Shown: positions 1 to 64,000 of the stretch, in pieces
Layout of the letters: each line of letters opens with the position of its first letter
How positions within the stretch are numbered: the stretch's first letter is position 1
Assembly (NCBI RefSeq): GCF_024223415.1
Contig: NZ_CP100500.1
Reading direction: 5' to 3' (one strand)
Source of the DNA: Escherichia coli
Lineage (GTDB): Bacteria; Pseudomonadota; Gammaproteobacteria; Enterobacterales; Enterobacteriaceae
DNA length: 64,000 bases
Made by a program: the position numbers and the translations under genes
Notes under the pieces: generated by a model
What the model saw: only the letters and a program-made list of their open reading frames with translations
The model's database searches: none
What the model was told of the DNA's origin: nothing

Positions 1-981
1 GCTCAGGTGCTGTATCAGGAACTGGATATTGGTGCAGTCGCGATTACCGATCGAGAGAAATTGCTGGCCTTTACCGGAATTGGTGACGACCACCATTTAC
101 CCGGCAAACCGATTTCTTCAACTTATACTTTAAAAGCGATTGAAACCGGTGAAGTGGTCTACGCTGATGGCAACGAAGTACCTTACCGTTGCTCTTTGCA
201 TCCGCAATGCAAACTGGGGTCGACGCTGGTAATTCCGTTGCGTGGTGAAAATCAGCGGGTGATGGGCACCATCAAATTGTATGAAGCCAAAAACCGTTTA
301 TTCAGTTCAATCAACCGCACGTTGGGTGAGGGGATTGCGCAATTGCTTTCGGCGCAGATCCTTGCCGGGCAATATGAGCGGCAAAAAGCGATGCTCACCC
401 AGTCAGAGATCAAACTGCTTCACGCCCAGGTGAATCCCCATTTTTTGTTTAATGCGCTTAACACCATTAAAGCGGTGATCCGCCGCGACAGCGAACAGGC
501 CAGCCAGCTGGTGCAGTATCTTTCCACTTTTTTCCGCAAAAACTTAAAGCGGCCTTCGGAGTTTGTTACTCTCGCCGACGAAATTGAACATGTGAATGCT
601 TATCTGCAAATTGAAAAGGCGCGCTTCCAGTCGCGGTTGCAGGTCAACATTGCTATTCCGCAAGAATTATCCCAGCAGCAATTGCCCGCGTTTACCCTGC
701 AACCGATAGTGGAAAACGCCATTAAACATGGGACATCACAACTGCTGGATACAGGGCGAGTGGCAATCAGCGCCCGACGTGAGGGGCAACATTTGATGCT
801 GGAGATCGAAGACAATGCCGGTTTGTATCAACCGGTAACCAATGCCAGTGGGCTGGGGATGAATCTGGTGGATAAGCGTTTACGTGAACGGTTTGGCGAT
901 GACTATGGAATAAGCGTCGCCTGTGAGCCTGATAGTTACACCCGAATAACGTTACGACTACCATGGAGGGACGAGGCATGA
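1..981 (+). CDS. btsS: Sensor histidine kinase BtsS (YehU), C-terminal part; 5' end lies outside window
   Basis: ORF in frame from window start; translated sequence recognised as LytS-family histidine kinase C-terminus (HATPase motifs); ATGA overlap with downstream LytTR regulator. Confidence 0.88.
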
Positions 982-1697
982 TTAAAGTCTTAATTGTCGA
1001 TGATGAACCGTTAGCACGGGATAACCTGCGTGTATTTTTGCAGGAGCAGAGCGATATTGAAATCGTTGGAGAGTGTTCAAACGCCGTGGAAGGGATCGGC
1101 GCGGTGCATAAACTGCGCCCGGATGTGCTGTTTCTCGATATCCAGATGCCGCGCATCAGTGGTCTGGAAATGGTGGGGATGCTTGACCCGGAACATCGCC
1201 CGTATATTGTTTTTCTCACTGCGTTTGACGAATACGCAATTAAAGCCTTTGAAGAACATGCCTTTGATTATCTGCTGAAGCCAATTGATGAAGCGCGACT
1301 GGAGAAAACGCTGGCGCGATTGCGTCAGGAGCGCAGCAAGCAGGATGTTTCGCTGTTACCGGAAAATCAACAGGCGCTGAAATTTATCCCTTGTACGGGG
1401 CATAGTCGGATTTATTTGCTGCAAATGAAAGATGTGGCATTTGTCAGCAGTCGGATGAGCGGTGTCTACGTTACCAGCCACGAAGGGAAAGAGGGCTTTA
1501 CCGAATTGACATTACGTACCCTGGAAAGTCGTACACCACTACTGCGCTGCCATCGTCAGTATCTGGTTAACCTCGCGCATTTACAGGAGATTCGTCTGGA
1601 AGATAACGGCCAGGCCGAGTTGATTTTGCGTAATGGCTTAACCGTGCCGGTCAGCCGCCGTTATCTGAAAAGCTTAAAAGAGGCGATTGGCCTGTAA
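978..1697 (+). CDS. btsR: LytTR-family response regulator BtsR (YehT)
   Basis: Translation begins [14 protein letters not shown] (receiver domain) with C-terminal LytTR domain; start overlaps btsS stop. Confidence 0.9.
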
Positions 1698-1743
1698 AAG
1701 ACTGCTAAAATGGCTTTTTGCCTCATCAACACCTGAAGGCCTC

Positions 1744-2214
1744 ATGCTAAGTAACGATATTCTGCGCAGCGTGCGCTACATTTTGAAAGCCAATAATAAT
1801 GACCTGGTGCGTATTCTGGCGCTGGGTAATGTCGAAGCCACCGCGGAACAGATCGCCGTCTGGCTACGTAAAGAAGACGAAGAGGGTTTTCAGCGTTGTC
1901 CGGACATTGTTTTGTCGTCATTCCTCAATGGCCTGATTTATGAAAAACGCGGCAAGGATGAGTCTGCTCCGGCACTGGAGCCGGAACGTCGCATTAATAA
2001 CAACATCGTGCTGAAAAAATTACGCATCGCGTTTTCGCTGAAAACCGATGACATTCTGGCTATCCTCACCGAACAGCAGTTCCGCGTTTCGATGCCGGAA
2101 ATTACAGCGATGATGCGCGCACCGGATCATAAAAACTTCCGCGAATGCGGCGATCAATTTTTACGTTATTTTCTGCGTGGACTGGCAGCGCGCCAGCATG
2201 TGAAAAAAGGCTAA
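1744..2214 (+). CDS. yehS: DUF1456-family protein YehS
   Basis: ORF translation MLSNDILRSVRYILK... matches remembered YehS; internal ATG chosen over the longer ORF start. Confidence 0.8.
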   Translation: MLSNDILRSVRYILKANNNDLVRILALGNVEATAEQIAVWLRKEDEEGFQRCPDIVLSSFLNGLIYEKRGKDESAPALEPERRINNNIVLKKLRIAFSLKTDDILAILTEQQFRVSMPEITAMMRAPDHKNFRECGDQFLRYFLRGLAARQHVKKG

Positions 2215-2255
2215 AAAATTGGCGGTCATGTTTAGAGCATGACCGCCAACCGATT
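2213..2255. terminator. Bidirectional intrinsic terminator between convergent yehS and yehR
   Basis: Stem ggcggtcat/atgaccgcc (2221-2247) flanked by A-run upstream and T-rich downstream. Confidence 0.55.
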
Positions 2256-2715
2256 ATTTCACTTCTTTAAAACCAGCGGCTTTCATCACCAGTTCCATTT
2301 GCGCCATAGTGATACCTTTTTTGGCATCTTCAGCAGAAACGTTGATTCCTGAAATACCCTGCAGGGCTTTAAAATCCACTTTTTCCATATCGATAGTCAC
2401 GTTTTCCTGCGCGTAGGTATCGGTATAGGTTAATTTTTCTTCAACACCCGCGATGTTTTTGTATTTGGCGCTTAACGGCTCAAGTGTCTTGGCAGCATCT
2501 TCTTTGGTGGTTGCACCAATGGAGGCAAATTGAATTTTGGTTTCAGAAGATTGCTTAAGCACCTTGTCACCTTTGTAGACATAGGTAATGGCAATTTCAG
2601 TGCCGTTCAGATTGGCGCTGAATTTCTTCGATTCTTCTTTGTCACCGCAGCCAGCAAGAGAGAAAACCAGAACAGATGCAACAACGAGGGAAAACAGCTT
2701 ATTGAAAGCCTTCAT
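2254..2715 (-). CDS. yehR: Lipoprotein YehR
   Basis: Signal peptide with lipobox (LAGC) at N-terminus, MKAFNKLFSLVVASVLVFSLAGC. Confidence 0.8.
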   Translation of the reverse strand: MKAFNKLFSLVVASVLVFSLAGCGDKEESKKFSANLNGTEIAITYVYKGDKVLKQSSETKIQFASIGATTKEDAAKTLEPLSAKYKNIAGVEEKLTYTDTYAQENVTIDMEKVDFKALQGISGINVSAEDAKKGITMAQMELVMKAAGFKEVK

Positions 2716-2839
2716 GTAAAACTCCATTTTATTTAATCAAGGAACTGGTGACTCTCACCAGGGGCTATATAGGATATGCCTAATACCGTGGCGTGAGCAG
2801 TCCGGAACTGGAGTAGAACTCTTAGTAAAAAGCACTATT

Positions 2840-4840
2840 TCATCCTTGTTGCTGAAGCATGGGGAATAATTGTTCGCAAAGCAAAACACCGTTATTCATT
2901 GCTTCTACCCGTGCCTCGCTTTCTGTATTACGAAATTGTCCCAACACATGTGCCAGCCGATAAAAACCCACCGCGGTGAGGTCATTCGCCAGCAACTCTG
3001 CCTGACCAATAGCACTCTGTTCCTGATAGCGCCAGCCGTTATGGAGCAGTTGAATAAGTAACGCCTGGCAGCGTATCAGCAACTGATGAGCAGTAGACGG
3101 CACAGGCAAAACGCTGGCAGAAGGTAGCGGTGCCACAGGCGTAGTTTCTGCGTCCAGCGCCCAGGCACGGGTTTTTGTCATCATCACCCGTGGTTCCAGT
3201 GTCAATTGCCCTTCAACAAAACTGACAAAGCCAGAAACCAGACACACGGGGTCGTCTGTTTGTTGCAAAAGCGCCGCCATGCGTTCAACGGCATAAGGTG
3301 CGCTGGCTGAGGCTGGTAATGATAACGTCAGCACATTATCTTCCCCTTCGCCGCTAATGACCTGCGCATCCAGCGTCTGGCGGCTGCTGTCCCAACCGAG
3401 CGAAATACACTCAGCGACCGGCAGAATAAATAAGTTATCGACCTGATTAAGAGGCCGTATGCAGGCGGGGGGACGCTGGCGTAAATATTCCCGCAAAGCC
3501 ACAATGCCCGGCTGGCGTAACGGCGCGCTCAACATTTGCCAGGCATCAGGCGACAGCGGCACAACGCTGCTTAAGCGGTTGCGGGTAGCTAACAGCAGCT
3601 CGCCATCGGCACTGCGTTTTGCTGCTTGTGAAACAATTTGCCCGCCCGCCAGTGCGCCAGCCTGAAAACTAAACAGCCGACGCGTAGCTGCCGGTGAGTT
3701 TTCCTGTTCACTTCGCGGCCAACTGCGCGAAAGGTGCAAAATACTGCCGGTGTCGGGATCGGTAAACCAGATGCGTAAACCATAATGCTCAATATCCTGC
3801 CAGCAACGCATACCTAAAGACACCAGCCGCAGATGATCAAGCTTTGCTTCTCCGGCAATGCCAGAGCCAACGACCGTGCGCCACGGCACAGGAGGAACTT
3901 CACCAATACTGTCGCGCCGGGCCATCTCTTGTGCGCAATTTAATCGACTGTTTAATGCCGCAAGCTGATGTAAGCATTCTCCGGCATTATAGTGGCTGGC
4001 GCGGGCGTGGAAGGCATCAACGCTGGCGCGCAGTTGCCGTAGCGATTCACTCACCCAGCGCCAGTTGCAGGTCTCTGCCGCCTGCAATGCGCGGTTGAAT
4101 GCTGCCTCGTAATGGATGAGCGGCTGGCTGATGCCGCCAAGCCATAATGTCTGGCTTAATTGCTGAACATATTGACGACACGCGTTGCCTTCTTCGCTGG
4201 CAAACGGATCGTCAGATGATGTGACGTGTTCGCTGCGCATCTGCCAGATTAAATGGTTAAATTCTGCTTGCTGCGCTTTGGCCTCGACGAAGGCCTGTAC
4301 CGCCAGTACGACATGTTCGCAAAGTGTGCCTTCAATACAATCACAACGGGCGAAACGAATACTGCTGCGGGAATAAAAACGCACATCGCTCATCGGTAAG
4401 CGGGCAGAGGGAATTTCACCCGGCGCACAGAACAACTCAATGGTGATGCCTTTAGCGACCAGCGCCTGTGCGCGTTTGCGGGTAGCATCGGGAAGGGTAG
4501 CCAGTTCTTCCAGCCAGATTGCCGGATCCCACTCTTCTTCTTTTTCCGTAGACTGAGTGGTGGCACAAAGTCGTTGATAACTTAACACCAGCATCACGCG
4601 ATGACGGCACATACCGTTGGCCCCGCAACTGCACTGAGCCTCTTTCAGTGCCTGGCCGTTCGCCAGCTGGGTACGGACACCGTCACTGAAGGTGGCGATT
4701 AAAGCGTCGTTCTCATGGCTGATCTCCGGGACGTTGCCATTTTCCAGTTCCTTAAGACTGCGCTTAACAAAACCGGCATTGCTTAACGCCGTCAGGGCCT
4801 GCGGTGTCAGTTCTAATAATTCCGGACGTAGTGAATTCAT
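2840..4840 (-). CDS. yehQ: SWIM zinc-finger domain protein YehQ
   Basis: Long ORF; CxC...CxH SWIM-like motif (CSCGANGMCRHRVM); start placed at ATG forming ATGA overlap with yehP stop. Confidence 0.75.
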   Translation of the reverse strand: MNSLRPELLELTPQALTALSNAGFVKRSLKELENGNVPEISHENDALIATFSDGVRTQLANGQALKEAQCSCGANGMCRHRVMLVLSYQRLCATTQSTEKEEEWDPAIWLEELATLPDATRKRAQALVAKGITIELFCAPGEIPSARLPMSDVRFYSRSSIRFARCDCIEGTLCEHVVLAVQAFVEAKAQQAEFNHLIWQMRSEHVTSSDDPFASEEGNACRQYVQQLSQTLWLGGISQPLIHYEAAFNRALQAAETCNWRWVSESLRQLRASVDAFHARASHYNAGECLHQLAALNSRLNCAQEMARRDSIGEVPPVPWRTVVGSGIAGEAKLDHLRLVSLGMRCWQDIEHYGLRIWFTDPDTGSILHLSRSWPRSEQENSPAATRRLFSFQAGALAGGQIVSQAAKRSADGELLLATRNRLSSVVPLSPDAWQMLSAPLRQPGIVALREYLRQRPPACIRPLNQVDNLFILPVAECISLGWDSSRQTLDAQVISGEGEDNVLTLSLPASASAPYAVERMAALLQQTDDPVCLVSGFVSFVEGQLTLEPRVMMTKTRAWALDAETTPVAPLPSASVLPVPSTAHQLLIRCQALLIQLLHNGWRYQEQSAIGQAELLANDLTAVGFYRLAHVLGQFRNTESEARVEAMNNGVLLCEQLFPMLQQQG

Positions 4841-5973
4841 GACTGAAGATTCTCCGCAAGCCATGATGCCAGCTCGCCCGGCGTCATGGCGGCTATTTGT
4901 GCGCCGACATTAACCAGCGCCTGGGCCGTATCGCGGTCATAGCAAGGTGTTGCGGTGCTATCGAGCGCTGCCAGTCCCAGCACTTTGATGCCGCTCTGGA
5001 CACACTTTTTCACCTGATGCGTCAGTAATGATGATGAACCCCCTTCGTAAAAATCGCTCACGAGGATAATGACGCTTTTCGCTGGTTGTTCAATAAGTTG
5101 CCGACCATACTCCACGGCACTGGCGATATTGGTCCCGCCGCCCAACTGTACTTTCATTAATAACTCTACCGGATCGGCAACGTCTGCCGTGAGATCAACG
5201 ACGCTTGTGTCAAACGCCACCAGATGGGTACGAATGCCGGGTAACTGCCACAAACAGGCCGCCATCACCGCAGAGTGGATCACCGAATCGACCATCGATC
5301 CGCTTTGATCAACCAGTAAGACCAGTTGCCATTGTTCGCTTTGGCGTTTAATGCGGCTGTTAAAGCGGGGGGATTCGATATACAACTTGCCGTGTTGCGG
5401 GTGCCAGTGTTGCAGGTTGGCGCGCAGAGTACTTTTGAAATCAAAGTTTCGCGCCAGTGGAATAAATGAACGGCGACGGCGATCGCGGACACCAGAAAAA
5501 GCCTGACGAACTTCCTTTGCCAGTCGAGCCATAATTTCTTCAACAACCTGGCACACTATCCGGCGGGCGGCAGCCAGTACTTCGGGGTTCATCAGATGTT
5601 TGGTGTGCAAAACAGCGCGTAGCAGGCTTTCAGAAGGCTGCATACGTTCCAGCACGTCGAGATTCGTCACCACATCTTCAATGCCGTAGCGCAGCACGGC
5701 ATCGCTTTCCAGCCGCTCAATCACCTGCTGCGGAAACAGCGTGTGAATACTGTTGATCCACTCAGGGGTGGTGAGATTTGAGCCACCTAATCCACCGGAA
5801 CGTTCACCACGCTGGAGCCGTTCAGGATCGCGCCCATACAGCCACTCCAGCGCGTGGTCTATCTGCCGGGCGTTGTCATCCAGCCCACAAAGCGTCGTTT
5901 CTGCCGCTTCGCCAAGAATTAATCGCCAGCGTTGTAGCTCACGGGTGGTCAGAAGATCGTTCAGTTCAGACAT
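4837..5973 (-). CDS. yehP: von Willebrand factor A domain protein YehP
   Basis: VWA-like MIDAS motif (DQSGSM); start MSELNDLL chosen inside longer ORF; 8-bp overlap with yehM. Confidence 0.8.
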   Translation of the reverse strand: MSELNDLLTTRELQRWRLILGEAAETTLCGLDDNARQIDHALEWLYGRDPERLQRGERSGGLGGSNLTTPEWINSIHTLFPQQVIERLESDAVLRYGIEDVVTNLDVLERMQPSESLLRAVLHTKHLMNPEVLAAARRIVCQVVEEIMARLAKEVRQAFSGVRDRRRRSFIPLARNFDFKSTLRANLQHWHPQHGKLYIESPRFNSRIKRQSEQWQLVLLVDQSGSMVDSVIHSAVMAACLWQLPGIRTHLVAFDTSVVDLTADVADPVELLMKVQLGGGTNIASAVEYGRQLIEQPAKSVIILVSDFYEGGSSSLLTHQVKKCVQSGIKVLGLAALDSTATPCYDRDTAQALVNVGAQIAAMTPGELASWLAENLQS

Positions 5974-8245
5974 GGAAAACTCCCCAGTTTTGCAGCGATG
6001 CCAGTGCCTGCTGTTCGAGTTGTTGATGATGTGCAATGGCCTGTGGTGGACAATGCAACGGCATTTGCAGCGCCGAAACGGGAAGTTGCGCCAGTTGATA
6101 ATGCTCAAGCACCTGATGCGCCAGCGTCCCGCGTTCTCGTGGTGGTAGCCAGGCCATCGCCGCGCGTAAATCGGGCAGGGCGTTAATAAAATCGGCTTCA
6201 CTCAGTTGATTTAAATGACTGCTGAAACCAGCGATAAATGCCGGCTGACAGGCCAGTTGATGGCGGGCCAGCGCCAGCAAACCGTGCAGCGCCTCACCAG
6301 ATTGTGCCGGGGATAACTGCGCCAGCATCGTCAGCGCCGCTTCGGCACTGGCGTTGGGATGTTCCAGACGCATTAGTGCGCCAAGAGCCGCGCCGCGATC
6401 CAGCGCCGGGGCATGAATTGCCTGACTGCGTCGCTCCAGTAAGGCTACCGCCGCAGAAAGAGAAACGCCGGGTAAATTAACGCCGCTATGTAGATCGCGC
6501 AGAATATGGCAAAGCGCTTGCCAGCTATGCAGGTGAGCGTGAAACTCCTTTTCATCCGGTCTGCCGTTAGATTCACACAGCCACAGCGTGCGATCGATAG
6601 TCGCGCATAACGTCGTTTGTAATATCTGCGCGCCTTGCATACCGCTAATTTCATCCAGCCGCCATAAGGCATAAAGCACTTCCAGCGCCTGGCCCATTTC
6701 GGCAAATTGATTTTCCTGGGCGATTAATAGTGTGAGTTGCTCCAGTAATTGTTGACTGAAGGACGCCAGACCCGCTAACGCCGCCTGGCTAAGACATGTG
6801 GTGATACTGCCGATTCCGCCCGCGTCCAGCATATCGGCTTCTAATTTATTGCGTGCGGCTTCCTGGAGTGTGGCACCAAAACAGGCGGCCTCAATCAATG
6901 CCGCATGCTGGCTAAGCGGGCGGGTTAATTTCCAGCGTTCTTCACCGTTGCCTGCAAGTGTCAGTGTACTTCCCTGCTGGCGTACAATCCCAGGGATCTC
7001 CAGTATTGCCAGCCGATGTAACACCTGACTTTGCGCCAGCCCATCGGGGGTAAAGCGATTTAAGGTAAGCTCCGCCGGAAGGGAGATTGCGGTACGTTCC
7101 AGTTCGCAGGTGACATCTTTTGGCAGAGGCGGTTGTGGCGTAGAAGGGGCAAGTTTACCGAATCCGTCACCCGCTAATGTGTCTATCAACGTTAGCAGAA
7201 TCGGATCGGTATCGGGATGAATAACGCCGCGATAGCTCCACGGCAACGGCGCGTTCAGGGCTTCTTTAATCAGCGAGCCTGCTATGGCATCCAGCCAGTC
7301 AGTGCGTAACGGTAGTGTATGACCGCGCAACTGTGCCAGCGCCATCGCATGCAGATGAGCGGCAGCCATATCCGCGGTAGAAGCGGGCAATTTGTGCTGG
7401 CGCAAACGGGTAAGGATAGTTTTTAGCAGTTGTTCACCGGCCTTCTGCAAGCCCCACTGCCAGCACCAGTTTTGCCATACCGGGGCAGGCATTCCTGAAA
7501 GGTATCCTGCCAGCACATCAAGGCGCTTTTCACTGTAGGGTGTGAGATAACAACCTGTAACGGCATCTGCCAGCGAGGGCAATTCTGGCTTGTTAATTTT
7601 CTGAGGGCATTCGCGCCACATCTTTGCCAGTGCCGGAGCGTGCCAGCCACCGCAGACAACTAACACGTCGCCATTATTTTGCTGCATCGCCCATCCAATC
7701 CAGCGGGCCATAAAGGCTTCGCGCTGACGATTGAGCGCATCGCCGGAGGCGTCGCCCCGCAGTTGGGCAAAATAGTGCGCCAGCGCAGAGGGTAATGCAG
7801 TTTGCTGGCTTTCATCTTCGAACAAGTGATCCCACAGGGTATCGCTGTTATCCATGCGGGTGGCACGCAGCAGTAAGGCCTGGCTTTCATCTTGCGTATC
7901 AGGCGAATCGTCCTCTTCTTCACTCTGCGCCCAGCAAGGCAAATCGATGAAGTAAGTTTGTGCCTGAATGCGACGTGCGGCTTGTAGCGCCTGCCACTCC
8001 GGCGAAAATTCAGCAAATGGCGTCCAGGCACCACGCCCGGGGGCTGCACCGTCCTGATACTGGCAATAACTGTAAATAGCTACCGGAAGCTGGTGGGCTA
8101 AAAACAGTTCGTCTACCCGGTCATTAAAATCAGCCGGGCCTTCAATCAACACGTATCGTGGCCGCTGGCTTTCGATTAACGATTTCACCAGCCGGGCGCA
8201 GGCCGGACTATGATGCCGGATGCCGACAATTAACGGCTCGCTCAT
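5966..8245 (-). CDS. yehM: Large uncharacterised protein YehM
   Basis: 760-aa ORF beginning MSEPLIVGIRHHSPACARL; conserved position between MoxR ATPase and VWA genes. Confidence 0.8.
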   Translation of the reverse strand: MSEPLIVGIRHHSPACARLVKSLIESQRPRYVLIEGPADFNDRVDELFLAHQLPVAIYSYCQYQDGAAPGRGAWTPFAEFSPEWQALQAARRIQAQTYFIDLPCWAQSEEEDDSPDTQDESQALLLRATRMDNSDTLWDHLFEDESQQTALPSALAHYFAQLRGDASGDALNRQREAFMARWIGWAMQQNNGDVLVVCGGWHAPALAKMWRECPQKINKPELPSLADAVTGCYLTPYSEKRLDVLAGYLSGMPAPVWQNWCWQWGLQKAGEQLLKTILTRLRQHKLPASTADMAAAHLHAMALAQLRGHTLPLRTDWLDAIAGSLIKEALNAPLPWSYRGVIHPDTDPILLTLIDTLAGDGFGKLAPSTPQPPLPKDVTCELERTAISLPAELTLNRFTPDGLAQSQVLHRLAILEIPGIVRQQGSTLTLAGNGEERWKLTRPLSQHAALIEAACFGATLQEAARNKLEADMLDAGGIGSITTCLSQAALAGLASFSQQLLEQLTLLIAQENQFAEMGQALEVLYALWRLDEISGMQGAQILQTTLCATIDRTLWLCESNGRPDEKEFHAHLHSWQALCHILRDLHSGVNLPGVSLSAAVALLERRSQAIHAPALDRGAALGALMRLEHPNASAEAALTMLAQLSPAQSGEALHGLLALARHQLACQPAFIAGFSSHLNQLSEADFINALPDLRAAMAWLPPRERGTLAHQVLEHYQLAQLPVSALQMPLHCPPQAIAHHQQLEQQALASLQNWGVFHV

Positions 8246-8255
8246 GCATCTTTCC

Positions 8256-9344
8256 TCACGGCAGGCGGTGGCGGGCTTGATAATAAGCCTGCCAGTGAGC
8301 TTCTTTATGTGTGGCGACACGCTGTTCGAAGTAACGGCGCAGACGCGCGCGATCTTCTTCGTTATCTTTGACGATGGTTCCGGCAATACATTCCACCAGG
8401 TCGGCAGGCTCCCCCGCGCGATTCGCTAAAAACCAGGCGCGGACGCCCACAGCATGGGCCACGTTCACGGCTTCAGCGGTGGACATAATCGCTGTCAGTG
8501 TATCCATTGACGTTTTCTTTTCGCCGTTGGCACGCAGATCGCGGAAGGTGCGGACCAGTAATTCCAGTACCGCGTCAGGCACTTTATGCGGAATACCGCT
8601 ATGGGCCAGCAAACGCGCCGAAGCACTGGCGACCAGTTCCAACTCCTGGGCGAAATCCATAATCGGAAAAACCGTTTCAAAATCGAAGCGACGCTTTAGC
8701 GCAGCACTCATTTCATTGACGCCGCGATCGCGGGTATTGGCAGTGGCAATAATATTAAAGCCTTCTCGCGCATAGAGCTGACTGGCTTCACCAGTGAGTT
8801 CCGGCACCGTCATCACCCTGTCAGAAAGCATACCTAACAGACAGTCCTGCACTTCCAGCGGTGTACGCGTTATCTCTTCGAAACGGACGATTTTGCCGTC
8901 GCGCATTCCCTGATAAAGCGGGGCAGGGACCAGCGCTTCCGTTGACGGACCATGATTGATAAGCAAGGCGTAGTTCCAGCCATACTTGATTTGATCTTCG
9001 GTGGTAGATGCCCCGCCCTGGATGGTTAACCCGGCATCGCCGCTAATAGCGGTTGCCAGTAATTCAGAAAGAAGAGATTTTGCGGTACCCGGTTCCCCCA
9101 CCAACATCAAACCGCGGCCGGTAGCAAGAGTGACTAACATACGTTCGACAGCGGAGGGGCTAATCACCACTTTACGGCTGATATTTTGCGCTTCGTCGCC
9201 AAGGATAAAAGCACGGGCCGCAGGCAAACTTAACTGCCAACCGGGCGGGCAAGGTGCGTTATCATTTTGTTTTAATTTTGCCAGTTCATCGGCGTATAAC
9301 ACAGCAGCAGGCGGACGCTGCAGATGATTATTCTGCGGTGACAT
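8256..9344 (-). CDS. yehL: MoxR-family AAA+ ATPase YehL
   Basis: Walker A GEPGTAKS and AAA+ core seen in translation; start MSPQNNHLQRPP. Confidence 0.85.
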   Translation of the reverse strand: MSPQNNHLQRPPAAVLYADELAKLKQNDNAPCPPGWQLSLPAARAFILGDEAQNISRKVVISPSAVERMLVTLATGRGLMLVGEPGTAKSLLSELLATAISGDAGLTIQGGASTTEDQIKYGWNYALLINHGPSTEALVPAPLYQGMRDGKIVRFEEITRTPLEVQDCLLGMLSDRVMTVPELTGEASQLYAREGFNIIATANTRDRGVNEMSAALKRRFDFETVFPIMDFAQELELVASASARLLAHSGIPHKVPDAVLELLVRTFRDLRANGEKKTSMDTLTAIMSTAEAVNVAHAVGVRAWFLANRAGEPADLVECIAGTIVKDNEEDRARLRRYFEQRVATHKEAHWQAYYQARHRLP

Positions 9345-9454
9345 ATATTCATCCCTGAAATGTATTAATGAAATAAACGATATTTTACGCGCAATAAATG
9401 TTTGGCGCATTAGTTGTTTGAGCGAAAAATATCTGGAAAGCAGATCACAGTAAA

Positions 9455-9490
9455 TAAAAAAACCTGCTGGTGAGGCAGGTTCTTTTATTT
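9455..9490 (-). terminator. Intrinsic terminator downstream of yehK (minus strand)
   Basis: Hairpin aacctgctgg/ccagcaggtt with flanking A/T runs. Confidence 0.5.
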
Positions 9491-9650
9491 ACTATTTTCA
9501 GGCCTAACACCACAGCCTGTGCAACATCGTGTTCCAACGAACGAATTATAACCACGGCTGGACCCCGTTGCAATTAAGATAATGAGATTTATAATCCAGG
9601 CCATTGGGACGTTGCGCCGGATCGGACCAATTTGAATTATTTAGAGTATA

Positions 9651-9968
9651 TTATTCTATTTCTTGGTTGAATATATTCTGTAGTTCACGATTAAAAATTG
9701 CTATTACAGTTTCAGGTGATTCACCTCGTAATTTCCGCTCATCAATACACTCATCTCTTATATAAATCAACGCATCATTTATTAGCGGGTCAGCATCTTC
9801 TCGATCACGTTGATGAAATGTTGGACGTAGCCGGAATCGCTCCAGTCGATAGACGGAACCTGTAAATAATTCAGAGCATTTATGGATCTCAAGTCTGAAG
9901 GAAAACGGATCTTCAGGTACAGGGACCTCATAATCGTAAATAGCAACCAGCTCTTTTTGCACGATCAT
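9651..9968 (-). CDS. yehK: Small uncharacterised protein YehK
   Basis: 105-aa ORF in conserved position between yehL and yehI. Confidence 0.7.
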   Translation of the reverse strand: MIVQKELVAIYDYEVPVPEDPFSFRLEIHKCSELFTGSVYRLERFRLRPTFHQRDREDADPLINDALIYIRDECIDERKLRGESPETVIAIFNRELQNIFNQEIE

Positions 9969-10028
9969 CGCTTTCCCCGCTGGTAAGTCGTGTTGATAAC
10001 GGGCAGTTGCATCACTGCCCGCTGTGTT

Positions 10029-13000
10029 TTAATGGAAAATGACGTCAGGTGCGCTTAACGCCTCACTCAAATCAAACACATCAAGTTCGGCAAAGGTGAC
10101 GGATTTATTGTCACGGTACACTCGAAGAGAACGGAAGCTCATTAGCGCTTTGCTATCAACATTGTAGTGGTTAAAACCGGGTGAAAACTTAAGGACCAGC
10201 CGGTACTCACCCAGGTTATAGACAAATGCGTCCTCATAGCCTGACTCCCAGCCTTTGTATCGCATTCCCATAAGTTGCCCAACGGTAGCGGATTTACCTT
10301 CCCAGCGAGTCAGGCTGTTACTGGTTGACTCGTCAGGTGTGAGCAGCACCGTGCGGCGCGACAACTGGCGAAAAGGCGGCATAATTTCGTAATCGGCAAA
10401 AAGCTGTGCAAATTCACTGCGCATTTCTGCTGTCATTTCTAACGGGTGGGCAATGCCAATCAGAGCGTCCGCAGGCAGGTCAATTGGCTCATCTTGCGCA
10501 TTGCAGAACTCCCCCTCTGCGGCCACACGAAAGGCTTTGAGTAAACAACGCGGTTCATTTGCCGGATAAACCCCCCATATTAATCGCTGGGTAACCAGAC
10601 GGGTAAAGGGATGATTAACAAACAGAGAATGAAAATCTGCCAGCGACCAGCGTCGGGTGGTACGTAGGGCCGTTTCAAGACGCGGGAGCAGGTTTTTGCT
10701 CACCTGAGTAGCATCTTTTTTTAGCCCTTTTAGTCGGGCCAGTGCCTCGGGCGCTTTCAGTTGATCGTCATCGGCGCGCAAACGGGGAACGCTTTTCTGG
10801 CGAACGTTTTGCTGATCAAAGATAACCGGGTTGAGATTTTCATCGAAGCGAACGGTAAACTGCCGGGGACCAAAATCAAAACTCAACGCCTGCGGATCAT
10901 CAAGGCCCAGGGTTGGGACTAATCTGTCCGCTAGCTCTTCCTGGCTTAGCCCGCGATTTTCTGCGACCACCTGAAGAAATTCCGCCGCGTTATCACGTAA
11001 GGGGCGGGATTTAGCCCGTTGCGATATATGATGCAGCTGTATCAGCGCCATATCATTATTCATCAGGGTAAGGATGTTCAGGCCGCTGACAGCACGGGCA
11101 GATTTGCCTTCTTGTGGCCAGGCGAGGATCTGTGTCGTCAGATCCCGTGCCGTGCTTTCGTCACCAAAGAGACTTAACGCCAGAAATGCCCAGTTGTCTT
11201 TTGCGGGGGCACCAGCTTGTTGCCACGCAGTGAAGAGATCCCAAGCAAAAGCTGCCAGCGTTTGTGGCTGGCAGAACGTTTTCAGTTGTTCCAGCCCGCT
11301 ATAAAAACGTCCCCCCTGGGTAAAGCGCAGCATTTCGCCGATAATTTCCAGAGCGTCATTGGTAACAGTTTGATTATTAGTGATAAGGCGCGGCCTGGAC
11401 CACATTTGCGGATGCCAGAAATCAGGGGCTTTTGGAATGCGTGCCGGGTAAATGTCCATTGGACCCTGTTTAAGCAACTGCTCCAGGGCAGACCATACAT
11501 CTGTACGCTGCCAGCGGTTTGCCACGGTTTGTAGCAATTCGCCATGTCCCTGTTCGTACAGTAAACGCAGGGCAAGTAATGCGGCTTCGCTATTATCGCT
11601 GGGTTTGGTAAAGACAAGAGGGATAAGTGCACTAGCCGTATGTTCCGGCCATTGTAAAATCCACTGGCGAGCCAGATCACGCTGCGCCGCGAAACGTCGC
11701 CAGACGTGGGCAACAGGCAGCGCCAGTTCTGTTGCGCCAAAATTTAAAATTAACGGAAATGTTTCTTTTGGACGATGTGAAAAAGCCAACAGCAGACCTG
11801 GTAGCGCATCCAATCCGAGGATACTGAGAAAATAGTCCTCACCCGCGAACAGATGCTTTTTCTCATTGATACGCAGCCAGAAGGTCAAAGCCATCTCACG
11901 CGGCAACTGTGCCAATAAATACAGGTTCCAGACACTCTTTTCCGGACGATAATGTGAGTAGTTGTCATTTTCCCATATGTTAATTAACGCTTCTATGTGA
12001 CCGCTGCGGAGCGCCTGTTCTGCTAATTGTGCTTCCGGGGAGTTCCAGCCATTCAGGATCTCTTCAACCCGCCCCTGGTAGTAATGCCACTGAACAAAGA
12101 GTGAATTGCGTGCAGCATCCAGTTTTCCGGGGAGTATATAATTCAGAAACAGCCATACATCATCCCCAAAACCCAGTTCCTGTAATACAACTCGTCCACT
12201 TTTTTGTTCCATGCGTTGCGCAAGAGATTCCGTGCTGAAATAACGGGCAGGCTCAGTGGCGGCAAGCCTCTCTTGTTCGCCTGGTTGCCAGTAAACTTGC
12301 GGAGTTAATTCGAGCGGTGCCAAATCAAGACGTGGAGCTGTCATTTTTTTCTTACTACGCCACGGTGGTGAAACGAGGATTTCTGGCAGATTGCTGTTAT
12401 CGGTGCCATCAATAACCGGTTTGGGCGGTGCCGATAAATAACTCTTCAGCACTGACTGGGGTTGAGTACTTAACCACGGCATCACTTCTGCTGCCAGTTG
12501 TGGCTGCGATGCCATCAGCGTTTGTAACAGCGCACGCCAGTATTCATCGCGTGCTTTTTGCTGTGCAGGCAGCTTTTTGTCTTCGATGATTGGATAACCA
12601 GGGCGGGCTGGTGGTTCTGTTAACGCCAGCAGTTCTGCCAGTGCGGCGAGCGTCGCATGGGGGAAGTTTTTATGGTATTTAGCTACACGTTGCAGGCTGG
12701 GTTTGTTTTTATCAGCCACCAGTAGCAAGGTGCGGATGACTTGCGGATGGTTAATTTGTACCAGCAGACTGCCGCAATCTTCTTTATGGGCATACATCGC
12801 GAGGCGCGGAATGGCTGCCAGTCCTTGTTCGCGCAAAAGGGCGGCGCAGGCCGCGTAGCCGAAGTGGTTTTCATGCGACATGTAGCTGGCTTCTCGATCG
12901 CTAAATATATCCTGGCTCCAGTAGTGTTCGAGTTTTCTCACCGCTGTGGGGTCATTAGCAACAACTTTTAACCACTCCTTAGAATGAAAATGAGTTCGCG

Positions 13001-13661
13001 GGCATTCAAGGCCTACCAACTCATTGGCTATTTCTGGTTTTTCCGGGAGGATCAGCGCAATAAAAGGGCGGCGAACTTTGGTTATTCCTGGTAGTGCGGC
13101 AATGAGTTTGTCGGCGCAACGCTGCCAGCAGCTTTCCTCTGCCAGAGAGAGATGCTTACGCAGTCGGAGATCGAATTCGTTATAGGTTTCTGAGCGATAA
13201 CCATAGCCATAATCCTCGTCCTGATACTGCAATGTCACTACCAGAGGATCACTCTCATAACACCGCGCAATAAACTGGCGTGCAATCACCACCTCAGTCG
13301 CATATTCCAGCCCCTCTTGTTGGACGATTTCGTCGAGCAACTGTTGGCTGTCATTTTGCGCGATACAGGCTAGCGCCGCCATTGTCCGGTCCGGGATTGA
13401 GGGTTTGTGTTCGCCGATCAAGTTGATGGCCTGCGTGATGGCGGACTGCCACTCCAGTGAAAAATTCTCATAACGCCAGACAATGTTTTTTTTCTTCTCA
13501 GCTTTTTGTAGCAATTCATCACCCAATGTCTGGATGAGACTTCCAGTGATAACGGACACTGGTTCGCCCGGCCAGCGACGATGACTGAGCGGCGTTTTGC
13601 CTTTTTTATATTTCAGTTCCAGTTGGGCGTTATCCGCCAGCCACGGTAATTCCTTGTCCAT
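10029..13661 (-). CDS. yehI: DUF4132-family large protein YehI
   Basis: 1210-aa ORF; shares multiple long motifs with the adjacent molR paralog (e.g. RLRKHLSL.EES.WQ.CA.KLIAA.P, DFGPRQFTV.FDE, QLFADYE..PPFRQ). Confidence 0.85.
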   Translation of the reverse strand: MDKELPWLADNAQLELKYKKGKTPLSHRRWPGEPVSVITGSLIQTLGDELLQKAEKKKNIVWRYENFSLEWQSAITQAINLIGEHKPSIPDRTMAALACIAQNDSQQLLDEIVQQEGLEYATEVVIARQFIARCYESDPLVVTLQYQDEDYGYGYRSETYNEFDLRLRKHLSLAEESCWQRCADKLIAALPGITKVRRPFIALILPEKPEIANELVGLECPRTHFHSKEWLKVVANDPTAVRKLEHYWSQDIFSDREASYMSHENHFGYAACAALLREQGLAAIPRLAMYAHKEDCGSLLVQINHPQVIRTLLLVADKNKPSLQRVAKYHKNFPHATLAALAELLALTEPPARPGYPIIEDKKLPAQQKARDEYWRALLQTLMASQPQLAAEVMPWLSTQPQSVLKSYLSAPPKPVIDGTDNSNLPEILVSPPWRSKKKMTAPRLDLAPLELTPQVYWQPGEQERLAATEPARYFSTESLAQRMEQKSGRVVLQELGFGDDVWLFLNYILPGKLDAARNSLFVQWHYYQGRVEEILNGWNSPEAQLAEQALRSGHIEALINIWENDNYSHYRPEKSVWNLYLLAQLPREMALTFWLRINEKKHLFAGEDYFLSILGLDALPGLLLAFSHRPKETFPLILNFGATELALPVAHVWRRFAAQRDLARQWILQWPEHTASALIPLVFTKPSDNSEAALLALRLLYEQGHGELLQTVANRWQRTDVWSALEQLLKQGPMDIYPARIPKAPDFWHPQMWSRPRLITNNQTVTNDALEIIGEMLRFTQGGRFYSGLEQLKTFCQPQTLAAFAWDLFTAWQQAGAPAKDNWAFLALSLFGDESTARDLTTQILAWPQEGKSARAVSGLNILTLMNNDMALIQLHHISQRAKSRPLRDNAAEFLQVVAENRGLSQEELADRLVPTLGLDDPQALSFDFGPRQFTVRFDENLNPVIFDQQNVRQKSVPRLRADDDQLKAPEALARLKGLKKDATQVSKNLLPRLETALRTTRRWSLADFHSLFVNHPFTRLVTQRLIWGVYPANEPRCLLKAFRVAAEGEFCNAQDEPIDLPADALIGIAHPLEMTAEMRSEFAQLFADYEIMPPFRQLSRRTVLLTPDESTSNSLTRWEGKSATVGQLMGMRYKGWESGYEDAFVYNLGEYRLVLKFSPGFNHYNVDSKALMSFRSLRVYRDNKSVTFAELDVFDLSEALSAPDVIFH

Positions 13662-13670
13662 GCTCTTTCC

Positions 13671-16600
13671 TTATTCAAACAGGGCTTCAATATCGTTAAT
13701 TAGCTCGCTGGCGGTGATGGCATCGATTACGGAGAACTGCGCTTCCTGTGTTGAATTACTCCCCCAGCCATATCTTTCTGCTTTGCCTTCCCATAGCCAC
13801 AGCTTGCTTAAGAGCTGCTCAGCGCTGAGTTCGGCTGGCGACATGCCTACCGCAAAGCCTTCATCGATTTCCATGATTAACGACCAGCGACCCAAAGGTT
13901 TGATCATCCATCCGATCCAGCCTCCATCCTGTGGTTCGCCCTTTATCCAGCCTTTATTCGCCAGCCCCATGACCCGACCACTCGGGCATTTTCTGCCTGC
14001 CCAGCGGGTCAGTTCACTGGCATTGCGCTCGGCTTCTGTCAGGGCGTAGCTGTTACGGTCGATCTGGCGGAACGGTGGTAGCAGTTCGTAGTCGGCAAAA
14101 AGCTGACCAAAGGCGGCAGCATCCGTTGGTGATATTTCCAGAACGTGAGGAGTGCCGATAGAGATATCGCCTTCCGGCAGGGTGAAAAGATCATCGTCAG
14201 CGGTGCTGGAGCTGTTATCTTCTGCTACGCGAAAGCAAGCCAGTAGCTGGTTTTCGGCGCTATAAACGCCCCAAATCAGACGGCGGGTTAAGTGACGAAC
14301 CAGCGGATGCTCAACCAGGAAGAGCTGGAAGTTTTCCAGCGACCAGCGGCGGCGCAGGCACATGGCGGATTCCAGCCTTGCTACCTGCTGGGCGGCGATG
14401 GTACGCGCATCTTTTTTCAGCAATTTGTAGCGGTTAACCGCATCGTTCGCCCGCGTTTCATCATCGCTTTTGTTCGGTTTGGGCAGGTCTTTCAGGCGGC
14501 TGCCGGAAACATCACGCACAAACGGTTTTAAGGTTTCATCAAAGCTGACGGTGAACTGCCGTGGGCCAAAATCCAGCAGCAGCGAACCGTTATCATCCAG
14601 ACCGAGATCCGGTGCTAACCGATCTTCAAGCTCCGCCACCGTGAGTTCGCGGCTCTCGGCAATGTCGGCAATTTTTTCTTTTGCCCGCTCCTGTAATGCT
14701 TTGAATTTCAGTTTCTGGGCGATGCCGTTAAGCTGCATAAGGGCGATATCACTACCGATAGCAGCGAGAATATCCAACCCAACGGTGGCGCGTTTATGCT
14801 GGGATTCACCAGGCCAGGCGCGTATTAATGGCGTCAGTTTGCGGGCGGTGTCATCGTTACCGAGAACGCCTAACGCAGTGAACGCCCAACTCTCTTTCGA
14901 CGGCGCGCCAGCGGTCTGCCAGGCGGTAAACAGATCCCAGGCAAATCCCGCCAGTGAGTCGGCGGAACAGACGTCTTTCACCTGCAATAATCCCGGATAC
15001 AGAGCCTCTTCCTGAGGGAAGCGGAGCATTTCACCGAGGTGGAGGAGGGCGCTATCTGGCAGTGATTGGGCATTTGCTTTTAATACCGGGCGCGTCCAGA
15101 GCGATGGCTGATAAAAGGCCGGAAGAGTGGGGATTTTTGTCGGGTGATTATCTAAGGGATCGAGCGCAAGCAGAGCGTTCACCGCATCGGTTACTTCCGG
15201 CTGGTTATAACGTCGGGCGATTTCTTGCAGTAATGGCTGATGACCGTTTTCGGTAAGCATACGCAAGGCAGCGCGGGCGTTATCCTGGGCTTCACCGGCT
15301 TTGCCGAGCGCCGCAGGCAGCAGGCCGGTAAGGGCATGTTCCGGGTATTTCAACAGCCAGCTACGGGCGTTTTCGCGTAGCGTTTTCAGTTTGTTGAAGG
15401 CACGGGCGACGGCAGGAGCCAGCTCACTCGCTGCGAAGTAATTCGTGATGGGCAAGGCTTCTTGTGGATAGCGTGCAAGTGAGTTTACTAACCCAGGTAA
15501 CCCTTTGAGTCCAAAATGTAACATGGAGTATTCGGTATCGGTATGTGGAGATAGGGTAAGGGCATTCCATGCTTTTACTGCTTTCTCCAGCGGCAATGTT
15601 GTCAAAATCCCCAACTGCCAATAATGCCCGGTAGGTGAATGAAACACCTTAAATTCACTTAGTAAGGTTGAATAATCTTCATTTAGCCATGCCTCAACTA
15701 CCGCTTCGGGAGCTTTAATATATGTACCAGCGATCCGTCGTTGAAAACCCATCCTTGCCAACAGGTTGGTAGTACTTTCTTCATGGCTAACCGTGATGTG
15801 TTTTGAATACCAGATATATTTCGCCAAAAGTTGATTACTGATTTCTTCTGTCAGATAACAGATTGGCTCAATGCCTAATGGCGCTAAATCCAGCACCGGA
15901 ATCGGCGATTTTTTCTTTTTCGAAAGCCAGGGAGGGGAGACTACTACGGCTGGCAGTAGATCGGCGCTGGCATGGTTTGAGGGCTGTGTCAGTTGTTGCT
16001 GGCATGATTTCAGTACGGCAACTGCGGGTGTCGAGAGCCAGGGAATGACCTGTTCTGCCAGTGCTGGTTGTGAGATAAGCATTGTCATTAGCATAATGCG
16101 CCAACTGTTCTCTTCTTTTTGCCCAAGAAGTTCCGTCAGTGCCGCCATTGCTGCATGTGGGAACGCAGCAATGGCTTTCGTCATCCGATCGTGACAGCGT
16201 TTAGTTTGCCCGGCTACACGTATAAGCAGTGTCAATGCGAACGGATGATTGATATGACGCAACACATCGGCGCAGTAGTCACTTGCGGCATAGGGAGCAA
16301 ATCGGGGCAGGGCTGCAACACCTTGCTCCTGTAATACGGTGGCTGACCATATCGCACCACAATAGTAATCATCAAAAATGGCATATGGTTCGTGATATTT
16401 TTCTAATGAGGCAAGAATGTGCTCATCAGTCGCCACTATTTTTAACCACTCAAGCGAGGGTAATTTTTTTTGCCCCAGTAGACGCTGGGCAATTTCATGT
16501 GCAATTTCTGGTTTTTCGGGTAATAACAAAGCAATTAATGGTTGCCGCCATTCTGGAATATGTGGAATTGCTGCAATAAGTTTTTGTGCACATTTTTGCC

Positions 16601-17465
16601 AGAGAGACTCTTCCGTCAGTGATAAATGTTTACGTAGGCGTAATTCAAATCTGGAATATTGCTCCAAGTAGCTAGGTGCAATGCCAGACGGCAGAATAAT
16701 AATGACATTATTCGCATAATCCCATTCAATATCAATCTGTTGAAGGTGTGTTATTACATCAGTAGCATATTCCAGACCGCCTTCCTGGACGATCTGATCC
16801 ATAACATCCTCACGCACTTTATATCTTGTGCATTTCATTTCAAGTGCCGTGAGTACAGCCATTACTGGTGATGGTAACTGTGTTGTTTTCAGGCCGTCGA
16901 TCTGACTGATCGCCTGGGCGACGGTGTTTTGCCATTCTAAAGAACAGGCGCTGAAGTCAAATGTGGCTGTTTTATTATCCCGTTGCGACACACTACAGGC
17001 TAAGCGACGTAATTGGGTCAATTTGTCTGCTTGCTGAACAGGAACTCCGGGAAAGCGGCGATGACTTAACGTGGTGTGTACAACTTCGGGCGGAAAAACG
17101 ACAGCAATATCTTTCGCCAGCCACGGTAAAACAGCATCTGTATTTTTGTCAGGCGCACGGGTTTCTGCTACGAAAGAGGGTTGTTCCTGAATAATGGTGG
17201 ATAAGTCCGCTACCTTGAGAGAGCCCGTTACCGTTTGGGAAGGTTGCAAAGAATTATCCTTCGCTTGCTCCACATACCCCTTCTTCACCTTCTCCGCAAT
17301 CAGCTTAAGTTCCGCTTTTTCCGCTGCCGCAGCATCTGAAAAACTTTTTATCTGACTTTGCCCTTTGGTGCCAACTTTTCCCCAACTGATATGCAACTCG
17401 TTTCCCTGTTGCTCCACCGCCCAGAATTTATGTGATTTTTCGTCCTGATAGATAAAGTGTCTCAT
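13671..17465 (-). CDS. molR: MolR/YehH-family large protein with N-terminal WGR domain, intact
   Basis: 1264-aa uninterrupted ORF; N-terminus HKFWAVEQQGNELHISWGKVGTKGQ is WGR-like; paralogous to yehI. Confidence 0.8.
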   Translation of the reverse strand: MRHFIYQDEKSHKFWAVEQQGNELHISWGKVGTKGQSQIKSFSDAAAAEKAELKLIAEKVKKGYVEQAKDNSLQPSQTVTGSLKVADLSTIIQEQPSFVAETRAPDKNTDAVLPWLAKDIAVVFPPEVVHTTLSHRRFPGVPVQQADKLTQLRRLACSVSQRDNKTATFDFSACSLEWQNTVAQAISQIDGLKTTQLPSPVMAVLTALEMKCTRYKVREDVMDQIVQEGGLEYATDVITHLQQIDIEWDYANNVIIILPSGIAPSYLEQYSRFELRLRKHLSLTEESLWQKCAQKLIAAIPHIPEWRQPLIALLLPEKPEIAHEIAQRLLGQKKLPSLEWLKIVATDEHILASLEKYHEPYAIFDDYYCGAIWSATVLQEQGVAALPRFAPYAASDYCADVLRHINHPFALTLLIRVAGQTKRCHDRMTKAIAAFPHAAMAALTELLGQKEENSWRIMLMTMLISQPALAEQVIPWLSTPAVAVLKSCQQQLTQPSNHASADLLPAVVVSPPWLSKKKKSPIPVLDLAPLGIEPICYLTEEISNQLLAKYIWYSKHITVSHEESTTNLLARMGFQRRIAGTYIKAPEAVVEAWLNEDYSTLLSEFKVFHSPTGHYWQLGILTTLPLEKAVKAWNALTLSPHTDTEYSMLHFGLKGLPGLVNSLARYPQEALPITNYFAASELAPAVARAFNKLKTLRENARSWLLKYPEHALTGLLPAALGKAGEAQDNARAALRMLTENGHQPLLQEIARRYNQPEVTDAVNALLALDPLDNHPTKIPTLPAFYQPSLWTRPVLKANAQSLPDSALLHLGEMLRFPQEEALYPGLLQVKDVCSADSLAGFAWDLFTAWQTAGAPSKESWAFTALGVLGNDDTARKLTPLIRAWPGESQHKRATVGLDILAAIGSDIALMQLNGIAQKLKFKALQERAKEKIADIAESRELTVAELEDRLAPDLGLDDNGSLLLDFGPRQFTVSFDETLKPFVRDVSGSRLKDLPKPNKSDDETRANDAVNRYKLLKKDARTIAAQQVARLESAMCLRRRWSLENFQLFLVEHPLVRHLTRRLIWGVYSAENQLLACFRVAEDNSSSTADDDLFTLPEGDISIGTPHVLEISPTDAAAFGQLFADYELLPPFRQIDRNSYALTEAERNASELTRWAGRKCPSGRVMGLANKGWIKGEPQDGGWIGWMIKPLGRWSLIMEIDEGFAVGMSPAELSAEQLLSKLWLWEGKAERYGWGSNSTQEAQFSVIDAITASELINDIEALFE

Positions 17466-17564
17466 TCTGCATCCCTGTAATTTTATCCAGTTGAATGCAG
17501 ATGCTACCAGTATTTATGCGGGTTAGAGAGAGACAAAATCGCAAGAAAACAACTTTAGGAATTT

Positions 17565-17597
17565 ATAAAGAAAAGGCGCTGTCGATGCAGCGCCTTG
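17565..17597 (-). terminator. Intrinsic terminator after metG
   Basis: Hairpin aggcgctg...cagcgcct followed on the minus strand by a T-rich tract. Confidence 0.5.
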
Positions 17598-17605
17598 AAG
17601 GGGGA

Positions 17606-19639
17606 TTATTTCACCTGATGACCCGGTTTAGCACCAGCATCCGGGCTTAGCAGGAAGATATCTTTCCCGCCTGGACCGGCAGCCATCACCATGCCTTCGG
17701 AGATTCCAAAGCGCATTTTACGTGGTGCCAGGTTAGCCACCATAATGGTGTGACGACCAATCAGTGCCTGCGGATCCGGGTAGGCAGAACGAATACCGGA
17801 GAAGACATTGCGTTTTTCACCGCCGAGATCCAGTGTCAGGCGCAGCAGTTTGTCAGAACCTTCAACAAACTCTGCGTTTTCGATCAGCGCTACGCGCAGG
17901 TCAACTTTGGCGAAGTCGTCAAAGGTGATGGTTTCCTGAATCGGATCATCTGCCAGTGGGCCAGTAACTGGCGCGGCAGCTGCTTTCACTTCTTCTTTAG
18001 AGGCTTCCACCAGAGCTTCAACCTGTTTCATATCGATGCGGTTATACAGCGCCTTGAACGGATTCACTTTGTGGCCCAGCAGCGGTTGCTGGATACCATC
18101 CCAGGTCAGTTCCGTATTGAGGAAGGCTTCTGCACGCTCGGTCAGTTTCGGCAGTACCGGCTTCAGGTAAGTCATCAGCACGCGGAACAGGTTGATGCCC
18201 ATTGAGCAAATCGCCTGCAGGTCAGCATCGCGACCTTCCTGTTTTGCGACTACCCACGGAGCCTGTTCATCGACATAGCGGTTAGCCAGATCAGCCAGCG
18301 CCATGATTTCGCGCACAGCTTTACCAAATTCACGGCTTTCCCACGCTTCACCAATCACTTCAGCGGCATCAGTGAAGGTTTTGTACAACTGCGGGTCAGC
18401 CAGTTCGTTTGCCAGCACGCCGTCAAAACGTTTGTTGATAAAGCCCGCGTTACGGGAGGCCAGGTTAACCACTTTGTTAACGATATCGGCATTCACGCGC
18501 TGAACGAAATCCTCCAGGTTGAGATCGATATCATCAATGCGCGAAGAGAGTTTCGCAGTGTAGTAGTAACGCAGGCTGTCAGCGTCAAAATGATTCAGCC
18601 AGGTGCTGGCTTTAATAAAGGTGCCGCGAGACTTGGACATCTTCGCGCCGTTCACCGTCACATAGCCATGAACAAACAGGTTGGTCGGCTTGCGGAAGTT
18701 GCTGCCTTCCAGCATGGCAGGCCAGAACAGGCTGTGGAAGTAAACGATATCTTTACCGATGAAGTGGTACAGCTCGGCGGTGGAGTCTTTCTTCCAGTAT
18801 TCATCGAAGCTTACGCTGTCGCCGCGCTTGTCGCACAGATTCTTGAAAGAACCCATGTAGCCAATCGGTGCGTCCAGCCAGACGTAGAAATATTTGCCCG
18901 GCGCGTTCGGAATTTCAAAACCGAAGTAAGGGGCGTCGCGGGAGATATCCCACTGTTGCAGGCCAGATTCAAACCACTCCTGCATTTTATTTGCCACCTG
19001 CTCCTGCAACGCACCGCTGCGGGTCCATGCCTGCAACATTTCGCTGAAAGAGGGCAGATCAAAGAAGAAGTGTTCAGAATCACGCATTACCGGCGTAGCG
19101 CCAGAAACCACCGATTTCGGCTCGATCAATTCAGTCGGGCTGTAGGTCGCGCCGCAGACTTCGCAGTTATCGCCGTATTGATCCGGGGATTTACATTTCG
19201 GGCAGGTGCCTTTCACAAAACGGTCCGGCAGGAACATGCCTTTTTCCGGATCGTACAGCTGAGAGATGGTGCGGTTTTTAATAAAACCGTTTTCTTTCAG
19301 GCGAGAGTAGATAAGTTCTGACAACTGGCGGTTCTCTTCGCTGTGCGTCGAGTGATAGTTGTCATAGCTGATGTTAAAGCCTGCGAAATCAGTCTGATGC
19401 TCCTGACTCATTTCGCCAATCATCTGCTCCGGTGTGATACCAAGCTGCTGAGCTTTCAGCATGATCGGTGTACCGTGGGCATCGTCGGCGCAGATGAAGT
19501 TGACCTCGTGGCCGCGCATTCGCTGGTAACGGACCCAGACATCAGCCTGGATGTGCTCCAGCATATGGCCGAGGTGGATTGAGCCGTTAGCGTACGGCAG
19601 TGCGCACGTCACCAGAATTTTCTTCGCGACTTGAGTCAT
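17606..19639 (-). CDS. metG: Methionine--tRNA ligase
   Basis: Translation [35 protein letters not shown] with HLGH and KMSKS motifs. Confidence 0.95.
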
Positions 19640-19770
19640 AGTAGGCATTACTTCTTAATAGTGAAAAGGGGTTAGATAGTACCAAATGGGAAAATGTTAA
19701 GTAAGTACTTCTCTATATTCTTCAGGTAAACTATCAGCTGATGGTTTATCTATACAAAAAAGGAGTCGGG

Positions 19771-20880
19771 ATGAACGAACAATCCCAGGCCAAATCACCA
19801 GAAGCCTTGCGCGCAATGGTCGCCGGGACACTGGCCAATTTTCAGCACCCAACCCTGAAGCATAACCTCACCACGCTGAAAGCGTTGCACCATGTCGCCT
19901 GGATGGACGACACGTTGCATGTGGAACTGGTTATGCCATTCGTCTGGCATAGCGCGTTTGAAGAGTTAAAAGAGCAATGTAGCGCCGAACTGCTGCGTAT
20001 CACCGGGGCGAAAGCTATCGACTGGAAACTGTCGCACAATATCGCCACCTTAAAACGCGTGAAGAATCAGCCGGGTATTAATGGCGTGAAGAACATCATT
20101 GCGGTCAGTTCCGGTAAAGGCGGCGTGGGTAAATCCTCCACGGCGGTAAACCTGGCACTGGCGCTGGCGGCAGAAGGGGCGAAAGTCGGCATTCTGGACG
20201 CCGATATCTACGGCCCATCAATCCCAACAATGTTGGGCGCAGAAAATCAGCGTCCAACTTCGCCGGACGGTACCCATATGGCACCGATTATGTCTCATGG
20301 CCTGGCAACCAATTCAATTGGTTATCTGGTCACTGACGACAATGCGATGGTGTGGCGTGGACCGATGGCGAGCAAGGCGTTAATGCAGATGTTGCAGGAA
20401 ACCTTGTGGCCGGATCTCGACTATCTGGTGCTTGATATGCCGCCAGGCACCGGTGACATTCAATTGACGCTTGCGCAAAACATTCCAGTAACTGGTGCAG
20501 TCGTGGTCACCACCCCGCAGGACATCGCGTTGATCGATGCGAAAAAAGGCATTGTGATGTTCGAGAAAGTCGAGGTTCCGGTGCTTGGTATTGTCGAGAA
20601 CATGAGTGTGCATATTTGCAGTAACTGTGGTCACCATGAACCGATTTTCGGTACCGGTGGTGCAGAGAAACTGGCTGAAAAATACCACACACAGCTGCTG
20701 GGGCAGATGCCGTTACACATCTCCTTACGTGAGGATCTCGATAAAGGCACGCCAACGGTTATCAGCCGTCCGGAGAGCGAATTTACCGCTATCTACCGCC
20801 AGCTGGCTGACCGCGTTGCAGCTCAGCTCTACTGGCAGGGTGAAGTCATTCCAGGCGAGATTTCCTTCCGCGCGGTCTAA
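19771..20880 (+). CDS. apbC: Fe-S cluster carrier ATPase Mrp/ApbC
   Basis: P-loop GKGGVGKSS and CxxC motif; start MNEQSQAKSPEAL chosen inside longer ORF. Confidence 0.9.
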   Translation: MNEQSQAKSPEALRAMVAGTLANFQHPTLKHNLTTLKALHHVAWMDDTLHVELVMPFVWHSAFEELKEQCSAELLRITGAKAIDWKLSHNIATLKRVKNQPGINGVKNIIAVSSGKGGVGKSSTAVNLALALAAEGAKVGILDADIYGPSIPTMLGAENQRPTSPDGTHMAPIMSHGLATNSIGYLVTDDNAMVWRGPMASKALMQMLQETLWPDLDYLVLDMPPGTGDIQLTLAQNIPVTGAVVVTTPQDIALIDAKKGIVMFEKVEVPVLGIVENMSVHICSNCGHHEPIFGTGGAEKLAEKYHTQLLGQMPLHISLREDLDKGTPTVISRPESEFTAIYRQLADRVAAQLYWQGEVIPGEISFRAV

Positions 20881-20910
20881 CGCCTATTAACCATTCTGGT
20901 TATTCTTCAT

Positions 20911-20952
20911 ACACCGCAGAGATGTTACATTGATGCGGTGTATTAGTTTTTG
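20911..20952 (+). terminator. Intrinsic terminator after apbC
   Basis: Hairpin acaccgca...tgcggtgt followed by T-rich tract. Confidence 0.5.
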
Positions 20953-21142
20953 CCGCATTAATGAACACTTATTTAATACTGCGAATATTCTGCGGACCTT
21001 CGTCCGAAACTCTACAAAGTCGATTGATCATACAGGCAATGCTTCATTATCATCCTTCGTGGCTGTGTAGTGGATGTACAGCTATAGTTTGTTATGCACT
21101 CATTCTATCCAGGCATAACCTTTACTACAGGGATAACGTTCA

Positions 21143-21424
21143 ATGAATAAGTATTGGCTGTCAGGAATTATTTTTCTTGCCTATGGATTGGCTTCTCCCG
21201 CATTCTCTTCAGAGACTGCCACATTAGCGATTAATGGCAGGATCAGTCCCCCAACATGCAGTATGGCTATGGTTAATGGTCAACCTCAACAGCATTGTGG
21301 TCAGTTAACGTATAATGTTGACACCCGTCATCTGTTTTCTTCGCCCGTCAAAGGTGTAACGACAGAAGTGGTTGTTGCAGGTAGCGATAGCAAACGTCGA
21401 ATCGTGTTAAATCGCTACGATTAA
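21143..21424 (+). CDS. yehE: Small secreted protein YehE
   Basis: 93-aa ORF with signal peptide upstream of the fimbrial operon. Confidence 0.65.
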   Translation: MNKYWLSGIIFLAYGLASPAFSSETATLAINGRISPPTCSMAMVNGQPQQHCGQLTYNVDTRHLFSSPVKGVTTEVVVAGSDSKRRIVLNRYD

Positions 21425-21454
21425 TTTGGCAACCTGATTTTAATTGCATTTAGA

Positions 21455-21492
21455 AAGCCGAAATCATTTATATAAATGATTTCGGCTTTTTT
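21455..21492 (+). terminator. Intrinsic terminator after yehE
   Basis: Hairpin agccgaaatcattta/taaatgatttcggct followed by TTTTTT. Confidence 0.55.
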
Positions 21493-21716
21493 ATTGATAT
21501 CAACAATACCATTTACATAAATCTACATTAATTGATAGATGCGATAAATAGTTAATACTCTTAAATATTTGTTGTATTTATATTGCAATGGTTAATTTGT
21601 TTTAAATCAATAAAACAATGTGTTTACATTGCGGCAACTTTTTTGATGTGAGAAATTTGTTTCCAAGAGATACAGACTCTTAACAACCAAAAATAAATTT
21701 TATTAAGGAACATATT

Positions 21717-22259
21717 ATGAAACGTTCAATTATTGCTGCCGCTGTCTTTTCTTCTTTTTTTATGAGCACTGGAGTATTTTCTGCAGACGTTGATACCGGA
21801 ACATTAACTATTAAGGGGAATATTGCAGAATCTCCGTGTAAATTCGAAGCGGGTGGTGATTCAGTAAGTATTAATATGCCGACTGTACCAACCACTGTCT
21901 TTGAAGGTAAAGCTAAATATTCTACCTATGATGATGCAGTCGGTGTAACCAGCAGCATGTTAAAAATTAGCTGCCCGAAAGAAGTTGCTGGTGTAAAACT
22001 CTCGTTGATTACCAACGATAAAATAACCGGTAACGATAAGGCGATAGCCAGTAGCAACGATACCGTGGGGTACTATCTCTATTTAGGTGATAACAGCGAT
22101 GTCCTGGATGTTTCTGCACCTTTTAACATTGAGAGTTATAAAACAGCGGAAGGTCAATATGCTATTCCGTTTAAAGCAAAATACCTGAAACTGACAGATA
22201 ACTCAGTGCAATCAGGTGATGTGTTATCTTCTCTGGTTATGCGTGTGGCGCAGGATTAA
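21717..22259 (+). CDS. yehD: Fimbrial major subunit-like protein YehD
   Basis: 180-aa ORF with signal peptide and fimbrial-subunit-like C-terminus; first gene of chaperone-usher operon. Confidence 0.85.
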   Translation: MKRSIIAAAVFSSFFMSTGVFSADVDTGTLTIKGNIAESPCKFEAGGDSVSINMPTVPTTVFEGKAKYSTYDDAVGVTSSMLKISCPKEVAGVKLSLITNDKITGNDKAIASSNDTVGYYLYLGDNSDVLDVSAPFNIESYKTAEGQYAIPFKAKYLKLTDNSVQSGDVLSSLVMRVAQD

Positions 22260-22293
22260 TAAATAAAATTGTAAGTTTCTCCAGGTAATAAAC

Positions 22294-23013
22294 ATGGCCG
22301 CTATCCCATGGCGGCCTTTTAATTTAAGAGGCATTAAAATGAAAGGATTATTATCTTTACTCATTTTTTCTATGGTCCTTCCTGCACATGCCGGAATTGT
22401 TATCTACGGGACGCGCATTATTTACCCGGCAGAAAATAAAGAAGTGATGGTGCAGTTGATGAACCAGGGAAACCGTTCTTCGCTGCTGCAGGCGTGGATT
22501 GATGATGGCGATACGTCATTACCACCAGAAAAAATTCAGGTTCCTTTCATGTTAACGCCACCAGTGGCAAAAATAGGGGCAAATTCCGGGCAGCAAGTAA
22601 AAATCAAAATTATGCCGAATAAACTGCCCACTAATAAAGAAAGCATTTTTTATCTGAATGTTCTGGATATTCCACCAAATAGTCCAGAGCAAGAAGGTAA
22701 GAATGCACTGAAGTTTGCGATGCAAAACAGAATTAAGTTGTTTTACCGGCCAGCGGGTATTGCTCCGGTAAATAAAGCGACATTTAAAAAATTGCTGGTA
22801 AATCGCAGTGGCAATGGTTTGGTGATAAAAAATGACTCAGCTAATTGGGTGACGATTTCGGATGTCAAAGCTAATAATGTTAAAGTCAATTATGAAACTA
22901 TTATGATTGCCCCCTTAGAAAGTCAGAGTGTTAATGTCAAAAGTAATAATGCAAATAACTGGTATCTGACCATTATCGATGACCACGGCAACTATATTAG
23001 TGACAAAATTTAA
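22294..23013 (+). CDS. yehC: Periplasmic fimbrial chaperone YehC
   Basis: PapD-like chaperone features; the actual start may be the internal ATG at 22339 (MKGLLSLL signal peptide). Confidence 0.8.
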   Translation: MAAIPWRPFNLRGIKMKGLLSLLIFSMVLPAHAGIVIYGTRIIYPAENKEVMVQLMNQGNRSSLLQAWIDDGDTSLPPEKIQVPFMLTPPVAKIGANSGQQVKIKIMPNKLPTNKESIFYLNVLDIPPNSPEQEGKNALKFAMQNRIKLFYRPAGIAPVNKATFKKLLVNRSGNGLVIKNDSANWVTISDVKANNVKVNYETIMIAPLESQSVNVKSNNANNWYLTIIDDHGNYISDKI

Positions 23014-23028
23014 TTGCAGGAGCTGCCT

Positions 23029-25509
23029 ATGTTGAGAATGACCCCACTTGCATCAGCAATCGTAGCGTTATTGCTCGGCATTGAAGCTTATGCAGCTGAA
23101 GAAACCTTTGATACCCATTTTATGATAGGTGGAATGAAAGACCAGCAGGTTGCAAATATTCGTCTTGATGATAATCAACCCTTGCCGGGGCAGTATGACA
23201 TCGATATTTATGTCAATAAGCAATGGCGCGGGAAATATGAGATCATTGTTAAAGACAACCCGCAAGAAACATGTTTATCAAGAGAAGTTATCAAGCGGTT
23301 AGGCATTAATAGCGATAACTTCGCCAGCGGTAAGCAATGTTTAACATTTGAGCAACTTGTTCAGGGGGGGAGCTATAGCTGGGATATCGGGGTTTTTCGT
23401 CTCGATTTCAGTGTCCCGCAGGCTTGGGTGGAAGAACTGGAAAGTGGCTATGTTCCACCGGAAAACTGGGAGCGGGGTATTAATGCGTTTTATACCTCTT
23501 ATTATGTGAGTCAGTATTACAGCGACTATAAAGCGTCGGGTAATAACAAGAGTACATATGTACGTTTTAACAGCGGGTTAAATTTACTGGGGTGGCAACT
23601 GCATTCTGATGCCAGTTTCAGTAAAACAAATAACAATCCAGGGGTGTGGAAAAGCAATACCCTGTATCTGGAACGTGGATTTGCCCAACTTCTCGGCACG
23701 CTTCGCGTGGGTGATATGTACACATCAAGCGATATTTTTGATTCTGTTCGCTTCAGCGGTGTGCGGTTGTTTCGTGATATGCAGATGTTGCCTAACTCGA
23801 AACAAAATTTTACGCCACGGGTGCAGGGGATTGCTCAGAGTAACGCGCTGGTAACTATTGAACAGAATGGTTTTGTGGTTTATCAGAAAGAGGTTCCTCC
23901 TGGCCCGTTTGCGATTACAGATTTGCAGTTGGCCGGTGGTGGAGCGGATCTTGATGTCAGCGTGAAAGAGGCGGACGGTTCGGTAACCACCTATCTGGTG
24001 CCTTATGCAGCGGTGCCAAATATGCTGCAACCCGGCGTGTCGAAATATGATTTTGCGGCGGGTCGTAGCCATATTGAAGGGGCGAGCAAACAAAGTGATT
24101 TTGTCCAGGCGGGTTATCAGTATGGTTTTAATAACTTATTGACGCTGTATGGTGGCTCGATGGTTGCTAATAATTACTATGCCTTTACTTTGGGGACTGG
24201 CTGGAATACACGCATTGGTGCCATTTCCGTCGATGCCACGAAGTCGCATAGTAAACAAGACAACGGCGATGTGTTTGACGGGCAAAGTTATCAAATTGCC
24301 TACAACAAATTTGTGAGCCAAACGTCGACGCGTTTTGGTCTGGCGGCCTGGCGTTATTCGTCGCGTGATTACCGGACATTTAACGATCACGTTTGGGCAA
24401 ACAATAAAGATAATTATCGCCGTGATGAAAACGATGTCTATGACATTGCCGATTATTACCAGAATGATTTTGGTCGCAAAAATAGCTTTTCCGCCAATAT
24501 GAGCCAGTCATTGCCAGAAGGTTGGGGGTCTGTGTCATTAAGTACGTTATGGCGAGATTACTGGGGGCGTAGCGGCAGTAGTAAGGATTATCAGTTGAGT
24601 TATTCCAACAACCTGCGACGGATAAGCTATACCCTCGCGGCAAGCCAGGCTTATGACGAGAATCATCATGAAGAGAAACGTTTTAATATTTTTATATCGA
24701 TTCCCTTTGATTGGGGTGATGACGTTTCGACGCCTCGTCGGCAAATATATATGTCTAACTCAACGACGTTTGATGATCAGGGGTTTGCCTCAAATAATAC
24801 GGGATTATCAGGAACAGTAGGGAGTCGGGATCAGTTCAATTATGGTGTCAACCTGAGTCATCAACATCAGGGAAATGAAACGACAGCTGGGGCGAATTTG
24901 ACCTGGAACGCGCCGGTTGCGACAGTGAATGGCAGTTATAGTCAGTCGAGTACTTATCGACAGGCTGGAGCCAGTGTTTCAGGGGGCATTGTCGCCTGGT
25001 CGGGTGGCGTTAATCTGGCGAACCGTCTTTCCGAAACGTTTGCTGTGATGAATGCGCCAGGAATTAAAGATGCTTATGTCAATGGGCAAAAATATCGCAC
25101 AACAAACCGTAATGGAGTGGTGATATACGACGGAATGACACCTTATCGGGAAAATCACCTGATGCTGGATGTGTCGCAAAGCGATAGCGAAGCAGAATTA
25201 CGTGGCAACCGGAAAATTGCCGCCCCTTATCGCGGCGCGGTTGTACTGGTTAATTTTGATACCGATCAGCGCAAGCCCTGGTTTATTAAAGCGTTAAGAG
25301 CGGATGGTCAACCATTAATGTTTGGTTATGAAGTCAATGATATCCATGGTCATAATATTGGCGTTGTCGGCCAGGGAAGCCAGTTATTTATTCGCACCAA
25401 TGAAGTACCGCCATCGGTTAATGTGGCAATTGATAAGCAACAAGGACTTTCATGCACAATCACCTTCGGTAAAGAGATTGATGAAAGTAGAAATTATATT
25501 TGCCAGTAA
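23029..25509 (+). CDS. yehB: Outer-membrane fimbrial usher YehB
   Basis: 826-aa usher-like ORF with signal peptide MLRMTPLASAIVALLLG. Confidence 0.85.
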   Translation: MLRMTPLASAIVALLLGIEAYAAEETFDTHFMIGGMKDQQVANIRLDDNQPLPGQYDIDIYVNKQWRGKYEIIVKDNPQETCLSREVIKRLGINSDNFASGKQCLTFEQLVQGGSYSWDIGVFRLDFSVPQAWVEELESGYVPPENWERGINAFYTSYYVSQYYSDYKASGNNKSTYVRFNSGLNLLGWQLHSDASFSKTNNNPGVWKSNTLYLERGFAQLLGTLRVGDMYTSSDIFDSVRFSGVRLFRDMQMLPNSKQNFTPRVQGIAQSNALVTIEQNGFVVYQKEVPPGPFAITDLQLAGGGADLDVSVKEADGSVTTYLVPYAAVPNMLQPGVSKYDFAAGRSHIEGASKQSDFVQAGYQYGFNNLLTLYGGSMVANNYYAFTLGTGWNTRIGAISVDATKSHSKQDNGDVFDGQSYQIAYNKFVSQTSTRFGLAAWRYSSRDYRTFNDHVWANNKDNYRRDENDVYDIADYYQNDFGRKNSFSANMSQSLPEGWGSVSLSTLWRDYWGRSGSSKDYQLSYSNNLRRISYTLAASQAYDENHHEEKRFNIFISIPFDWGDDVSTPRRQIYMSNSTTFDDQGFASNNTGLSGTVGSRDQFNYGVNLSHQHQGNETTAGANLTWNAPVATVNGSYSQSSTYRQAGASVSGGIVAWSGGVNLANRLSETFAVMNAPGIKDAYVNGQKYRTTNRNGVVIYDGMTPYRENHLMLDVSQSDSEAELRGNRKIAAPYRGAVVLVNFDTDQRKPWFIKALRADGQPLMFGYEVNDIHGHNIGVVGQGSQLFIRTNEVPPSVNVAIDKQQGLSCTITFGKEIDESRNYICQ

Positions 25510-25524
25510 TAGTCAGGTGGTTCT

Positions 25525-26559
25525 ATGGAAATTCGCATAATGCTATTTATATTAATGATGATGGTTATGCCTGTGAGCTATGCGGCATGTTATAGTGAGT
25601 TATCTGTTCAGCACAATTTGGTTGTTCAGGGGGATTTTGCACTTACTCAAACACAAATGGCGACATATGAGCATAATTTTAATGATTCGTCATGCGTGAG
25701 TACAAATACTATCACCCCTATGAGCCCGTCGGATATTATTGTTGGACTTTATAACGATACCATTAAATTAAATTTACATTTTGAATGGACCAATAAAAAC
25801 AACATCACGTTGTCAAATAATCAGACCAGTTTCACCAGTGGTTATTCAGTTACGGTGACACCTGCGGCCAGTAATGCAAAAGTGAATGTTTCTGCGGGGG
25901 GCGGCGGTTCAGTGATGATTAATGGTGTTGCGACATTATCCAGTGCTTCATCATCGACACGCGGGAGTGCCGCAGTACAATTTCTACTGTGTTTATTAGG
26001 TGGCAAGTCATGGGATGCATGTGTAAATAGCTACAGAAATGCATTGGCACAAAATGCAGGTGTCTATTCCTTTAATCTGACATTGTCATACAACCCGATA
26101 ACCACAACCTGCAAACCGGACGATTTATTAATTACTTTAGACAGTATTCCCGTTTCACAATTACCAGCCACAGGTAACAAAGCAACAATAAATAGTAAAA
26201 AAGAGGATATTATTCTGCGTTGTAAAAATTTATTAGGTCAACAAAATCAAACATCACGGAAAATGCAGGTGTATTTATCAAGTTCTGACTTGTTAACCAA
26301 CAGCAACACAATACTGAAAGGTGCGGAAGATAATGGCGTAGGATTTATTCTTGAAAGTAATGGTTCGCCAGTCACACTTTTAAATATCACTAACAGCAGT
26401 AAAGGATACACAAATTTAAAAGAAATTGCGGCAAAGTCAAAACTTACAGATACAACGGTTTCAATTCCGATAACAGCCAGTTACTACGTCTACGATACAA
26501 ATAAAATTAAATCTGGCGCACTGGAGGCAACCGCATTAATCAACGTGAAATACGACTAA
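25525..26559 (+). CDS. yehA: Fimbrial adhesin-like protein YehA
   Basis: 344-aa ORF with signal peptide, last gene of the chaperone-usher cluster. Confidence 0.8.
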   Translation: MEIRIMLFILMMMVMPVSYAACYSELSVQHNLVVQGDFALTQTQMATYEHNFNDSSCVSTNTITPMSPSDIIVGLYNDTIKLNLHFEWTNKNNITLSNNQTSFTSGYSVTVTPAASNAKVNVSAGGGGSVMINGVATLSSASSSTRGSAAVQFLLCLLGGKSWDACVNSYRNALAQNAGVYSFNLTLSYNPITTTCKPDDLLITLDSIPVSQLPATGNKATINSKKEDIILRCKNLLGQQNQTSRKMQVYLSSSDLLTNSNTILKGAEDNGVGFILESNGSPVTLLNITNSSKGYTNLKEIAAKSKLTDTTVSIPITASYYVYDTNKIKSGALEATALINVKYD

Positions 26560-26614
26560 TAACAAGCAAGACGAGCAAGTGGCTAATAATAAAAAATAAC
26601 AAGGTGTCTGCATT

Positions 26615-26645
26615 TCCCCCTCATGATGAGGGGGCTTTTTTTAGC
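26615..26645. terminator. Bidirectional intrinsic terminator between yehA and rcnB
   Basis: Stem ccccctca/tgaggggg followed by T-run. Confidence 0.55.
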
Positions 26646-26979
26646 GATGATAAAAAATCTCACCGTCGTAGGCTTTAATGATTTTACCGTCGGTGTCGCT
26701 GATCAACACGTACGCGCCACCCATATAGGTCCAGTGCGTCCCGGCATCAGGCGCGGGCAGGTTACGTAACTGCCACTGCTTAATGTTGTACTCATCGGTG
26801 CGGTACATCTCTGGGACGGTATCACCTGGTTTGAAATGCTTAAAGTCAGCAATGAAACTACTTAACTCATACTTAGAAATTCCCGAGGTATTGGTCGAAC
26901 CCGCGGTGGCTGGTGCGGCCCAGGCGGCACTGGTAACCAGCAAAAGCACACCCAGCAACATCTTATTTTTAATGGTCAT
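26641..26979 (-). CDS. rcnB: Periplasmic nickel/cobalt homeostasis protein RcnB (YohN)
   Basis: 112-aa protein beginning MTIKNKMLLGVLLLVTSAAWA (signal peptide); internal start chosen. Confidence 0.85.
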   Translation of the reverse strand: MTIKNKMLLGVLLLVTSAAWAAPATAGSTNTSGISKYELSSFIADFKHFKPGDTVPEMYRTDEYNIKQWQLRNLPAPDAGTHWTYMGGAYVLISDTDGKIIKAYDGEIFYHR

Positions 26980-27197
26980 AAACTCTCCACTTTGGGGATC
27001 TGTAATATCAGTCGCATATCTTTCCTGCCATACAATATAACTGACAAGCGATATTTTGTTAGTGATCCCATGATTTCGTAAAAAGTGTAAATGAAAGGAT
27101 GCCCTAAAAGCATCCTTAGCGAGCAGAGAGTCAGCGGAAATAGCTGATTTAAGAATCATCCTGGGCTGAAGATAACATGCAAGCCTAAAGGATTGAG

Positions 27198-28022
27198 TTA
27201 TCGCATTATGCCCATGAAGCCATGTACGCCCATATACACACCGACTAAGCCAATCAACAGACTGGAAAAATAGGGGGCGCGTTTAGCGAGAGTGTTAAAT
27301 CCGCTCCAGCGTTTTGCGACCTGCTGAACGCTGATTGCTGCGCCAACGCCTACGGTGACAAGCGTTAACGCCAGGCCAATGCTGAAACTGACGACCAGTG
27401 TTGCGCCCAGTGTCAGGGCTTTCAACTGAATGCAAATCAACAGCACGGTAATTGCTGCCGGACAGGGGATAAGACCACCTGTTAAGCCAAATAACAAAAT
27501 TTGCCAGTTGGTGACCTCTCTACCATCAAAGCGTCGTTTAATATCATTGGCATGGGCTCGTGCATGGGCATCCTGATACTCGCCATGTTCGTGATGGTGA
27601 TGATGTCCATGGTCGTGGTGATCTTCGTGATCGTGGTGATGATGTTCATGATCATACTCGTGCATATTCTCCAGCCAGTTGCGTTCGCCGCGCCAGGTAC
27701 GCCAGAACATCCAGAACGCGGTGCCAATAATGATCACTGCGGAAATCAGCTGGAGCCACGGTTCTGCTGATTGAGCAGTAAAGCGCTTGCTGATCACCAT
27801 CCCGCCAAAGGCAATTAACCAGACCACTGCGGTATGCGAAATAGTTGCTGCCAGTCCGAGCATCACCGCCTGTTTAATGGTGCCTTTGATGGCGATGATA
27901 AACGCCGCCATCATCGTTTTTGAGTGCCCTGGTTCCAGGCCATGAAGCGCACCAAGTAAGATGGCGCTGGGGATGAAGAACCAGGCGTTTCCTTGCTGAA
28001 GAAGAGTTGTAAATTCGGTCAT
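27198..28022 (-). CDS. rcnA: Nickel/cobalt efflux protein RcnA
   Basis: Membrane protein with a long His-rich loop (HEYDHEHHHHDHEDHHDHGHHHHHEHGE) visible in translation. Confidence 0.9.
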   Translation of the reverse strand: MTEFTTLLQQGNAWFFIPSAILLGALHGLEPGHSKTMMAAFIIAIKGTIKQAVMLGLAATISHTAVVWLIAFGGMVISKRFTAQSAEPWLQLISAVIIIGTAFWMFWRTWRGERNWLENMHEYDHEHHHHDHEDHHDHGHHHHHEHGEYQDAHARAHANDIKRRFDGREVTNWQILLFGLTGGLIPCPAAITVLLICIQLKALTLGATLVVSFSIGLALTLVTVGVGAAISVQQVAKRWSGFNTLAKRAPYFSSLLIGLVGVYMGVHGFMGIMR

Positions 28023-28059
28023 GATAATAATTCTTAGTATTAATTCGGCAATCTGATTC

Positions 28060-28095
28060 TACTCCCCCCCCAGTACCTGATACTACCCCCCAGTA
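28060..28095. promoter_or_regulatory. Two RcnR operator-like sites (TACT-C-tract-AGTA) in the rcnA-rcnR divergent region
   Basis: tactccccccccagta at 28060-28075 and tactaccccccagta at 28081-28095. Confidence 0.7.
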
Positions 28096-28143
28096 GATTA
28101 ATAGTGCTATGATTTTTCATATTCTTGTTAACCAGGTGTTGCC

Positions 28144-28416
28144 ATGTCTCATACAATCCGTGATAAACAGAAACTGAAAGCGCGTGCCAGTAAGATTCAG
28201 GGCCAGGTCGTGGCGCTCAAGAAAATGCTCGACGAGCCGCACGAATGCGCTGCAGTTTTACAACAGATTGCTGCTATCCGTGGCGCGGTAAACGGTCTGA
28301 TGCGGGAAGTGATTAAAGGTCATCTGACGGAACACATCGTTCACCAGGGGGATGAGCTAAAACGTGAAGAAGATCTGGATGTCGTTCTGAAGGTGCTGGA
28401 TTCATATATCAAATAA
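28144..28416 (+). CDS. rcnR: Ni/Co-responsive transcriptional repressor RcnR
   Basis: 90-aa CsoR/RcnR-family protein. Confidence 0.9.
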
Positions 28417-28504
28417 TTTATTAACGCGATTGTAAAACTGCCGTTTTTCCTCGTTTACAACGCGTGCGCTGGACATTACCATCCTCCTCTGCGATTTATC
28501 ATCG

Positions 28505-28557
28505 CAACCAAACGACTCGGGGTGCCCTTCTGCGTGAAGGCTGAGAAATACCCGTAT
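28505..28557 (+). ncRNA. 5' fragment of thiM TPP riboswitch aptamer, severed from thiMD by the island insertion
   Basis: Sequence aaccaaacgactcggggtgcccttctgcgtgaaggctgagaaatacccgtat matches the 5' half of the thiM thi-box leader, then diverges into island DNA. Confidence 0.75.
28544..28557. repeat. attL core: 14-bp direct repeat AGAAATACCCGTAT
   Basis: Identical 14-mer found again at 39954-39967 at the other island boundary; both lie within riboswitch sequence. Confidence 0.75.
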
Positions 28558-28643
28558 TTTCTCATTTAGTGTTTTTTGTGGTTCGGGGTTGTTCGTGGTT
28601 GTTTGTGTATGTGTTTGATATATATTGAATTATTGTGTTTTCT

Positions 28644-28718
28644 TGTTTGTTGTTGTTCGTCGTTGTTCGTAGAGCTTCAACAAAATGTGTGGTCAGTTGT
28701 GTGGTCAGTTTTTTGAGG
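28644..28718. repeat. Left copy of ~75-bp near-identical direct repeat just inside the island end
   Basis: ttgttcgtcgttgttcgtagagcttcaacaaaatgtgtggtcagttgtgtggtcagtttt shared with 39821-39895; contains internal TTGTTCGT and TGTGGTCAGTT sub-repeats. Confidence 0.85.
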
Positions 28719-28745
28719 CTGGAGGACTGAAAAGAGGATCTGATA

Positions 28746-29969
28746 GTGGGAAAAGCACTAAACAAACTGAGCGATTCGACGTTAAAAAAATTGGCGTCTG
28801 TCCAAGCAGAAAAAGAGCGTTTTTACTCCGACGGGGGCGGGCTGGAGATTAAACACTCAAAGGGCGGCAAATTAACCTGGTATTTCCGGTACCGAACGGG
28901 AGGCCGTGAGGTTGCCGCAGAGCGGTTAAAGCTGGGGGCTTACCCTGAATTGTCGCTGAAAGCTGCAAGGGAAAAACGCGCACAGTGCCGGGCATGGCTG
29001 GCTGAGGGTAAAAACCCCCGTTATGAGTTGTGCGCCACAGTACAGGAAGCGCTAAAACCCGTTACGGTGAAGGAGGCGATTAACTACTGGCTGGATGAAT
29101 ATGCGAAGGATAACCGCAAAGACTACATAAAGCTGGTGCAACGTATGGATAAGCACATCATTTGCCATATAGGGGCAATTCCCCTTGATAAGTGTGATAC
29201 AAGGCAGTGGATCGCATGTTTTGACCGTGTACGAAAAAAAGCACCAGTAGCAGCAGGGCACGTCATGCAAACCTGCAAACAGGCGCTAAAGTTCTGCCGC
29301 AGGAGACGCTACGCGTTCAGTAATGCCCTGGACGATTTGATCGTCAGCGATGTGGGTAAGAGAGCAGAAATTCGCGAGAGGGTGCACAGCAACAGCGAAT
29401 TAAAGGAAATTTTACGCGCTATTGATGGTGATGTGTTCGCGCCTTACTACAGCGCGTTAATGCGCTTGCTGATTGTGTTCGGGTGCAGAACGGCAGAGGT
29501 CAGACTTTCAGAGATCAAAGAATGGGATCTGAAAGAAATGTTGTGGACAGTGCCAAAAGAGCATAGCAAAACGAAGGTAACGATATTCAGGCCAATCCCC
29601 GATGGCATTTTGCCGTTCATTCAGAAGCTGGTGGAGCAGAACCGGCATACAGGGTTATTACTCGGAGAACTGAAAAAAGATACCACGGTAGCGCAATATG
29701 GGCGAAATGCGCATAAGCGGCTTAACCAGGAACACTGGACGCTGCATGACTTTCGCCACACGTTTACAACGATGCTGAACGATTTAGGTGTCGATCCGCA
29801 TATCGTGGAGCACATCACAGCGCATCAGATGCCCGGTCAGCAAAAAACCTATAACCATTCACGCTATTTACAGGCGAAGCGAGACGCTCTGAATCTGTGG
29901 GTTGAGCGCCTCGATGTGCTGGCTGGAAATCATGAAAATATTGTCATATTAAGGGCTGAAAATGAATAA
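28746..29969 (+). CDS. int: Tyrosine recombinase, P4-type integrase
   Basis: N-terminal arm-binding-like segment (SDGGGLEIKHSKGGKLTWYFRYR) and C-terminal catalytic region (HDFRHTFTT...); apparent GTG start. Confidence 0.9.
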   Translation: MGKALNKLSDSTLKKLASVQAEKERFYSDGGGLEIKHSKGGKLTWYFRYRTGGREVAAERLKLGAYPELSLKAAREKRAQCRAWLAEGKNPRYELCATVQEALKPVTVKEAINYWLDEYAKDNRKDYIKLVQRMDKHIICHIGAIPLDKCDTRQWIACFDRVRKKAPVAAGHVMQTCKQALKFCRRRRYAFSNALDDLIVSDVGKRAEIRERVHSNSELKEILRAIDGDVFAPYYSALMRLLIVFGCRTAEVRLSEIKEWDLKEMLWTVPKEHSKTKVTIFRPIPDGILPFIQKLVEQNRHTGLLLGELKKDTTVAQYGRNAHKRLNQEHWTLHDFRHTFTTMLNDLGVDPHIVEHITAHQMPGQQKTYNHSRYLQAKRDALNLWVERLDVLAGNHENIVILRAENE

Positions 29970-30747
29970 TCTGGGCCGTGTATATCATACGCTGCCAATG
30001 GCAGCTAAAAAAATGGGATGTACTGTAGAGGATATTCTACATTTTGGTGCAACTAACCGACTTGAAATATGTGCGTATATTGATGATATTGAACAGAGAA
30101 AAGATTATTGCACTTTTAATGTGTTTTTTGATAATGAAGATAGCGAGAATAGTTTTTCTAAAACTATAAATAAATATAATTCCATATTTACTGACATGTA
30201 TGAAATATCATTGTTTAATTATAATGATGAGTTTTGTGTTGATGATGAGCGTATGGTTATTGAAGGTTTGTATGCTAATCATATGAAAGGCTTTTTTGCA
30301 ATACCATCTGAATTTCTTGTCGAAGTTGAATTGTCAAGTGCCTGTGAAATCATAAATCTATCGCCTCGTTATTTATATACACCGAAAGGTTATGGTGATT
30401 ATATTCGGTTGGATAGTATAGAAGGTCTTTCTATTCCAGAAAACAGGCTCGTGATATTCGATAGTGAGATATCGGGTTTTAATTATCAAAAGAAACCTAA
30501 ATATGCCGGAGGTGAAAGAGAATCACCTAAAACCAGAGCTAAAAAAGCCGAGATAATACCTGCTCTCATAAAACTGATCCCTGAGATGCAAGATGTGGAT
30601 TTGGAGGATACACCCGTATCCAAAATTGCAGAAATGATAGAGGTTATTGCTGCACAAAGAGGGGTTGAGTTACCTAGCACTCACAGGCAGACATGGCAGA
30701 AATATTTAGGGCGTGATGCTGGTGACGTTCCAAAACGTCAAAAGTGA
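29962..30747 (+). CDS. Hypothetical cargo protein, AT-rich, translationally coupled to int
   Basis: 261-aa ORF overlapping int stop by 8 bp; noticeably lower GC than flanks; no motif recognised. Confidence 0.6.
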   Translation: MNNLGRVYHTLPMAAKKMGCTVEDILHFGATNRLEICAYIDDIEQRKDYCTFNVFFDNEDSENSFSKTINKYNSIFTDMYEISLFNYNDEFCVDDERMVIEGLYANHMKGFFAIPSEFLVEVELSSACEIINLSPRYLYTPKGYGDYIRLDSIEGLSIPENRLVIFDSEISGFNYQKKPKYAGGERESPKTRAKKAEIIPALIKLIPEMQDVDLEDTPVSKIAEMIEVIAAQRGVELPSTHRQTWQKYLGRDAGDVPKRQK

Positions 30748-30803
30748 TATCACGTACAGATAGTGTGATATCACACAAACGGCATTTTACCACCGCCTAG
30801 AAT

Positions 30804-30837
30804 CGTCCTCGTTCGGCAACGTTCGAGGACGTTTTTT
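30804..30837 (+). terminator. Hairpin plus T-run immediately upstream of alpA start
   Basis: cgtcctcg...cgaggacg followed by TTTTTT then ATG; the 3' arm contains the GAGGA Shine-Dalgarno-like sequence. Confidence 0.5.
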
Positions 30838-31062
30838 ATGAATCAAAATACACAATTTCAATCACTATCAGATCGCGTAATCCGTGAGGATGAATGCCGT
30901 AAGTTAACAGGAGTGTGCCGCACTACACGCTACGAACTGGAGAAAAAAGGGAGCTTTCCGTCTCGCCGTAATCTTGGTGGGCGTTCTGTAGGTTGGCTGC
31001 TGTCCGAGGTTATGGAATGGGTTAAAAGCCGGGATCGCATTAATTCAGGCAAGGCAGCGTAA
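30838..31062 (+). CDS. alpA: AlpA-family phage transcriptional regulator
   Basis: 74-aa small HTH protein with typical AlpA-like pattern (SDRVIREDECRKLTGVCRTTRYELEKKGSFP). Confidence 0.8.
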   Translation: MNQNTQFQSLSDRVIREDECRKLTGVCRTTRYELEKKGSFPSRRNLGGRSVGWLLSEVMEWVKSRDRINSGKAA

Positions 31063-31200
31063 AGGGGAGTATATGACACATAAAACAAAGGCGACCGGGG
31101 GCGGTCGCCAATGGGAAAACACTAAACATAAGCCCGGCCATCATAGCGATTTGCTGGCTGGTGGGCAATGTGTCCAGTGTGGTGGCTTGCTGGTGGATTG

Positions 31201-31428
31201 TCAGCCAGGCGGTCGGTTTTTGCCGGATTTAAGCCGCCGTGGGTATTTATCGACAAAATCTTCAAGGGCAAATTTTTCTGGTGGCACTAAGCGCGGCGCT
31301 GGTGGTGGTATTTTTGTTCTGGTTAGTTCTTCCTCAAGTCTGGCGCAGGCTTCTGACTGCCTTTGCCGGATGATTTCATCATCTTGCGTTTGCGTGTCTT
31401 GTATTGGTGATAGTGTGTTGTTGGTCAT
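31201..31428 (-). CDS. Hypothetical protein, second gene of leftward operon
   Basis: 75-aa ORF downstream of the RHH-like gene on the minus strand, followed by a hairpin at 31094-31112. Confidence 0.45.
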   Translation of the reverse strand: MTNNTLSPIQDTQTQDDEIIRQRQSEACARLEEELTRTKIPPPAPRLVPPEKFALEDFVDKYPRRLKSGKNRPPG

Positions 31429-31485
31429 GATACTGCCCTGTAAAGCAATGCGCCGTAGTACCTCACACCACGGCGCTGATAGTGA

Positions 31486-31683
31486 TTATTCTGATTCTTT
31501 GGCCTTGCGGCGCTGTTCATATTTTAATTTGCGTCCACAGGCATCTAAGACCCATGCGGAAAAATTAGCACTAGGATTAGTTAATTTTTCTTGTTCAACG
31601 CTGGCATCAATCCCATCTATAAGCTCATGTGGGAATCGAATATTTTTCTTTGCTGATTTGTTGTTTGTGTTACCACTAGACAT
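31486..31683 (-). CDS. Putative ribbon-helix-helix DNA-binding protein, candidate island repressor
   Basis: 65-aa ORF; N-terminal KKNIRFPHELIDGID resembles the beta-strand/helix of CopG/Arc-type RHH proteins; divergent from rightward operon. Confidence 0.45.
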   Translation of the reverse strand: MSSGNTNNKSAKKNIRFPHELIDGIDASVEQEKLTNPSANFSAWVLDACGRKLKYEQRRKAKESE

Positions 31684-31710
31684 TGATGCACCTCACTTAA
31701 ATGGACTTTA

Positions 31711-31790
31711 TGGGCGCACACAATACAGCAAAAAAAGTGAGAAGTTAAGTATTGACATGTGCGCACACATGATTCTAATCTGTGCGCACA
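31711..31790. promoter_or_regulatory. Divergent promoter/operator region with three copies of palindrome TGTGCGCACA
   Basis: tgggcgcaca (31711-31720), tgtgcgcaca (31758-31767), tgtgcgcaca (31781-31790); TTGACA at 31752-31757 immediately precedes the second site. Confidence 0.55.
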
Positions 31791-31882
31791 GTTTGGGTTG
31801 CATTGCTCAAATTAAGCAACGCCCCGCAGTGCTCGCAACACATGCAGGGCGTCTAACCAAACCGTTAATAGGAGTAACGATT

Positions 31883-32083
31883 ATGGCTGGAACACAGCAT
31901 ACCCCACGCCTTGCGCACACACAAACCGCCTTTGTGTGGCGTTTTCTGGCACTGAGTGCCGGAGAATCTCAAATTATCCACGTAACCGCCTGGACGGAAC
32001 GCGAAGCGCGTAACCGTTGCCCGTCCGGTTGTGTCGCTGTATTCGCCGCCCGTATCCGTCAGGGGGAAACCTATGCACAATAA
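31883..32083 (+). CDS. Small protein, possibly Icd-like (host cell division inhibitor family)
   Basis: 67-aa ORF with good RBS (aggag), first gene of rightward operon; family assignment from memory of similar small P4-like proteins, weak. Confidence 0.4.
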   Translation: MAGTQHTPRLAHTQTAFVWRFLALSAGESQIIHVTAWTEREARNRCPSGCVAVFAARIRQGETYAQ

Positions 32084-32303
32084 AACAACACCGGACGCAG
32101 CAGAAGAAGCAATGCAAATACTGATACGTGCGCTCGTTGATGTTACCCACATGGTGGAGATTATGGAGAGAAAATCACAGTCGGAGCACGACAAAAGAAA
32201 ACTTAAAACAATAAAAATAATTGCCAAAAACTCGCTGATAAAAGTTACAGACATCCTTAATGAGGACATTAAAAGAATCAGGGAGAAAGTGTGTGATGCA
32301 TAA
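32073..32303 (+). CDS. Hypothetical protein
   Basis: 76-aa ORF, start overlaps upstream stop, RBS ggggga. Confidence 0.45.
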   Translation: MHNKTTPDAAEEAMQILIRALVDVTHMVEIMERKSQSEHDKRKLKTIKIIAKNSLIKVTDILNEDIKRIREKVCDA

Positions 32304-32523
32304 AATACCTTTTGATGTTCTTATTCATTCTGAAAACGCATTAATCCGTGCAAAGGAAATGGACGCATTACTACTTAAGTTAATTGATGTGCCGGAAAGT
32401 GGCGATGAATCTGATTCAATAATGTTTTCTGCCGTGCGTACGCTATTAACGCATGTTATTAATGAATTAAATACAGTGATGGCAATTCACGAGAATAATA
32501 AAGCGCAGCACACCGGAGAATAA
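32296..32523 (+). CDS. Hypothetical protein
   Basis: 75-aa ORF, start overlaps upstream stop, RBS gggaga. Confidence 0.45.
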   Translation: MHKIPFDVLIHSENALIRAKEMDALLLKLIDVPESGDESDSIMFSAVRTLLTHVINELNTVMAIHENNKAQHTGE

Positions 32524-32528
32524 AAACC

Positions 32529-32828
32529 ATGAAAAATAAAAATTCTGGCGTTAATGCCAGCGGCCCCGCTCGGCCTGAATTTATGAACGGCGATATTTAC
32601 CGCGACCAGTACGGCGGCACGGTAACGATTAAAGGCGTGGAGGAACGGCGCATCACTTACCGCCGTGAAGGCTACGAATATGATTGCGTGATGCCTGTTT
32701 ATCAGTTCCGGCGTGATTTTTCTCTGGTACAGGCAGCGCCCCGCAGTAAACCAACCAGCAGGGAGAAAGCACGCGCCAATATTCAGGAAATAAAAAAGAT
32801 GCTTAACGTATTCAGGGGTAAAAAATGA
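32529..32828 (+). CDS. Hypothetical protein
   Basis: 99-aa ORF, ATGA-coupled to the primase gene. Confidence 0.45.
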   Translation: MKNKNSGVNASGPARPEFMNGDIYRDQYGGTVTIKGVEERRITYRREGYEYDCVMPVYQFRRDFSLVQAAPRSKPTSREKARANIQEIKKMLNVFRGKK

Positions 32829-34573
32829 AACTGGCACCGAACGTAAAAAAACAGCCGCGTGGAATAAAACACAAAGACACAGAGGTGATTATCTTTGCGG
32901 GTAGTGATGCCTGGGCGCACGCGAAACAGTGGCAGGAACAGGACGGCCCCGCATCCGGCGATGATGTGCCGCCTGTGTGGCTCGGGCCAAATCAGCTTGC
33001 TGAACTGGATGCACTGAAAATTGTACCGGAGGGAAAAAAACGCGTAAGGCTGTACAGGGCCGGAGAACTGGATTTGGTGGAGACCAAAAAGATTGGTCAG
33101 AAGCTGGCGGCGGCAGATATTCAGGATGCGAATTTTTACTCTGAAGGAATGCACGGCCAGAAGGTGCAGAACTGGCGGCGCTATCTGAGTGCTGAGCGTG
33201 AAAATATTGCCGCAGGGCTTACCATGCCGGAACAGAAAAAAGCACAACTTTCACAGATGGCAGACAGTGAACGGGCACAGCTTCTTTCTTCCCGCTTTGA
33301 TGGTGTCTGCGTCCATGCAGAAAGTGAAATCGTTCACGTATGGCGCGGCGGGGTATGGTGTCCGGTCAGCACAATGGAACTTAGCCGCGAAATGGTGGCG
33401 ATCTATTCAGAGCACAGGGCCACTTTCAGCAAGCGCGTAATCAATAACGCCGTGGAAGCGTTAAAAGTTATTGCCGAACCAATGGGCGAGCCGTCCGGCG
33501 ATTTGCTGCCGTTCGCCAATGGTGCGCTTGACCTGAAAACGGGGGAATTTTCCCCGCACACGCCGGAGAACTGGATCACCACGCACAACGGCATTGAGTA
33601 CACGCCACCAGCACCAGGGGAGAATATCTGCGACAACGCGCCAAACTTTCATAAATGGCTTGAGCACGCAGCCGGAAAAGACCCGCGCAAGATGATGCGT
33701 ATATGTGCCGCGCTGTACATGATTATGGCGAACCGGTACGACTGGCAGATGTTTATTGAGGCCACCGGAGACGGCGGGAGCGGCAAAAGTACATTCACAC
33801 ACATAGCCAGCCTTCTGGCAGGGAAACAGAACACGGTAAGCGCTGAGATGACATCGCTTGATGATGCTGGTGGGCGTGCGCAGGTTGTCGGGAGTCGGCT
33901 TATTGTCCTGGCAGACCAGCCGAAATATACAGGCGAAGGAACGGGCATCAAGAAAATCACGGGCGGAGACCCCGTGGAAATAAACCCGAAATATGAGAAG
34001 CGTTTTACGGCGGTAATCAGGGCGGTGGTGCTGGCTACCAACAATAACCCGATGATATTCACCGAACGGGCCGGAGGTGTGTCACGTCGTCGCGTAATTT
34101 TCCGTTTCGACAATATCGTCAGTGAGGCTGAAAAAGACAGGGAGCTACCGGAAAAGATTGCGGCTGAAATCCCTGTCATTATCCGCCGCTTGCTGGCGAA
34201 CTTTGCCGACCCTGAAAAGGCACGGGCTTTACTCATTGAACAGCGAGACGGTGATGAAGCTCTGGCAATAAAGCAACAGACGGATCCGGTTATTGAGTTT
34301 TGCCAGTTTCTGAATTTTCTGGAGGAAGCGCGCGGCCTGATGATGGGCGGCGGCGGTGACTCTTCCAGGTACACGACCAGAAACAGCCTTTACCGCGTCT
34401 ATCTGGCGTTTATGGCGTATGCAGGCAGGAGCAAACCGCTAAACGTAAATGACTTTGGCAAGGCTATGAAGCCAGCGGCGAAAGTTTACGGACATGAATA
34501 TATAACGCGCAGGATTAAAGGGTTTACGCAAACCAACGTGACAACAACAGACGACTGCGACGCGTTTTTATAA
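32825..34573 (+). CDS. Phage/plasmid primase, P4 family (NTPase/helicase domain)
   Basis: 582-aa ORF with Walker A GDGGSGKST and D5/P4-alpha-like C-terminal NTPase architecture. Confidence 0.8.
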   Translation: MKLAPNVKKQPRGIKHKDTEVIIFAGSDAWAHAKQWQEQDGPASGDDVPPVWLGPNQLAELDALKIVPEGKKRVRLYRAGELDLVETKKIGQKLAAADIQDANFYSEGMHGQKVQNWRRYLSAERENIAAGLTMPEQKKAQLSQMADSERAQLLSSRFDGVCVHAESEIVHVWRGGVWCPVSTMELSREMVAIYSEHRATFSKRVINNAVEALKVIAEPMGEPSGDLLPFANGALDLKTGEFSPHTPENWITTHNGIEYTPPAPGENICDNAPNFHKWLEHAAGKDPRKMMRICAALYMIMANRYDWQMFIEATGDGGSGKSTFTHIASLLAGKQNTVSAEMTSLDDAGGRAQVVGSRLIVLADQPKYTGEGTGIKKITGGDPVEINPKYEKRFTAVIRAVVLATNNNPMIFTERAGGVSRRRVIFRFDNIVSEAEKDRELPEKIAAEIPVIIRRLLANFADPEKARALLIEQRDGDEALAIKQQTDPVIEFCQFLNFLEEARGLMMGGGGDSSRYTTRNSLYRVYLAFMAYAGRSKPLNVNDFGKAMKPAAKVYGHEYITRRIKGFTQTNVTTTDDCDAFL

Positions 34574-34597
34574 TTTTTTGTAATTGCTGTCTACCCT

Positions 34598-34815
34598 GTC
34601 TACCTGAGTAAAGAAAAATACATTTAATTCAGTGCATTAAGTTAGGTAGATAGCCTTTTTTTACTGTCTACCCACTATCTACCCTCTCTACCTGATTTTA
34701 CCAGAATCAGACAGGGAGGTAGACACGGGGTAGATAGTGGATAAAAGCACTCTACCCCGCTGAAAGCCGCGCCATTACTGGCATGAGGGCCACTAAGGTA
34801 GGTAAGGTAGACAAG
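34598..34815. repeat. Iteron cluster, putative island replication origin
   Basis: Many direct and inverted copies of GTCTACC/TCTACCC/GGTAGA motifs immediately downstream of the primase gene. Confidence 0.6.
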
Positions 34816-34861
34816 GGGAGGCACAACTCAAAACTTTTTAAACGAGGGGGTAAAAATAAAA

Positions 34862-35119
34862 ATGCACACATCAGAAAAATTTAACAATCAGAAGAAATCA
34901 CATAACCGCGCCATTGACCTTACAGAGCACTGGCTGAGGGTGGCGATAAAAATCATCGACCGCAACGCGGGAGAAGGATACGCGAAAGCACATCCCGAAC
35001 TGATAAGCGCATTCATGACCACAGCGGCGGCAAACTTTGCCACGTTGACAGAACGGGAGATTGCCGAAGCGGAACAGGTGACAACCATCAATGTTAAAAC
35101 CGGAGAGCAGACAGCATGA
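34862..35119 (+). CDS. Hypothetical protein
   Basis: 85-aa ORF, ATGA-coupled to ssb. Confidence 0.45.
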   Translation: MHTSEKFNNQKKSHNRAIDLTEHWLRVAIKIIDRNAGEGYAKAHPELISAFMTTAAANFATLTEREIAEAEQVTTINVKTGEQTA

Positions 35120-35526
35120 CAGCACAGATAGCGGCTTACGGGCGGCTGGTGGACGACCCGCAGACAAAACAGACCAGCAAGGGAACACCGATGACGCTGG
35201 CACGTATGGCGGTATCGCTGCCATGCAGCCAGGCACAGGATGGACAGGCGACGTTATGGCTATCGGTCATCGCATTTGGTAAGCAGGCCGACTTCCTGGC
35301 TAAACATCAAAAAGGCGACGTTGCCAGCGTATCCGGCACGATGCAGGTCAGCCAGTGGACCGGACAGAACGGGGAAACGCGGCAGGGTTATCAGGTTATT
35401 GCAGACAGCGTAATCAGTGCCCGTGCGGCACGTCCTGGCGGGAACAGACGCAAAACCACAGGCACACAGGGTAATCAGCCACCAGCGGGAGGCGATGACC
35501 CTTACGGTGATGATATTCCGTTCTGA
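35116..35526 (+). CDS. ssb: Single-stranded DNA-binding protein
   Basis: OB-fold-like N-terminus, Gly/Pro-rich linker and acidic C-terminal tail ending DDIPF. Confidence 0.8.
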   Translation: MTAQIAAYGRLVDDPQTKQTSKGTPMTLARMAVSLPCSQAQDGQATLWLSVIAFGKQADFLAKHQKGDVASVSGTMQVSQWTGQNGETRQGYQVIADSVISARAARPGGNRRKTTGTQGNQPPAGGDDPYGDDIPF

Positions 35527-35536
35527 GGGGGTGACG

Positions 35537-35809
35537 ATGGTACATGACCGGATAGCGGAGGAACTGGAGGCGAAAGGATTTTACCGGAGGGCGGCCGCGC
35601 GATGGGGTGAAGTTATGAGGCTGGTGAGCACTGACAAGGAGCGCGAACAGGTGGCAATGCGACGGCTGGAATGTTCACAGAAGGCACAGAGGCCACCGGA
35701 GCCGCCGGATGATTTAGGCGCTCTGAAAAGGTCAGTTAATCGCACTGAAAAACAAATGGGGATAGCTGGTATTGGCAAAGCAATATGGCGCAACTACCCG
35801 CAGAAGTGA
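35537..35809 (+). CDS. Small putative transcriptional regulator, PerC-like
   Basis: 90-aa ORF; resemblance to PerC-family prophage regulators is from memory and weak. Confidence 0.4.
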   Translation: MVHDRIAEELEAKGFYRRAAARWGEVMRLVSTDKEREQVAMRRLECSQKAQRPPEPPDDLGALKRSVNRTEKQMGIAGIGKAIWRNYPQK

Positions 35810-35815
35810 GCACAC

Positions 35816-35839
35816 AGCCGGAGCAATCCGGCTTTTTTG
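35816..35839 (+). terminator. Intrinsic terminator
   Basis: agccggagcaatccggc followed by TTTTTT. Confidence 0.6.
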
Positions 35840-35843
35840 CACC

Positions 35844-35887
35844 CAAAAAAAGCCCGATAAGTACAGGAGGCATCTTATCGGGCTTTT
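35844..35887. terminator. Second hairpin, bidirectional-looking
   Basis: A-run, stem gcccgataag...cttatcgggc, T-run. Confidence 0.55.
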
Positions 35888-35966
35888 GCATATGAGGTTT
35901 TTTTTGGTGCACTGACACACATGATCGGGATAATCATTTCATAATTTGCAACGTAACTCAATATTG

Positions 35967-36015
35967 TTGCGCAAAATGCAATCATGATTATAATCAGGAC
36001 TGGATGAACATCCAG
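35967..36015 (+). promoter_or_regulatory. Sigma70-like promoter with downstream dyad operator ahead of the capsid operon
   Basis: TTGCGC (35967-35972), 16-bp spacer, TATAAT (35989-35994), then perfect dyad ctggatgaacatccag (36000-36015). Confidence 0.5.
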
Positions 36016-36050
36016 TTATGATTTTTTAAGTCAAAGAGGAATTTCTGACT

Positions 36051-36257
36051 ATGGCAGAAGAGAAAAAAGGCGGGGTGACGGTCTACATAAGCCCCGACAT
36101 CGTGGAGGCGCTCAAGGAACGCCACCAGCAGAATGTAAAAGCAGGCATTGCGGCAGGACTTGATCCGCTGGCGATGGTTGAGCCGTCAACAGGCTGGCAG
36201 GTGCGTACCTATTTACGTGCGGCGCTGGGTATCAATCAGGTTCACGGAGGTGAATAA
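36051..36257 (+). CDS. Hypothetical small protein, first gene of capsid operon
   Basis: 68-aa ORF with RBS, stop overlaps capsid gene start. Confidence 0.45.
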   Translation: MAEEKKGGVTVYISPDIVEALKERHQQNVKAGIAAGLDPLAMVEPSTGWQVRTYLRAALGINQVHGGE

Positions 36258-37312
36258 TGACAGGCAAAGCAACGGCACTTACAACTAACCAGCTTTTCGC
36301 GTACCTGAATCGCGGGGATATTTCGGAATTAAAATTCAGTCCGCTGTTTACCACGCTGTTTTTCCCGAACGTGGCGACCTTCAACACCCAAAACATCATG
36401 CTGGACACCCTGGACATTGAAGAGGTTACGATGTCAGCGTTCTGTTCGCCTATGGTGGGTAGTCAGGTCCAGCGCGATAAAGGGTACGAAACCAGCACAA
36501 TCAAACCTGGCTACATGAAGCCAAAGCACGAAATCGATCCAACAAAGACCATCATGCGCATGGCTGGAGAAGATCCGGCACAGCTTAACGACCCAACCTA
36601 TCGCCGTATGCGCCTGATTACTGGCAACATGCGCCGCCAGGTAAACGCCATTAAAGCGCGTGTTGAATGGCTGGCGGTGAATGCGGTAACGACCGGAAAA
36701 AACATCATTGAGGGCGAAGGCATAGAACGCTATGAAATCGACTGGAAAATACCGGAAAACTGCATCATACAGCAGGCCAGTGGTAAAAAATGGTCCCAGC
36801 AGGATAAAGACATGCACGACCCAATCTATGACATCGAGCTTTATGCTGATCAGGCAGGTTGCCCCGCCAACGTCATGATTATGGGCGGTGAGGTATGGCG
36901 CACATTACGCAGCTTTAAAAAATTCCGTGAACTGTACGATCTTTCCCGTGGATCAGAATCCGCCGCCGAGCTGGCCTGTAAAAACCTGGGCGAAGTGGTG
37001 AGCTTTAAAGGCTATCTTGGTGATCTGGCCCTTATCGTCTATTCCGGCAAATACACTGACAGCGACGGCACCGAAAAATATTTCCTTGAGCCTGATTTGC
37101 TGGTCCTGGGTAACACCAATAATAAAGGGCTGGTGGCATATGGTGCGATTATGGATCAGGAAGCGGTAAGAACGGGCGCAACGCAAAACATGTACTACCC
37201 GAAAAACTGGATTGAGGACGGCGATCCGGCGATTGAGTACGTGCAGACGCACAGCGCACCGCAGCCGGTACCGGCAGATATTCGCAAATTTGTTACCGTC
37301 AAAATTGCTTAA
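36257..37312 (+). CDS. Major capsid protein, lambda gpE-like
   Basis: Clear blocks of similarity to lambda gpE from memory: KFSPLFTTLFF, KPGYMKPKHEIDP, EDPAQLNDPTYRRMR, YSGKY, YPKNWIEDGDPA. Confidence 0.85.
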   Translation: MTGKATALTTNQLFAYLNRGDISELKFSPLFTTLFFPNVATFNTQNIMLDTLDIEEVTMSAFCSPMVGSQVQRDKGYETSTIKPGYMKPKHEIDPTKTIMRMAGEDPAQLNDPTYRRMRLITGNMRRQVNAIKARVEWLAVNAVTTGKNIIEGEGIERYEIDWKIPENCIIQQASGKKWSQQDKDMHDPIYDIELYADQAGCPANVMIMGGEVWRTLRSFKKFRELYDLSRGSESAAELACKNLGEVVSFKGYLGDLALIVYSGKYTDSDGTEKYFLEPDLLVLGNTNNKGLVAYGAIMDQEAVRTGATQNMYYPKNWIEDGDPAIEYVQTHSAPQPVPADIRKFVTVKIA

Positions 37313-37323
37313 CGGGGGATTCT

Positions 37324-37659
37324 ATGGACGCTCCATATATTGAGTTATTTGCAGGCAGCCAGCAGGTATCCACGACGCTGGTACATTTTGCCGCTGATGC
37401 TGGCGTTATTCAGGAATTTACCCCGCTGATGCTGGCAGACAATGGCGAGTTTAAGGCGTGGGATGGTCAGGAATCTGGCAAAGCTGTTTATCTGACTTCG
37501 CACCCCGTGGACACGTCAAAGCAGAAATCAGCACAGTGTTACAAAACGGGGATATTCAATATTGCCGCCGTTAACTGGCCTGACAGCGTCGACACCGATG
37601 CGAAAAAATGCGCCGCCTTTGCGGGTTCCGGCGTATCCGTTCAGCCGCTGGCCCGATAA
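37324..37659 (+). CDS. Head decoration protein, lambda gpD-like
   Basis: Similarity to lambda gpD blocks: TPLMLADNGEFKAWDG and YKTG.F....WPDSVDTDAKKCAAFAGSGVSV. Confidence 0.75.
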   Translation: MDAPYIELFAGSQQVSTTLVHFAADAGVIQEFTPLMLADNGEFKAWDGQESGKAVYLTSHPVDTSKQKSAQCYKTGIFNIAAVNWPDSVDTDAKKCAAFAGSGVSVQPLAR

Positions 37660-37671
37660 GCAGGGGGAACG

Positions 37672-38085
37672 ATGGCAACGAATGAAAGTATCATGACGCT
37701 ACCGCTGGCGAGTAAATTTAAAGCCGAAGCGCGGGCAATGGCTGACAGAGGTTTATCAACCTACGAGGCCATACACCGACTAAACAAACTGGAAGAACAG
37801 GACAAGCCGCGCGCTGATGCGATTATGGCGCTTCATGAATCTGACGACTACCAGCCGCTGTTACGTGCAATGGCTAACGTGCCTTGTATCGATGTTGGTA
37901 CGGCTAAAAGCATCCTTAGCATGACCATAGAGCAGGAACGCCCGAAGGTTGCACCAGAGCTTACTTCAGCCTTTGAAAACTTTATGGACATGCACAGCCC
38001 GAAAGCCGTATCAGCTGGCATGGCATACGATGGCAGAACCCCGTGCGATGACGGCGACATCGACCGCATACTGAAAACCATCTGA
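37672..38085 (+). CDS. Hypothetical head-module protein
   Basis: 137-aa ORF directly after the decoration gene; no motif recognised. Confidence 0.45.
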   Translation: MATNESIMTLPLASKFKAEARAMADRGLSTYEAIHRLNKLEEQDKPRADAIMALHESDDYQPLLRAMANVPCIDVGTAKSILSMTIEQERPKVAPELTSAFENFMDMHSPKAVSAGMAYDGRTPCDDGDIDRILKTI

Positions 38086-38090
38086 GACAA

Positions 38091-38116
38091 GGCCGGAGAA
38101 ATCCGGCTTTTTTTGC
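38091..38116 (+). terminator. Intrinsic terminator after capsid operon
   Basis: aggccggagaaatccggc followed by TTTTTTT; near-duplicate of the hairpin at 35816. Confidence 0.6.
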
Positions 38117-38200
38117 GGGTCCTTTCCGGCATGTGGACCCGTTACGGGGCGTCGACCTCGCACGTTTTCGCTATTTATGACGTTTTTCCGTGAAGGTGAC
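38115..38200 (+). other. Lambda-like cos site (cosQ-cosN-proximal cosB), copy 1, upstream of terS-like gene
   Basis: gggtcctttccgg...gttacg GGGCGTCGACCT cgcacgttttcgctatttatga closely resembles remembered lambda cos (gggtcctttccgg...gttacg GGGCGGCGACCT cgcgggttttcgctatttatgaaaa). Confidence 0.7.
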
Positions 38201-38247
38201 ACCACCACCACTTGATTAATATTTAACCATGTAGTTAAGGTAACATT

Positions 38248-38682
38248 ATGATTGATAAAGCTTGTTTTGTAAGTCAGCAGGAAATAGCTGAACATTTCAA
38301 TGTTAACAGAACCACTATTCGCGCATGGACCAAACAGGGGATGCCGTATCTTAATGCGGATCGCGGAAAGTCTGGCGGTTATCACATCGGGCATACATTG
38401 TTTTGGTATTCAGGTAAAAGCCATCTTCAGACCATCGGATATCACGTAGAAACCAGTGCGCTGGAAAAAATTATGTTTGCCAGGCTGCTTTCATCTGAGC
38501 GTGACGAGTACTCCAGTGAAGAAACAGAACATCGATTTGATGAAGGTTTGCAGATTTACGGCTATTCACCGGAAGATGTGAGCAAGGCACGAAATAAAAT
38601 GGCTGGCTTTCTGGCTGGGTGGCGTCATGCCGTAAGCGTTCGCCGTGCCAGCATGGAGCAATCAGCCGATACAGAACAGTAA
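38248..38682 (+). CDS. Terminase small subunit-like protein (Nu1-like winged-helix N-terminus)
   Basis: N-terminus QQEIAEHFNVNRTTIRAWTKQGMPYL parallels lambda Nu1 KKQLADIFGASIRTIQNWQEQGMPVL; C-terminal part is divergent. Confidence 0.7.
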   Translation: MIDKACFVSQQEIAEHFNVNRTTIRAWTKQGMPYLNADRGKSGGYHIGHTLFWYSGKSHLQTIGYHVETSALEKIMFARLLSSERDEYSSEETEHRFDEGLQIYGYSPEDVSKARNKMAGFLAGWRHAVSVRRASMEQSADTEQ

Positions 38683-38714
38683 AGCCGATAACTTGTTAAT
38701 CACGCGCAGCAATG

Positions 38715-38850
38715 CGTGTGATTTTTGCACACTTCCGGTTAACGGGTACGATGTCCGGTTTGTTTGTACATTTTTTGCACATGTCCGGTTCGCAGAAAGC
38801 ATGTTTTTATATTTTTCAGATAGTTAACTTGCAGAGAAACCGGACATGGA
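38715..38850. repeat. Direct and inverted repeats TTTTTGCACA..TCCGGTT / AACCGGACATGG downstream of terS-like gene
   Basis: tttttgcacacttccggtt (~38722), ttttttgcacatgtccggtt (~38771), aaccggacatgg (38838-38849). Confidence 0.6.
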
Positions 38851-38930
38851 TCCCGAAAAATTTTCATAAATAGTGAAAACGCGCGGGTTCGACGCCCCGT
38901 AACGGGCCATAATTCCAGAAGGACCCGACG
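38845..38930 (-). other. Lambda-like cos sequence, copy 2, inverted relative to copy 1
   Basis: Reverse complement reads cgggtccttctgg...gttacg GGGCGTCGAACC cgcgcgttttcactatttatgaaaatttttcggg; long imperfect inverted repeat of 38115-38200. Confidence 0.65.
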
Positions 38931-38960
38931 ACACCAGACTATCAGAGCGATGGGGGCACA

Positions 38961-39242
38961 ATGACAGAAGCCGAACTACTGGGATTAATCCGCCGCGTTA
39001 CCGGAATCAGCCAGCAGCATGACGAACAGGCCACGCAGCCGGACAGCGTGACCGCCGAAAATTATGTGCGTGTTGTTGCGGAGGTGATGCGCCGTGACGG
39101 TATTGAGCTTAACGGCGTGGATATGCGCGACATACGGATCCGCGTTCTGGAAATGCTGGCATACCGTCGCCGCGTGCAGACGTACAGGGAAAAAGCAAAA
39201 ATAACGTACCACTGGAAGAAGCCGGAACGACTGCGTACGTAA
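38961..39242 (+). CDS. Hypothetical protein
   Basis: 93-aa ORF downstream of cos copy 2. Confidence 0.4.
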   Translation: MTEAELLGLIRRVTGISQQHDEQATQPDSVTAENYVRVVAEVMRRDGIELNGVDMRDIRIRVLEMLAYRRRVQTYREKAKITYHWKKPERLRT

Positions 39243-39374
39243 TACGTACGGACATCGAGATAACGCAAAATTGCGCTGGCTACATCCCTCACATCTGAGG
39301 ACTGATAACAAGCTGCCTGAAAGACAGTCACAAACTACGAAATTTTCGCAGTTTAATTAATGGTCAGCTTAATC

Positions 39375-39665
39375 GCTAACCCGCTGATATTTTCGGAAAC
39401 ATCAATTTGAGGAAGTCGGCGCGGTAACTCGCTGAACTTAAAGCAAAGCGCAAAATTGCGCTGATTACTGGTTGGAATTGTTCCAGAGTGCAAATTTGCA
39501 CTCTGGCCTAACCCGTTGATTATTTCGAAAACCTGCAATGCAGGAAATCGGGGAAGTAAGCCTAAGCTATTGATTGTTTCGAAAACCACCATTGGGGGAT
39601 GTCGGGAAAGTAAGACTAACCCATTGATTCTTCCACAATCCTCAATGTGAGGAGGCCGGACATCG
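39375..39665. repeat. Four ~54-bp imperfect repeats (three in tandem), each with a variable central CAAT-containing near-palindrome
   Basis: Units at ~39375, 39506, 39560, 39614 share CTAACCC.TTGATT.TTTCGAAAAC and TCGGG.AAGTAAG flanks around a variable centre (e.g. cctgcaatgcagg, cctcaatgtgagg). Confidence 0.7.
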
Positions 39666-39820
39666 TGACAGAGCGTGACAACCAGGTAACTAATCTCGCT
39701 GGTGGGCGTGATGTCGATATGGTGATCCCCATAACGGGTTATCCGTGATCATCCACCAGCTTCATGGCAGATAGCCGGAAAATGATAACGGTTAAGCAAA
39801 ACTGCCAGCAAATTTCCCTT

Positions 39821-39895
39821 TTGTTTGTTATTGTTCGTCGTTGTTCGTAGAGCTTCAACAAAATGTGTGGTCAGTTGTGTGGTCAGTTTTGAGGT
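39821..39895. repeat. Right copy of ~75-bp near-identical direct repeat just inside the island end
   Basis: Same ~60-bp core as 28644-28718. Confidence 0.85.
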
Positions 39896-39953
39896 TTTTA
39901 ATTCTTATGTGCTGAAAAACTTATTAATTATCAACTGATAACAAAAATTAGTA

Positions 39954-39967
39954 AGAAATACCCGTAT
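39954..39967. repeat. attR core: 14-bp direct repeat AGAAATACCCGTAT
   Basis: Identical to 28544-28557; continues directly into riboswitch 3' sequence. Confidence 0.75.
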
Positions 39968-40048
39968 CACCTGATCTGGATAATGCCAGCGTAGGGAAGT
40001 CACGGACCACCAGGTCATTGCTTCTTCACGTTATGGCAGGAGCAAACT
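39954..40048 (+). ncRNA. 3' part of thiM TPP riboswitch (P4/P5 plus expression platform) retained upstream of thiM
   Basis: gaaatacccgtatcacctgatctggataatgccagcgtagggaagtcacggaccaccaggtcattgcttcttcacgttatggcaggagcaaact ATG matches the thiM leader 3' half. Confidence 0.75.
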
Positions 40049-40837
40049 ATGCAAGTCGACCTGCTGGGTTCAGCGCAATCTGCGCACGCGTTACACCTTT
40101 TTCACCAACATTCCCCTCTTGTGCACTGCATGACCAATGATGTGGTGCAAACCTTTACCGCCAATACCTTGCTGGCGCTCGGTGCATCGCCAGCGATGGT
40201 TATCGAAACCGAAGAGGCCAGTCAGTTTGCGGCTATCGCCAGTGCCTTGTTGATTAACGTTGGCACACTGACGCAGCCACGCGCTCAGGCGATGCGTGCT
40301 GCCGTTGAGCAAGCAAAAAGCTCTCAAACACCCTGGACGCTTGATCCAGTAGCGGTGGGTGCGCTCGATTATCGCCGCCATTTTTGTCATGAACTTTTAT
40401 CTTTTAAACCGGCAGCGATACGTGGTAATGCTTCGGAAATCATGGCATTAGCTGGCATTGCTAATGGCGGACGGGGAGTGGATACCACTGACGCCGCAGC
40501 TAACGCGATACCCGCTGCACAAACACTGGCACGGGAAACTGGCGCAATCGTCGTGGTCACTGGCGAGATGGATTATGTTACCGATGGACATCGTATCATT
40601 GGTATTCACGGTGGTGATCCGTTAATGACCAAAGTGGTAGGAACTGGCTGTGCATTATCGGCGGTTGTCGCTGCCTGCTGTGCGTTACCAGGCGATACGC
40701 TGGAAAATGTCGCATCTGCCTGTCACTGGATGAAACAAGCCGGAGAACGCGCAGTCGCCAGAAGCGAGGGGCCAGGCAGTTTTGTTCCACATTTCCTTGA
40801 TGCGCTCTGGCAATTGACGCAGGAGGTGCAGGCATGA
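40049..40837 (+). CDS. thiM: Hydroxyethylthiazole kinase
   Basis: 262-aa ORF, translation recognised as ThiM. Confidence 0.93.
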
Positions 40838-41634
40838 AACGAATTAACGCTCTGACGATTGCCGGTACTGATCCGAGTGGTGGTGCGGGGATTCAGGCCG
40901 ATCTTAAAACCTTCTCGGCACTTGGCGCTTATGGTTGCTCAGTTATTACTGCACTGGTGGCGCAAAATACCCGTGGCGTACAGTCGGTGTATCGCATTGA
41001 GCCTGATTTTGTCGCCGCCCAGCTCGATTCGGTGTTCAGCGATGTGCGAATCGATACCACTAAAATCGGTATGCTGGCGGAAACCGATATTGTTGAAGCG
41101 GTGGCAGAACGGTTGCAACGTTATCAGATCCAAAACGTGGTACTCGACACCGTTATGCTGGCAAAAAGCGGCGACCCGCTGCTTTCACCTTCGGCGGTTG
41201 CTACGCTGCGCAGTCGATTATTGCCACAGGTTTCATTAATAACGCCAAACTTGCCCGAAGCTGCCGCCTTGCTCGACGCGCCACACGCGCGCACCGAACA
41301 GGAAATGCTGGAACAAGGGCGATCGCTGTTGGCGATGGGCTGTGGCGCAGTGCTAATGAAAGGTGGTCATCTGGATGATGAGCAAAGCCCGGACTGGCTG
41401 TTTACCCGCGAGGGTGAACAACGGTTTACCGCACCGCGCATTATGACCAAAAACACCCACGGCACTGGTTGTACACTCTCTGCGGCGTTGGCTGCACTAC
41501 GCCCGCGCCATACAAACTGGGCTGACACCGTACAGGAGGCAAAAAGCTGGCTTTCATCGGCGTTAGCCCAGGCCGACACGCTGGAAGTTGGTCACGGTAT
41601 TGGTCCGGTTCACCACTTCCACGCCTGGTGGTGA
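40834..41634 (+). CDS. thiD: Hydroxymethylpyrimidine/phosphomethylpyrimidine kinase
   Basis: 266-aa ORF overlapping thiM stop; PfkB-like kinase motifs. Confidence 0.93.
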
Positions 41635-41698
41635 GCACCGTACTATAGCTGCTTTGGTTATTGTCAGCCTTTGGCACTGACATTCAGGGATGAAACCA

Positions 41699-42517
41699 AT
41701 GCAGCTAAGAATTACCAGTCGAAAAAAACTCACCTCTCTATTATGCGCTCTTGGGCTAATTTCCATCGTTGCAATTTATCCGCGTCAGACGGTGAATTTT
41801 TTCTATTCGACAGCAGTTCAGATTACAGACTACATCCACTTCTACGGTTATCGCCCGGTTAAATCTTTCGCTATTCGCATTCCTGCCAGTTACACCATTC
41901 ACGGAATAGATGTTTCGCGCTGGCAGGAGCGGATCGACTGGCAGCGGGTGGCAAAAATGCGCGACAACGGTATCCGCTTACAGTTTGCTTTTATTAAGGC
42001 GACGGAAGGCGAAAAGCTGGTGGACCCCTATTTTTCGCGTAACTGGCAACTAAGCCGCGAAAATGGCCTGCTGCGTGGGGCGTATCATTATTTCTCCCCG
42101 TCGGTATCCGCTTCAGTTCAGGCGAGATTATTTCTGCAAACGGTGGATTTCTCACAAGGCGATTTCCCTGCCGTGCTGGACGTAGAAGAACGGGGAAAAT
42201 TATCGGCAAAAGAATTACGCAAGCGGGTAAGTCAGTGGCTAAAAATGGTCGAAAAAAGTACGGGGAAAAAGCCGATTATTTACTCAGGAGCCGTTTTTTA
42301 TCACACCAATCTGGCGGGCTATTTCAATGAATATCCGTGGTGGGTGGCTCACTACTATCAACGTCGTCCGGACAATGACGGAATGGCCTGGCGCTTCTGG
42401 CAGCATTCCGACCGTGGACAGGTAGATGGCATCAATGGTCCGGTGGATTTTAATGTATTTAATGGCACGGTGGAGGAGTTGCAGGCATTCGTTGATGGGA
42501 TTAAAGAAACGCCTTAA
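41699..42517 (+). CDS. yegX: Glycoside hydrolase family 25 (lysozyme-like) protein YegX
   Basis: N-terminal membrane anchor and GH25-like region; start may be at 41690. Confidence 0.8.
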   Translation: MQLRITSRKKLTSLLCALGLISIVAIYPRQTVNFFYSTAVQITDYIHFYGYRPVKSFAIRIPASYTIHGIDVSRWQERIDWQRVAKMRDNGIRLQFAFIKATEGEKLVDPYFSRNWQLSRENGLLRGAYHYFSPSVSASVQARLFLQTVDFSQGDFPAVLDVEERGKLSAKELRKRVSQWLKMVEKSTGKKPIIYSGAVFYHTNLAGYFNEYPWWVAHYYQRRPDNDGMAWRFWQHSDRGQVDGINGPVDFNVFNGTVEELQAFVDGIKETP

Positions 42518-42568
42518 ATAAGAAGCAGTGATATACTCCCACCAGACTCCCCGGCAGGAAAAAGACAA

Positions 42569-43315
42569 ATGGAACAAGCGCATACCCAGCTGATTGCCCA
42601 ACTGAACGAGCGTATTTTAGCGGCGGATAACACGCCGCTTTATATTAAGTTTGCCGAAACGGTAAAAAATGCCGTGCGCAGCGGGGTGCTGGAGCATGGC
42701 AATATTTTGCCCGGTGAGCGTGATTTAAGTCAGTTAACCGGCGTTTCGCGCATTACGGTGCGCAAGGCGATGCAGGCGCTGGAAGAAGAGGGTGTGGTGA
42801 CGCGTTCGCGCGGTTACGGCACGCAGATCAACAACATCTTCGAATACTCGTTGAAAGAAGCGCGAGGTTTTTCTCAGCAGGTGGTATTGCGCGGGAAAAA
42901 GCCCGATACGCTATGGGTTAACAAGCGTGTCGTGAAATGTCCCGAAGAAGTCGCGCAGCAGCTGGCGGTCGAAGCAGGAAGTGATGTCTTTTTGCTTAAG
43001 CGTATTCGCTATGTCGATGAAGAAGCGGTATCGATTGAGGAATCGTGGGTTCCGGCGCATTTAATTCATGATGTTGATGCCATCGGGATTTCACTTTATG
43101 ACTATTTCCGCAGCCAGCACATTTACCCACAACGTACGCGTTCCCGCGTTAGCGCCCGGATGCCAGATGCCGAGTTTCAGTCACATATTCAGTTAGATAG
43201 CAAAATACCGGTGCTGGTGATCAAGCAAGTGGCGCTTGACCAACAGCAACGGCCTATTGAATACAGCATTAGCCACTGTCGCAGCGATCTATACGTTTTT
43301 GTGTGCGAGGAGTAG
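42569..43315 (+). CDS. yegW: GntR/HutC-family transcriptional regulator YegW
   Basis: N-terminal GntR wHTH (LPGERDLSQLTGVSRITVRKAMQALE) and UTRA-like C-terminus. Confidence 0.85.
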   Translation: MEQAHTQLIAQLNERILAADNTPLYIKFAETVKNAVRSGVLEHGNILPGERDLSQLTGVSRITVRKAMQALEEEGVVTRSRGYGTQINNIFEYSLKEARGFSQQVVLRGKKPDTLWVNKRVVKCPEEVAQQLAVEAGSDVFLLKRIRYVDEEAVSIEESWVPAHLIHDVDAIGISLYDYFRSQHIYPQRTRSRVSARMPDAEFQSHIQLDSKIPVLVIKQVALDQQQRPIEYSISHCRSDLYVFVCEE

Positions 43316-44254
43316 TTCCTCGCGCGTTGGCGCACAATCACCGCCCCGATGCCCGACAACCCACGACGCCACTGCATTGCCCAGTAATACGGCATCCGCC
43401 AGTGGCAGACCAGAGGCCAGCCCGGCAAGTACGCCACCGGCATGACTGTCGCCCGCCCCAATGGTGTCGACAACTTGCGTTGGAAATGCCGGAATGCAGC
43501 CAGAAGCGTCGTTGCTGAAATACCATGCGCCTTCTTTATCGAGACGAACGATCAACGGCGCGGCAAATTTCTCCTGCCATTGTTTGCCAAGTGTTGTTAT
43601 CTCTGCGGATAAAGCAAAACGTTCGGCGGCAATCTCAGCCTCTTGACGATTGAGCGACACTAAAGGTCGACAGGCCATGATCCGCGCCAGTAATGCATCC
43701 GGGATATCGCCAATACGTGGGCCAAAATCGATAAACGGCGTCACGTCTTGCAGCTTTTCCAGCCATTCCACTAATAATTCGCCGCAGGGCGAGGCCAGTT
43801 GATAACCGGAAAAATAGAGCAGGCTGCCAGGCGCAACGGTTAATCGCGCCAGACACTGGCGATTCCACTGATTTTCCACACCGCTGAATGACATAAAAGT
43901 GCGTTCGCCATCCGGCTCAACCAGCGCCAGACACCAGCCGTTATCACCTTCGGCGTTATCGATCAGGCTGATTAAGCCCTCTTTTGCCATCCGGTTGCGA
44001 ATAATCTCCGCCCACACGCCCTGACCGAGCGGCAAGGCATTACCCGCTTCGATGCCGAGGCGCTTTAACGCCACGGCAATATTCAGTGCGCAGCCGCCAA
44101 CGTTAACGCTCTGCTGTTTCAGTTCGATATCGCACCCACGCCAGGGGAGGGCATAAGCGTCGGCGATCACGTCAATGACCGCCGCGCCGACGACCATCAC
44201 CGACTGACGCGTGGTTAATTCAGGCAGCAGCGTGTGTAATCGAGCGCCGCTCAT
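43289..44254 (-). CDS. yegV: PfkB-family sugar/nucleoside kinase YegV
   Basis: Ribokinase-like motifs (GAGD) in translation; 3' end overlaps convergent yegW by ~27 bp. Confidence 0.85.
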   Translation of the reverse strand: MSGARLHTLLPELTTRQSVMVVGAAVIDVIADAYALPWRGCDIELKQQSVNVGGCALNIAVALKRLGIEAGNALPLGQGVWAEIIRNRMAKEGLISLIDNAEGDNGWCLALVEPDGERTFMSFSGVENQWNRQCLARLTVAPGSLLYFSGYQLASPCGELLVEWLEKLQDVTPFIDFGPRIGDIPDALLARIMACRPLVSLNRQEAEIAAERFALSAEITTLGKQWQEKFAAPLIVRLDKEGAWYFSNDASGCIPAFPTQVVDTIGAGDSHAGGVLAGLASGLPLADAVLLGNAVASWVVGHRGGDCAPTREELLLAHKNV

Positions 44255-45255
44255 ACCGCCTCCCGTTGTTGACGATATTTCGCCAGCGCTGTGGCATAGC
44301 GGTTGAAATCAAGCTGATTTACCGCATCCAGCTCCGCCTTTAACGCAGGATCGATAGCGTTAATGCCATGCAACGCGCCGCAGATTGCCGTCGCCATAGC
44401 ACCGATGGTGTCTGTATCGCCGCCAAGGTTAGCGCACAGTACGGCGCAACGGTTCGGGTCGGTTTGTGCCAGTTCAACCAGCGCAATGGCGCACGGAACG
44501 GACTCAATAGTGCTGGTACCTGCGCCAACGACCTGGTAAAGCTGTTCGCTGGCGGATTCGGTGCCGTCGGCATTGCGCACAATTTTCAGCGCAATCTCCA
44601 ACCGCGCTGCCAGTGAGGCGCTGAACGTAGTGATGCGTTTTTGCTGTGCATGTCGCGCAATTGAAGGCAGGGAATCAACAATCGCTGACCAGCTTTCTCC
44701 GTCAATGGCACGAGAAATCGCCCATGCGATGACTACCGCGCCTGCAACCGCCAGATCGGATTTATGGGTCGGGCTGGACGCCAGCGCTACATCATCAATA
44801 AAGGAATCAACATCACGCGCCGGAAGCAAACAACCTAATGGCGAGACGCGCATCGCTGCGCCGTTGGTCACGCCGTTGTTTTCCAGTTCAGCAACGGGTT
44901 TACCGTCGCGAATGGCGTTAAGCGCAATCTTCGAGGTCGGACCTAGTACGTTTTTGTTAAAGGCGTCGAAACGCAGCGCCCAGTCGAGAATATTACGCCC
45001 AATCAGATCCGGATCGATCTTGCCTTCACGTTCCAGTAACGCATCCGCCAGACACAGCGCCATCGAGGTATCGTCGGTGAATTCGGCGCGGTTAAAATAA
45101 CAGGCCGCGTTATTCTCCTTTGGTCCAGGAAGAAAACGGTCAATCCAGCCAAAGTGTGCTTTAACGCGGCTGCGTGGCCAAAGCTCGGAGGGCATCCCCA
45201 TCGCATCCCCTAACGCCTGCCCATAAAGAGCACCGAGAATACGTTCTGTTTTCAT
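44251..45255 (-). CDS. yegU: ADP-ribosylglycohydrolase family protein YegU
   Basis: 334-aa ORF with ADP-ribosylglycohydrolase-like sequence, overlapping yegV start. Confidence 0.85.
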   Translation of the reverse strand: MKTERILGALYGQALGDAMGMPSELWPRSRVKAHFGWIDRFLPGPKENNAACYFNRAEFTDDTSMALCLADALLEREGKIDPDLIGRNILDWALRFDAFNKNVLGPTSKIALNAIRDGKPVAELENNGVTNGAAMRVSPLGCLLPARDVDSFIDDVALASSPTHKSDLAVAGAVVIAWAISRAIDGESWSAIVDSLPSIARHAQQKRITTFSASLAARLEIALKIVRNADGTESASEQLYQVVGAGTSTIESVPCAIALVELAQTDPNRCAVLCANLGGDTDTIGAMATAICGALHGINAIDPALKAELDAVNQLDFNRYATALAKYRQQREAV

Positions 45256-46529
45256 TTAACTTCCCCTTGTGTCAACGCAATATCGCGATCATCGACCTTG
45301 ATAGCCGTAATTTCGTTGTCGGATTCGCGGAAAAAAATCATGAACAGCACGGCGATAATGGCAATCATCACCGCGCCGAAAGTCCACATCCCGGACCAGT
45401 TGAAAGTCAGTCCGTTTACCGGTTCCTGATAAGCGAACATCTTTTCCATCATCACACCGCCAAGACGATAGCCGAGCAAACTGCCGAAGCCCTGGCAGCA
45501 GAGCGTGATCAGCCCCTGCGCAGCGGTACGCATATGCACGGGGGCTTTTTTATCGACATAGATGTAAGCGGTAACGTAGTAAAAATCGTAACTTACGCCG
45601 TGAAGCAAAATACCGAGGAACAGTAACGCGTAGGTGAAATATTCATCCGCACTACCGTAAATAAAGAAGCCATAGCGGATCGCAGCGGTGACCAGACCAA
45701 GCAATAATACCTTTTTGATACCAAAGCGTTTAGTGAAAAACGGCAATGCCAGCATAAAGAAGATTTCAGAGAACTGGCCGAGCGTCATCCAGCCGGTGGC
45801 GTTTTTCATGCCAACTTCGGTCAGATAACCGTTGGCAAAGATGTAATAGAACGCTAGTGGCATCGCAAACAGGAATGAACAGAAGAAAAAGACGAGGAAG
45901 TTTTTATCGCGCAGCAGGATCAGCGCATCCAGGCCGAGCATGACTTTAATATCCATTTTGCCGGTGCTTTTTGGTGGCGTGTCGGGCAGGAAAAACGCAA
46001 ACACACCGAGCAGAGCAGAACTTCCGGCGGTAATCAGCAGCGGGATGTTAGTCGGTGAGATATCGGCATACCCCAGTATTTGCGGCAAGAAACCACATGC
46101 CAGACCGGAGGCAATCCAGCCGATAGTGCCCATCACACGAATGCGCGGGAAATCACGCTCAACATCCGGCACGTTGGCAAAAGCGATGCTGTTAGTCAGC
46201 GCAATGGTCGGCATATAGGTTAGCGAGTAGGCCAGCAGTAACGGGAAGAACCCGGCAAAAGTGGTCTGTTGCGCAGCGAAATACATCAGCAGCGCGCCTG
46301 CGAACATCAATACCGCCAGCACTTTCTGCGCCGAGAAAAAGCGGTCAGTGATGGAGCCAACCAGAATTGGCGACAGGATCGCCGCAATGGCGGTACAGGC
46401 ATACGACCAGCCAATTTCTCCGGCACTAAAACCGCTTTTACTTAACCACAACCACAATGGCACAAACCACGCGCCCCAGATAAACCATTCAACAAACATC
46501 ATGAACGACAGCTTTGCTGTTGTTTTCAT
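45252..46529 (-). CDS. yegT: MFS nucleoside transporter-like protein YegT
   Basis: 425-aa polytopic membrane protein, overlapping yegU start. Confidence 0.85.
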   Translation of the reverse strand: MKTTAKLSFMMFVEWFIWGAWFVPLWLWLSKSGFSAGEIGWSYACTAIAAILSPILVGSITDRFFSAQKVLAVLMFAGALLMYFAAQQTTFAGFFPLLLAYSLTYMPTIALTNSIAFANVPDVERDFPRIRVMGTIGWIASGLACGFLPQILGYADISPTNIPLLITAGSSALLGVFAFFLPDTPPKSTGKMDIKVMLGLDALILLRDKNFLVFFFCSFLFAMPLAFYYIFANGYLTEVGMKNATGWMTLGQFSEIFFMLALPFFTKRFGIKKVLLLGLVTAAIRYGFFIYGSADEYFTYALLFLGILLHGVSYDFYYVTAYIYVDKKAPVHMRTAAQGLITLCCQGFGSLLGYRLGGVMMEKMFAYQEPVNGLTFNWSGMWTFGAVMIAIIAVLFMIFFRESDNEITAIKVDDRDIALTQGEVK

Positions 46530-46785
46530 CTTTTAATTCCTTCATGACAGGTAATGTAAGGTACGCGATGACAATACCACTTAATAATACCTTTTAAATA
46601 CCTTTGCGGTGAAAACTTGACCGCGCTAACATTTTTTCTGATGAATCGAGCCAACAGAAAACGCTGAAAAAACATCCAAAAGATGGAAAAACTCGCCCGT
46701 AACGACCAGGATTATGATTGCCCGCAAAAGGCGGGCCAGGAAAATCCATAGCCGATATCCAATCGGAATTTACGGGAGCATAGTA

Positions 46786-47838
46786 ATGACAGATATTGCG
46801 CAGTTGCTTGGCAAAGACGCCGACAACCTTTTACAGCACCGTTGTATGACTATTCCTTCTGACCAGCTTTATCTCCCCGGACATGACTACGTAGACCGCG
46901 TGATGATTGACAATAATCGCCCGCCTGCGGTGTTACGTAATATGCAGACGTTGTACAACACCGGGCGTCTGGCTGGCACAGGATATCTTTCTATTCTGCC
47001 GGTTGACCAGGGGGTTGAGCACTCTGCCGGAGCTTCATTTGCTGCTAACCCGCTCTACTTTGACCCGAAAAACATTGTTGAACTGGCGATCGAAGCGGGC
47101 TGTAACTGTGTGGCGTCAACTTACGGCGTGCTGGCGTCGGTATCGCGGCGTTATGCGCATCGCATTCCATTCCTCGTCAAACTTAATCACAACGAGACGC
47201 TAAGTTACCCAAACACCTACGATCAAACGCTGTATGCCAGCGTGGAGCAGGCGTTCAACATGGGCGCGGTGGCGGTTGGTGCGACTATCTATTTTGGCTC
47301 GGAAGAGTCACGTCGCCAGATTGAAGAAATTTCTGCGGCTTTTGAACGTGCGCACGAGCTGGGCATGGTGACAGTGCTGTGGGCCTATTTGCGTAACTCC
47401 GCCTTTAAGAAAGATGGCGTTGATTACCATGTCTCCGCCGACCTGACTGGTCAGGCGAACCATCTGGCGGCAACCATAGGTGCAGATATCGTCAAACAAA
47501 AAATGGCGGAAAATAACGGCGGCTATAAAGCGATTAATTACGGTTATACCGACGATCGCGTGTACAGCAAGTTAACCAGCGAAAACCCGATTGATCTGGT
47601 GCGTTATCAGTTAGCTAACTGCTATATGGGCCGGGCTGGGTTGATAAACTCCGGCGGTGCTGCGGGCGGTGAAACTGACCTCAGTGATGCAGTGCGTACT
47701 GCGGTTATCAACAAACGCGCTGGCGGAATGGGGCTGATTCTTGGACGTAAAGCGTTCAAGAAATCGATGGCTGACGGCGTGAAACTGATTAACGCCGTGC
47801 AGGACGTTTATCTCGATAGCAAAATTACTATCGCCTGA
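46786..47838 (+). CDS. fbaB: Fructose-bisphosphate aldolase class I
   Basis: 350-aa protein beginning [20 protein letters not shown]; internal start chosen. Confidence 0.9.
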
Positions 47839-47839
47839 T

Positions 47840-47975
47840 ACGCCTTATACGGACAACACCACCCCGTAGGACGGATAAGGCGTTTACGCTGCATCCGGCA
47901 ACCTATGCCTGATGCGACGCTGAAGCGTCTTATCATGCCTACATAGCACTGCCACGTATGTTTACACCGCATCCG
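47840..47975. repeat. REP/BIME-type palindromic elements
   Basis: gccggatgcagcgtaaacgcc-type units and tgtttacaccgcatccggca seen after fbaB. Confidence 0.5.
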
Positions 47976-48089
47976 GCATAAAAACACGCGCACTTTGCTA
48001 CGGCTTCCCCCGGGAGGCCGTTTTTTTTGCCTGTCATTCTGGATTAATTTTCACATTGTCGTTTTTGTGATCGTTATCTCGACATTTAA

Positions 48090-50289
<2,200 letters not shown>

Positions 50290-50298
50290 GGACGGTAT

Positions 50299-50751
50299 AT
50301 GACTAACCTGTTTGTTCGTAGCGGAATTTCTTTTGTCGATCGTAGCGAAGTTTTAACCCATATCGGTAATGAGATGCTCGCCAAAGGTGTGGTTCATGAT
50401 ACCTGGCCACAGGCATTAATTGCCAGAGAAGCAGAATTCCCTACCGGGATAATGCTTGAGCAGCACGCTATTGCAATACCGCATTGTGAGGCGATTCATG
50501 CTAAGTCGTCAGCCATTTATCTGTTAAGGCCAACAAATAAAGTTCATTTTCAGCAAGCGGATGATGATAACGACGTGGCGGTATCGTTGGTTATTGCGTT
50601 GATTGTGGAAAATCCGCAGCAGCAATTGAAACTTTTACGCTGTTTATTTGGCAAGTTACAACAGCCCGATATCGTCGAGACACTAATCACTCTTCCTGAA
50701 ACCCAGTTAAAGGAATACTTCACAAAGTATGTTTTAGATTCAGACGAATAA
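50299..50751 (+). CDS. gatA: Galactitol PTS EIIA component
   Basis: 150-aa PTS EIIA-like. Confidence 0.9.
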   Translation: MTNLFVRSGISFVDRSEVLTHIGNEMLAKGVVHDTWPQALIAREAEFPTGIMLEQHAIAIPHCEAIHAKSSAIYLLRPTNKVHFQQADDDNDVAVSLVIALIVENPQQQLKLLRCLFGKLQQPDIVETLITLPETQLKEYFTKYVLDSDE

Positions 50752-50781
50752 ATCCCTCTGTAACAATAAAAAGGACTATTT

Positions 50782-51066
50782 ATGAAACGCAAGATTATTG
50801 TCGCTTGCGGAGGCGCGGTTGCGACCTCTACGATGGCGGCGGAAGAAATTAAAGAGTTGTGTCAGAATCATAATATTCCTGTTGAATTAATCCAGTGTCG
50901 GGTTAATGAAATAGAAACCTATATGGATGGTGTGCATTTGATATGCACCACTGCCAAAGTGGATCGTAGTTTTGGCGATATTCCGTTAGTTCACGGCATG
51001 CCTTTTATTTCTGGTATCGGTATCGAAGCATTACAAAATAAAATTCTGACTATCTTACAGGGGTGA
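50782..51066 (+). CDS. gatB: Galactitol PTS EIIB component
   Basis: 94-aa PTS EIIB-like with active-site Cys near N-terminus. Confidence 0.9.
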
Positions 51067-51069
51067 CCT

Positions 51070-52425
51070 ATGTTTTCAGAAGTCATGCGTTATATTCTCG
51101 ACCTCGGCCCTACGGTGATGCTGCCGATTGTCATCATTATTTTTTCTAAAATATTAGGCATGAAGGCAGGCGATTGCTTTAAAGCGGGTCTGCATATCGG
51201 GATTGGCTTTGTTGGCATTGGCCTTGTGATTGGCTTAATGCTGGATTCCATTGGCCCGGCGGCGAAAGCGATGGCGGAAAATTTCGACCTGAATCTGCAT
51301 GTGGTCGATGTTGGCTGGCCGGGCTCTTCACCAATGACCTGGGCGTCGCAAATTGCGCTGGTGGCGATTCCGATTGCGATTCTGGTTAACGTGGCGATGT
51401 TACTGACCCGTATGACGCGGGTGGTAAATGTTGATATCTGGAATATCTGGCATATGACCTTCACCGGCGCGTTGCTGCATCTGGCAACCGGTTCATGGAT
51501 GATAGGGATGGCAGGTGTGGTAATTCACGCGGCGTTTGTTTATAAGCTCGGCGACTGGTTTGCCCGCGATACCCGAAATTTCTTTGAGCTGGAAGGTATT
51601 GCTATTCCGCACGGTACGTCGGCGTATATGGGGCCGATTGCGGTGCTGGTCGATGCTATCATCGAGAAAATCCCAGGCGTTAACCGAATTAAATTTAGCG
51701 CCGACGATATTCAGCGCAAATTTGGTCCATTTGGCGAGCCTGTCACCGTGGGTTTTGTGATGGGGCTGATTATCGGCATCCTCGCGGGTTACGATGTCAA
51801 AGGTGTATTGCAGCTGGCGGTAAAAACGGCGGCAGTGATGCTGCTAATGCCACGGGTGATTAAACCCATCATGGATGGTTTAACGCCCATCGCTAAGCAG
51901 GCTCGTAGTCGTTTACAGGCGAAGTTCGGCGGTCAGGAGTTCCTGATTGGCCTTGATCCGGCGTTGCTGCTGGGACATACGGCGGTGGTATCGGCAAGCC
52001 TGATTTTTATCCCACTCACCATTTTAATTGCTGTTTGTGTGCCGGGTAATCAGGTGCTGCCGTTTGGCGATCTTGCCACCATCGGCTTCTTCGTGGCGAT
52101 GGCGGTCGCCGTGCATCGTGGAAATCTGTTCCGCACCTTAATCTCGGGTGTCATCATTATGAGCATCACCCTGTGGATCGCGACGCAAACTATTGGTTTG
52201 CACACCCAACTGGCGGCTAATGCTGGGGCGTTAAAAGCCGGGGGTATGGTGGCTTCAATGGATCAGGGCGGTTCTCCCATTACCTGGTTACTGATTCAGG
52301 TTTTCTCCCCGCAAAATATTCCCGGTTTCATTATTATCGGTGCAATTTATCTGACCGGTATTTTCATGACCTGGCGTAGAGCGCGTGGCTTTATTAAACA
52401 AGAGAAAGTCGTTCTCGCAGAATAA
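51070..52425 (+). CDS. gatC: Galactitol PTS EIIC component
   Basis: 451-aa polytopic membrane protein. Confidence 0.9.
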   Translation: MFSEVMRYILDLGPTVMLPIVIIIFSKILGMKAGDCFKAGLHIGIGFVGIGLVIGLMLDSIGPAAKAMAENFDLNLHVVDVGWPGSSPMTWASQIALVAIPIAILVNVAMLLTRMTRVVNVDIWNIWHMTFTGALLHLATGSWMIGMAGVVIHAAFVYKLGDWFARDTRNFFELEGIAIPHGTSAYMGPIAVLVDAIIEKIPGVNRIKFSADDIQRKFGPFGEPVTVGFVMGLIIGILAGYDVKGVLQLAVKTAAVMLLMPRVIKPIMDGLTPIAKQARSRLQAKFGGQEFLIGLDPALLLGHTAVVSASLIFIPLTILIAVCVPGNQVLPFGDLATIGFFVAMAVAVHRGNLFRTLISGVIIMSITLWIATQTIGLHTQLAANAGALKAGGMVASMDQGGSPITWLLIQVFSPQNIPGFIIIGAIYLTGIFMTWRRARGFIKQEKVVLAE

Positions 52426-52472
52426 TTTTTACCTGAGGGGGAGGTTATCCCCCTTAACAATCAGGAGTTTTT

Positions 52473-53513
52473 ATGAAATCAGTGGTGAATGATACTGATG
52501 GTATCGTGCGCGTTGCAGAAAGCGTCATTCCTGAAATTAAACATCAGGATGAGGTGCGGGTAAAAATTGCCAGCTCGGGCTTATGTGGTTCCGATTTACC
52601 CAGGATATTTAAAAATGGTGCACATTATTATCCAATAACGTTAGGCCATGAATTTAGCGGCTATATTGATGCGGTGGGATCCGGTGTTGATGATTTACAC
52701 CCTGGCGATGCGGTTGCCTGTGTGCCGTTATTACCCTGTTTTACTTGTCCAGAGTGTCTGAAAGGGTTTTATTCCCAGTGCGCAAAATATGATTTTATTG
52801 GCTCGCGGCGTGATGGTGGATTTGCTGAATATATTGTCGTTAAGCGAAAAAATGTCTTTGCTCTACCCACGGATATGCCTATTGAGGATGGGGCTTTTAT
52901 TGAGCCGATTACCGTTGGTCTGCATGCTTTTCATTTAGCGCAAGGTTGTGAGAATAAAAACGTTATTATTATTGGTGCCGGAACCATTGGCCTGCTGGCC
53001 ATTCAGTGCGCTGTCGCGCTGGGAGCAAAGAGTGTGACGGCGATCGACATTAGTTCAGAAAAACTGGCACTGGCAAAATCTTTCGGTGCGATGCAAACAT
53101 TTAACAGTAGCGAAATGAGCGCGCCGCAAATGCAGAGCGTTTTACGCGAACTGCGCTTTAATCAGCTTATCCTCGAGACGGCTGGCGTACCGCAAACTGT
53201 CGAACTGGCGGTAGAGATTGCCGGTCCTCATGCCCAACTGGCGCTGGTGGGCACGTTGCATCAGGATCTGCATTTAACATCGGCAACGTTTGGCAAAATA
53301 TTGCGTAAAGAGCTGACGGTTATCGGCAGTTGGATGAACTACTCCAGCCCTTGGCCGGGGCAGGAGTGGGAAACGGCGAGCCGGTTGCTGACAGAACGTA
53401 AGTTAAGCCTGGAGCCATTAATCGCTCACCGTGGAAGCTTTGAAAGCTTCGCCCAGGCGGTGCGTGACATCGCTCGTAATGCTATGCCGGGCAAAGTGTT
53501 GCTCATTCCCTGA
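52473..53513 (+). CDS. gatD: Galactitol-1-phosphate 5-dehydrogenase
   Basis: Zn-dependent alcohol dehydrogenase family motifs (GHEFSG, Cys cluster CFTCPEC, GAGTIG). Confidence 0.9.
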   Translation: MKSVVNDTDGIVRVAESVIPEIKHQDEVRVKIASSGLCGSDLPRIFKNGAHYYPITLGHEFSGYIDAVGSGVDDLHPGDAVACVPLLPCFTCPECLKGFYSQCAKYDFIGSRRDGGFAEYIVVKRKNVFALPTDMPIEDGAFIEPITVGLHAFHLAQGCENKNVIIIGAGTIGLLAIQCAVALGAKSVTAIDISSEKLALAKSFGAMQTFNSSEMSAPQMQSVLRELRFNQLILETAGVPQTVELAVEIAGPHAQLALVGTLHQDLHLTSATFGKILRKELTVIGSWMNYSSPWPGQEWETASRLLTERKLSLEPLIAHRGSFESFAQAVRDIARNAMPGKVLLIP

Positions 53514-53618
53514 AACCGCGGGCCAGCGTGATGCTGGCCCGGTATTGTGCAAAACAGATCATTCACCAATGGTCCCCCTTCGTTTACACTAGCCACAATT
53601 GAATATGGGTAAATGACG

Positions 53619-54392
53619 ATGAATTCATTCGAGCGAAGGAATAAGATCATCCAATTAGTGAATGAACAGGGAACCGTGCTTGTTCAGGATCTGGCGGGAG
53701 TATTTGCTGCCTCGGAAGCGACAATCCGTGCCGATTTGCGCTTTCTCGAACAAAAAGGCGTGGTTACGCGCTTTCATGGCGGTGCGGCGAAAATAATGTC
53801 TGGTAATAGTGAAACCGAGACCCAGGAAGTCGGGTTTAAAGAGCGATTTCAGCTCGCCAGCGCGCCAAAAAACAGAATAGCGCAGGCGGCAGTCAAAATG
53901 ATCCACGAAGGGATGACCGTTATTCTCGACAGCGGAAGTACGACAATGCTTATCGCCGAAGGATTAATGACCGCCAAAAATATCACGGTGATTACCAACA
54001 GTCTCCCGGCAGCGTTTGCCCTTTCCGAAAATAAAGACATTACTCTGGTCGTCTGTGGTGGCACGGTCCGCCATAAAACGCGCTCGATGCATGGTTCCAT
54101 TGCCGAGCGTTCATTACAGGATATTAATGCCGATTTAATGTTTGTCGGTGCTGATGGTATTGATGCGGTTAATGGTATTACGACCTTTAATGAAGGTTAT
54201 TCTATTAGCGGTGCGATGGTCACAGCCGCTAATAAAGTGATTGCCGTTCTCGATTCATCGAAATTTAACCGTCGCGGTTTTAATCAGGTACTACCAATCG
54301 AAAAAATTGACATTATTATTACCGATGATGCTGTGTCAGAGGTGGATAAACTGGCATTGCAGAAGACGCGGGTAAAATTAATTACGGTGTAG
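53619..54392 (+). CDS. gatR: DeoR-family repressor GatR, apparently intact
   Basis: Uninterrupted DeoR-family ORF (HTH plus sugar-binding domain). Confidence 0.85.
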   Translation: MNSFERRNKIIQLVNEQGTVLVQDLAGVFAASEATIRADLRFLEQKGVVTRFHGGAAKIMSGNSETETQEVGFKERFQLASAPKNRIAQAAVKMIHEGMTVILDSGSTTMLIAEGLMTAKNITVITNSLPAAFALSENKDITLVVCGGTVRHKTRSMHGSIAERSLQDINADLMFVGADGIDAVNGITTFNEGYSISGAMVTAANKVIAVLDSSKFNRRGFNQVLPIEKIDIIITDDAVSEVDKLALQKTRVKLITV

Positions 54393-54405
54393 TATTGTTC
54401 TGTAT

Positions 54406-54435
54406 GCCGGATAAGGTGTTTACACCGCATCCGGC
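54406..54435. repeat. REP element
   Basis: gccggataaggtgtttacaccgcatccggc. Confidence 0.5.
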
Positions 54436-54473
54436 ATTACGGATTCTCCCTGGTTCAAGAGAGAATAGTTTGA

Positions 54474-55373
54474 TTAACGCAACAGTGGACAATCTGGTGG
54501 CAGACGGCAACGCAACGCTGCCGGAAGTATTTCAATATGAAAATTTTGCCCACTCAACGGTTCGCCATCAAGATTAAAGGTGATGTCGTGTGGTGCCTGA
54601 ATATCAAACCACGACGAAGCGCCTTCGATAATATTCGGGTTATCTTCGTCAGATTTTAAGGTTGATACGAGAGCCGGAAGTATTTCATCGCCGGTAAAAA
54701 TGCGCAGTTGCAGCAAGCCATCGTTAATTAACGCGTTCGGACACAATTGCTGACCGCCACCGGCCTGACGCCCGTTACCAATACCAATGACCAGGGCGTC
54801 ACCTTGCCAGTGAAAGTTTTCACCGCGGATTTCACAACGGTCCGGTTGCAGAGTATCCATGCGCATTAAGCCATGAATGATGTAAGAGACGCCACCCAGC
54901 GCGGCTTTTAATTTTTCCGGCGTTTCTGTGGTAATACGCGTCCCAAATCCGCCTGTCGCCATATTAATAAAACAGGTTTGTTTGTTGACCTGCGCCATAT
55001 CTATCGCAATGGCGTTACCGGCAATTGCCAGTTTCAGCGCCTTATCCAGTGCCTCAGGAATCCCTACACTGGTGGCAAAATCATTGGCGGTTCCTAATGG
55101 CAAAATTCCCAGCGCGGGTATGTCATCCCCCTCACACTGAATCAACGCCGTAGAAACTTCATTAATGGTGCCATCGCCACCACCGGCAATCACCGTTGCG
55201 ACGCCCAACTTCCGGGCCTCCTCTACATATCGTGCGGCATCGCCTTTCTCCCAGGTGACCCGCACATGGATCGTCATTCCTTCCTCACGCAACAGCATAA
55301 TTGCTTCGCGCAAGGGTAAATTGTCAGTACTTTTGCCATTAAGAATCAGTAAGCTGGCGGGAAATTCTGCCAT
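54474..55373 (-). CDS. yegS: Lipid kinase YegS (DAG kinase-like)
   Basis: 299-aa protein beginning [15 protein letters not shown] with GGDGT motif; internal start chosen. Confidence 0.88.
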
Positions 55374-55777
55374 GATCGTATGTGCCTTTATGATTGGTCT
55401 GTAGATAGTGTAGAGCAGAAAAGAAAAGGTGGAGTCAGAACAGGATGAAAGTCGGAGGATAAAAGTCAGTTCAAGTATGGAGGATTCAGTGGTTACCACC
55501 AGGAGCTTGCAATGGGGACAGCGAATACTAACGGCAGCCACCGATAAATTTCAAAAAAGAGAATATACCTAATATTCAACTAAACGGTGGCATCTTCAAT
55601 ATAATATATTAAAGCCCTCATGGAGTTACCCGGAAGGGCCTCCATGTCCGTAATTCCTACTTATGTAGGAAATGTTGTACAGAACATTTATTATAATCCT
55701 ATTCAATTATAATAATCATGCCATTATTATATTTAAACACTAGAGAGTGTCGTTGGTATTTAATGGGGGAAGGTGAG

Positions 55778-56095
55778 ATGAAAAAGATAGCTGCTATATC
55801 ATTAATTAGTATTTTTATTATGTCTGGTTGTGCTGTGCATAATGATGAGACAAGTATCGGTAAATTTGGTCTTGCATATAAAAGTAATATTCAGCGTAAA
55901 CTCGATAACCAATACTACACCGAAGCCGAAGCTTCTTTAGCCAGGGGTAGAATATCTGGTGCAGAAAATATAGTAAAAAATGATGCAACTCATTTCTGTG
56001 TTACTCAGGGCAAAAAAATGCAAATAGTTGAGCTGAAGACAGAAGGTGTAGGATTACATGGTGTCGCTCGTCTGACATTCAAATGTGGAGAGTGA
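55778..56095 (+). CDS. yegR: Small lipoprotein YegR
   Basis: 105-aa ORF with signal peptide and lipobox (IMSGC); AT-rich context. Confidence 0.7.
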   Translation: MKKIAAISLISIFIMSGCAVHNDETSIGKFGLAYKSNIQRKLDNQYYTEAEASLARGRISGAENIVKNDATHFCVTQGKKMQIVELKTEGVGLHGVARLTFKCGE

Positions 56096-56253
56096 GAATA
56101 TTTTTTGGTAAGCGTCAAATATGCGCTTTCTGGCTGTGCGTAGCCGGAACCTGTGGGAGCACGATGCCGATAAGTGAAAGGCATCGTGCTATGAAGGAGG
56201 ATTCTATCGATGTGGTCAATGGAAGACGGTTACCAGAGATAGGGCTTATGCAT

Positions 56254-56340
56254 AAAAAAATAAGCCCGTGTAAGGGAGATTACACAGGCTAAGGAGGTGG
56301 TTCCTGGTACAGCTAGCATTTTATGGGTTATGTTTTTCAG
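56254..56340 (-). ncRNA. cyaR: CyaR (RyeE) Hfq-dependent small RNA
   Basis: Reverse complement reads gctgaaaaacataacccataaaatgctagctgtaccaggaaccacctccttagcctgtgtaatctcccttacacgggcttattttttt, matching remembered CyaR with terminator hairpin. Confidence 0.8.
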
Positions 56341-56425
56341 CGAAACGGATGATAACCTTAATAAATGCAGCTGTATGTGATCGGTTTCTAAGAATTTTCC
56401 ATCCGGGAAAAATAATCGAAATTAA

Positions 56426-57787
56426 TCACTTACCGTGTGGGTTACGCGTGGTTTCCCCGGAGAAATTACGCATCAGCAGAGCGTAATTGAGCTCAAGATC
56501 CTGCGGGACCGGGAGCCACACAGTATAACCATCGCCTGGTGCGACCGGCATCGCTTCACCTTTGGCGTTTTCCATGTGCTCAAGGGTAAAGTTAATGTTG
56601 CCTTGCGGCGTCATCAGCTCAAGGCTGTCGCCAACGGAGAATTTATTTTTCACCGCTACCGCCGCGAGGTCCCCCTTGCGCTCACCGGTAAACTCACCAA
56701 CAAACTGCTGGCGGTCAGAAACTGAATAACCGTATTCGTAGTTCTGATAATCGTCGTGAGTATGACGACGCAGGAAACCTTCGGTATAGCCACGATGCGC
56801 CAGACCTTCCAGAGTTTCCAGCAGGCTGGTATCGAACGGTTTGCCCGCAGCGGCGTCATCGATAGCTTTACGGTAAACCTGTGCGGTGCGTGCGCAATAG
56901 TAGAAAGATTTAGTACGGCCTTCGATTTTCAGCGAATGCACGCCCATTTTGGTCAGGCGTTCTACATGGGCGATGGCGCGCAGATCTTTCGAGTTCATGA
57001 TGTAAGTGCCGTGCTCATCTTCAAACGCGGTCATATACTCGCCCGGACGCTGGGCTTCTTCGATCATAAACACTTTGTCGGTTGGCGCGCCGATACCCAG
57101 CGTCGGCTCAACATTTTGCACCGGAATCGGCTCGTACTTGTGTACGATGTTGCCAACGTCATCTTCTTTCCCTTCCTGGACGTTGTACTCCCAGCGGCAG
57201 GCGTTGGTGCAGGTACCCTGGTTCGGATCGCGCTTGTTGATATAGCCAGAGAGCAGGCAGCGACCGGAGTAGGCCATGCACAGTGCGCCGTGAACGAAGA
57301 TCTCGATCTCCATATCCGGCACCTGATTGCGGATCTCTTCAATCTCTTCCAGCGACAGCTCGCGAGAGAGGATCACGCGGGTCAGGCCCATTTGCTGCCA
57401 GAATTTCACCGTCGCCCAGTTTACGGCGTTAGCCTGCACCGAGAGGTGGATCGGCATTTCAGGGAAGTGCTCACGCACCAGCATAATCAGCCCTGGATCG
57501 GACATAATCAGCGCATCCGGCCCCATTTCCACCACCGGTTTCAGGTCACGGATAAAGGTTTTCAGCTTGGCGTTGTGCGGTGCAATGTTGACCACGACAT
57601 AAAACTTTTTCCCCAGCGCGTGGGCTTCATTGATGCCGAGCTGAAGATTTTCGTGGTTGAATTCGTTGTTGCGCACACGCAGGGAGTAACGCGGCTGGCC
57701 CGCATAAACAGCATCTGCGCCATAAGCGAAAGCGTAACGCATATTTTTCAGCGTTCCCGCCGGGGAAAGGAGTTCCGGTTTAAACAT
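56426..57787 (-). CDS. yegQ: Peptidase U32-family protein YegQ
   Basis: 453-aa ORF with U32-family sequence. Confidence 0.88.
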   Translation of the reverse strand: MFKPELLSPAGTLKNMRYAFAYGADAVYAGQPRYSLRVRNNEFNHENLQLGINEAHALGKKFYVVVNIAPHNAKLKTFIRDLKPVVEMGPDALIMSDPGLIMLVREHFPEMPIHLSVQANAVNWATVKFWQQMGLTRVILSRELSLEEIEEIRNQVPDMEIEIFVHGALCMAYSGRCLLSGYINKRDPNQGTCTNACRWEYNVQEGKEDDVGNIVHKYEPIPVQNVEPTLGIGAPTDKVFMIEEAQRPGEYMTAFEDEHGTYIMNSKDLRAIAHVERLTKMGVHSLKIEGRTKSFYYCARTAQVYRKAIDDAAAGKPFDTSLLETLEGLAHRGYTEGFLRRHTHDDYQNYEYGYSVSDRQQFVGEFTGERKGDLAAVAVKNKFSVGDSLELMTPQGNINFTLEHMENAKGEAMPVAPGDGYTVWLPVPQDLELNYALLMRNFSGETTRNPHGK

Positions 57788-57933
57788 AATTCTCTCGTTC
57801 TGATGACAGGTCAGATCCGCTTCACCTGATGAAGCGGTTAGGGGAGTGCCCCCACTTTAAGGGCGGGCATTGTAGCGCTGTGGGGGGATCTGGTAAAGCG
57901 CCGGACGCCAACAACCCACGCCCGGCATCGTAA

Positions 57934-58266
57934 TTACGTATTGTCTTTCACCGTCTGGCTTGTGCCATTGGCTTTAACGGAGGCAATTCCGGTTTCACGA
58001 GATTGCGCGGTGGCGTACATCTGGCTGGAGCCGATAATTTGATGATTAGCGGCTTTCAGATTGAAATAGAATTTGCCGTTACTTGCCGTTTTTTTCTCAT
58101 AGCGTTCTTCTTGCGGGCTGTTGCTACGCACCGACGCGATGCCCTTTTCCGCAGAGGCTTTTGAGGTATAAAGCTCGCTGGTGAGGATAGTCTCACCATT
58201 GCCCGCTTTTAGCACAAACCGGAACTGATTATCACTGCTCTTACTGAGTTCAAACCAACCAGCCAT
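57934..58266 (-). CDS. yegP: DUF1508 tandem-domain protein YegP
   Basis: 110-aa protein beginning MAGWFELSKSSDNQFRFVLKAGNGE with an internal repeat of the same domain. Confidence 0.85.
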   Translation of the reverse strand: MAGWFELSKSSDNQFRFVLKAGNGETILTSELYTSKASAEKGIASVRSNSPQEERYEKKTASNGKFYFNLKAANHQIIGSSQMYATAQSRETGIASVKANGTSQTVKDNT

Positions 58267-58456
58267 AATGACTCCTTGATTGAAATTGTGTATCGAAAAC
58301 AGCATCTAAAGGTGCTGTTTACCGATTAAAGTATGAGCGATTTTCTGATGCCTGCCAGGGCGGAGAGATAATGTCAGTTTGCTGACCATGCGTGGGATAA
58401 TGTTGCCGGATCTGGTCTGAACGCCATCTCCGGCTAACAAAATAATGTCGCTAAAA

Positions 58457-59179
58457 CTAAACGATGCGGCAGGCGTCGGCTTCCCAGCGGTAACCGACGC
58501 CATAAACGGCGCGGATAAATGACTGTTCGGCGTCGAGAGATTCCAGCTTGCGGCGCAGGTTTTTAATGTGGCTGTCGATGGTGCGGTCGGTTACTACGCG
58601 GTAGTCGTCATAAAGATGATTGAGCAATTGCTCGCGGGAGAACACTTTTCCTGGTTCGTGAGAGAGCGTTTTCAGCAGACGAAATTCCGCAGGCGTCAGG
58701 TCAAGCATTTTACCGCGCCATGAAGCCTGAAAACGACCTTCGTCGATAATCAACGGGCTTTCAGCATCCTGTTGCTGCAACTCGCGCTGCGGTTTGCAAC
58801 GGCGCAAAATGGTTTTGACGCGCGCTACCACTTCCCGTGGGCTGTACGGCTTACAGATATAATCATCTGCGCCAATCTCCAGCCCCAGCAGGCGATCGAT
58901 CTCTTCGATTTTTGCCGTCACCATCACGATCGGAATGTCAGAAAAACGACGAATTTCCCGGCACAGCGTCAGGCCATCGGTGCCAGGGAGCATCAGATCT
59001 AACAGGATCAGATCCGGTGGTGTCTGGCGCACATACGGCAGTACCTGATCGCCGTGGCTGATAAGCGTCGGCGCATAGCTCGCAGCACGCAGATAATCAA
59101 TGAGCAACTGCCCCAGCTTCGGTTCATCTTCCACGATCAAAATACGCGGTGTGTTTTCGTCGATTGGTAACTCGGTCAT
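58457..59179 (-). CDS. baeR: OmpR-family response regulator BaeR
   Basis: Receiver domain (ILIVEDEP...) plus winged-helix C-terminus; overlaps baeS stop. Confidence 0.92.
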
Positions 59180-60579
59180 ACTTCTCTCTGTAAATCCCGT
59201 TCCAGCGGTAACTCTACTGTAATGCTTACCCCGCCAAAAGGCGAATGGGCAGCAATAATGCGACCATTATGTGCTTCAACAATGTTCAGGCAAATCGCCA
59301 GCCCCAGCCCGGAACCGCCGCTGGCACGGTTGCGGGAACCTTCGGTGCGATAAAAACGTTCAAACAATTTTTGTAGCTGATCGTCACTGACACCTGGCGC
59401 ACTGTCGGCAAAGGTCAGGCGCACCGTTTTGTCGCGCTGCCCGGCAGAGATTTGCAGGCTGCCGCCGCTGTCAGTGTAGCGCAGGCTGTTTTCCAGTAAG
59501 TTATTGAATAACTGCATTAAACGGTCGCGATCGCCAAATACGGTAATACTGTCTGGCAGGGAAAATTGCAGTTTCAGGCCACGACTGGCGAATCGTTCGC
59601 GAAATGCGCCGCCCGCCACTTCCAGCAGTGGGATCAAATCTACCGGTGCTTTTTGATAGGCGAGAGCGCCTTCATCAGACATCGACAACTGATGGAGATC
59701 GTCAACCAGTTTGGTCAGTGTACCGACCTCCGCCTGTAAAGACGCCACCGTCTCCGGCGTGAATTTACGCACGCCATCCTGAATGGCTTCCAGTTCACCG
59801 CGCAGCACCGCTAATGGCGTACGCAGTTCGTGAGAAATATCGGCCATAAAATCGCGCCGCATTTGCTGGTTTTTCTCCAGTGTGCTGGCAAGCTGGTTGA
59901 AGTCTTGCGCCAGTTTGCCCAGTTCATCTTCACTGGTGGGCGTTACGCGGGTAGTGAAATCGCCCGCCGCCAGTTTGTGCGTGCCATCGACAAGTCGTTT
60001 TACCGGTGCCAGTAAACCGCGCGCCAGCAGAAAAGTGGCAAGTGCCGCGAGTAACGTTGCCAGGGCGACAATCAACCAGCTGGTTTGCCGCTGTTGTTTA
60101 TCGAAATTGATATCAGTATTGCGCGTTAACCGCTCAACGGGGGAGGCGATCACCGCGCCAACTTCCGCACCGTTGACCAGAATGGGTCGCCGTGTACCGT
60201 CAGGTGGAATCGGCGCTCGCGGACCAACCAGCACTTTGTTGTTTTGATCAACCACCCAGAACTGGGTACGCCAGCCGTGCGGTGGCATACCCGGGCCGGG
60301 TTTATCTTCCGAATTATCGTGTTCAAATGAACGCAGGATCTGAAAGACAAAGCGATCATTGTTGCGCAGGAAGCGCCAGTTGCCATGCTGCGCATACTGC
60401 TCGCCAAGCGCATCACTTAACAGTTGTAATCGCTGTTCATTACCATGCTTGATGTAATCAATAAAGCCACGCTCAAAACTGATACGCACCGCCCAGTGCA
60501 TACTGATCAGCAAGACAATGCAGGTGGCGAAAATCGCCAGAAACAGTTTGCCGGTAATACCGGGTCGCCAGAACTTCAT
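59176..60579 (-). CDS. baeS: Sensor histidine kinase BaeS
   Basis: HAMP, H-box (HELRTPL) and HATPase motifs. Confidence 0.92.
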
Positions 60580-61991
60580 TGCGCGCTCCTTTTTCGCCGC
60601 GAAATAGCTACATTTTGATGCGTATCGTTCGGCACTCTGGCAAAGATGAACGCCGGAAGGGCGATGATCAACGCCATGCTAAGCCAGGTGTACATAAAGA
60701 CGGTTTGTGTGGTGCCGCTGTCGACGCTGACATGCTGTGAACCAAAAAGTCCCAGCAACAGCCCGGCGATAGTGACGCCGATACTCATCGACAATTGCAT
60801 AATCATCGACAGCAGGCTGTTGCCGCTGCTCGCCAGATTGTCCGGGAGATCTTTCAGCGTCAGGGTGTTCATGGAGGAGAAACGCGTCGAGTTGACCATC
60901 CCTTGTAAAAACAGGACGAACGGCAAAACGTAGTACCAGCCCAGCAGGGCGGTAGTCATAAACAACAGGGTGACCAGCGACAGACCCAGCGTGGTCGCTA
61001 CCAGTACCCGACGATAACCAAAGCGATTCACCACCTGTACCACAATTCGCTTCATTCCCATGCTGCCAAGCACCATCGGGATCATCATCAGTCCGGCATG
61101 AAACGGCGAGAAACCGAGGCCAATTTGCAGGAAAACCGGTGTCATAAAGGGCAACATGCCACTGCCAATACGTCCGGCAAAGCTCCCCGCCAGGCCCAGC
61201 GAAAAGGTACGAGTACGGAACAGTTTCAGACTGAACAGGGCACGGTTGTTATTTCTGGCGTGCAGCAGATAAAGCACCAGTGCCACCACGCCAACTGCGA
61301 CCAGGCCTGCAATCGTCAGCGGCGATAAACCTGTACCTTTACTGCCGTCCAGCGCCAGGGTTAATACCGCCATGCCAACCGCCAGCAATAAAAATCCGGA
61401 GAGATCAAAGCGCCGCGTCTGCATGGTGTAGTTTGGCATTAACAGCAATGTGGCGATCGCACCGATAATCCCCACCGGAATGTTGATCAAAAAGATACAG
61501 TGCCACGATGCGTACTCCACCAGCAGACCGCCGAGCGCCGGACCGAGCAGCGGACCGACCTGACCGGGTAACGTGACAAAGGTCATCGCCGCCATATATT
61601 GCTCGCGCGGTACGATTTTCATCACCGTCAATCTGCCGACCGGCACCATCATCGCGCCGCCAACGCCCTGTAACGCGCGTGCCAGCAACAGTTCGTTCAG
61701 CGTGCCGGAAAGCGCGCAAAACAGTGAACCGAGAGTAAACAGCACGATGGCGGTAAAGAAAATATTGCGCACGCCGACTTTGTCCGCCAGCCAGCCGCTG
61801 GCGGGCAGCATCACCGCCACGGTCAGCACATAAGAGACAATGACCATGTGCATATGCAACGGACTTTCCCCGAGGCTTTGCGCCATTGAGGGAAGGGCGG
61901 TGTTTACGATGGTGGTGTCCAGCGACTGCATAAAGAAGCCGAAAGCCACAATCCACAATTGCCAACGGGTGCTGTCGGGAAGATCTGTCAT
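60576..61991 (-). CDS. mdtD: MFS-type multidrug transporter MdtD
   Basis: 471-aa 14-TM-like MFS protein; overlaps baeS start. Confidence 0.9.
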
Positions 61992-64000
61992 TTACTCGGT
62001 TACCGTTTGTTTAGGTTTACGCGAAAAACGCAGCCGCAGACGGTCGAAAAAGAGATACACCACCGGCGTGGTATACAGCGTAAGGAGCTGGCTCATTACC
62101 AGTCCGCCGACAATGGTGATCCCCAGGGGTTGCCGCAGCTCCGAGCCGTCGCCGCCCGACAATACCAGCGGCAGCGCACCAAACAGCGCCGCCAGGGTAG
62201 TCATCATAATCGGGCGAAAACGCAGCAGACAGGCCTGGAAAATAGCTTCCTGCGGCGTCAGGTTACCGTGCCGTTGGGCTTCAAGCGCAAAATCGACCAT
62301 CATAATGGCGTTTTTCTTCACGATGCCGATTAATAGCATGATCCCTATCAGGGCGATTAGGCTGAACGGGGCATTGAACAGCTCCAGCGCCAACAGCGCT
62401 CCAACGCCCGCCGAGGGCAGGGTGGAGAGAATCGTCAGCGGATGTACGTAACTCTCGTAAAGGATACCCAGCACGATATACACCGTGGCGATGGCGGCGA
62501 TAATCAGGATCACCTGCGAGTTCATCGTCTCCTGGAACACCTGCGCCGTGCCGGCAAAACTGCCGCGCACCGTCGAAGGCACACCAAGCTGGGTCATTGC
62601 GCGATCGATCGCCGCACTGGCGTCCGAGAGCGATTTTCCGGTCGGCAGGTTAAACGAAATGGTCGAGGCCGCCGATAATCCCTGATGATTCACCGATAGT
62701 GGGGCATTCGCCGGTTGCCATTTAGCGAAATACGACAGCGGGATCGCTTTGCCTTCGTTATTGATAACGAACATTTTTTCCAGCGCACTGATGTCCTGGG
62801 TATAGCGCGGATCCACTTCCATCACCACTTTATACTGGTTCATCGGCTGGTAAATGGTCGAGATTTGCCGCTGACCGAAGGCGTTATTTAACAGACTGTT
62901 GGCGGCTTGTACGTCGATTCCCAGCCGTGCCATGGTGTCGCGGTCGTAAACCAGATTCATCTCCGCGCCGTTATCCTGCTGATCGGAGTTCACGTCCGCC
63001 AGTTCCGGCAACGTCGCCAGTTTTTTGCGGATTTTCGGCTCCCATTCTCGCAGTGCCGCCAGGTCGTCGGATAACAACGTGTACTGGTAGCTGGCGTTCG
63101 ACTGACGCCCACCAACGCGAATATCCTGTACCGCCATCAGGAACAGATTCGCCCCCGGTTCTTTCGCCAGTTTTACGCGCAGACGGTCGATAATTTGCTG
63201 CGCCGTTTCGCTGCGTTCGTCGCGTGGCTTGAGGGTGATAAACATCATCCCGCTGTTCACTCGCGAACCGCCTGTAAAGCCGGTGACATTATCCACTGCC
63301 GGATCGTCACGGATAATTTTCATGAAATCCTGCAACTTACCGCGCATCGCCTGAAACGAAATACTCTGATCCGCCTGAATCCCGCCCATCAACACGCCAG
63401 TGTCCTGCTCCGGGAAGAAGGTTTTCGGGATCGAGATATACAGCCAGATATTCAGCGCAATGGTGCCAAGCAGCACCACGCCCACCAGACGGGTATGATT
63501 GAGCACCCATTTCAGTGACTTGCCGTAGCCTTGTTGCAGGGCTACCAACATGCGACCAAAACCACGCAGTCGCTTTTGCTCGCGCGGCTTGCTGGCTTTC
63601 AGCATCCAGCCACACATCATTGGCGTTAATGTCAGAGAAACCAGCAACGATATACCAATGGCGACAGAAAGCGTCACGGCAAATTCGCGTAACAGTCGGC
63701 CCGGCAATCCGCCCATCAACAGCAGCGGCAGGAACACCGCCACCAGTGACAGACTCATCGACAGCACCGTAAAACCGACTTCGCGAGTACCTTGCAGTGC
63801 GGCTTGCAACGGTTTCATTCCCGCTTCCAGATGACGTGCAATGTTTTCCAGCACCACGATGGCGTCATCCACCACGAAACCAGTAGCGATGGTGAGCGCC
63901 ATTAACGAAAGGTTATTGAGACTGAATCCGCACAGGTACATCGCCGCAAACGTACCAATCAGCGAAACCGGCACCGAAACGGCGGGAATAATAGTGGCGC
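61992..64000 (-). CDS. mdtC: RND multidrug efflux transporter MdtC, C-terminal part; 5' end outside window
   Basis: RND permease-like sequence running off the window end. Confidence 0.88.

Follow-up and report, generated by a model that had tools for sequence, protein, structure and literature searches.

A candidate ribbon-helix-helix repressor with three operator-like sites in the early control region of an EcCICFT073-type phage-inducible chromosomal island

How might the replication genes of an integrated satellite island be kept silent? The question is raised by a short divergent region in the 64,000-nt stretch of Escherichia coli DNA analysed here (the window). An earlier note on this DNA had proposed that the region, with its short palindromes and a small leftward protein, may be the immunity switch of the island. 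The gene layout given there was recovered: two leftward genes (31683..31486, 65 aa; 31428..31201, 75 aa) face rightward genes that begin at 31883. The sites, the promoters, the 65-aa protein and the related loci were analysed, and the region was compared with the control region of phage P4.

Judged by its genes, the island is a phage-inducible chromosomal island (PICI) of the EcCICFT073 type, and the divergent region is taken as its early control region. The island includes an integrase (28746..29969), a 261-aa ORF of unknown function (29962..30747), an alpA-like gene of 74 aa (30838..31062, plus strand), and an Icd/Kil-like gene of 66 aa (31883..32083, plus strand; NF033153, E 5e-18), which is the first gene of the rightward operon. 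These are followed by a P4-family primase (32825..34573, plus strand; TIGR01613, phrog_864), SSB (35116..35526), a PerC-like gene (within 35417..35809), a major-capsid homologue (36257..37312) and a head-decoration homologue (37324..37659); no tail or lysis genes were found in the island. This is the gene content of the EcCICFT073 type. The gene order is identical to that of EcCICFT073, which was located in NC_004431.1; for the four genes that start with the capsid gene, the lengths too are the same in both islands. The alpA-like gene belongs to an excisionase/transcriptional-regulator family (phrog_2790, E 1e-17) and occupies the position of the helix-turn-helix gene after int in EcCICFT073. 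By its sequence, it is a homologue of the published PICI activator. EcCICFT073 also carries the control module, with a YlcI/YnfO gene (C_RS30120) divergent from the Icd-like gene and with GTGGGCCACAC sites, one after TTGAC and one at the -10. The module was also found in L001, a capsid-forming PICI-like island, and in the Pasteurella multocida satellite Pmp7.

A pattern search for TGTGCGCACA at no more than one mismatch returned only three matches in the 64-kb window, all of them within 80 bp. The first match, TGGGCGCACA (31711-31720), has an imperfect core, and the other two (31758-31767 and 31781-31790) are exact. These are the three perfect or near-perfect 10-bp palindromes of the earlier note. 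Their total is ordinary, since shuffled sequences average about four matches; the clustering is the unusual part. At least three matches inside 100 bp occurred in 0/1000 first-order Markov simulations and at least two exact copies in 6/1000, while the number of triples within 80 bp expected analytically was about 4e-5. A possible fourth site (31909-31922) was rejected, because its three mismatches are at chance level. Comparison of about 46 related promoter sequences suggested that the functional unit is a 12-bp site. The three candidate operators are accordingly O1 (31710..31721; ATGGGCGCACAC, core TGGGCGCACA), O2 (31757..31768; ATGTGCGCACAC, exact core) and O3 (31780..31791; CTGTGCGCACAG, exact core).

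A consensus promoter scan placed neither the rightward nor the leftward promoter above its threshold, and both were therefore predicted from conservation across loci. The rightward promoter (plus strand) would consist of a -35 element TTGACA (31752..31757), which directly adjoins the middle operator, and a -10 element TAATCT (31776..31781) after an 18-bp spacer. Across 46 sequences, this promoter has the form TTGAC(A/G), an 18-bp spacer and TAnnnT. The first two positions of the -10 hexamer are T in 38/46 and A in 40/46, and the sixth base in most listed sequences is the T that opens the downstream operator. Nearly all related loci keep TTGAC beside the middle operator; in alleles of the GGTGACTTGCAC type it is replaced by TTGAA, and the corresponding -10 of EcCICFT073 is TATAGT. 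For the leftward (ylcI-like) promoter on the minus strand, the -10 was tentatively assigned to TATTGT (31720..31725), since TATnGT is kept immediately upstream of O1, and overlapping it, in related loci. A weak candidate -35 (TTAACT, 31743..31748) lies beyond a 17-bp spacer.

On this map, O2 occupies the spacer of the rightward promoter, O3 covers the final two bases of its -10 and its predicted start (near 31788), and O1 overlaps the -10 and the start of the leftward promoter. The second palindrome had been placed in the spacer downstream of TTGACA and the third just after it. The repressor-occlusion arrangement read from this placement is supported, in that the -10 of the replication operon has a site on either side and the remaining site lies on the promoter of the protein itself. 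The geometry of promoters and sites fits occlusion of the rightward operon together with negative autoregulation.

The 65-aa protein (31486..31683, minus strand) is a member of the YlcI/YnfO family (DUF3950) and a predicted ribbon-helix-helix (RHH) repressor. It matched NCBIfam NF041551 (YlcI_YnfO_N) with 59 bits, where the curated cut-off is 30 (E 3.5e-16), Pfam PF13132 (DUF3950) with E 1.6e-6, and a PHROG of unknown function. All of the relatives found (115/115) bear only the names YlcI/YnfO or DUF3950, and no functional study of YlcI, YnfO or DUF3950 was found in the literature searched, which did not cover subscription journals. No RHH family of Pfam matched the protein (best HicB_lk_antitox, E 0.25), and a PDB search by sequence and family profile returned no relative. 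The sequence (..KKNIRFPHELIDGIDASV..NFSAWVLDAC..) has a strand-then-two-helices pattern, with a basic N-terminal arm of 13 residues that varies with the operator type. The AlphaFold model of the monomer contained two helices only, with low confidence and with the strand unformed; it was set aside, and a fused-dimer model was used instead. In this artificial fusion, a linker connects two copies of the protein, and a 38-row alignment served as input. Each half of the model comprises β10-18, α19-32 and α41-64, and the N-terminal strands pair across the dimer, as in the β-α-α topology of RHH proteins; the pLDDT of the core is 85-90 and the pTM 0.65. TraY was ranked at the top by Foldseek, with E-values that are not significant. 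The RHH-like character suggested before agrees with this dimer, and the fold is predicted rather than proven.

Related loci were collected by a one-genome-per-species scan, which yielded six (two from Rahnella, and one each from Pectobacterium, Klebsiella, Proteus and Xenorhabdus), and by a viral-contig scan, which yielded 60 more. Combined, they represent about 34 distinct combinations from Enterobacterales, Pasteurella and viral contigs. The three-site layout recurs in almost all of these, in Escherichia, Klebsiella, Rahnella, Pectobacterium, Proteus, Xenorhabdus, Pasteurella and viral contigs. One 12-bp site ends exactly at TTGAC, a second lies 23 bp further on, and the third, about 47 bp away in the opposite direction, precedes the start codon of ylcI by about 25 bp. 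They correspond to the spacer site adjoining TTGAC, the site at the rightward -10 and start (TAnnnT), and the site at the leftward -10 (TATnGT). The sites have the form GTG-N5/6-CAC with a variable and often asymmetric core, and the operator types differ among loci (for example GTGTGCGCACAC, GTGTGCACCCAC, GTGYACCCCCAC, GTGTTTAAACAC, GTGYAYAAACAC, GTGTTNGGGCAC and GGTGACTTGCAC). The middle site matches its own two neighbours at 10.2 and 9.4 of 12 positions, versus 7.3 and 7.5 of 12 for loci with different operators. Such likeness of the three sites within each locus requires a locus-specific binding factor. Moreover, more than 12 operator types occur within one host range, and a single host factor is therefore excluded.

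The distances between operators were compared with those between neighbouring proteins by Mantel tests (Spearman r, 2000 permutations). The correlation was high for the N-terminal arm of YlcI (residues 1-15, r 0.61) and for the rest of the protein (residues 16-55, r 0.57), and r was reached by 0/2000 permutations in both cases. For the other proteins, r was 0.05 (Icd-like protein, 552/2000), -0.02 (downstream ORF, 1139/2000) and -0.14 (AlpA, 1808/2000). AlpA, the Icd-like protein and the 75-aa ORF were thus ruled out as the specificity determinant. The pairing of protein and sites that the earlier note had suspected is supported, in that the sites are conserved in position and co-vary with the 65-aa protein alone among the neighbouring genes. 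The ylcI gene is adjacent to the sites, and linkage could account for part of the co-variation; it does not explain the likeness of the sites within a locus.

Natural swaps of the cassette were also observed. The window and L001 are 99% identical at 31201-31515 and 87% identical at 31803-35837, and between these segments, over exactly 31516-31802, they are unrelated; this block consists of the body of YlcI and the three sites. YlcI is the sole protein-like product encoded in this exchanged block. EcCICFT073, L049 and L051 have one Icd-like type in common, and EcCICFT073, L016 and L051 one AlpA type, yet their YlcI alleles and operators differ. Arg16 and the outer GTG/CAC of the sites are near-invariant across loci, and His14 is always paired with an ...ACCCAC half-site. 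The co-variation of the operator core with residues 1-15 might reflect contact of the predicted β-ribbon with the major groove, for which it is indirect evidence.

The layout of the sites, their co-variation with the protein and the synteny were observed directly, and the RHH fold was predicted; from these we infer binding and repression. The RHH protein probably binds O1-O3, represses the rightward operon and autoregulates. The YlcI/YnfO-family protein would act as an RHH dimer on the three 12-bp sites with the TGTGCGCACA core. Since O2 fills the promoter spacer and O3 lies over the -10 end and the start, protein bound to O2 and O3 would exclude RNA polymerase, and the operon from the Icd/Kil-like gene to the primase would be off while the island is integrated. 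The weaker O1, which covers the -10 and the start of the leftward promoter, would provide the negative autoregulation. The protein and its sites would together form an exchangeable, allele-specific cassette, comparable to immunity types.

The cassette lies inside a long eta-like open frame (31073..32083, plus strand, 336 aa), the last part of which is the in-frame Icd/Kil-like gene. The frame starts 11 nt past the alpA stop with a strong Shine-Dalgarno sequence (AAAGGGGAG) ahead of it, runs antisense through both leftward genes, and spans the operators and the leader. Its counterpart in EcCICFT073 has 428 aa. The frame is open for at least 429 nt upstream of the icd ATG in 23/28 loci, versus 1/56 control frames, and its median open length is 788 nt, versus 12-15 nt in the two control frames. 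The deposited annotations of two satellites call the long ORF and miss ylcI. No family match was found for the part upstream of the Icd-like domain. In the DNA that both frames use, replacements are fewer in the YlcI frame and more conservative in kind (BLOSUM -0.01, versus -0.76 for the antisense frame). The replacement pattern of the antisense frame and its familyless upstream part suggest that selection for an open frame, more than for a folded product, has shaped it. Its middle part looks non-globular, and it too co-varies with the operators, because it is encoded by the same DNA as ylcI.

P4 has the same layout: eta (214 aa) begins where the alpA-family gene orf88 ends, and its last part is kil. 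The C-terminal part of Eta, which is Kil, matched NF033153 with E 1.4e-20. This profile was used for homology at the family level; a BLASTP comparison of the Icd-like protein with the annotated P4 'cI' ORF gave no alignment. The P4-type order of the left operon was thus found in the window, with the alpA homologue, the long ORF ending in an Icd/Kil-like gene, and the P4-family primase. In P4, a constitutive promoter lies inside eta and its transcript is terminated by the CI-RNA immunity; Kil is a truncated product of eta, and full-length translation of eta from the upstream late promoter prevents the termination (PMC10111431). Rfam searches for the RNAs of this system (C4 and isrK) gave no match at 31400-32200 of the window even at E<=10, and none in EcCICFT073 or L001 at the gathering score; in the P4 positive control, C4 scored 74.9 bits and isrK 60.8 bits. 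P4-type RNA immunity was therefore rejected as the mechanism here. Since C4 and isrK were found in P4 but in none of these islands, with a like architecture, the module is read as a protein-based replacement of the P4 RNA immunity at an equivalent internal promoter; the cassette, antisense inside the eta-like ORF, would take the place of the CI RNA.

Several RNA-level elements accompany the module. The leftward operon would end at an intrinsic-terminator-like hairpin with a T run (31090..31109, minus strand), which has eight pairs, seven of them G-C, and the tail TTTGTTTTAT; read on the plus strand, the hairpin is without a T run. A hairpin with a 12-bp stem (31450..31476, minus strand) lies in the gap between the ylcI-like gene and the 75-aa ORF and might be an attenuator or a terminator; EcCICFT073 has a similar hairpin at the matching position. 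In the rightward leader, RNAalifold and pair counts over 18 loci revealed a conserved hairpin 1 (31819..31852, plus strand), with 89.9% of cells paired, versus 28-42% when the partners were slid, and a covariation score of 0.252 versus 0.083 (0/500 shuffles). Hairpin 2 (31863..31879, plus strand) presents the Shine-Dalgarno sequence of the Icd-like gene (AGGAG, 31870-74) in its loop and shows compensatory changes in 4/5 pairs. Two leader hairpins with compensatory changes, one of them holding a Shine-Dalgarno sequence, make a post-transcriptional layer likely.

These hairpins also support an immunity based on RNA or termination, as in P4, in which leader hairpins or antisense transcription would control the operon and the RHH protein would fine-tune it or regulate only itself. 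The P4-like architecture favours such a reading, and C4/isrK matches have been reported in several Gram-negative PICIs (PMC10111431). However, the permissive Rfam search that detected the RNAs of P4 found none here, and the two best operators are on the rightward promoter rather than on that of the protein; we consider RNA-based immunity unlikely, and an RNA or termination layer could co-exist with the protein layer. The YlcI-like protein might instead use the same sites as an activator or dual regulator and, for instance, stimulate the leftward promoter. Back-to-back promoters with three sites do resemble lambda OR, and spacer-bound regulators such as MerR activate promoters with over-long spacers, the spacer here being 18 bp. 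Nevertheless, the overlap of O3 and O1 with the -10 ends and predicted starts is the typical position for occlusion, and the known RHH regulators with sites so placed are repressors; activation is quite improbable.

The leftward gene pair could also be a type II toxin-antitoxin system, in which an RHH antitoxin and the 75-aa protein as toxin would stabilise the island and the palindromes would serve autoregulation. However, a hairpin separates the two genes, and 2/3 of the sites lie on the opposite promoter. The 75-aa ORF (31201..31428, minus strand) has no match in NCBIfam, PHROG, Pfam or PADLOC, toxin families included, and this position is variable or absent across loci with no co-variation with the operators, so that no conserved toxin was found. 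A toxin-antitoxin or defence-gene reading was rejected for want of PADLOC or Pfam matches, and only a slim chance is left to it. Finally, a helper-phage protein, a host factor, the Icd/Eta-like product or AlpA might occupy the sites. AlpA binds DNA and activates these islands, and PHROGs label the Icd-like family 'transcriptional repressor'. This label appears to go back to an older P4 annotation, the 'cI gene product' CDS, which coincides in part with what is now recognised as an RNA gene, and near-identical AlpA or Icd-like proteins occur with different operators, as the low Mantel correlations also indicate; another binder is the least probable of these explanations.

Repression by the YlcI-like protein must also agree with what is known of AlpA. 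In the Gram-negative PICIs, AlpA was named as the activator and the existence of a repressor was called unclear (PMC6092414). AlpA stimulates transcription from its own promoter, and induction both depends on it and can be brought about by its over-expression (PMC6092414; cf-PICI preprint). Since over-expression of AlpA alone induces EcCICFT073, any repressor must be overridable by AlpA. These data leave room for a repressor at the internal promoter if AlpA-dependent transcripts start upstream and read through, and the location of the module inside a conserved long ORF after alpA suggests an upstream promoter that bypasses the repressor. During induction, AlpA-dependent transcripts, translated as they are made, would extend across the cassette to the replication genes and run into the opposing transcription of ylcI. 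The predicted unidirectional leftward terminator (31109..31090) fits this picture of read-through. This bypass of the operators as the route of induction is proposed tentatively, with less than even confidence. An antiterminator AlpA of P. aeruginosa (PMC7969949) was not used in this argument, because that study does not connect it with the AlpA family of E. coli. The label of immunity switch covers only half of the control logic, the published master regulator of this island family being the activator AlpA (PMC6092414).

The literature searched, in which subscription journals were outside the coverage, described no repressor for Gram-negative PICIs, and the module points to a repressor that is absent from the published model of the EcCICFT073-type island. 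Switches in which an RHH repressor acts on operators at a divergent promoter are well known. New here are the protein family, its presence in a model PICI, the allele-specific behaviour of the cassette, and its antisense position in an eta-like ORF in replacement of the CI RNA. A wider hypothesis, which is speculative and which we hold to be possible rather than probable, is that the Gram-negative PICIs, including EcCICFT073 and the capsid-forming ones, achieve hetero-immunity by a DUF3950 RHH repressor with allele-specific operators instead of the P4 CI RNA. The repressor gene would lie antisense in an ORF kept open mainly so that translation protects read-through, and AlpA-driven convergent transcription through it would flip the island from silent to replicating. 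Conserved repressor and operators at the replication promoter of the prototype island would in themselves offer a specific candidate mechanism for the silence of these islands, and a function for the widespread DUF3950 (YlcI/YnfO), which is found in phage lambda too. Mosaic replacement of a short block would then diversify immunity types between competing satellites, and PICI regulation would be linked to the eta/kil design of P4.

Comparison with known systems showed both similarities and differences. Arc/Mnt (immI of phage P22), CopG and other RHH repressors have no detectable sequence relationship to the 65-aa protein, which also differs from Arc, Mnt and CopG in its 13-residue basic arm that varies with the operator and in its GTG-N5/6-CAC sites. 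The Stl proteins are much larger helix-turn-helix proteins. The genes of Stl and Rpr, the master repressors of the Gram-positive PICIs (SaPIs), are similarly divergent from a satellite replication operon, and the present protein would likewise keep the island quiescent; repression by Stl is lifted by a helper-phage protein that binds the repressor (PMC6092414). The left-operon immunity region of P4, composed of vis/orf88, eta with nested kil, promoter PLE, the CI RNA and the alpha primase, shares with the island the alpA-family gene, the long ORF ending in Icd/Kil (NF033153), the internal promoter and the P4-family primase. Its logic combines an immunity-sensitive internal promoter with an upstream regulated promoter whose transcript is protected by eta translation (PMC10111431). 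The immunity factor of P4 is the CI RNA (Rfam C4) with seqA (isrK), neither of which was found here; whereas the present island has a protein gene antisense in the eta-like ORF and three candidate operators, and P4 is without a YlcI-like ORF. The cI/cro region of the lambdoid phages uses two helix-turn-helix proteins; here, a single small protein, predicted to be RHH, is present, no Cro counterpart was identified, and the cassette is antisense inside another ORF. The two are alike in having three operators (OR1-3 in the phages) between divergent promoters, and a repressor-operator cassette that is exchanged as a unit.

The final ~8 residues were the same or nearly so among otherwise unrelated E. 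coli YlcI alleles. The C-terminal end reads RRKAKESE in the window and in L001, the capsid-forming PICI-like island, and RRKAKEQE in EcCICFT073. This shared tail corresponds to window 31486-31515 and to the matching gene ends in L001 and EcCICFT073 (L069); on its left side, the exchanged cassette has its recombination boundary inside the ylcI-like gene, at the shared tail. Immediately past the ylcI-like stop codon, and ahead of a 75-aa ORF, is a hairpin with a 12-bp stem (31450-31476, minus strand). A similar hairpin was found at the same position in EcCICFT073 (L069, about 6439-6466), despite different flanking genes.

The number of candidate operators also varies naturally. Two viral contigs carry the window's allele upstream of position 1501; in one (L016) a duplicated 23-bp unit gives four TGTGCGCACA sites, and in the other (L023) a deletion fusing O3 with O2 leaves two. 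The L001 island, from E. coli, also has a tandem second copy of the module (7340-7955) upstream of the main copy. This extra copy is made up of a small ORF, another YlcI-like ORF (7601..7780), and a fragment resembling the leader and the icd start (7843-7955).

A 64-aa YlcI/YnfO homologue was also found in phage lambda (NC_001416.1 48109-48303, which is L073 1810-2004; minus strand), about 200 bp away from the right cos end. Its sequence includes RNIRFPNQMIEQI and NFSAWVIEAC, and the lambda reference record holds no annotation for it. The sequence upstream of this lambda gene showed no obvious triple operator.

The leader of the rightward operon contains two conserved hairpins with compensatory base changes (31819-31852 and 31863-31879, both on the plus strand), which matched no Rfam family. 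The loop of the second hairpin carries the Icd-like gene's Shine-Dalgarno sequence. Between the two hairpins is a single-stranded segment that is conserved and rich in C (TCTAACCAAAC). The Icd/Kil-like proteins are matched by phrog_1743 and phrog_6196, whose PHROG label is ‘transcriptional repressor’. The P4 reference record (L072) still labels the ‘cI gene product’ CDS (8168-8584, minus strand) as a transcriptional repressor, and this CDS lies over the part of P4 that Rfam matches to the CI (C4) RNA. The label of the two PHROGs appears to have its source in this CDS.

Elsewhere in the window, a 261-aa ORF (29962-30747, plus strand) lies between the integrase and alpA, with an 8-nt overlap at the integrase stop. 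Pfam, NCBIfam, PHROGs and PADLOC gave no match for this ORF, a possible accessory cargo gene. Rfam gathering-score matches to OrzO-P (9456-9531), naRNA4 (47869-47939) and CyaR (56258-56343) assign the window to a chromosome of Escherichia type; these matches have no relation to the repressor-operator finding.

The Icd/Kil-like gene shares its reading frame with a long ORF (31073-32083, plus strand), which runs antisense through ylcI and the candidate operators; the wobble positions of this ORF and of ylcI coincide. Counterparts are present in EcCICFT073 (L069 5767-7053) and in two further loci (L070 4435-5109 and L071 3634-4608, both on the minus strand), and the frame is kept open in 23 of the 28 loci. 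The satellite annotations as deposited call the long ORF and miss ylcI. With the Icd/Kil-like gene at its end, the long ORF resembles the nested eta/kil genes of P4.

Follow-up and report, generated by a model that had tools for sequence, protein, structure and literature searches.

The 288-bp intergenic region at positions 34574-34861 of the window (the whole 64-kb stretch of E. coli DNA analysed) very probably serves an EcCICFT073-type PICI (phage-inducible chromosomal island) as its origin of vegetative replication, as judged from gene order, from the protein encoded next to it and from the arrangement of its iterons. This type of origin and its function are already known, having been published in 2018, and the function assigned to the present copy is carried over by analogy from that homologue. 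The features of the region and of the island that carries it are collected in Table 1.

The island is bordered by E. coli chromosomal sequence at 100% identity, with rcnA and rcnR on the left and thiM and thiD on the right. Its ends are marked by a 14-bp direct repeat, AGAAATACCCGTAT, which is found exactly twice in the window, where 0.01 copies would be expected, the two att cores lying 11.4 kb apart. All genes in between are encoded on the + strand, in the order integrase, AlpA-like protein, Icd-like protein, DUF4222 protein, initiator, the repeats, orf85, ssb and PerC-like protein, followed by a lambda-type major head protein, a decoration protein, a protease-like fragment and the TerS-like gene. 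In agreement with what defines Gram-negative PICIs, int, alpA and pri are co-directional, the size falls in the class of about 10-20 kb, the att sequence is specific and tail and lysis genes are absent from the island. Judged by this content and these ends, the element is an 11.4-kb Gram-negative PICI of EcCICFT073 type, sitting in the rcnR-thiM interval of E. coli. The satellite context given in the initial annotation needs a more exact label: the element has a P4-type initiator, but it is an EcCICFT073-type PICI and not a P4 satellite. An identical att sequence and site (frmR-thiM) is given for EcCI224 in Table S1 of the 2018 study (PMC6092414), whereas EcCICFT073 itself is inserted at roxA(ycfD)-phoQ.

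Table 1. Coordinates of the probable replication origin, its components and the island features mentioned in the text (positions in the 64-kb window).
Feature	Position	Strand	Details
Whole intergenic origin region (probable)	34574..34861		Homologue of the tested EcCICFT073 ori (alignment A1, published primers, functional test)
Outer left iteron pair	34590..34604	+	TGTCTACC at 34588-34595 and 34597-34604, 9 bp apart
AT-rich spacer, putative DNA-unwinding element	34605..34644		23% GC, 40 bp
Iteron 3 (GGTAGA)	34645..34650	-	Right edge of the AT-rich spacer
Inner left iterons 4-6	34667..34692	+	Cores at 34667, 34678 and 34687
Central dyad CTGATT-ttaccag-AATCAG	34692..34710		Symmetry centre of the array at ~34701
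Inner right iterons 7 and 8, and iteron 9	34718..34756		Iterons 7 and 8 on -, at 34718 and 34729; iteron 9 on +, at 34751
Conserved GC-rich block, right spacer	34759..34787		GCTGAAAGCCGCGCCATTACTGGCATGA; 29 bp; many invariant columns in alignment A1
Outer right iteron pair	34797..34811	-	GGTAGG at 34797 (one mismatch) and GGTAGA at 34806, 9 bp apart
Motif closing the right unit	34830..34839	+	AAAACTTTTT; also found at the close of the two P4 crr units and of the Morganella array
All iteron 6-mers (+ coordinate and strand)			34590+, 34599+, 34645-, 34667+, 34678+, 34687+, 34718-, 34729-, 34751+, 34797-, 34806-
attL core	28544..28557	+	AGAAATACCCGTAT; left end of the island, downstream of rcnR
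attR core	39954..39967	+	AGAAATACCCGTAT; right island end, within the leader of thiM
Tyrosine integrase	28746..29969	+	phrog_1, E 4.6e-67
AlpA-like excisionase/regulator	30838..31062	+	phrog_2790, phrog_66; position of the EcCICFT073 HTH regulator
Initiator ("Pri" / "DNA primase family protein")	32825..34573	+	582 aa; Pfam D5_N, DUF5906, Pox_D5; TIGR01613
Coding region of the initiator origin-binding domain	34280..34555	+	P4-alpha-type; residues 486-577, among them N542 and G545
85-aa ORF (orf85)	34862..35119	+	First gene past the origin; phrog_1231; conserved in EcCICFT073 and IAI39
Island-encoded single-stranded-DNA-binding protein (ssb)	35116..35526	+	phrog_44, E 1.7e-40
TerS-like gene	38248-38682	+	

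The region is defined by a dense cluster of the hexamer TCTACC. Counting both strands, the 64-kb window has 25 exact copies, and ten of them lie within 34590-34811; with the rate outside the cluster as background, 0.05 copies are expected per 222 bp, and the Poisson probability of at least ten is 4e-20. An eleventh core is the one-mismatch CCTACC, read as GGTAGG at 34797-34802 (iteron 10), where CFT073 and IAI39 both have the exact GGTAGA. When one mismatch was allowed across the whole 64 kb, the richest 250-bp windows all fell at the array, with 11 matches against a median of 2. Among the eleven iterons, GTCTACC and TCTACCC are each represented five times, the extended consensus is (C)T(G/A)TCTACC(C/T), and the iterons are 8 bp long. 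The array occupies the 288-bp gap that separates the stop codon of the gene labelled "primase" from the 85-aa ORF, which is followed by ssb, and the first iteron starts 15 nt past the pri stop codon. The initial annotation had described this same layout, of repeats just after a P4-family primase gene and then a small ORF and ssb, and this context is correct; it had also counted over a dozen motif copies in both orientations within about 220 bp, of which the dense cluster on both strands stands while the count comes down to 11. A minus-strand ORF of 49 aa with a GTG start (34675-34824) lies inside the repeats and was taken as spurious.

The iterons follow the strand order + + - + + + - - + - - and are separated by gaps of 9, 46, 22, 11, 9, 31, 11, 22, 46 and 9 bp, so that by these gaps the array is mirror-symmetric about 34701. 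Three inverted repeats (I1, I2 and I8) are centred alike at 34700.5-34701, with imperfect arms of 50 nt in I1 and arms of 22 nt in I2. In each half-array, two outer iterons at a distance of 9 bp are followed inwards by a spacer of about 46 bp and by a set of inner iterons, with one extra inner iteron on the left. The outer left pair is invariant in nine diverse relatives. The two spacers differ in composition, the left one having 23% GC and the right one 60%. The least stable 30-mers of 34300-35100 begin at 34564-34615 and belong to the top 0.7% of the window, with a stretch at 30150-30190 in the island being less stable than the AT-rich left spacer. Its high AT content makes the left spacer the likely site of melting. 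The GC-rich block of the right spacer reaches a conservation of 0.92 across the 62 distinct relatives described below, equal to that of the iteron cores.

Some further characteristics of the region were observed. The GC-rich block opens with CTGAAA, and both P4 crr units have CTGAAA at the equivalent place. Folded as single-stranded DNA, the region is far more stable than shuffled sequences (z -5.3), and a search of it against Rfam yielded nothing beyond sub-threshold eukaryotic miRNA hairpin models; both the strong fold and the hairpin matches arise because the iterons are inverted. Reading the region as an RNA gene was accordingly discarded, the Rfam matches being sub-threshold and mirroring the palindrome. 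Between iterons 8 and 9, the minus strand of 34737-34745 carries a DnaA-box-like TTATCCACT, an 8/9 match to TTATCCACA; it was rejected as a part of the origin, being restricted to a CFT073-like subgroup and missing from the other ori variants.

Functional evidence comes from the homologous region of EcCICFT073. The passages of Fillol-Salom et al. (2018, ISME J; PMC6092414) that deal with plasmid maintenance report maintenance at 44 C of a temperature-sensitive plasmid with EcCICFT073 pri-ori, and no maintenance with pri-delta-ori or with delta-pri-ori; for delta-ori, colony numbers are described there as "significantly reduced", a wording short of abolished. According to the primers given in the same source (pJP2027/pJP2028), the delta-ori construct stops at the pri stop codon (…GCGACGCGTTTTTATAATTTG) and the pri-ori construct extends about 25 nt into the next ORF (PMC6092414). 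From these end-points it follows that the EcCICFT073 "ori" put to the test was exactly the intergenic region.

The correspondence between the two islands is close. EcCICFT073 has the same gene order and gene sizes, and its Pri is 90% identical to the present initiator, near-identical from residue 140 on and more diverged in its N-terminal 138 residues than in the remainder. The two intergenic regions align base for base (alignment A1), with all 11 iterons at identical spacings and few point differences, one of which falls in iteron 10. Like the region analysed here, the EcCICFT073 ori is situated immediately 3' of pri and has iterons around an AT-rich stretch; in the present copy that stretch is flanked by iterons 1-2 and 3-6, just one of the two spacers being AT-rich. 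The proposal of a putative satellite replication origin after the primase gene is thus borne out by homology to the EcCICFT073 ori in gene order, Pri identity and aligned iterons. Likewise, the cloning experiment suggested in the initial annotation may be regarded as in effect already done, since the pri-ori test was carried out on the near-identical EcCICFT073 copy.

In total, 86 relatives were collected from E. coli genomes and IMG/VR contigs, representing 62 distinct ori sequences. Across these 62, conservation is 0.91 in the iteron cores versus 0.68 at the non-core positions of the array, which, as judged from the alignment, shows selection on the cores. As a rule each relative has 9-11 exact cores, and two layouts dominate, ++-+++--+-- as here and ++--++--+--. 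The composition of the two spacers is kept, mean GC in 60 relatives being 0.25 for the left spacer and 0.54 for the right. Over pri-ssb, the complete E. coli genomes in our collection held no copy more than 94.3% identical, and megablast against the phage collection gave no match. Scanning genome contigs with the initiator returned a single relative, in Morganella morganii H1r (1966-4640), where a full-length P4-alpha-like protein of 794 aa is 52% identical over the helicase and binding domains. At the equivalent place this contig has ten TGTTCAT iterons in a mirror layout with 9 / 42 … 42 / 8 spacing and a closing AAAACTTTTT, and the TGTTCAT iteron is close to the P4 iteron TGTTCACC. Position and layout are thus kept while the repeat sequence shifts with the protein, as would be expected of initiator-binding sites.

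The array could also be read as a set of operator or activator sites, bound by AlpA or PerC, for the promoter of an orf85-ssb-perC-capsid operon, and not as an origin. It does lie directly upstream of that operon, orf85 has a conserved AAAACTTTTTAAAC and a strong ribosome-binding site in front of it, and arrays of inverted repeats are typical of operators. However, no sigma-70-like promoter was found on the + strand of 34300-35200 and the scan found no terminator after pri, so that read-through from upstream is likely; TCTACC is absent from the island outside the array, the alpA and int promoters included; a like layout is found at P4 crr, which is a replication element; and loss of the homologous region impairs plasmid replication and not merely expression. 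We consider this reading very unlikely, while a dual role, in which the origin is combined with a transcriptional effect of initiator binding, may apply. The P4 comparison raises a different alternative, namely that the array is strictly a cis enhancer of the crr type, which binds the initiator while initiation takes place at a distant second ori in the island. In P4 the cluster directly 3' of alpha is indeed crr, with the mapped ori 4.5 kb off, and the layout here resembles crr units. Against this, the island and the 64-kb window contain no second TCTACC cluster, and an EcCICFT073 fragment with just pri and the intergenic region was sufficient for plasmid maintenance. From these two observations together it follows that the single array is very probably the origin, and a strict enhancer role is very improbable.

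Satellites also carry repeated terminase-binding sites near cos, and together with the strong single-stranded fold this could point to a packaging site (cos or pac), a recombination site, or a chance or degenerate repeat of no function. The probability of this group of explanations is close to nil: a cosN-like GGGCGTCGACCT is found at 38147, beside the TerS-like gene, and the att cores lie at the island ends; the Poisson value given above excludes chance; the cores are conserved over the spacers in the 62 relatives; and the fold simply reflects the inverted iterons, the Rfam matches staying below threshold. The replication origin remains the preferred reading, and its design was compared with that of known elements.

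The closest counterpart of the array is P4 crr, for which our statements draw on the GenBank annotation of NC_001609 and on general knowledge. In that record, the element directly 3' of alpha (which ends at 4636) is crr (4291-4590) and not ori; crr starts 46 bp past the alpha stop and comprises two 120-bp direct repeats with five type I iterons each, and the mapped ori, 4.5 kb from crr, has six more iterons. Read in the direction of alpha, a crr unit consists of inner iterons, a 42-bp spacer opening with CTGAAA, two tandem iterons 9 bp apart and AAAA(C/T)TTTTT. This is the plan of the right half of the present array, CTGAAA and AAAACTTTTT included, and the left half mirrors it. In both systems the initiator gene is directly followed on its 3' side by 8-bp iterons of either orientation, the iterons are similar in sequence (TGTCTACC here and TGTTCACC in P4), and the initiators are homologous over the helicase and the origin-binding domain.

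On the other hand, the crr units are in direct repeat, whereas the two units here are inverted about 34701, and P4 requires crr plus a separate ori, whereas here there is a single cluster; two 120-bp direct repeats with a separate ori about 4.5 kb away are not present in this island. Nor is the P4 type I iteron TGTTCACC found here, the iteron being TGTCTACC/TCTACC in this island and TGTTCA-type in P4 and Morganella. The right spacer is GC-rich and conserved, unlike in P4 crr. Aligning the array with crr (alignment A2) gave 57% mean column identity, which is not a significant DNA alignment. Based on layout and short motifs, the PICI array is likely related by descent to P4 crr, in the form of two inverted crr-like units.

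P4 alpha binds TGTTCACC repeats. The initiator encoded next to the present array has the same combination of an alpha-type helicase and a C-terminal origin-binding domain: residues 139-577 and P4 alpha 324-762 share 41% identity, residues 151-415 comprise D5_N and DUF5906 and correspond to an SF3 helicase, and residues 486-577 match the P4 alpha origin-binding domain in PDB 1KA8 (phmmer E 1.5e-8). That the origin would be recognised by its own initiator, as had been proposed at the outset, is well in line with a domain homologous to that of P4 alpha. The N-terminal part is of a different nature. While P4 alpha has a 323-residue N-terminal Toprim primase, the present protein has a 138-residue Toprim-like domain without the catalytic motifs; the Toprim-like fold covers residues 1-135, the catalytic Glu and DxD are not conserved, FAG is found in place of xEG, and DxD is absent. 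Pfam gave no match for the first 138 residues, nor do these have a counterpart of the P4 alpha primase domain. The P4-family "primase_Cterm" domain of NCBIfam refers to the helicase part. Relatives of the N-terminal domain number 77 among 1.84 billion representative proteins, and in these it is always N-terminal and fused to several helicase bodies. The Morganella protein has a clear, intact Toprim_3 domain. The name "primase", used for this gene in the initial annotation, thus appears doubtful with the catalytic motifs missing, and "initiator/helicase-dependent" would be the safer wording. Going by its sequence and a model, the protein may unwind DNA and bind the origin while its Toprim domain is vestigial, priming being left to host DnaG.

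Within the E. coli family the TCTACC core is invariant and the flank is of two types, CT(G/A)- and CC(C)-. The flank type follows two residues of the initiator: N542/G545 is accompanied by the T-type flank in 38 of 38 cases and A542/S545 by the C-type flank in 48 of 49. This covariation is suggestive of a role of these residues in recognition, but it could be plain linkage, since about 100 bp separate the coding sequence of the domain from the iterons and the sequences share a phylogeny. An AlphaFold model of the domain built on a 6-sequence alignment was poor (pLDDT 53), with helix positions merely indicative, and it places residues 542 and 545, with low confidence, at the start of the third helix.

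Taken together, the comparisons allow a mechanism to be proposed. Upon induction the island would produce its initiator, which is encoded directly upstream of the array and combines an SF3 helicase with a winged-helix origin-binding domain of P4-alpha type at its C-terminus, a step based on the domain content of the protein and on the sufficiency of Pri and ori for plasmid replication demonstrated for the homologue. By homology to P4 alpha, the C-terminal domain is expected to bind the eleven 8-bp iterons, (C)T(G/A)TCTACC, in their two mirror-image units. The initiator would then form a helicase hexamer on the left spacer (34605-34644, 23% GC), which would melt, and replication could proceed with host DNA polymerase III and the island SSB. 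Host DnaG probably does the priming, as neither the catalytic Glu nor DxD is present in the Toprim-like domain of the initiator. A more extended proposal, which we put forward as tentative and consider rather less probable than its failure, is that a crr-derived array, remodelled into one mirror-symmetric pair of units, became the sole origin, that primase chemistry was lost with reliance on DnaG, and that residues 542/545, at the start of the putative recognition helix, set which flank is read (CTG or CCC), giving rise to replication-specificity groups among co-resident PICIs.

Two other types of origin were included in the comparison for completeness. Theta plasmid origins, such as those of pSC101, F, P1, R6K and RK2, contain 17-22 bp direct repeats, and their Rep proteins recruit host DnaA, DnaB and DnaC. 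As in the present region, the repeats bound by the initiator adjoin an AT-rich unwinding element, with the initiator gene next to them. They differ in that the iterons here are 8 bp long, in both orientations and mirror-symmetric, and in that the initiator is itself a helicase; the combination of 17-22 bp direct repeats and conserved DnaA boxes is not found in the present array. The origins of SaPIs and Gram-positive PICIs, as summarised from Ubeda et al. (2007) in PMC6092414, are likewise positioned immediately 3' of rep, with iteron sets around an AT-rich region, and the same source describes the SaPI initiator as a self-loading helicase encoded alongside ori, as is the case here (PMC6092414). 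The primase-helicase of SaPI5 (7OLA) matches the helicase part of the present protein at E 8e-15, a distant relationship, and the SaPI iteron sequence differs from TCTACC.

For the most part these results confirm the existing annotation, with the gain that an origin of the EcCICFT073 PICI family can now be marked to base-pair precision, including its eleven iterons, AT-rich spacer, central dyad, conserved GC block and closing A/T motif. What is added is modest: the crr-like mirror layout, the flank split that tracks two residues of the initiator, and the doubt about primase activity. These additions may serve work on satellite replication, on the incompatibility of co-resident islands and on PICI-based delivery vectors.

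A number of observations were made on other parts of the island and of the window. The att core falls within the TPP riboswitch of thiM, and the 11.4-kb island splits the aptamer: partial RF00059 matches were found at 28508-28603 and 39900-40014 (19.5 and 34.8 bits, with a gathering score of 54.3), and the window contains no full RF00059 match. Integration of the island into the TPP riboswitch may alter thiMD regulation. About 65-85 bp inside the att cores, a 70-nt direct repeat (99% identical) is present at 28643-28712 and 39821-39890; it holds tandem TGTGTGGTCAGT and GTTGTTCGT sub-repeats and possibly represents arm-type sites of the integrase. A 54-nt repeat is present three times (70-100% identity) at 39374-39613, in the stretch that separates the last island gene from attR.

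The cosN-like sequence extends over 38147-38158, has one mismatch to lambda cosN and is located just upstream of the TerS-like gene; by its sequence and position it is likely the packaging site of the island. A hairpin followed by a T-run, GCCGGAG(C/A)AATCCGGCTTTTTT, occurs at 35812-35838, after the PerC-like gene, and at 38087-38113, after a 137-aa ORF, and these look like two copies of a single intrinsic terminator within the island. Finally, three chromosomal small RNAs scored above the Rfam gathering threshold, namely the OrzO-P antitoxin RNA, naRNA4 and CyaR (9456-9531, 47869-47939 and 56258-56343).

Follow-up and report, generated by a model that had tools for sequence, protein, structure and literature searches.

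A predicted LexA box at the promoter of the capsid-like operon of an Escherichia coli phage satellite

A phage satellite integrated between rcnR and thiM in Escherichia coli carries, directly downstream of the −10 element in front of its capsid-like genes, a 20-bp sequence that fits the binding site of LexA. The explanation that we consider probable, judging from the sequence and its relatives, is a sigma-70 promoter that serves a four-gene capsid-like unit, is repressed by LexA and is released by the SOS response. The operon is probably turned on by the SOS signal and not by a late protein of the helper. LexA is the DNA-damage repressor of the host, and damage also induces lambdoid helper prophages. 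In the following, all coordinates refer to the window, which is the whole stretch of 64,000 nucleotides of contig NZ_CP100500.1 that was analysed.

Results

The island extends from about 28746 to 39300 and its genes are co-oriented. It encodes a tyrosine integrase (int, 28746-29969), AlpA (30838-31062), a P4-type primase (32825-34573), a single-strand binding protein (SSB, 35116-35526) and a PerC-family protein (perC, 35537-35809), followed by the capsid-like genes and a 144-aa homologue of RppA (38248-38682). Gram-negative PICIs measure about 10-15 kb and lack genes for tails and lysis. Our island has the hallmarks of the EcCICFT073 type, namely co-oriented int, alpA and primase genes together with an origin, cos sites and rpp, and by its sequence it is a close relative of this E. 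coli satellite: the gene order (int, alpA, primase, ssb, perC, 68-aa ORF, capsid, decoration, 137-aa ORF, rppA) is the same as in EcCICFT073 (Fillol-Salom et al. 2018, 2019), the promoter and the LexA box described below are present in both, and the RppA proteins are 95% identical. The two differ in their integration site, which is rcnR/thiM here and lies beside roxA for EcCICFT073 in strain CFT073.

The intergenic spacer in front of the capsid-like genes is present in 612-619 of 5426 complete E. coli genomes. It begins with two terminator hairpins. The first follows perC (35816-35838, plus strand) and consists of AGCCGGAGCAATCCGGCT and a T6 run; its stem (35816-35833) has a folding energy of −15.6 kcal/mol (z −5.5) and was matched by the terminator scan. 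The second (35848-35891) has a perfect 14-bp stem formed by AAAAGCCCGATAAG and CTTATCGGGCTTTT (35848-35887, −20.5 kcal/mol, z −4.9), and the A-run on its upstream side and the T-run on its downstream side make it terminator-like on either strand. Both fold better than every shuffled sequence. Behind them stand, on the plus strand, the −35 hexamer TTGCGC (35967-35972), a 16-bp spacer (35973-35988) and the −10 hexamer TATAAT (35989-35994). The preliminary description had named these elements and the two hairpins, and had read them as a separate consensus promoter of the capsid-like operon. We recover all of them where they were placed, and a promoter of its own is supported by the position behind two terminators and by the conservation of the −10 and of TTGC in the −35, the latter invariant in every relative examined. 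To speak of a consensus promoter is apt for the −10, which matches at six of six positions (it reads TAAAAT in the divergent clade and in Edwardsiella), but overstated for the −35, which matches at three of six (TTG) and is set at a 16-bp spacing; the promoter scan did not call the TTGCGC-16-TATAAT promoter. Because the −10 ends at 35994, transcription is predicted to start near 36001.

The predicted LexA box, GACTGGATGAACATCCAGTT, lies at 35998-36017, begins 3 bp past the −10 and covers the predicted start near 36001; relative to this start it spans about −4 to +17, so it overlaps elements of a promoter that is itself predicted. It is a 20-bp near-palindrome with the 16-bp core CTG-N10-CAG, and it contains the perfect 7+2+7 dyad CTGGATGAACATCCAG (36000-36015), whose end is 35 bp away from the ATG at 36051. 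Sites were scored with a symmetrised matrix built from 14 boxes (recA, lexA twice, ruvA, sulA, umuD, uvrB, recN three times, dinI, dinB, uvrA/ssb and uvrD), each 20-mer of which was confirmed upstream of its gene in MG1655 DNA. We take these 14 to be true LexA boxes, following Lewis 1994 and Fernandez de Henestrosa 2000. On this scale GACTGGATGAACATCCAGTT reaches 17.7-17.8 bits, compared to 14.4-25.7 bits for the 14 known boxes in leave-one-out scoring, and its heterology index of 7.7 lies within their range of 1.6-11.9. The outer 6+6 bases (CTGGAT...ATCCAG) are identical to those of the ruvAB SOS box CGCTGGATATCTATCCAGCA, read upstream of ruvA in MG1655, and 15 of 20 positions match the recA and uvrB boxes. 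Position 6 is a G where a T is usual, which is also the case in the ruvAB box and in a putative molR site.

Such a score has a probability of 5.6e-7 per random 20-mer and of 2.2e-6 at the A+T-rich composition of the spacer. A stretch of 64 kb is expected to contain about 0.04 sites of this score, and none of 20 shuffled windows holds a site scoring as high. In the 64-kb window there is one other site above 12 bits, at 17473-17492 (reverse complement AACTGGATAAAATTACAGGG, 18.1 bits), located 8 bp upstream of a 1264-aa ORF on the minus strand (13671-17465). We take this ORF to be molR, and as AACTGGATAAAATTACAGGG equals the sequence reported as the molR SOS box, the site serves as an internal positive control.

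The preliminary description had suggested that the dyad is the operator of a dimeric repressor or is switched by a helper-encoded factor, and that the island senses the late phase of the helper at this point. A dimeric repressor with a palindromic operator over the start region agrees well with the fit of the dyad to a LexA box. The helper-encoded factor and the late-phase sensing do not: the sequence, with its score and its ruvAB-like outer bases, fits LexA of the host, the signal to which LexA responds would be early, helper-independent DNA damage, and no similar DNA was found in 50,697 phage records. The dyad might nevertheless serve as the operator for a different dimeric protein, a repressor or a switch, that the helper or the island encodes. 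Its perfect symmetry and its position over the start region would suit such an operator, and the island and the helpers encode several small DNA-binding proteins. We regard this as very unlikely, since LexA explains the sequence without residue and since orthologues alter the sequence yet keep the LexA consensus, which is unexpected for a private operator; neither has the dyad a second copy in the window, nor was related DNA present in the phage records.

This behaviour of the orthologues emerged from a wider comparison. An RBS-anchored pattern placed outside the promoter and the dyad retrieved 93 IMG/VR stretches, which together with the E. coli loci make 103 copies with 63 distinct spacer cores. 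More distant orthologues were obtained by exact-protein look-ups via diverged 68-aa proteins, and species-representative genomes, scanned with the capsid protein and then with the RBS pattern, yielded no relatives. A box of 15-23 bits stands at the same offset in 95 of the 103 related loci, with CTG and CAG invariant in these 95. The commonest form is AACTGGATGAACATCCAGTT (21.7 bits); it is also that of EcCICFT073, where it follows TTGCTC-16-TATAAT, and compared to it the box of our island is a slightly weaker variant (17.8 bits). Most substitutions go toward the LexA consensus even if the palindrome is broken by them, as in CATACAG, GATAAAC and GATGTAC; they change G to A at position 9, A to T at position 10 and C to A at position 15. 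Three of the four more distant orthologues retain a box at the same distance from the −10 (3 bp past it), although its sequence has changed: GACTGGATAAATATCCAGAT in Salmonella (16.5 bits), CACTGTATATAAATTCAGTT in the orthologue L119 (21.4 bits) and GACTGGATGCACATACAGTT in L121 (17.9 bits). The box of L119 has lost the clean palindrome and is a better LexA site than that of the window. On this comparison it is agreement with the LexA consensus that is conserved, and not this one dyad.

No LexA box is present in eight E. coli loci of the divergent clade and in the Edwardsiella orthologue, all of which keep the promoter and the upstream dyads O1 and O2 (see below). Therefore LexA control would not be essential to the module, and on present sequences it is a trait of most lineages and not of all. 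The loci L002 and L003 of E. coli and L117 of Edwardsiella carry a divergent capsid-like module, with the TAAAAT variant of the −10. The divergent module is joined to a RepA-type helicase replicon and has no adjacent perC.

Could the promoter and the palindrome simply be chance features of an AT-rich spacer, with no regulatory role? The region has a G+C content of 34%, and both patterns are common in the window: TTGNNN-N16-18-TATAAT occurs 3 times, compared to 1.6 ± 1.2 times in shuffles, and perfect inverted repeats with 7-bp arms occur 35 times, compared to 17.6 ± 4. By itself the promoter pattern is not above chance. The feature as a whole is, because of its placement and its conservation and because the dyad matches a LexA box. 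Among distinct main-clade copies the minor-allele fraction is 0.04-0.06 at 35930-36017 and 0.10 in the 68-aa ORF; the block is more conserved than the neighbouring coding sequence, and it is kept in Salmonella and in metagenomic orthologues despite different flanks. Together with the 0.04 expected sites of this matrix score, these observations make an origin by chance hardly credible.

The box is embedded in an extended, imperfect inverted repeat on the plus strand (35992-36023) with arms of 15 nt (35992-36006 and 36009-36023), which is followed by T6. A further reading is that the palindrome acts mainly as an RNA hairpin, either as a third intrinsic terminator against upstream read-through or as a protective 5′ stem-loop. 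The commonest variant and EcCICFT073 have perfect 15-nt arms, the folding energy ahead of the U6 run is −13.4 kcal/mol here and −17.7 kcal/mol in EcCICFT073 (z −4.6 and −8.2), and the scan lists the palindrome as terminator-like. Two-sided changes occur at three pairs of the outer stem, for example CAGGAC/GTCCTG and TATAAC/GTTATA; the covariation is weak, and 2-3 of 500 shuffles reach the observed percentage of paired cells, the number of cells with two-sided changes and the covariation score. Transcripts from the TATAAT would start inside the left arm and so escape termination; the hairpin, whose stem is A+U-rich at its base, and its U6 are complete only in transcripts that come from upstream, where two strong terminators already stand. 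From the predicted start onward, the 5′ UTR folds no better than shuffles (z −0.67). Moreover, pair 25-46 is lacking in 9 of 20 variants, and inner pairs are disrupted by several substitutions. L119 carries a non-palindromic sequence that fits the LexA consensus in place of the inner stem, and no significant structure was obtained for the divergent clade (z 0.4 and −0.2). As inner pairs are often broken and the inner stem of L119 is lost, the hairpin cannot replace the LexA box, and we consider it unlikely that the palindrome serves mainly as RNA. A role of the hairpin may coexist with the LexA box. In addition, the repeat exceeds the 20 bp that LexA needs and shows a few compensatory changes, and it may be under another constraint beside LexA.

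Several other functions of the spacer were considered and set aside. Antitermination of the Q or AlpA type at a leader terminator was dismissed because the predicted start lies inside the left arm of the hairpin, which is therefore absent from the transcript. Motifs of lambda CII (TTGC-N6-TTGC), sigma-54, IHF, Fur and P2 Ogr did not fit by eye. A replication origin or a cos site within the spacer was discarded as well, both being located elsewhere, the iterons at 34573-34860 and the cos sites near 38147 and 38890. In Rfam, matches to known RNA families were sub-threshold only (E at least 0.02) and far below the gathering scores.

The −10 also lies within a palindrome, TGATTATAATCA (35985-35996), through which the minus strand reads TATAAT as well. 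A leftward transcript from this element would stop at the bidirectional terminator and give an RNA of about 140 nt. As a candidate, this leftward small RNA was rejected: its −35 on the minus strand is poor, and the divergent clade, which retains the upstream block, has lost the −10 on that strand. For the corresponding region, Rfam returned only sub-threshold matches, to AsxR and AgvB (E about 8).

Upstream of the box, two further 17-bp dyads lie on the promoter. O2, ATTTCAtaattTGCAAC (35936-35952), has the form ATTTCA-N5-TGCAAC and is centred near −57. O1, GTTGCGcaaaaTGCAAT (35966-35982), has the form (A/G)TTGC(A/G)-N5-TGCAAT and is centred near −27; it extends over the −35 hexamer into the spacer, with its end always 6 bp short of the −10, and its commonest form, ATTGCAcaaaaTGCAAT, is a perfect 6-N5-6 dyad. 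The two centres are 30 bp apart. The half-sites, ATT(T/G)CA and TG(C/A)AA(T/C), are invariant and the 5-bp spacers variable across the E. coli clades, Salmonella, Edwardsiella and two metagenomic orthologues, and both dyads are also kept in relatives without a LexA box. From its sequence and conservation, this pattern looks like the signature of a dimeric DNA-binding protein on the −35 region, and O1 and O2 would imply a second regulator of the promoter. For any helper- or island-specific factor they are better candidates than the dyad CTGGATGAACATCCAG. The genes upstream vary among relatives, and the binder would therefore come from the host, the helper or the capsid module. One candidate is the 68-aa product of the first gene. 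The TGCAA half-sites remind us of CytR, which we treat as a lead only; four natural CytR promoters have looser arrangements than O1/O2, and no CRP sites were seen at the capsid-operon promoter.

The operon itself starts with the 68-aa ORF (36051-36257, plus strand; phrog_3255), which is preceded by a Shine-Dalgarno sequence, AAGAGGA (36034-36040), that is invariant in the main alignment. Next come, on the same strand, a homologue of the lambda gpE-type major capsid protein, similar to c1499 (36257-37312; phrog_29, E = 3e-109, with Pfam Phage_cap_E matched on orthologues), a homologue of the head decoration protein, similar to c1500 (37324-37659; phrog_49, E = 1.5e-27), and a 137-aa ORF (37672-38085) of the unannotated family phrog_1999, which is predicted to be the last gene of the unit. 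Six base pairs past its stop codon begins a terminator-like hairpin, GGCCGGAGAAATCCGGCT followed by T7 (38091-38115, plus strand; stem 38091-38108, −14.7 kcal/mol, z −3.7), which suggests the end of the LexA-controlled four-gene unit. This hairpin is missing from the output of the terminator scan. It is nearly identical to the one after perC (GGCCGGAGAAATCCGGCT compared to AGCCGGAGCAATCCGGCT), of which two the scan listed only the one after perC. The first cos site and rppA are located beyond the terminator at 38091-38115, and rppA may perhaps lie outside the unit. In EcCICFT073, rppA is required for packaging and the deletion of c1499 or c1500 has no phenotype.

The 68-aa ORF belongs to an orphan family with 13 representatives at 50% identity, all of them adjoining gpE-like capsid genes. 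No tblastn match was found among the phage records, and searches for remote homologues found none. The predicted structure has a strand-helix-helix layout (pLDDT 76), and the match to BrnA is weak (E 0.36; 0.05 for the best family member). For a ribbon-helix-helix repressor this model provides neither support nor exclusion.

Elsewhere in the island, iterons (CTGTCTACC / GGTAGAC) in both orientations fill the spacer after the primase gene (34573-34860), which is presumably the replication origin of the island. The rppA homologue lies between two lambda-like cos sites in inverted orientation, at 38140-38180 on the plus strand (cosN-like core GGGCGTCGACCT, 38147-38158) and at about 38860-38900 on the minus strand (core GGGCGTCGAACC, about 38886-38897), in agreement with EcCICFT073, for which two cos sites are reported. 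Two copies of the palindrome GTGATATCAC, 21 bp apart, stand immediately before alpA (30744-30753 and 30765-30774) and overlap with the end of a 261-aa ORF. The pair is a candidate operator of the helper-dependent alpA switch; the capsid-operon promoter has no such repeats. Close to the right end of the island lie three GCGCAAAATTGCGC-like palindromes (39263-39276, 39447-39462 and 39487-39502) and a 54-bp tandem repeat (39508-39629) with 2.3 copies and 77% matches.

Discussion

Taken together, we propose that TTGCGC-16-TATAAT, with a start near 36001, would drive the 68-aa ORF, the capsid and decoration genes and the 137-aa ORF up to an end near 38115. In the undamaged cell, a LexA dimer would occupy positions from about −4 to +17 and obstruct RNA polymerase; upon DNA damage, active RecA would lead to self-cleavage of LexA and the operon would be released by the same signal that induces the lambdoid helper prophages. 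The two upstream terminators would insulate the unit from the upstream transcription of the island, which in EcCICFT073 is activated by AlpA. There, the expression of alpA depends on the helper and not on SOS. The island would then possess one helper-dependent switch and one SOS-dependent promoter.

A more elaborate scheme, which we put forward only tentatively, places two gates on the same promoter: LexA, responding to damage, and a dimeric regulator at O1/O2, responding to the helper or providing feedback, with the palindrome doubling as a terminator. In such a scheme the regulator at O1/O2 could be the 68-aa product of the operon or a helper protein. If true, the promoter would combine SOS and helper in an AND gate that arose independently of the analogous two-tier control of SaPIs.

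Returning to repression by LexA as such, the island box resembles the SOS boxes of E. coli (ruvAB, recA, uvrB) in its CTG-N10-CAG core, its 20-bp palindrome, a score within their range and the overlap with the −10/+1 region. In colicin promoters, too, LexA boxes are found just downstream of the −10, as in the island. It differs from the E. coli boxes in that it is located on a mobile satellite and not at a DNA-repair gene, and in that it sits inside a longer inverted repeat with a T-run, with two further dyads on the promoter.

A functional parallel is found in Staphylococcus aureus, where operon I of the SaPIs, which serves packaging and capsid morphogenesis, is reportedly controlled by LexA. 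In both cases, if our prediction for the island is right, a morphogenesis-type module of a satellite would have its own promoter under the SOS repressor, apart from the helper-dependent switch for excision and replication. On the other hand, the host, the LexA motif and the genes differ, and the master switch is the activator AlpA in the EcCICFT073 type and the repressor Stl in SaPIs. Unlike SaPI operon I, the island unit consists of capsid and decoration homologues without a known phenotype, and the packaging gene rppA is separated from it by the terminator. As the two arrangements lack homology, their resemblance would be convergent.

In the EcCICFT073 literature that we searched, LexA appears only in the citation of Ubeda et al. 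2007 for SaPI operon I, and the capsid-operon promoter is not discussed; nor did we find a report of a LexA-controlled operon in the literature on Gram-negative PICIs. The AlpA switch for induction is the only control known there, and the timing of late or morphogenesis functions is not described. As read from its sequence, the feature is a predicted LexA-regulated promoter, which is of a well-known kind, in a setting for which we found no prior description.

With a LexA box in EcCICFT073 and in most of about 100 sampled relatives, the capsid-like genes of these satellites would answer to the SOS response of the host, independently of the helper. The box also offers an approach to the function of c1499 and c1500, and whatever protein binds O1 and O2 may provide the actual input specific to the helper or the island. 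If LexA control is true, the arrangement mirrors that of the SaPIs in an unrelated lineage and suggests a convergent logic in phage satellites.

Follow-up and report, generated by a model that had tools for sequence, protein, structure and literature searches.

The prototype Gram-negative PICI is EcCICFT073, a phage satellite of E. coli (Fillol-Salom et al., 2018, PMC6092414; Fillol-Salom et al., 2019, PMC6739421) whose induction and mobilisation by a helper phage have been shown (PMC6092414) and in which two cos sites have been reported (PMC6739421). Capsid-forming PICIs have been described as the EcCIEDL933 family (bioRxiv 10.1101/2022.09.08.507074). The word "terminator" does not occur in any of these three papers, and the hairpins analysed here are not mentioned in them; a literature search on terminators and module junctions in PICIs found nothing relevant.

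We analysed a window, meaning the whole stretch of 64,000 nucleotides of E. coli DNA, in which an island of about 11 kb (28643 to 39890) is flanked by a direct repeat whose copies lie 11.2 kb apart. PICIs carry an integrase and AlpA at one end, have their own primase-type replication, measure about 10-15 kb between flanking att sites and are devoid of lysis and tail genes. In the window, att repeats, integrase, alpA, D5-type primase and SSB genes were all found, and all island genes lie on the + strand. The island ends and the early region are made up as follows:

28643-28712: attL, a 70-nt direct repeat at the left island end, 98.6% identical to 39821-39890
28746-29969, + strand: integrase gene (407-aa ORF)
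30838-35809, + strand: early/replication region (Pfam hits), colinear with EcCICFT073 at 91% identity, with the next seven genes
30838-31062, + strand: alpA
between alpA and the DUF4222 gene, + strand: 336-aa ORF
32529-32828, + strand: DUF4222 gene
32825-34573, + strand: D5-type primase gene
between the D5-type primase and SSB genes, + strand: 85-aa ORF
35116-35526, + strand: SSB gene
ending at 35809 (stop codon 35807-35809), + strand: PerC-family gene (perC)
39821-39890: attR, the right copy of the 70-nt direct repeat

The 70 nt of attL were also found 5' of the integrase in a related locus (L002), and the integrase gene is 98.4% identical at the DNA level to that of a site-specific integrase of E. 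coli PKF4. Packaging functions of the EcCICFT073 type are present as well, in the form of a 144-aa protein matching RppC and of cosQ and cosN sequences common to lambdoid phages. Judged by this gene content, the element is an EcCICFT073-type PICI that carries a four-gene capsid operon. It shares with EcCICFT073 (locus L001) the gene order, about 91% DNA identity from the DUF4222 gene to the last gene, the capsid and decoration genes (c1499 and c1500), Rpp, two cos sites and the same two hairpins in the same places, at 7318 and 9590. It differs from EcCICFT073 in its attachment site, which lies next to thiM, in its integrase and in the segment adjacent to alpA. No island at least 99% identical along the 8.6-kb segment 30800-39400 was found in 5,426 E. 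coli genomes.

The late region, which follows perC, contains the following features:

35967-36017, + strand: putative capsid-operon promoter (TTGCGC, 16-nt spacer, TATAAT at 35989-35994)
35998-36017: leader inverted repeat GACTGGAT-GAAC-ATCCAGTT, after the TATAAT of the putative promoter
36051-38085, + strand: capsid operon, with the next four genes
36051-36257, + strand: 68-aa ORF
36257-37312, + strand: lambda gpE-like major capsid protein gene (Pfam Phage_cap_E, E=1e-50)
37324-37659, + strand: gpD-like decoration protein gene (Pfam HDPD, E=1.7e-17)
37672-38085, + strand: 137-aa ORF, matching phrog_1999 and a head maturation protease phrog (its C-terminal part)
38117-38193, + strand: lambda-like cos site (cosQ GGGTCCT at 38117-38123; cosN GGGCGTCGACCT at 38147-38158)
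38248-38682, + strand: rpp, redirecting phage packaging protein (144 aa; PDB 6hlk RppC, E=1.6e-33)
38851-38927, - strand: second cos-like site, in inverted orientation
38961-39242, + strand: conserved last gene (93 aa), matching phrog_1561

The capsid-operon promoter is called putative because the stricter rule of the promoter scan made no call there. A reading of the leader repeat (35998-36017) and its T run as an antitermination arrangement like lambda pR'/tR' was dropped, because the predicted start site lies inside the 5' arm of the repeat and a DNA operator is at least as likely. A protein-pattern scan of genome contigs with the capsid protein returned zero relatives, and DNA-based searches were therefore used; these placed the capsid cassette in 597 of the 5,426 E. 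coli genomes, at 90-99% identity. The cosQ and cosN assignments follow from a comparison with lambda cos. The second cos-like site forms a 70-nt inverted repeat with 38124-38193 (79% complementary), and promoter-like sites were called 3' of cos and 5' of rpp (38196-38252). The rpp product has a Nu1-like helix-turn-helix, and related islands have a Nu1-family terS in place of rpp. The 93-aa gene is 87% identical at the DNA level to positions 14337-14611 of a capsid-forming PICI (L007), a segment that there directly follows the large terminase gene, and it constitutes the right arm common to the window and the capsid-forming PICIs.

These capsid-forming PICIs (L006, L007) also share the left arm, DUF4222-primase-SSB-PerC, and the same hairpin at its end. 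What they have of their own between this hairpin and the last gene is an HK97-type capsid with protease, portal, HNH, TerS and TerL genes, whereas the window island has the gpE-type operon, a second copy of the hairpin, cos and rpp. The hairpins are located as follows:

35816-35838, + strand: hairpin 1, AGCCGGA-GCAA-TCCGGCT with T6 (35833-35838), predicted to close the early (replication/PerC) operon
35846-35886: intervening hairpin, between hairpin 1 and the capsid operon (A7, 14-bp stem, T4)
38091-38114, + strand: hairpin 2, GGCCGGA-GAAA-TCCGGC with T7 (38108-38114), predicted to close the capsid operon, 2 nt upstream of cosQ

The sequence-only reading had described two near-duplicate hairpins, with T6 and T7, on either side of the capsid operon, and it was right on both counts: hairpins 1 and 2 are identical at 24 of 27 positions (in a repeat search, a 27-nt direct repeat of 89% identity, 2275 nt apart), and the whole operon lies between them. 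It gave their starts exactly and set their ends (35839 and 38116) 1-2 nt too far, which is of no consequence. When GCCGGAGNAATCCGGCTTTTTTG was searched with up to three mismatches, only hairpins 1 and 2 were found in the 64 kb and no match in any of 100 shuffles. The predicted RNA fold of hairpin 1 has an energy of -15.4 kcal/mol (z = -3.6 against shuffles) and that of hairpin 2 of -17.7 kcal/mol (z = -3.3); both have 7-bp stems with 5 GC pairs, capped by 4-nt loops of the GNRA tetraloop type, and in stem and T tract both conform to the terminator pattern. Hairpin 1 starts 7 nt past the perC stop codon and hairpin 2 starts 6 nt past the stop codon of the 137-aa gene (38083-38085), so that each lies 3' of, and in the same orientation as, a transcription unit. 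A generic terminator scan called 22 sites in this region against 19.8 expected from shuffles, which is no enrichment, and listed hairpin 1 while missing hairpin 2; an Rfam search of 35400-39400 gave two sub-threshold chance matches, none of them at either hairpin. The intervening hairpin, which the sequence-only reading left out, is unrelated to hairpins 1 and 2, folds at -20.5 kcal/mol (z = -4.7) and precedes the capsid promoter region in every gpE-type island; it looks like a bidirectional terminator that travels with the capsid module. By these features hairpins 1 and 2 look like ordinary Rho-independent terminators. They resemble those of E. coli and its phages in their short GC-rich stem, GNRA-type tetraloop, U tract of 6-7, position a few bases past a co-oriented stop codon and tandem arrangement with another terminator, and there is no structural difference between the two sets. 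What is unusual is the recurrence of the same terminator sequence at up to three places per 10-15 kb element and its preservation across the family despite differing neighbours.

Three other identities were excluded. An integron attC site closes each cassette on its 3' side, is an imperfect inverted repeat of some 57-141 bp in which core sites are paired, and is accompanied by an adjacent IntI integrase and attI; here the hairpin comprises only 17 nt plus the T tract, the sole recombinase is the island's attachment-site integrase, and the motif is also present in single copy in unrelated genomes. In phage nut sites, a short hairpin with a GNRA-like loop is preceded by a boxA consensus and is not followed by a U tract, whereas neither hairpin has a boxA-like CGCTCTTA in the 25 nt upstream and the T6-T7 tract follows directly. 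REP/BIME and MITE elements are dispersed in many copies over the host chromosome, outside mobile elements; such an element was excluded on copy number, as there are only two copies within the 64-kb window, both in the island.

We then compared the hairpins across related islands, in a sample of 120 IMG/VR loci with 194 exact motif matches and eight E. coli loci. Because the IMG/VR loci were picked by the exact motif, the apparent conservation of the hairpin in them is inflated. In total, 171 of the 194 matches lie inside PICIs, and each island of the sample has one to three copies. Five unrelated genes occur 5' of the hairpin (SSB, PerC, ProQ/FinO, a 74-aa gene and the 137-aa gene), and it precedes at least six contexts, among them the gpE module, a 74-aa cassette, the capsid-forming module, four cos types and a further module. 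Across related copies the stem is mostly unchanged, and each of the four bases occurs at the second loop position; GAAAA and GAAG loops are also seen, and a tract of T5-T8 is found in all of them. In a divergent island (L005), the slot of hairpin 1 is occupied by GCCGGGA-TTTT-TCCCGGC, with one base added per arm and pairing kept, and the position of the intervening hairpin by a different GC hairpin. Hairpin 2 is kept after the 137-aa gene in every gpE-type island examined, and other capsid modules end in a different terminator, GGCGGC-ACCA-GCCGCC with T6, likewise 2 nt from cosQ. These substitutions, which are few independent events, point to conservation of structure and not just of sequence. 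Some relatives have, on each side of the capsid module, a direct repeat of a longer unit of hairpin plus cos, and in one of them (L021) the left and right units are alike through hairpin, cosQ and cosN.

At least 120 unrelated bacterial genomes, from various phyla, were also found to have one copy each of the exact 21-nt motif, in every case outside a PICI, and the motif is likewise present in 23 unrelated low-GC viral contigs. The motif is therefore a generic terminator design that has evolved recurrently and is not specific to PICIs, and identity alone is weak evidence for common descent. This occurrence, together with the simplicity of the stem, a GC palindrome capped by a GNRA loop, is what would be expected if hairpins 1 and 2 were terminators of independent origin that had come to resemble each other by convergence on a favoured sequence, their likeness carrying no history. 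We regard such convergence as unlikely, since most islands of the family hold two or three copies in 10-15 kb while there is none elsewhere in the 64-kb window, the likeness reaches into the flanks (TGAG..ACA on the 5' side, the T run and GC on the 3' side), and in islands of the L021 type it continues through cosQ and cosN. Thus, we infer that the hairpins share a common origin: it is likely that both are Rho-independent terminators in an EcCICFT073-type PICI and copies of one reused terminator, and that hairpin 1 marks the boundary between the left arm and the late region. Hairpin 1 itself is probably the remnant of a left hairpin-plus-cos unit that has lost its cos.

The proximity of hairpin 2 to cosQ raises the alternative that it belongs to the packaging signal, acting as a DNA structure or as a palindrome bound by a protein, and is not primarily a terminator. 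In line with this, 82 of the 194 hairpin instances lie 2-3 nt from cosQ, and the other capsid modules have a hairpin of different sequence at the same position. However, lambdoid helper phages share cosQ and cosN and do not have the hairpin, the hairpin occurs with no adjacent cos in the window (hairpin 1) and in many islands, and a loop of 4-5 nt with a T tract that is always there is more in keeping with an RNA terminator than with a site bound by a dimer. A packaging role in place of termination is accordingly very improbable. A phage source of hairpin 2 was also considered and rejected: 86 lambdoid phage records align with the window from base 38110-38111 on, so that they have the cos site and exclude the hairpin.

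The two hairpins differ in how the homology between islands behaves around them. At hairpin 1, homology to the window halts in 69 of 79 loci, starting there in 36 and ending there in 33, while 10 loci span it. At hairpin 2, by contrast, 50 of 51 loci run across and a single one ends. The right edge of the conserved block lies about 80 nt past hairpin 2, where the cos site ends (38176-38205, the endpoint in 37 loci), or, when the entire late region is replaced, at the start of the last gene (about 38960). Individual islands show the same pattern. L004 is 98.2% identical to the window over 35816-38193, with homology beginning at the first base of hairpin 1 and an unrelated ProQ gene upstream of it, while the 88.9% identity of L007 stops at 35837, where an unrelated HK97-type capsid-forming and terminase module takes over; in the reciprocal query, matches stop at base 7722 of L007, the last T of the matched hairpin pattern. 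The blocks that L002, L004 and L008 have in common with the window cross hairpin 2 and reach the cos end at 38188-38193. Thus, hairpin 1 is the main mosaic junction of this island family, and hairpin 2 is not a swap point.

These breakpoints bear directly on the proposal of the sequence-only reading that the capsid cassette was acquired or shuffled as a unit bounded by the two hairpins, for which comparison of related islands had been suggested as the check. The comparison bore out modularity at hairpin 1 and moved the right edge from hairpin 2 to the cos end or the start of the last gene; the notion of a cassette moving as one unit, with a hairpin at each boundary, fails. A mobile unit gained, lost or exchanged by recombination between the hairpins would fit with their being direct repeats that flank the cassette and with hairpin 1 being a genuine junction, and the smaller 74-aa cassette does act in this way: it has a hairpin copy on each side, and islands that do not have the cassette keep exactly one (L006 vs L007, L008 vs L001), which can be either loop variant. 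Against this, the unbroken passage of nearly all loci across hairpin 2 largely refutes the right boundary, and the deletion product that such recombination predicts was not found: a synthetic perC-hairpin-cos-rpp junction (hairpin 1 x 2) was covered to at least 80% in 0 of the 5,426 E. coli genomes, and the order perC-hairpin-cos(D1)-rpp is absent among the 194 hairpin instances. We therefore hold it highly unlikely that the capsid cassette moves between its two hairpins. The 74-aa cassette further accounts, as one type of event, for many of the breakpoints at hairpin 1.

A different role in recombination is that of a short identical linker at which late modules and small cassettes are exchanged, possibly aided by recombination of the phage Red type or of the host. 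Islands that differ to the left as well as to the right have no sequence but the hairpin in common, L004 sharing only the right side with the window and L007 only the left, and the identity to L004 starts at the first hairpin base. Furthermore, the hairpin joins left and right flank types in varying combinations, presence and absence of the 74-aa cassette leave one hairpin of either loop variant, and the gpE-type cassette was found in several O157:H7 strains while the capsid-forming island L006 comes from another O157:H7 strain that is not among these. On the other hand, 21-30 nt is short for RecA-dependent exchange, and accessory genes such as perC and ProQ lie upstream of a single hairpin with no second copy, so that exchange from hairpin to hairpin did not bring them in. 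A sharp junction at hairpin 1 would equally be expected if conservation of the left arm simply ended with the hairpin and crossovers took place elsewhere, anywhere within the arms. We consider the exchange-linker role a serious possibility that falls somewhat short of even chances, and the same holds for the narrower statement that the 21-30-nt hairpin is itself the site of the crossover. The broadest form, in which the hairpin serves the whole family as a crossover linker that swaps gpE-type late regions with rpp or terS, HK97-type regions, a protease-capsid fusion and small cassettes, is more tentative again.

The junction also invites comparison with lambdoid phages, in whose mosaic genomes short conserved boundary sequences stand at the joints and "morons" are gene cassettes with their own terminator. 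The islands are alike in having mosaic joints at gene ends and in the 74-aa cassette, whose 3' end bears a copy of the terminator and which is either there as a whole or missing. The promoter scan found no sigma-70-like promoter for this cassette, which therefore falls short of the full moron definition. Unlike in lambdoid modules, one specific terminator sequence is here the recurring boundary.

Under the reading that we prefer, in which both hairpins are copies of one reused terminator, hairpin 1 and the intervening hairpin 8 nt downstream would halt the rightward alpA-primase-SSB-PerC transcript before the capsid promoter, and hairpin 2 would end transcription of the capsid operon 2 nt short of cosQ, keeping upstream transcripts out of cos and of rpp, which would have its own promoter. 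The conserved terminator is present in one to three copies per island, each at the 3' end of a gene cassette. Hairpin 1 separates the conserved replication arm from a highly variable late region; in some islands this is a gpE-type capsid operon together with either rpp or terS, in others the HK97-type module of the capsid-forming PICIs or yet another capsid module. Hairpin 2 sits within a conserved block, together with the capsid operon and cosQ/cosN.

The hairpins themselves are ordinary, and the comparative insight into PICI module boundaries that they provide is modest. As a landmark, hairpin 1 shows precisely where, in E. coli PICIs, the conserved replication arm gives way to the variable packaging region, and the classical (Rpp/cos) and capsid-forming islands have a common backbone up to one specific base. 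The capsid operon travels with its own terminator and with cosQ/cosN; cosB plus rpp or terS make up a specificity unit of their own, which varies separately. If the hairpin does serve as a linker, enterobacterial classical and capsid-forming PICIs would be recombinants on one shared backbone and not separate lineages. Such boundaries may be of use in designing synthetic islands, as payload sites that spare transcription units, in studying how satellites acquire capsid genes, and in annotation; RefSeq annotates spurious ORFs across the hairpin.

The capsid operon, which runs from a 68-aa ORF to a 137-aa ORF, is flanked by two near-identical terminator-like hairpins, as the sequence-only reading had proposed. 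A third, unrelated hairpin follows the left one:

35816-35838, gene strand: hairpin 1, AGCCGGA-GCAA-TCCGGCT then T6
35846-35886: second hairpin, 8 nt 3' of hairpin 1 and unrelated to it; A7 run, 14-bp stem, T4 run; -20.5 kcal/mol
38091-38114, gene strand: hairpin 2, GGCCGGA-GAAA-TCCGGC then T7

A repeat search paired hairpins 1 and 2 as a direct repeat of 27 nt, 24 of which match, at a spacing of 2275 nt. With up to 3 mismatches allowed, their pattern of stem, loop and T tract occurred in the 64-kb window at these two sites only and in none of 100 shuffles. RNA folding gave -15.4 kcal/mol (z = -3.6) for hairpin 1 and -17.7 kcal/mol (z = -3.3) for hairpin 2, and the TGA stop of a same-strand gene lies 6-7 nt 5' of the start of each. 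A generic terminator scan, which picked up hairpin 1 and missed hairpin 2, found 22 sites versus 19.8 expected and thus no enrichment in the hairpin region. It is therefore the near-identity of the two hairpins that is noteworthy, not their terminator-like appearance.

Both hairpins sit inside an 11.2-kb island, the ends of which are 70-nt direct repeats:

28643-28712: left 70-nt direct repeat
38117-38123 and 38147-38158: cosQ (GGGTCCT) and cosN (GGGCGTCGACCT) of a lambda-like cos site
39821-39890: right 70-nt direct repeat

The left part of the island carries integrase, alpA, a DUF4222 gene, D5-type primase, SSB, a PerC-family gene and hairpin 1; the middle carries the 68-aa ORF, a lambda gpE-like capsid protein, a gpD-like decoration protein, the 137-aa ORF and hairpin 2; and the right part carries the lambda-like cos, a 144-aa RppC-like protein that matches the solved RppC structure (E=1.6e-33), an inverted cos-like site and a conserved 93-aa gene. 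From the DUF4222 gene onward the island is colinear, at ~91% identity, with EcCICFT073, the prototype Gram-negative phage-inducible chromosomal island (PICI), in which earlier studies described a capsid homologue (c1499), a decoration homologue (c1500), Rpp (c1503) and a pair of cos sites (PMC6092414, PMC6739421). EcCICFT073 likewise has both hairpins at equivalent places; the literature searched on these islands, including these two papers, does not mention them. The hairpins look like ordinary terminators, and the island that carries them is closely related to a well-studied element. The best supported reading is that they act as intrinsic terminators, which would split the island into transcription units under separate control. 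Hairpin 1 would, together with the second hairpin, shield the capsid promoter from the early operon, and hairpin 2 would halt the capsid transcript immediately before cos. A promoter scan called promoter-like sites for rpp at 38196-38252. The candidate capsid promoter, read by eye and not called by the scan, has a perfect TATAAT (35989-35994) and a weak -35 element.

Window positions 32000-39700 were aligned by blastn to 128 loci, 120 from IMG/VR and 8 from E. coli, and the start and end of each homologous tract were noted, leaving out ends at contig edges.

Homologous tracts at the hairpins and at the end of cos
Hairpin 1: 36 starting, 33 ending, 10 spanning
Hairpin 2: 0 starting, 1 ending, 50 spanning
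End of cos (38176-38205): 0 starting, 37 ending, 12 spanning

The capsid cassette had been suggested to be acquired or shuffled as a unit bounded by both hairpins. Judged from these tracts, this is half right, with a modular junction at hairpin 1 and none at hairpin 2. E. coli B771 (L004) shows 98.2% identity to window 35816-38193, beginning at the first base of hairpin 1, and upstream of its hairpin lies a ProQ/FinO gene unrelated to the window. The capsid-forming (cf-type) island of Ecol_316 (L007) shows 88.9% identity to window 32498-35837, i.e. to the end of hairpin 1, after which it carries capsid, protease, portal, HNH, TerS and TerL genes until window homology resumes at the 93-aa gene. 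When L007 served as the query instead, many matches in E. coli stopped at its base 7722, where the matched hairpin pattern has its last T, and the perC-hairpin-capsid-forming junction was present in 353 genomes. A single conserved, predicted terminator marks the point at which the late regions of classical and capsid-forming PICIs are swapped, a comparative finding of modest interest of which we found no mention in the papers searched. It is possible, rather than probable, that the hairpin doubles as a recombination crossover; alternatively, it is just the last conserved element of the left arm. If gpE-type islands (those with a lambda gpE-like capsid operon) and cf-type islands share one genome, their common left arm would offer an opportunity to exchange late modules. 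The gpE-type cassette occurs in many O157:H7 strains (LSU61 and 1130 among them), and a different O157:H7 strain, ECP19-798, is the source of the cf-type island L006.

On the right, the capsid operon, hairpin 2 and cosQ/cosN are retained in PKF4 and RM12581, where a Nu1-family terS replaces rpp, with the break at 38188. Exchange of the capsid cassette between both hairpins found no support: a synthetic perC-hairpin-cos-rpp junction, the product expected of cassette loss, was at least 80% covered in 0 of 5,426 genomes, and this arrangement was seen in 0 of 194 hairpin instances. Hairpin-bounded behaviour does exist for another cassette, that of a 74-aa gene (phrog_1957), which has one hairpin copy per side, 354-364 nt apart. 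Otherwise colinear islands without this gene (L006 vs L007; L008 vs EcCICFT073) have exactly one copy, of either loop variant.

A scan of IMG/VR for the exact motif GCCGGAGNAATCCGGCTTTTT gave 120 loci. Across these, 8 E. coli loci and the window, 171 of 194 motif instances fall in this island family, at 1-3 copies per island and on the gene strand without exception. Five unrelated genes lie 5' of the hairpin (SSB, PerC, ProQ/FinO, the 74-aa gene and the 137-aa gene), and at least six contexts lie 3' of it in the IMG/VR and E. coli loci:

gpE-type capsid module, always through the second hairpin
74-aa cassette
HK97-type module of capsid-forming PICIs
cos sites, of four sequence types
module of a 64-aa ORF, a terS-like ORF and a capsid-like ORF
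set of very large genes

The stem does not vary, loop base 2 can be any of the four bases, and some loops read GAAAA or GAAG. In L005, a divergent island, the place of hairpin 1 is taken by GCCGGGA-TTTT-TCCCGGC, with one pair added on both arms, and a different GC hairpin stands in for the second hairpin. Other capsid modules end in a terminator of another sequence, GGCGGC-ACCA-GCCGCC+T6, which, like hairpin 2, lies 2 nt from cosQ. Lambdoid phages have cosQ and cosN in common with the window, from base 38110 onward, and lack the hairpin. Together, the L005 variant, the alternative terminator at cosQ and the hairpin-free lambdoid phages point to selection for structure and termination function. 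For the post-perC hairpin region (L006 7663-7778; L008 6651-6779), RefSeq lists a small hypothetical protein or a 'trigger factor' pseudogene with a frameshift; both seem to be artefacts of annotation across a terminator.

The exact motif also turned up, once in each, in at least 120 bacterial genomes of many phyla, with no PICI among the genome loci listed (a tblastn check gave one weak AlpA match only), and in 23 low-GC viral contigs. Thus, it is a terminator design that has evolved repeatedly and does not serve as a marker for these islands, and its identity alone is no proof of common descent; the case for that rests on 2-3 copies within ~11 kb, additional flank similarity and the units of hairpin plus cos. 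Low-GC (34-37%) viral contigs with a GGAA loop (L023, L031, L032, L058, L066, L075, L076, L080, L125) share one conserved sequence 5' of the hairpin and have three different sequences 3' of it, which makes them another instance, unrelated to the first, of a junction at this terminator.

Such hairpin-plus-cos units suggest an origin for the duplicate. L021-type islands have the order SSB, hairpin, cos of one type, second hairpin, promoter, gpE operon, hairpin, cos of another type and terS, and their left and right units are alike across hairpin, cosQ and cosN. In the window, the second hairpin directly follows hairpin 1 with no cos in between, and we infer that hairpin 1 is a remnant of a left unit. 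Several other capsid modules likewise lie between two direct cos sites. Very different modules in family islands (L041 2898-5690, L029 3592-6870, L021 4648-7200) encode a 629-aa ClpP-like protease-capsid fusion or separate protease and capsid genes, and each of the two direct cos sites around them has a terminator hairpin before it. L096 lacks a capsid module, and its content is limited to SSB, hairpin, cos, ~640 nt and the 93-aa gene. In L005 (E. coli CFIAFB20180511; capsid cassette 79% identical), P2-like baseplate and tail genes directly follow the island (10434-15502), which appears to sit inside a prophage, similar to the helper-embedded satellites of PMC10111431.

The window's two lambda-like cos sites (38117-38193 and 38851-38927) are inverted to each other on either side of rpp. 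The cosQ-cosN spacer of the right site resembles the spacer 3' of hairpin 2 in other islands (e.g. L003), suggesting that the two sites underwent an exchange or inversion. Although the capsid operon of L004 matches the window at 98% identity, the stretch between the two cos sites of L004 (9042-9700) is rearranged: the sequence downstream of rpp comes next to the first cos in reverse orientation, and rpp is mostly missing. Between the last island gene and attR, a 54-nt repeat occurs three times (39374-39613; 70-100% alike; spacing 132 and 54 nt), part of which is also found at the end of L007. Among 5,426 complete E. coli genomes, no island was at least 99% identical along the 8.6-kb query 30800-39400 (best 91-94%), and the thiM/thiD flank (39679-41000) shows only 95.3% identity to E. 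coli PKF4; the host may belong to an atypical Escherichia lineage.

Directly 3' of the TATAAT, an inverted repeat at 35998-36017, GACTGGAT-GAAC-ATCCAGTT and then ATGATTTTTT, extends over the site at which capsid-operon transcription is expected to start and could be an operator or leader hairpin; it is kept in L021 and not recognisable at the equivalent position in L005. The 137-aa gene (37672-38085) matches positions 496-566 of 583, in the C-terminal part, of the head maturation protease family phrog_53, suggesting a lambda Nu3-like scaffold and not the 'head-tail connector' of some RefSeq annotations. Alignments break in 21 loci at a hypervariable patch (~37875-37925) within it. Each alternative late module starts with a small ORF of 64-75 aa with no Pfam match:

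window 36051-36257
L024 6422-6616
L041 3315-3542
L099 4635-4841

These ORFs are alike in pattern, a short strand-like stretch followed by helices, and might encode a ribbon-helix-helix regulator.

Follow-up and report, generated by a model that had tools for sequence, protein, structure and literature searches.

What does a phage satellite gain from its own capsid and decoration proteins when it lacks genes for a portal, a protease, a large terminase and tails? The question is raised by an island within a window of 64,000 nucleotides of Escherichia coli DNA, where an earlier note, made from the sequence alone, had recognised a lambda gpE-like capsid protein and a gpD-like decoration protein and proposed a new minimal strategy, in which small heads sized for a genome of about 11 kb are completed with parts borrowed from a lambdoid helper. 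We find these proteins to be as described and arrive at a different reading of what they are for.

The island is an EcCICFT073-family satellite in the thiM leader

Comparison with the empty-site sequence placed the island between two 14-bp cores, giving a size of 11,410 bp. On the attL side the empty site matches exactly up to the core and diverges beyond it. A pair of 70-nt direct repeats (28643–28712 and 39821–39890) was rejected as the island ends, since the empty-site comparison puts both inside the island and makes AGAAATACCCGTAT the true core; the published att core of EcCI224 is identical. The insertion splits the thiM TPP riboswitch. An Rfam scan of the island found no RNA family at gathering score, and searches of the 64-kb window found neither a tRNA nor a helper prophage. 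The features outside the capsid operon are:

28544–28557, no strand: attL core AGAAATACCCGTAT, within the aptamer of the thiM TPP riboswitch, with the aptamer's 5′ half on this side
28746–29969, + strand: tyrosine integrase (phrog_1 integrase, E 4.6e-67)
30838–31062, + strand: AlpA-type regulator/excisionase (phrog_2790, E 1e-17; named HTH regulator in related islands)
32825–34573, + strand: P4-type DNA primase, pri-rep (phrog_864 DNA primase, E 7.8e-168)
35116–35526, + strand: single-stranded DNA-binding protein, SSB (phrog_44, E 1.7e-40; TIGR00621 above cutoff)
35540–35809, + strand: PerC-family regulator (phrog_994 and transcriptional-activator PHROGs; CFT073 orthologue annotated as PerC family)
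38147–38158, + strand: cos1 cosN GGGCGTCGACCT, differing from lambda at one position; counterpart of cos.1, which is functional in EcCICFT073
38248–38682, + strand: RppA, redirecting phage packaging protein, 95% identical to CFT073 c1503
38886–38897, − strand: cos2-like cosN, inverted and degenerate, GGGCGTCGAACC, found by eye at the position of CFT073 cos.2
38961–39242, + strand: 93-aa conserved protein (phrog_1561, E 1.6e-56), kept in all related islands and corresponding in gene order to the CFT073 gene directly downstream of rppA (c1503)
39954–39967, no strand: attR core AGAAATACCCGTAT, with the 3′ half of the thiM riboswitch beyond it

The sequence features by which a Gram-negative PICI is recognised are present: an island in the 10–15 kb range at a specific att site with the integrase at one end, an AlpA-type regulator with a pri-rep replication module, a packaging module of cos and RppA, and a lack of phage genes for lysis, tails, portal and large terminase. 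PHROG scans covering every ORF of the island found, outside the operon, only integrase, AlpA, primase, SSB, the PerC-like regulator, Rpp and proteins of no named function; the absence of portal, protease, TerL and tail genes, as claimed earlier, was confirmed, and lysis genes were likewise absent. The scans also found no portal, protease, head-tail adaptor/connector or TerL of the kind that defines a capsid-forming PICI (cf-PICI), and no Sid, Psu or Delta annotation on any island ORF, the primase being the sole P4-like feature. The contrast drawn in the earlier note with P4 and with cf-PICIs carrying fuller head modules is therefore well founded.

The model Gram-negative PICI EcCICFT073 (Fillol-Salom et al. 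2018, 2019) shares 91.6% nucleotide identity with the island over 6.7 kb, and it is this identity over the late half, from DUF4222 to c1504, that places the island in the same family. Gene order there corresponds 1:1 (DUF4222, primase, SSB, PerC, 68-aa gene, c1499, c1500, c1501, cos1, rppA, cos2, 93-aa gene). Together with int, alpA, pri-rep, cos and RppA, this bears out the description of the locus as a satellite. EcCICFT073 has a different integrase, att site and left-hand genes, and lies between ycfD (roxA) and phoQ rather than in the thiM leader. EcCI224 and others at the rcnR (frmR)–thiM site share the core AGAAATACCCGTAT and the flanking genes; a closely related island at this site in strain OkiPb01685 covers only 79% of the present one and has a 180-aa Nu1-type small terminase in place of RppA.

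The cos1 site and rppA, which the earlier note had missed, lie directly downstream of the operon. Rpp proteins divert the helper's terminase to the cos site of the island (PMC6739421). The protein encoded here has the TerS-like N-terminal HTH and the similarity to a solved Rpp that mark the family, matching RppC (PDB 6HLK) at E 1.6e-33 and Nu1 HTH domains weakly. Aligned to lambda and to cos.1 of CFT073, cos1 carries a G-to-T change in the cohesive end, and cos2 is degenerate by comparison with EcCICFT073.

A tight operon encodes E-type capsid and D-type decoration proteins

Positions 36051–38085 form a tight four-gene operon, in the order 68-aa protein, E-type capsid, D-type decoration and scaffold homologue (137 aa), in which the stop codon of the 68-aa gene overlaps the start codon of the capsid gene:

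35816–35888, + strand: two tandem terminator-like hairpins (terminator scan match at 35816–35833; the second found by eye)
35945–36017, + strand: conserved promoter-like region with palindromes TTGCAA and TTGCGCAA and a perfect −10 TATAAT at 35989–35994
36051–36257, + strand: 68-aa protein (phrog_3255, E 8.7e-36)
36257–37312, + strand: lambda gpE-type major capsid protein, 351 aa, orthologue of CFT073 c1499 (PDB 3BQW)
37324–37659, + strand: lambda gpD-type head decoration protein, 111 aa, orthologue of CFT073 c1500
37672–38085, + strand: truncated Nu3-type scaffolding-protein homologue, 137 aa, orthologue of CFT073 c1501
38087–38113, + strand: intrinsic terminator ending the operon, a near-copy of the terminator at 35812–35838

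The second upstream hairpin has a GC stem with A and T runs and is kept in the alignment of related islands; the terminator-like pair would separate the capsid operon transcriptionally from the replication operon. The promoter-like region is conserved across seven islands, and a leader hairpin at 35998–36017, followed by a T run, has a predicted stability of −15 kcal/mol (z −2.4) and matches the terminator scan. With terminators upstream and a conserved TATAAT, it is plausible that the operon is driven by its own promoter.

The profile searches proposed in the earlier note supported homology for both shell proteins. The 351-aa protein matches Pfam Phage_cap_E (PF03864) over nearly its full length (E 1.1e-50), the PHROG 'major head protein' (E 3e-109), lambda gpE (43% identity over 343 aa, E 9e-93) and the solved lambda capsid 7VI9 (E 8.7e-81); it also shares about 95% identity with CFT073 c1499, whose structure is PDB 3BQW. 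The 111-aa protein matches Pfam HDPD, the lambda gpD family (PF02924, E 2.1e-17), and lambda gpD itself (36% identity over 76 aa), and among solved structures is closest to the phage 21 decoration protein (1TD0, E 4.6e-13). Each therefore has both a Pfam profile and a solved-structure match in its family, and their identification as gpE-like and gpD-like is secure.

The 137-aa protein resembles the lambda scaffold Nu3

Both small flanking proteins had been taken as lacking any recognisable role, which holds for the 68-aa protein and does not for the 137-aa protein. The latter is a member of phrog_1999 (E 6e-62), a family matched by lambda Nu3 residues 117–200 at E 2.7e-26 and likewise by gpC 355–438, and a bridging protein, P0041, gives BLASTP matches of 4e-11 to the 137-aa protein and 2e-16 to Nu3. 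Direct comparison with lambda gpC/Nu3 was uninformative, BLASTP giving nothing significant and hhalign a weak E of 0.03; the case for scaffold homology is carried by the PHROG profiles and the bridging protein. By profile and transitively, we conclude, it is a truncated Nu3-type scaffold homologue, an assignment that is new here; the EcCICFT073 paper lists c1501 in its table as a protein of 137 aa. The NCBI name 'head-tail connector' for this protein has no Pfam, NCBIfam or PHROG backing.

Pfam had no match for the 137-aa or 68-aa protein, and NCBIfam none for any of the four operon proteins. Structure models of the two small proteins reached a pLDDT of 73 and 64 (moderate confidence), and Foldseek found no significant match for them in PDB or BFVD. 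The 137-aa model is all-helical, at low confidence, and an exhaustive HMMER search of 1.84 billion representatives returned only nine relatives of this protein. The 68-aa model has two helices, with matches to ribbon-helix-helix-type folds that are not significant, and in related islands, too, its gene precedes the E gene.

Lambda Nu3, D and E belong to the same families as the operon proteins (PF03864, PF02924 and the Nu3 C-terminal repeat region). Gene order, however, is E-D-scaffold in the island and scaffold-D-E in lambda, the scaffold homologue is about two thirds the length of Nu3 (137 versus 201 aa) and stands alone rather than nested in a protease gene, and the lambda genes B, C, W, FI and FII have no counterparts here.

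The module is a satellite-specific lineage under purifying selection

All four genes are intact in seven islands that differ in their replicases, packaging genes and att sites, and all four are under purifying selection: dN/dS is 0.07–0.20 for E, 0.03–0.19 for D and 0.1–0.4 for the 68-aa gene, except in one close pair where a value of 0.76 comes from seven substitutions. The module occurs in 597 of 5,426 complete E. coli genomes (11%). Among 50,697 phage records no capsid is more than 47% identical to that of the island, and homologues at 54–94% identity all lie within int-alpA-pri islands. D co-diverges with E, and both are 34–47% identical to the capsid proteins of lambda-like helpers, even in islands embedded in a helper. 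The satellite E and D form a clade of their own; this clade, the selection on all four genes and the 11% occurrence are new in the present analysis. Intactness, dN/dS and occurrence indicate that the parts of the module are functional, and the scaffold assignment, together with the deep, co-diverging E/D clade, argues for proteins that assemble a cognate shell.

Helper-embedded PICIs (11capE; PMC10111431) share the plan of the island, with E-type capsid and decoration genes, and differ in sitting inside helper prophage late genes instead of a chromosomal leader; the loci L004, L009 and L010 of the present analysis are of this type, and in L009 and L010 the capsid is only 55% identical to the present one and an AlpA-like gene replaces the Nu3-like gene. 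Because some of these relatives split the helper E gene and carry their own E and D (PMC10111431), the module might be a backup copy for the helper capsid genes they cut, and a passenger in chromosomal islands. We consider this highly improbable: the interrupted helper E is 90–98% identical to lambda E, and satellite E shares only 33–47% identity with it; excision restores the helper gene (PMC10111431); and chromosomal islands, at several att sites, show purifying selection of the same strength.

Published experiments speak against small heads and interference

A 2018 study described the capsid and decoration genes of the EcCICFT073 family (PMC6092414); of 29 reference Gram-negative PICIs, 21 have a capsid gene, and SatelliteFinder models include a 'capsid morphogenesis' component. 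That satellites of this type have E-type and D-type genes is thus already known, and their presence here re-discovers a published feature. Helper-dependent induction, packaging and high-frequency transfer have been demonstrated in EcCICFT073 alone, using phage 4, lambda and phi80. There, deletion of c1499 or c1500 left both transfer by the native helper and interference with lambda unchanged, and an island with a c1499::cat replacement was transferred at 1e5–1e6 per ml (PMC6092414). The capsid-gene deletion suggested in the earlier note had thus been made by others in EcCICFT073, with no change in transfer. We rejected the idea that the c1501::tetA marker disrupts the Nu3-like gene and confounds these nulls: primers in Table S6 put the cassette right after the c1501 stop, and the module is therefore intact in the marked island.

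If E, D and their partners built satellite-sized heads on helper portals, each would hold one 11.4-kb genome. A set of cognate E, D and scaffold proteins that is kept under purifying selection does resemble a kit for such a shell, a T=3 shell would by our own scaling hold about 13.6 kb, and there are precedents in SaPIbov5 Ccm and in PmCI172 with its 38-nm heads. These are likewise satellite capsid homologues in a packaging region, linked to small capsids, whereas the EcCICFT073 family has yielded neither small capsids nor a phenotype. CFT073 with an intact module and its native helper gave no PICI-monomer band, no small heads were found and DNA packaged with lambda was phage-sized (PMC6092414). 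The lambda lysogen donor in Table 1 carried c1499::cat, and the lambda experiment on DNA size may therefore have been done without the capsid gene. The same group's later papers treat such islands as packaged in large capsids, and island sizes of 10.6–11.4 kb suit four copies per lambda head. Given the null knockouts, the phage-sized DNA and the missing monomer band, the strategy proposed in the earlier note finds no support in a family already published, and we regard small heads as very unlikely. In the searchable literature we found no publication on virion proteomics of these particles, and no proteomic or EM report of island E or D in particles.

Alternatively, island capsid and decoration proteins may act as poison or decoy subunits that derail head assembly in some lambdoid phages, be they helpers or not, thereby protecting the host population. 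PICIs typically encode interference functions in such a region, SaPIbov5 Ccm, a capsid homologue, blocks phage reproduction, and 43–47% identity to helper E could permit faulty co-assembly. Neither deletion relieved interference with lambda, however; of the genes expressed singly only c1503 (RppA) inhibited lambda or phi80, a poison subunit would need no co-evolving decoration protein or scaffold, and PADLOC found no defence-system matches. A role in interference or defence is in our view distinctly unlikely.

Discussion

The reading we prefer, at a probability of roughly 70%, is that the island is a classical, cos-packaged, Rpp-type PICI of the EcCICFT073 family carrying an operon of cognate shell parts that is redundant under laboratory helpers. 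Its mode of spread is carried over from the EcCICFT073 experiments. As in that close relative, a lambda-like cos helper phage would induce the island, which would excise by Int and AlpA and replicate with its own primase. RppA would then bind the helper small terminase, so that the helper terminase acts on the cos of the island at 38147 instead. Concatemers would fill phage-sized heads built by the helper, which would then receive helper tails; a head with four copies of the 11.4-kb island would contain 45.6 kb, or about 94% of the lambda length. The operon would supply E-type capsid, D-type decoration, truncated Nu3-type scaffold and a 68-aa partner, which may, in the least certain step, assemble from helper portals, either as part of heads of normal size or alongside them. 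The satellite would become partly independent of the helper capsid supply, which may be of most value to relatives whose insertion site is the E gene of the helper itself. With each of the three helpers used in laboratory tests, helper capsid protein would make the module redundant; because deletions of c1499 and c1500 had no effect, its role in particles is unproven. A simple benefit of supply is weakened in that Rpp blocks phage DNA packaging, so that helper proheads are likely in excess. The absence of the Nu3-like gene from some sub-lineages of related islands and the G-to-T change in the cohesive end of cos1 also count against our preferred reading.

Capsid-forming PICIs such as EcCIEDL933 share the int-alpA-rep backbone and a satellite-encoded capsid protein. 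Unlike the present island, they also encode portal, protease, head-tail connectors, HNH, TerS and TerL, and they make their own small heads; in published phylogenies the capsid genes of cf-PICIs and PICIs separate almost perfectly (PMC10085698). Might E, D, the Nu3-like protein and the 68-aa protein nonetheless build satellite-made shells on helper portals, as a 'half capsid-forming' intermediate? We think this unlikely. If it were true, a large PICI lineage would bridge classical PICIs and cf-PICIs, its shells could be of normal size, or small but only under natural helpers beyond those tried, and helper capsid protein would mask the loss of the module's genes in the published laboratory knockouts.

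The interest of this locus lies not in the presence of capsid genes, but in the puzzle of a module that is selected and yet gives null knockouts: more than one in ten complete E. coli genomes keep a satellite-specific set of capsid, decoration and scaffold genes under strong purifying selection.

A satellite with lambda-type capsid and decoration genes but no portal

The window is E. coli chromosome in which an 11,410-bp phage satellite lies between rcnR and thiM, bounded by 14-bp att cores (attL, 28544-28557; attR, 39954-39967), with every listed island gene on the + strand. No tRNA was found within the window, and no helper prophage in the rest of it, where the remaining ORFs are ordinary chromosomal ones.

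Features of the island and its neighbours (named island functions from PHROG, NCBIfam and Pfam scans)
28144-28416, rcnR, left neighbour of the island
28746-29969, +, integrase
29962-30747, +, 261-aa ORF between int and alpA, in a stretch of 38% GC
30838-31062, +, alpA
between alpA and primase, +, several small ORFs and a DUF4222 protein
32825-34573, +, P4-type primase
after the primase and before the four-gene operon, +, 85-aa protein, SSB and PerC-like regulator
35816-35888, two terminator-like hairpins upstream of the operon
35945-36030, conserved leader before the operon, in which the palindromes TTGCAA and TTGCGCAA overlap the -35 position and are followed by a perfect -10 and a hairpin with T run, ahead of the first gene
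36051-38085, +, operon: 68-aa, capsid, decoration and 137-aa genes
38087-38113, operon-closing terminator, a near-identical copy of the first upstream terminator
38147-38158, cos1, lambda-type, GGGCGTCGACCT, sixty bases past the operon, one mismatch to lambda
38886-38897, cos2, a second cosN, inverted and degenerate, three mismatches
from 40049, thiM, right neighbour of the island

Pfam Phage_cap_E covers almost the whole 351-aa protein (E 1.1e-50), which is 43% identical to lambda gpE across 343 residues; PDB 3BQW matches all 351 residues at ~95% identity, and the orthologue c1499 of CFT073 is 95.2% identical. The 111-aa protein falls in the gpD family (E 2.1e-17) with 36% identity to lambda gpD, the phage 21 decoration protein being somewhat nearer. 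An earlier note had read these as gpE and gpD homologues within a satellite, correctly, and the absences it claimed held: PHROG, NCBIfam and Pfam scans of the island found no portal, protease, large terminase (TerL), connector, tail or lysis genes. The feature is real, but its central claim is already known, since c1499 and c1500 of the published PICI EcCICFT073 were named putative capsid protein and head decoration protein (Fillol-Salom et al. 2018, PMC6092414). According to reviews and later papers, 21 of the 29 reference Gram-negative PICIs carry a capsid gene, and 'capsid morphogenesis' belongs to the core components of PICIs.

The 261-aa ORF, a candidate accessory gene, had no match in PHROG, Pfam or PADLOC; its homologue in strain OkiPb01685, which has a related island at the same site, is annotated hypothetical. 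A 336-aa ORF listed at 31073-32083 is low-complexity and lacks annotation in related islands; the true genes there are apparently short ORFs on the minus strand, among them one for a 65-aa YlcI/YnfO-family protein at 31486-31683. Downstream of the last island gene and before attR, a 54-nt unit occurs three times at 39374-39613, its copies 70-78% identical.

A putative scaffold in the module

The 137-aa protein, an unknown in the earlier note, belongs to phrog_1999 over its full length (E 6e-62) and also hits the protease/scaffold family phrog_53 at that family's C-terminal end. In turn, phrog_1999 is matched by residues 117-200 of lambda Nu3 (E 2.7e-26) and by the corresponding part of gpC (E 1.5e-25). 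Direct similarity to Nu3 is weak; an exhaustive HMMER search recovered P0041, a 195-aa protein of three Nu3-type repeats that aligns with both the 137-aa protein (E 4e-11) and lambda Nu3 (E 2e-16). The predicted model is all-helical, including a terminal helix, and has a disordered tail; fold searches with it were uninformative. From the profiles and the P0041 bridge we conclude that this protein is a putative truncated, stand-alone Nu3-type scaffold, a new annotation. Many NCBI records name its family (P0002-P0034) 'phage head-tail connector protein', a name that we rejected, as Pfam, NCBIfam and PHROG give it no support.

The 68-aa protein is phrog_3255, has two predicted helices and accompanies the capsid gene in most sub-lineages; the sole hints of likeness to ribbon-helix-helix proteins were below significance.

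The module is an old, satellite-specific set

All four genes are intact in seven islands that differ in integration site, replicase (primase or RepA helicase) and packaging gene (RppA or a 180-aa Nu1-type TerS). Across these, dN/dS is 0.07-0.20 for E, 0.03-0.19 for D, 0.17-0.55 for the scaffold and mostly 0.1-0.4 for the 68-aa gene, for which one closely related pair gives 0.76 from 7 substitutions. The operon occurs at ≥90% identity in 597 of 5,426 complete E. coli genomes, and no capsid more than 47% identical was found among 50,697 phage records. Sampled homologues from Escherichia and Salmonella, at about 55%, 64% and 68% identity, each lie in an int-alpA-primase/helicase-SSB island; further homologues were listed in Edwardsiella and Lelliottia. 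D co-diverges with E. On this evidence the module is an old, cognate, satellite-specific set, neither a recent capture nor a decaying remnant.

Some relatives are embedded in prophage late regions (locus L004, 1819-12034; loci L009 and L010, 1900-12300); two of these, L009 and L010, interrupt the lambda-like E gene of their helper, leaving 91-aa and 254-aa pieces on either side of the island. The module might serve such helper-embedded relatives as a backup, a reading that the low identity of satellite E to helper E counts against: in islands embedded in a lambda-type helper with an E that is 98% lambda-like, satellite E and D are still just 33-47% identical to the helper's.

The operon plausibly has its own promoter

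The four genes form a tight operon, in which the 68-aa gene stop overlaps the capsid gene start and the later genes, each with a strong Shine-Dalgarno sequence, are spaced by 11 and 12 nt. The stretch that separates the upstream terminators from the operon is conserved in the seven islands and holds a perfect TATAAT at 35989-35994. These terminators and the leader with its palindromes, TATAAT and hairpin favour the operon's own promoter claimed in the earlier note, which on this sequence evidence we grade as plausible only. The leader could combine an operator with an attenuator or antitermination arrangement, tying expression to the helper late phase.

Published knockouts of a close relative argue against small heads

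The late half of the island (32498-39226) shares gene order and 91.6% DNA identity with EcCICFT073, for which the published table lists the capsid gene c1499 at 351 aa and c1501 at 137 aa; the decoration gene is c1500 (111 aa in the CFT073 record). Missed by the earlier note, cos1, RppA and the second cosN lie beside the operon. The flanks of cos1 are alignable to both lambda and CFT073 cos.1; position 6 of its 12-nt cohesive end is G-to-T relative to lambda and EcCICFT073, and CGCACG replaces CGCGGG just beyond. The inverted cos2 may be non-functional in the island. Next after cos1, a 144-aa protein is 95% identical to EcCICFT073 RppA and also matches the solved RppC structure 6HLK.

The SaPIbov5 Ccm precedent had motivated the testing of c1499 and c1500 (PMC6092414). 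Deletion of either, for c1499 the very check proposed in the earlier note, left native-helper transfer unchanged and lambda plaques unrestored; the native helper, lambda and phi80 all transferred a c1499::cat replacement, at up to 1e6 per ml; induction gave no PICI-monomer band; and packaged DNA was all phage-sized. Lambda is blocked by c1503 (RppA) only, which switches the terminase of the helper to the island's cos (Fillol-Salom et al. 2019, PMC6739421), and reviews and later papers state that EcCICFT073 has a capsid homologue yet uses large capsids. The suggestion of small heads sized for an ~11-kb genome is thus not supported in this 92%-identical relative. The knockouts likewise weigh against small heads formed with helpers other than those in the published crosses, and against island capsid and decoration proteins acting as poison subunits.

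Confounding of the null results by 'c1501::tetA' breaking the gene beside the decoration gene was rejected: by the published primers, tetA directly follows the c1501 stop codon and precedes the terminator, so the module is intact in that background. Table 1 of PMC6092414 lists a single lambda-lysogen donor, c1499::cat, and the capsid gene may therefore have been absent when packaged DNA was sized with lambda.

As shown for the close relative, the island would be induced by a helper and excised, replicated by its primase, selected at its cos through RppA-TerS retargeting, and packaged as multimers into phage-sized heads. Lambda packages about 78-105% of 48.5 kb. Three island copies (34 kb) fall below this range and four (45.6 kb) within it, and family members of 10.6-11.4 kb are consistent with four copies per lambda-size head. 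Less certainly, E, D and scaffold would assemble a cognate normal-size shell on helper portals, partly independent of helper capsid supply, and helper capsid protein would mask the benefit in laboratory crosses.

The island interrupts the thiM riboswitch

The island sits inside the thiM TPP riboswitch aptamer (28516-28557 and 39880-40048). Beside rcnR, attL keeps the aptamer 5' half and upstream leader, matching the empty site exactly as far as 28557; only the 3' half stays with thiM, preceded by island sequence. There the CUGAGA motif is lost, and the Rfam TPP model reaches 36.4 bits at attR, below its gathering score of 54.3. Direct repeats of 70 nt, 99% identical, lie just inside both ends (28643-28712 and 39821-39890) and contain a doubled motif (TGTGTGGTCAGT x2); excision would place them either side of the attP core, and they are probably integrase arm sites. 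The right junction is common to only 74 of 5,424 E. coli genomes, and a Salmonella relative (locus L013) occupies the same thiM site. Insertion of the island may alter thiMD regulation.
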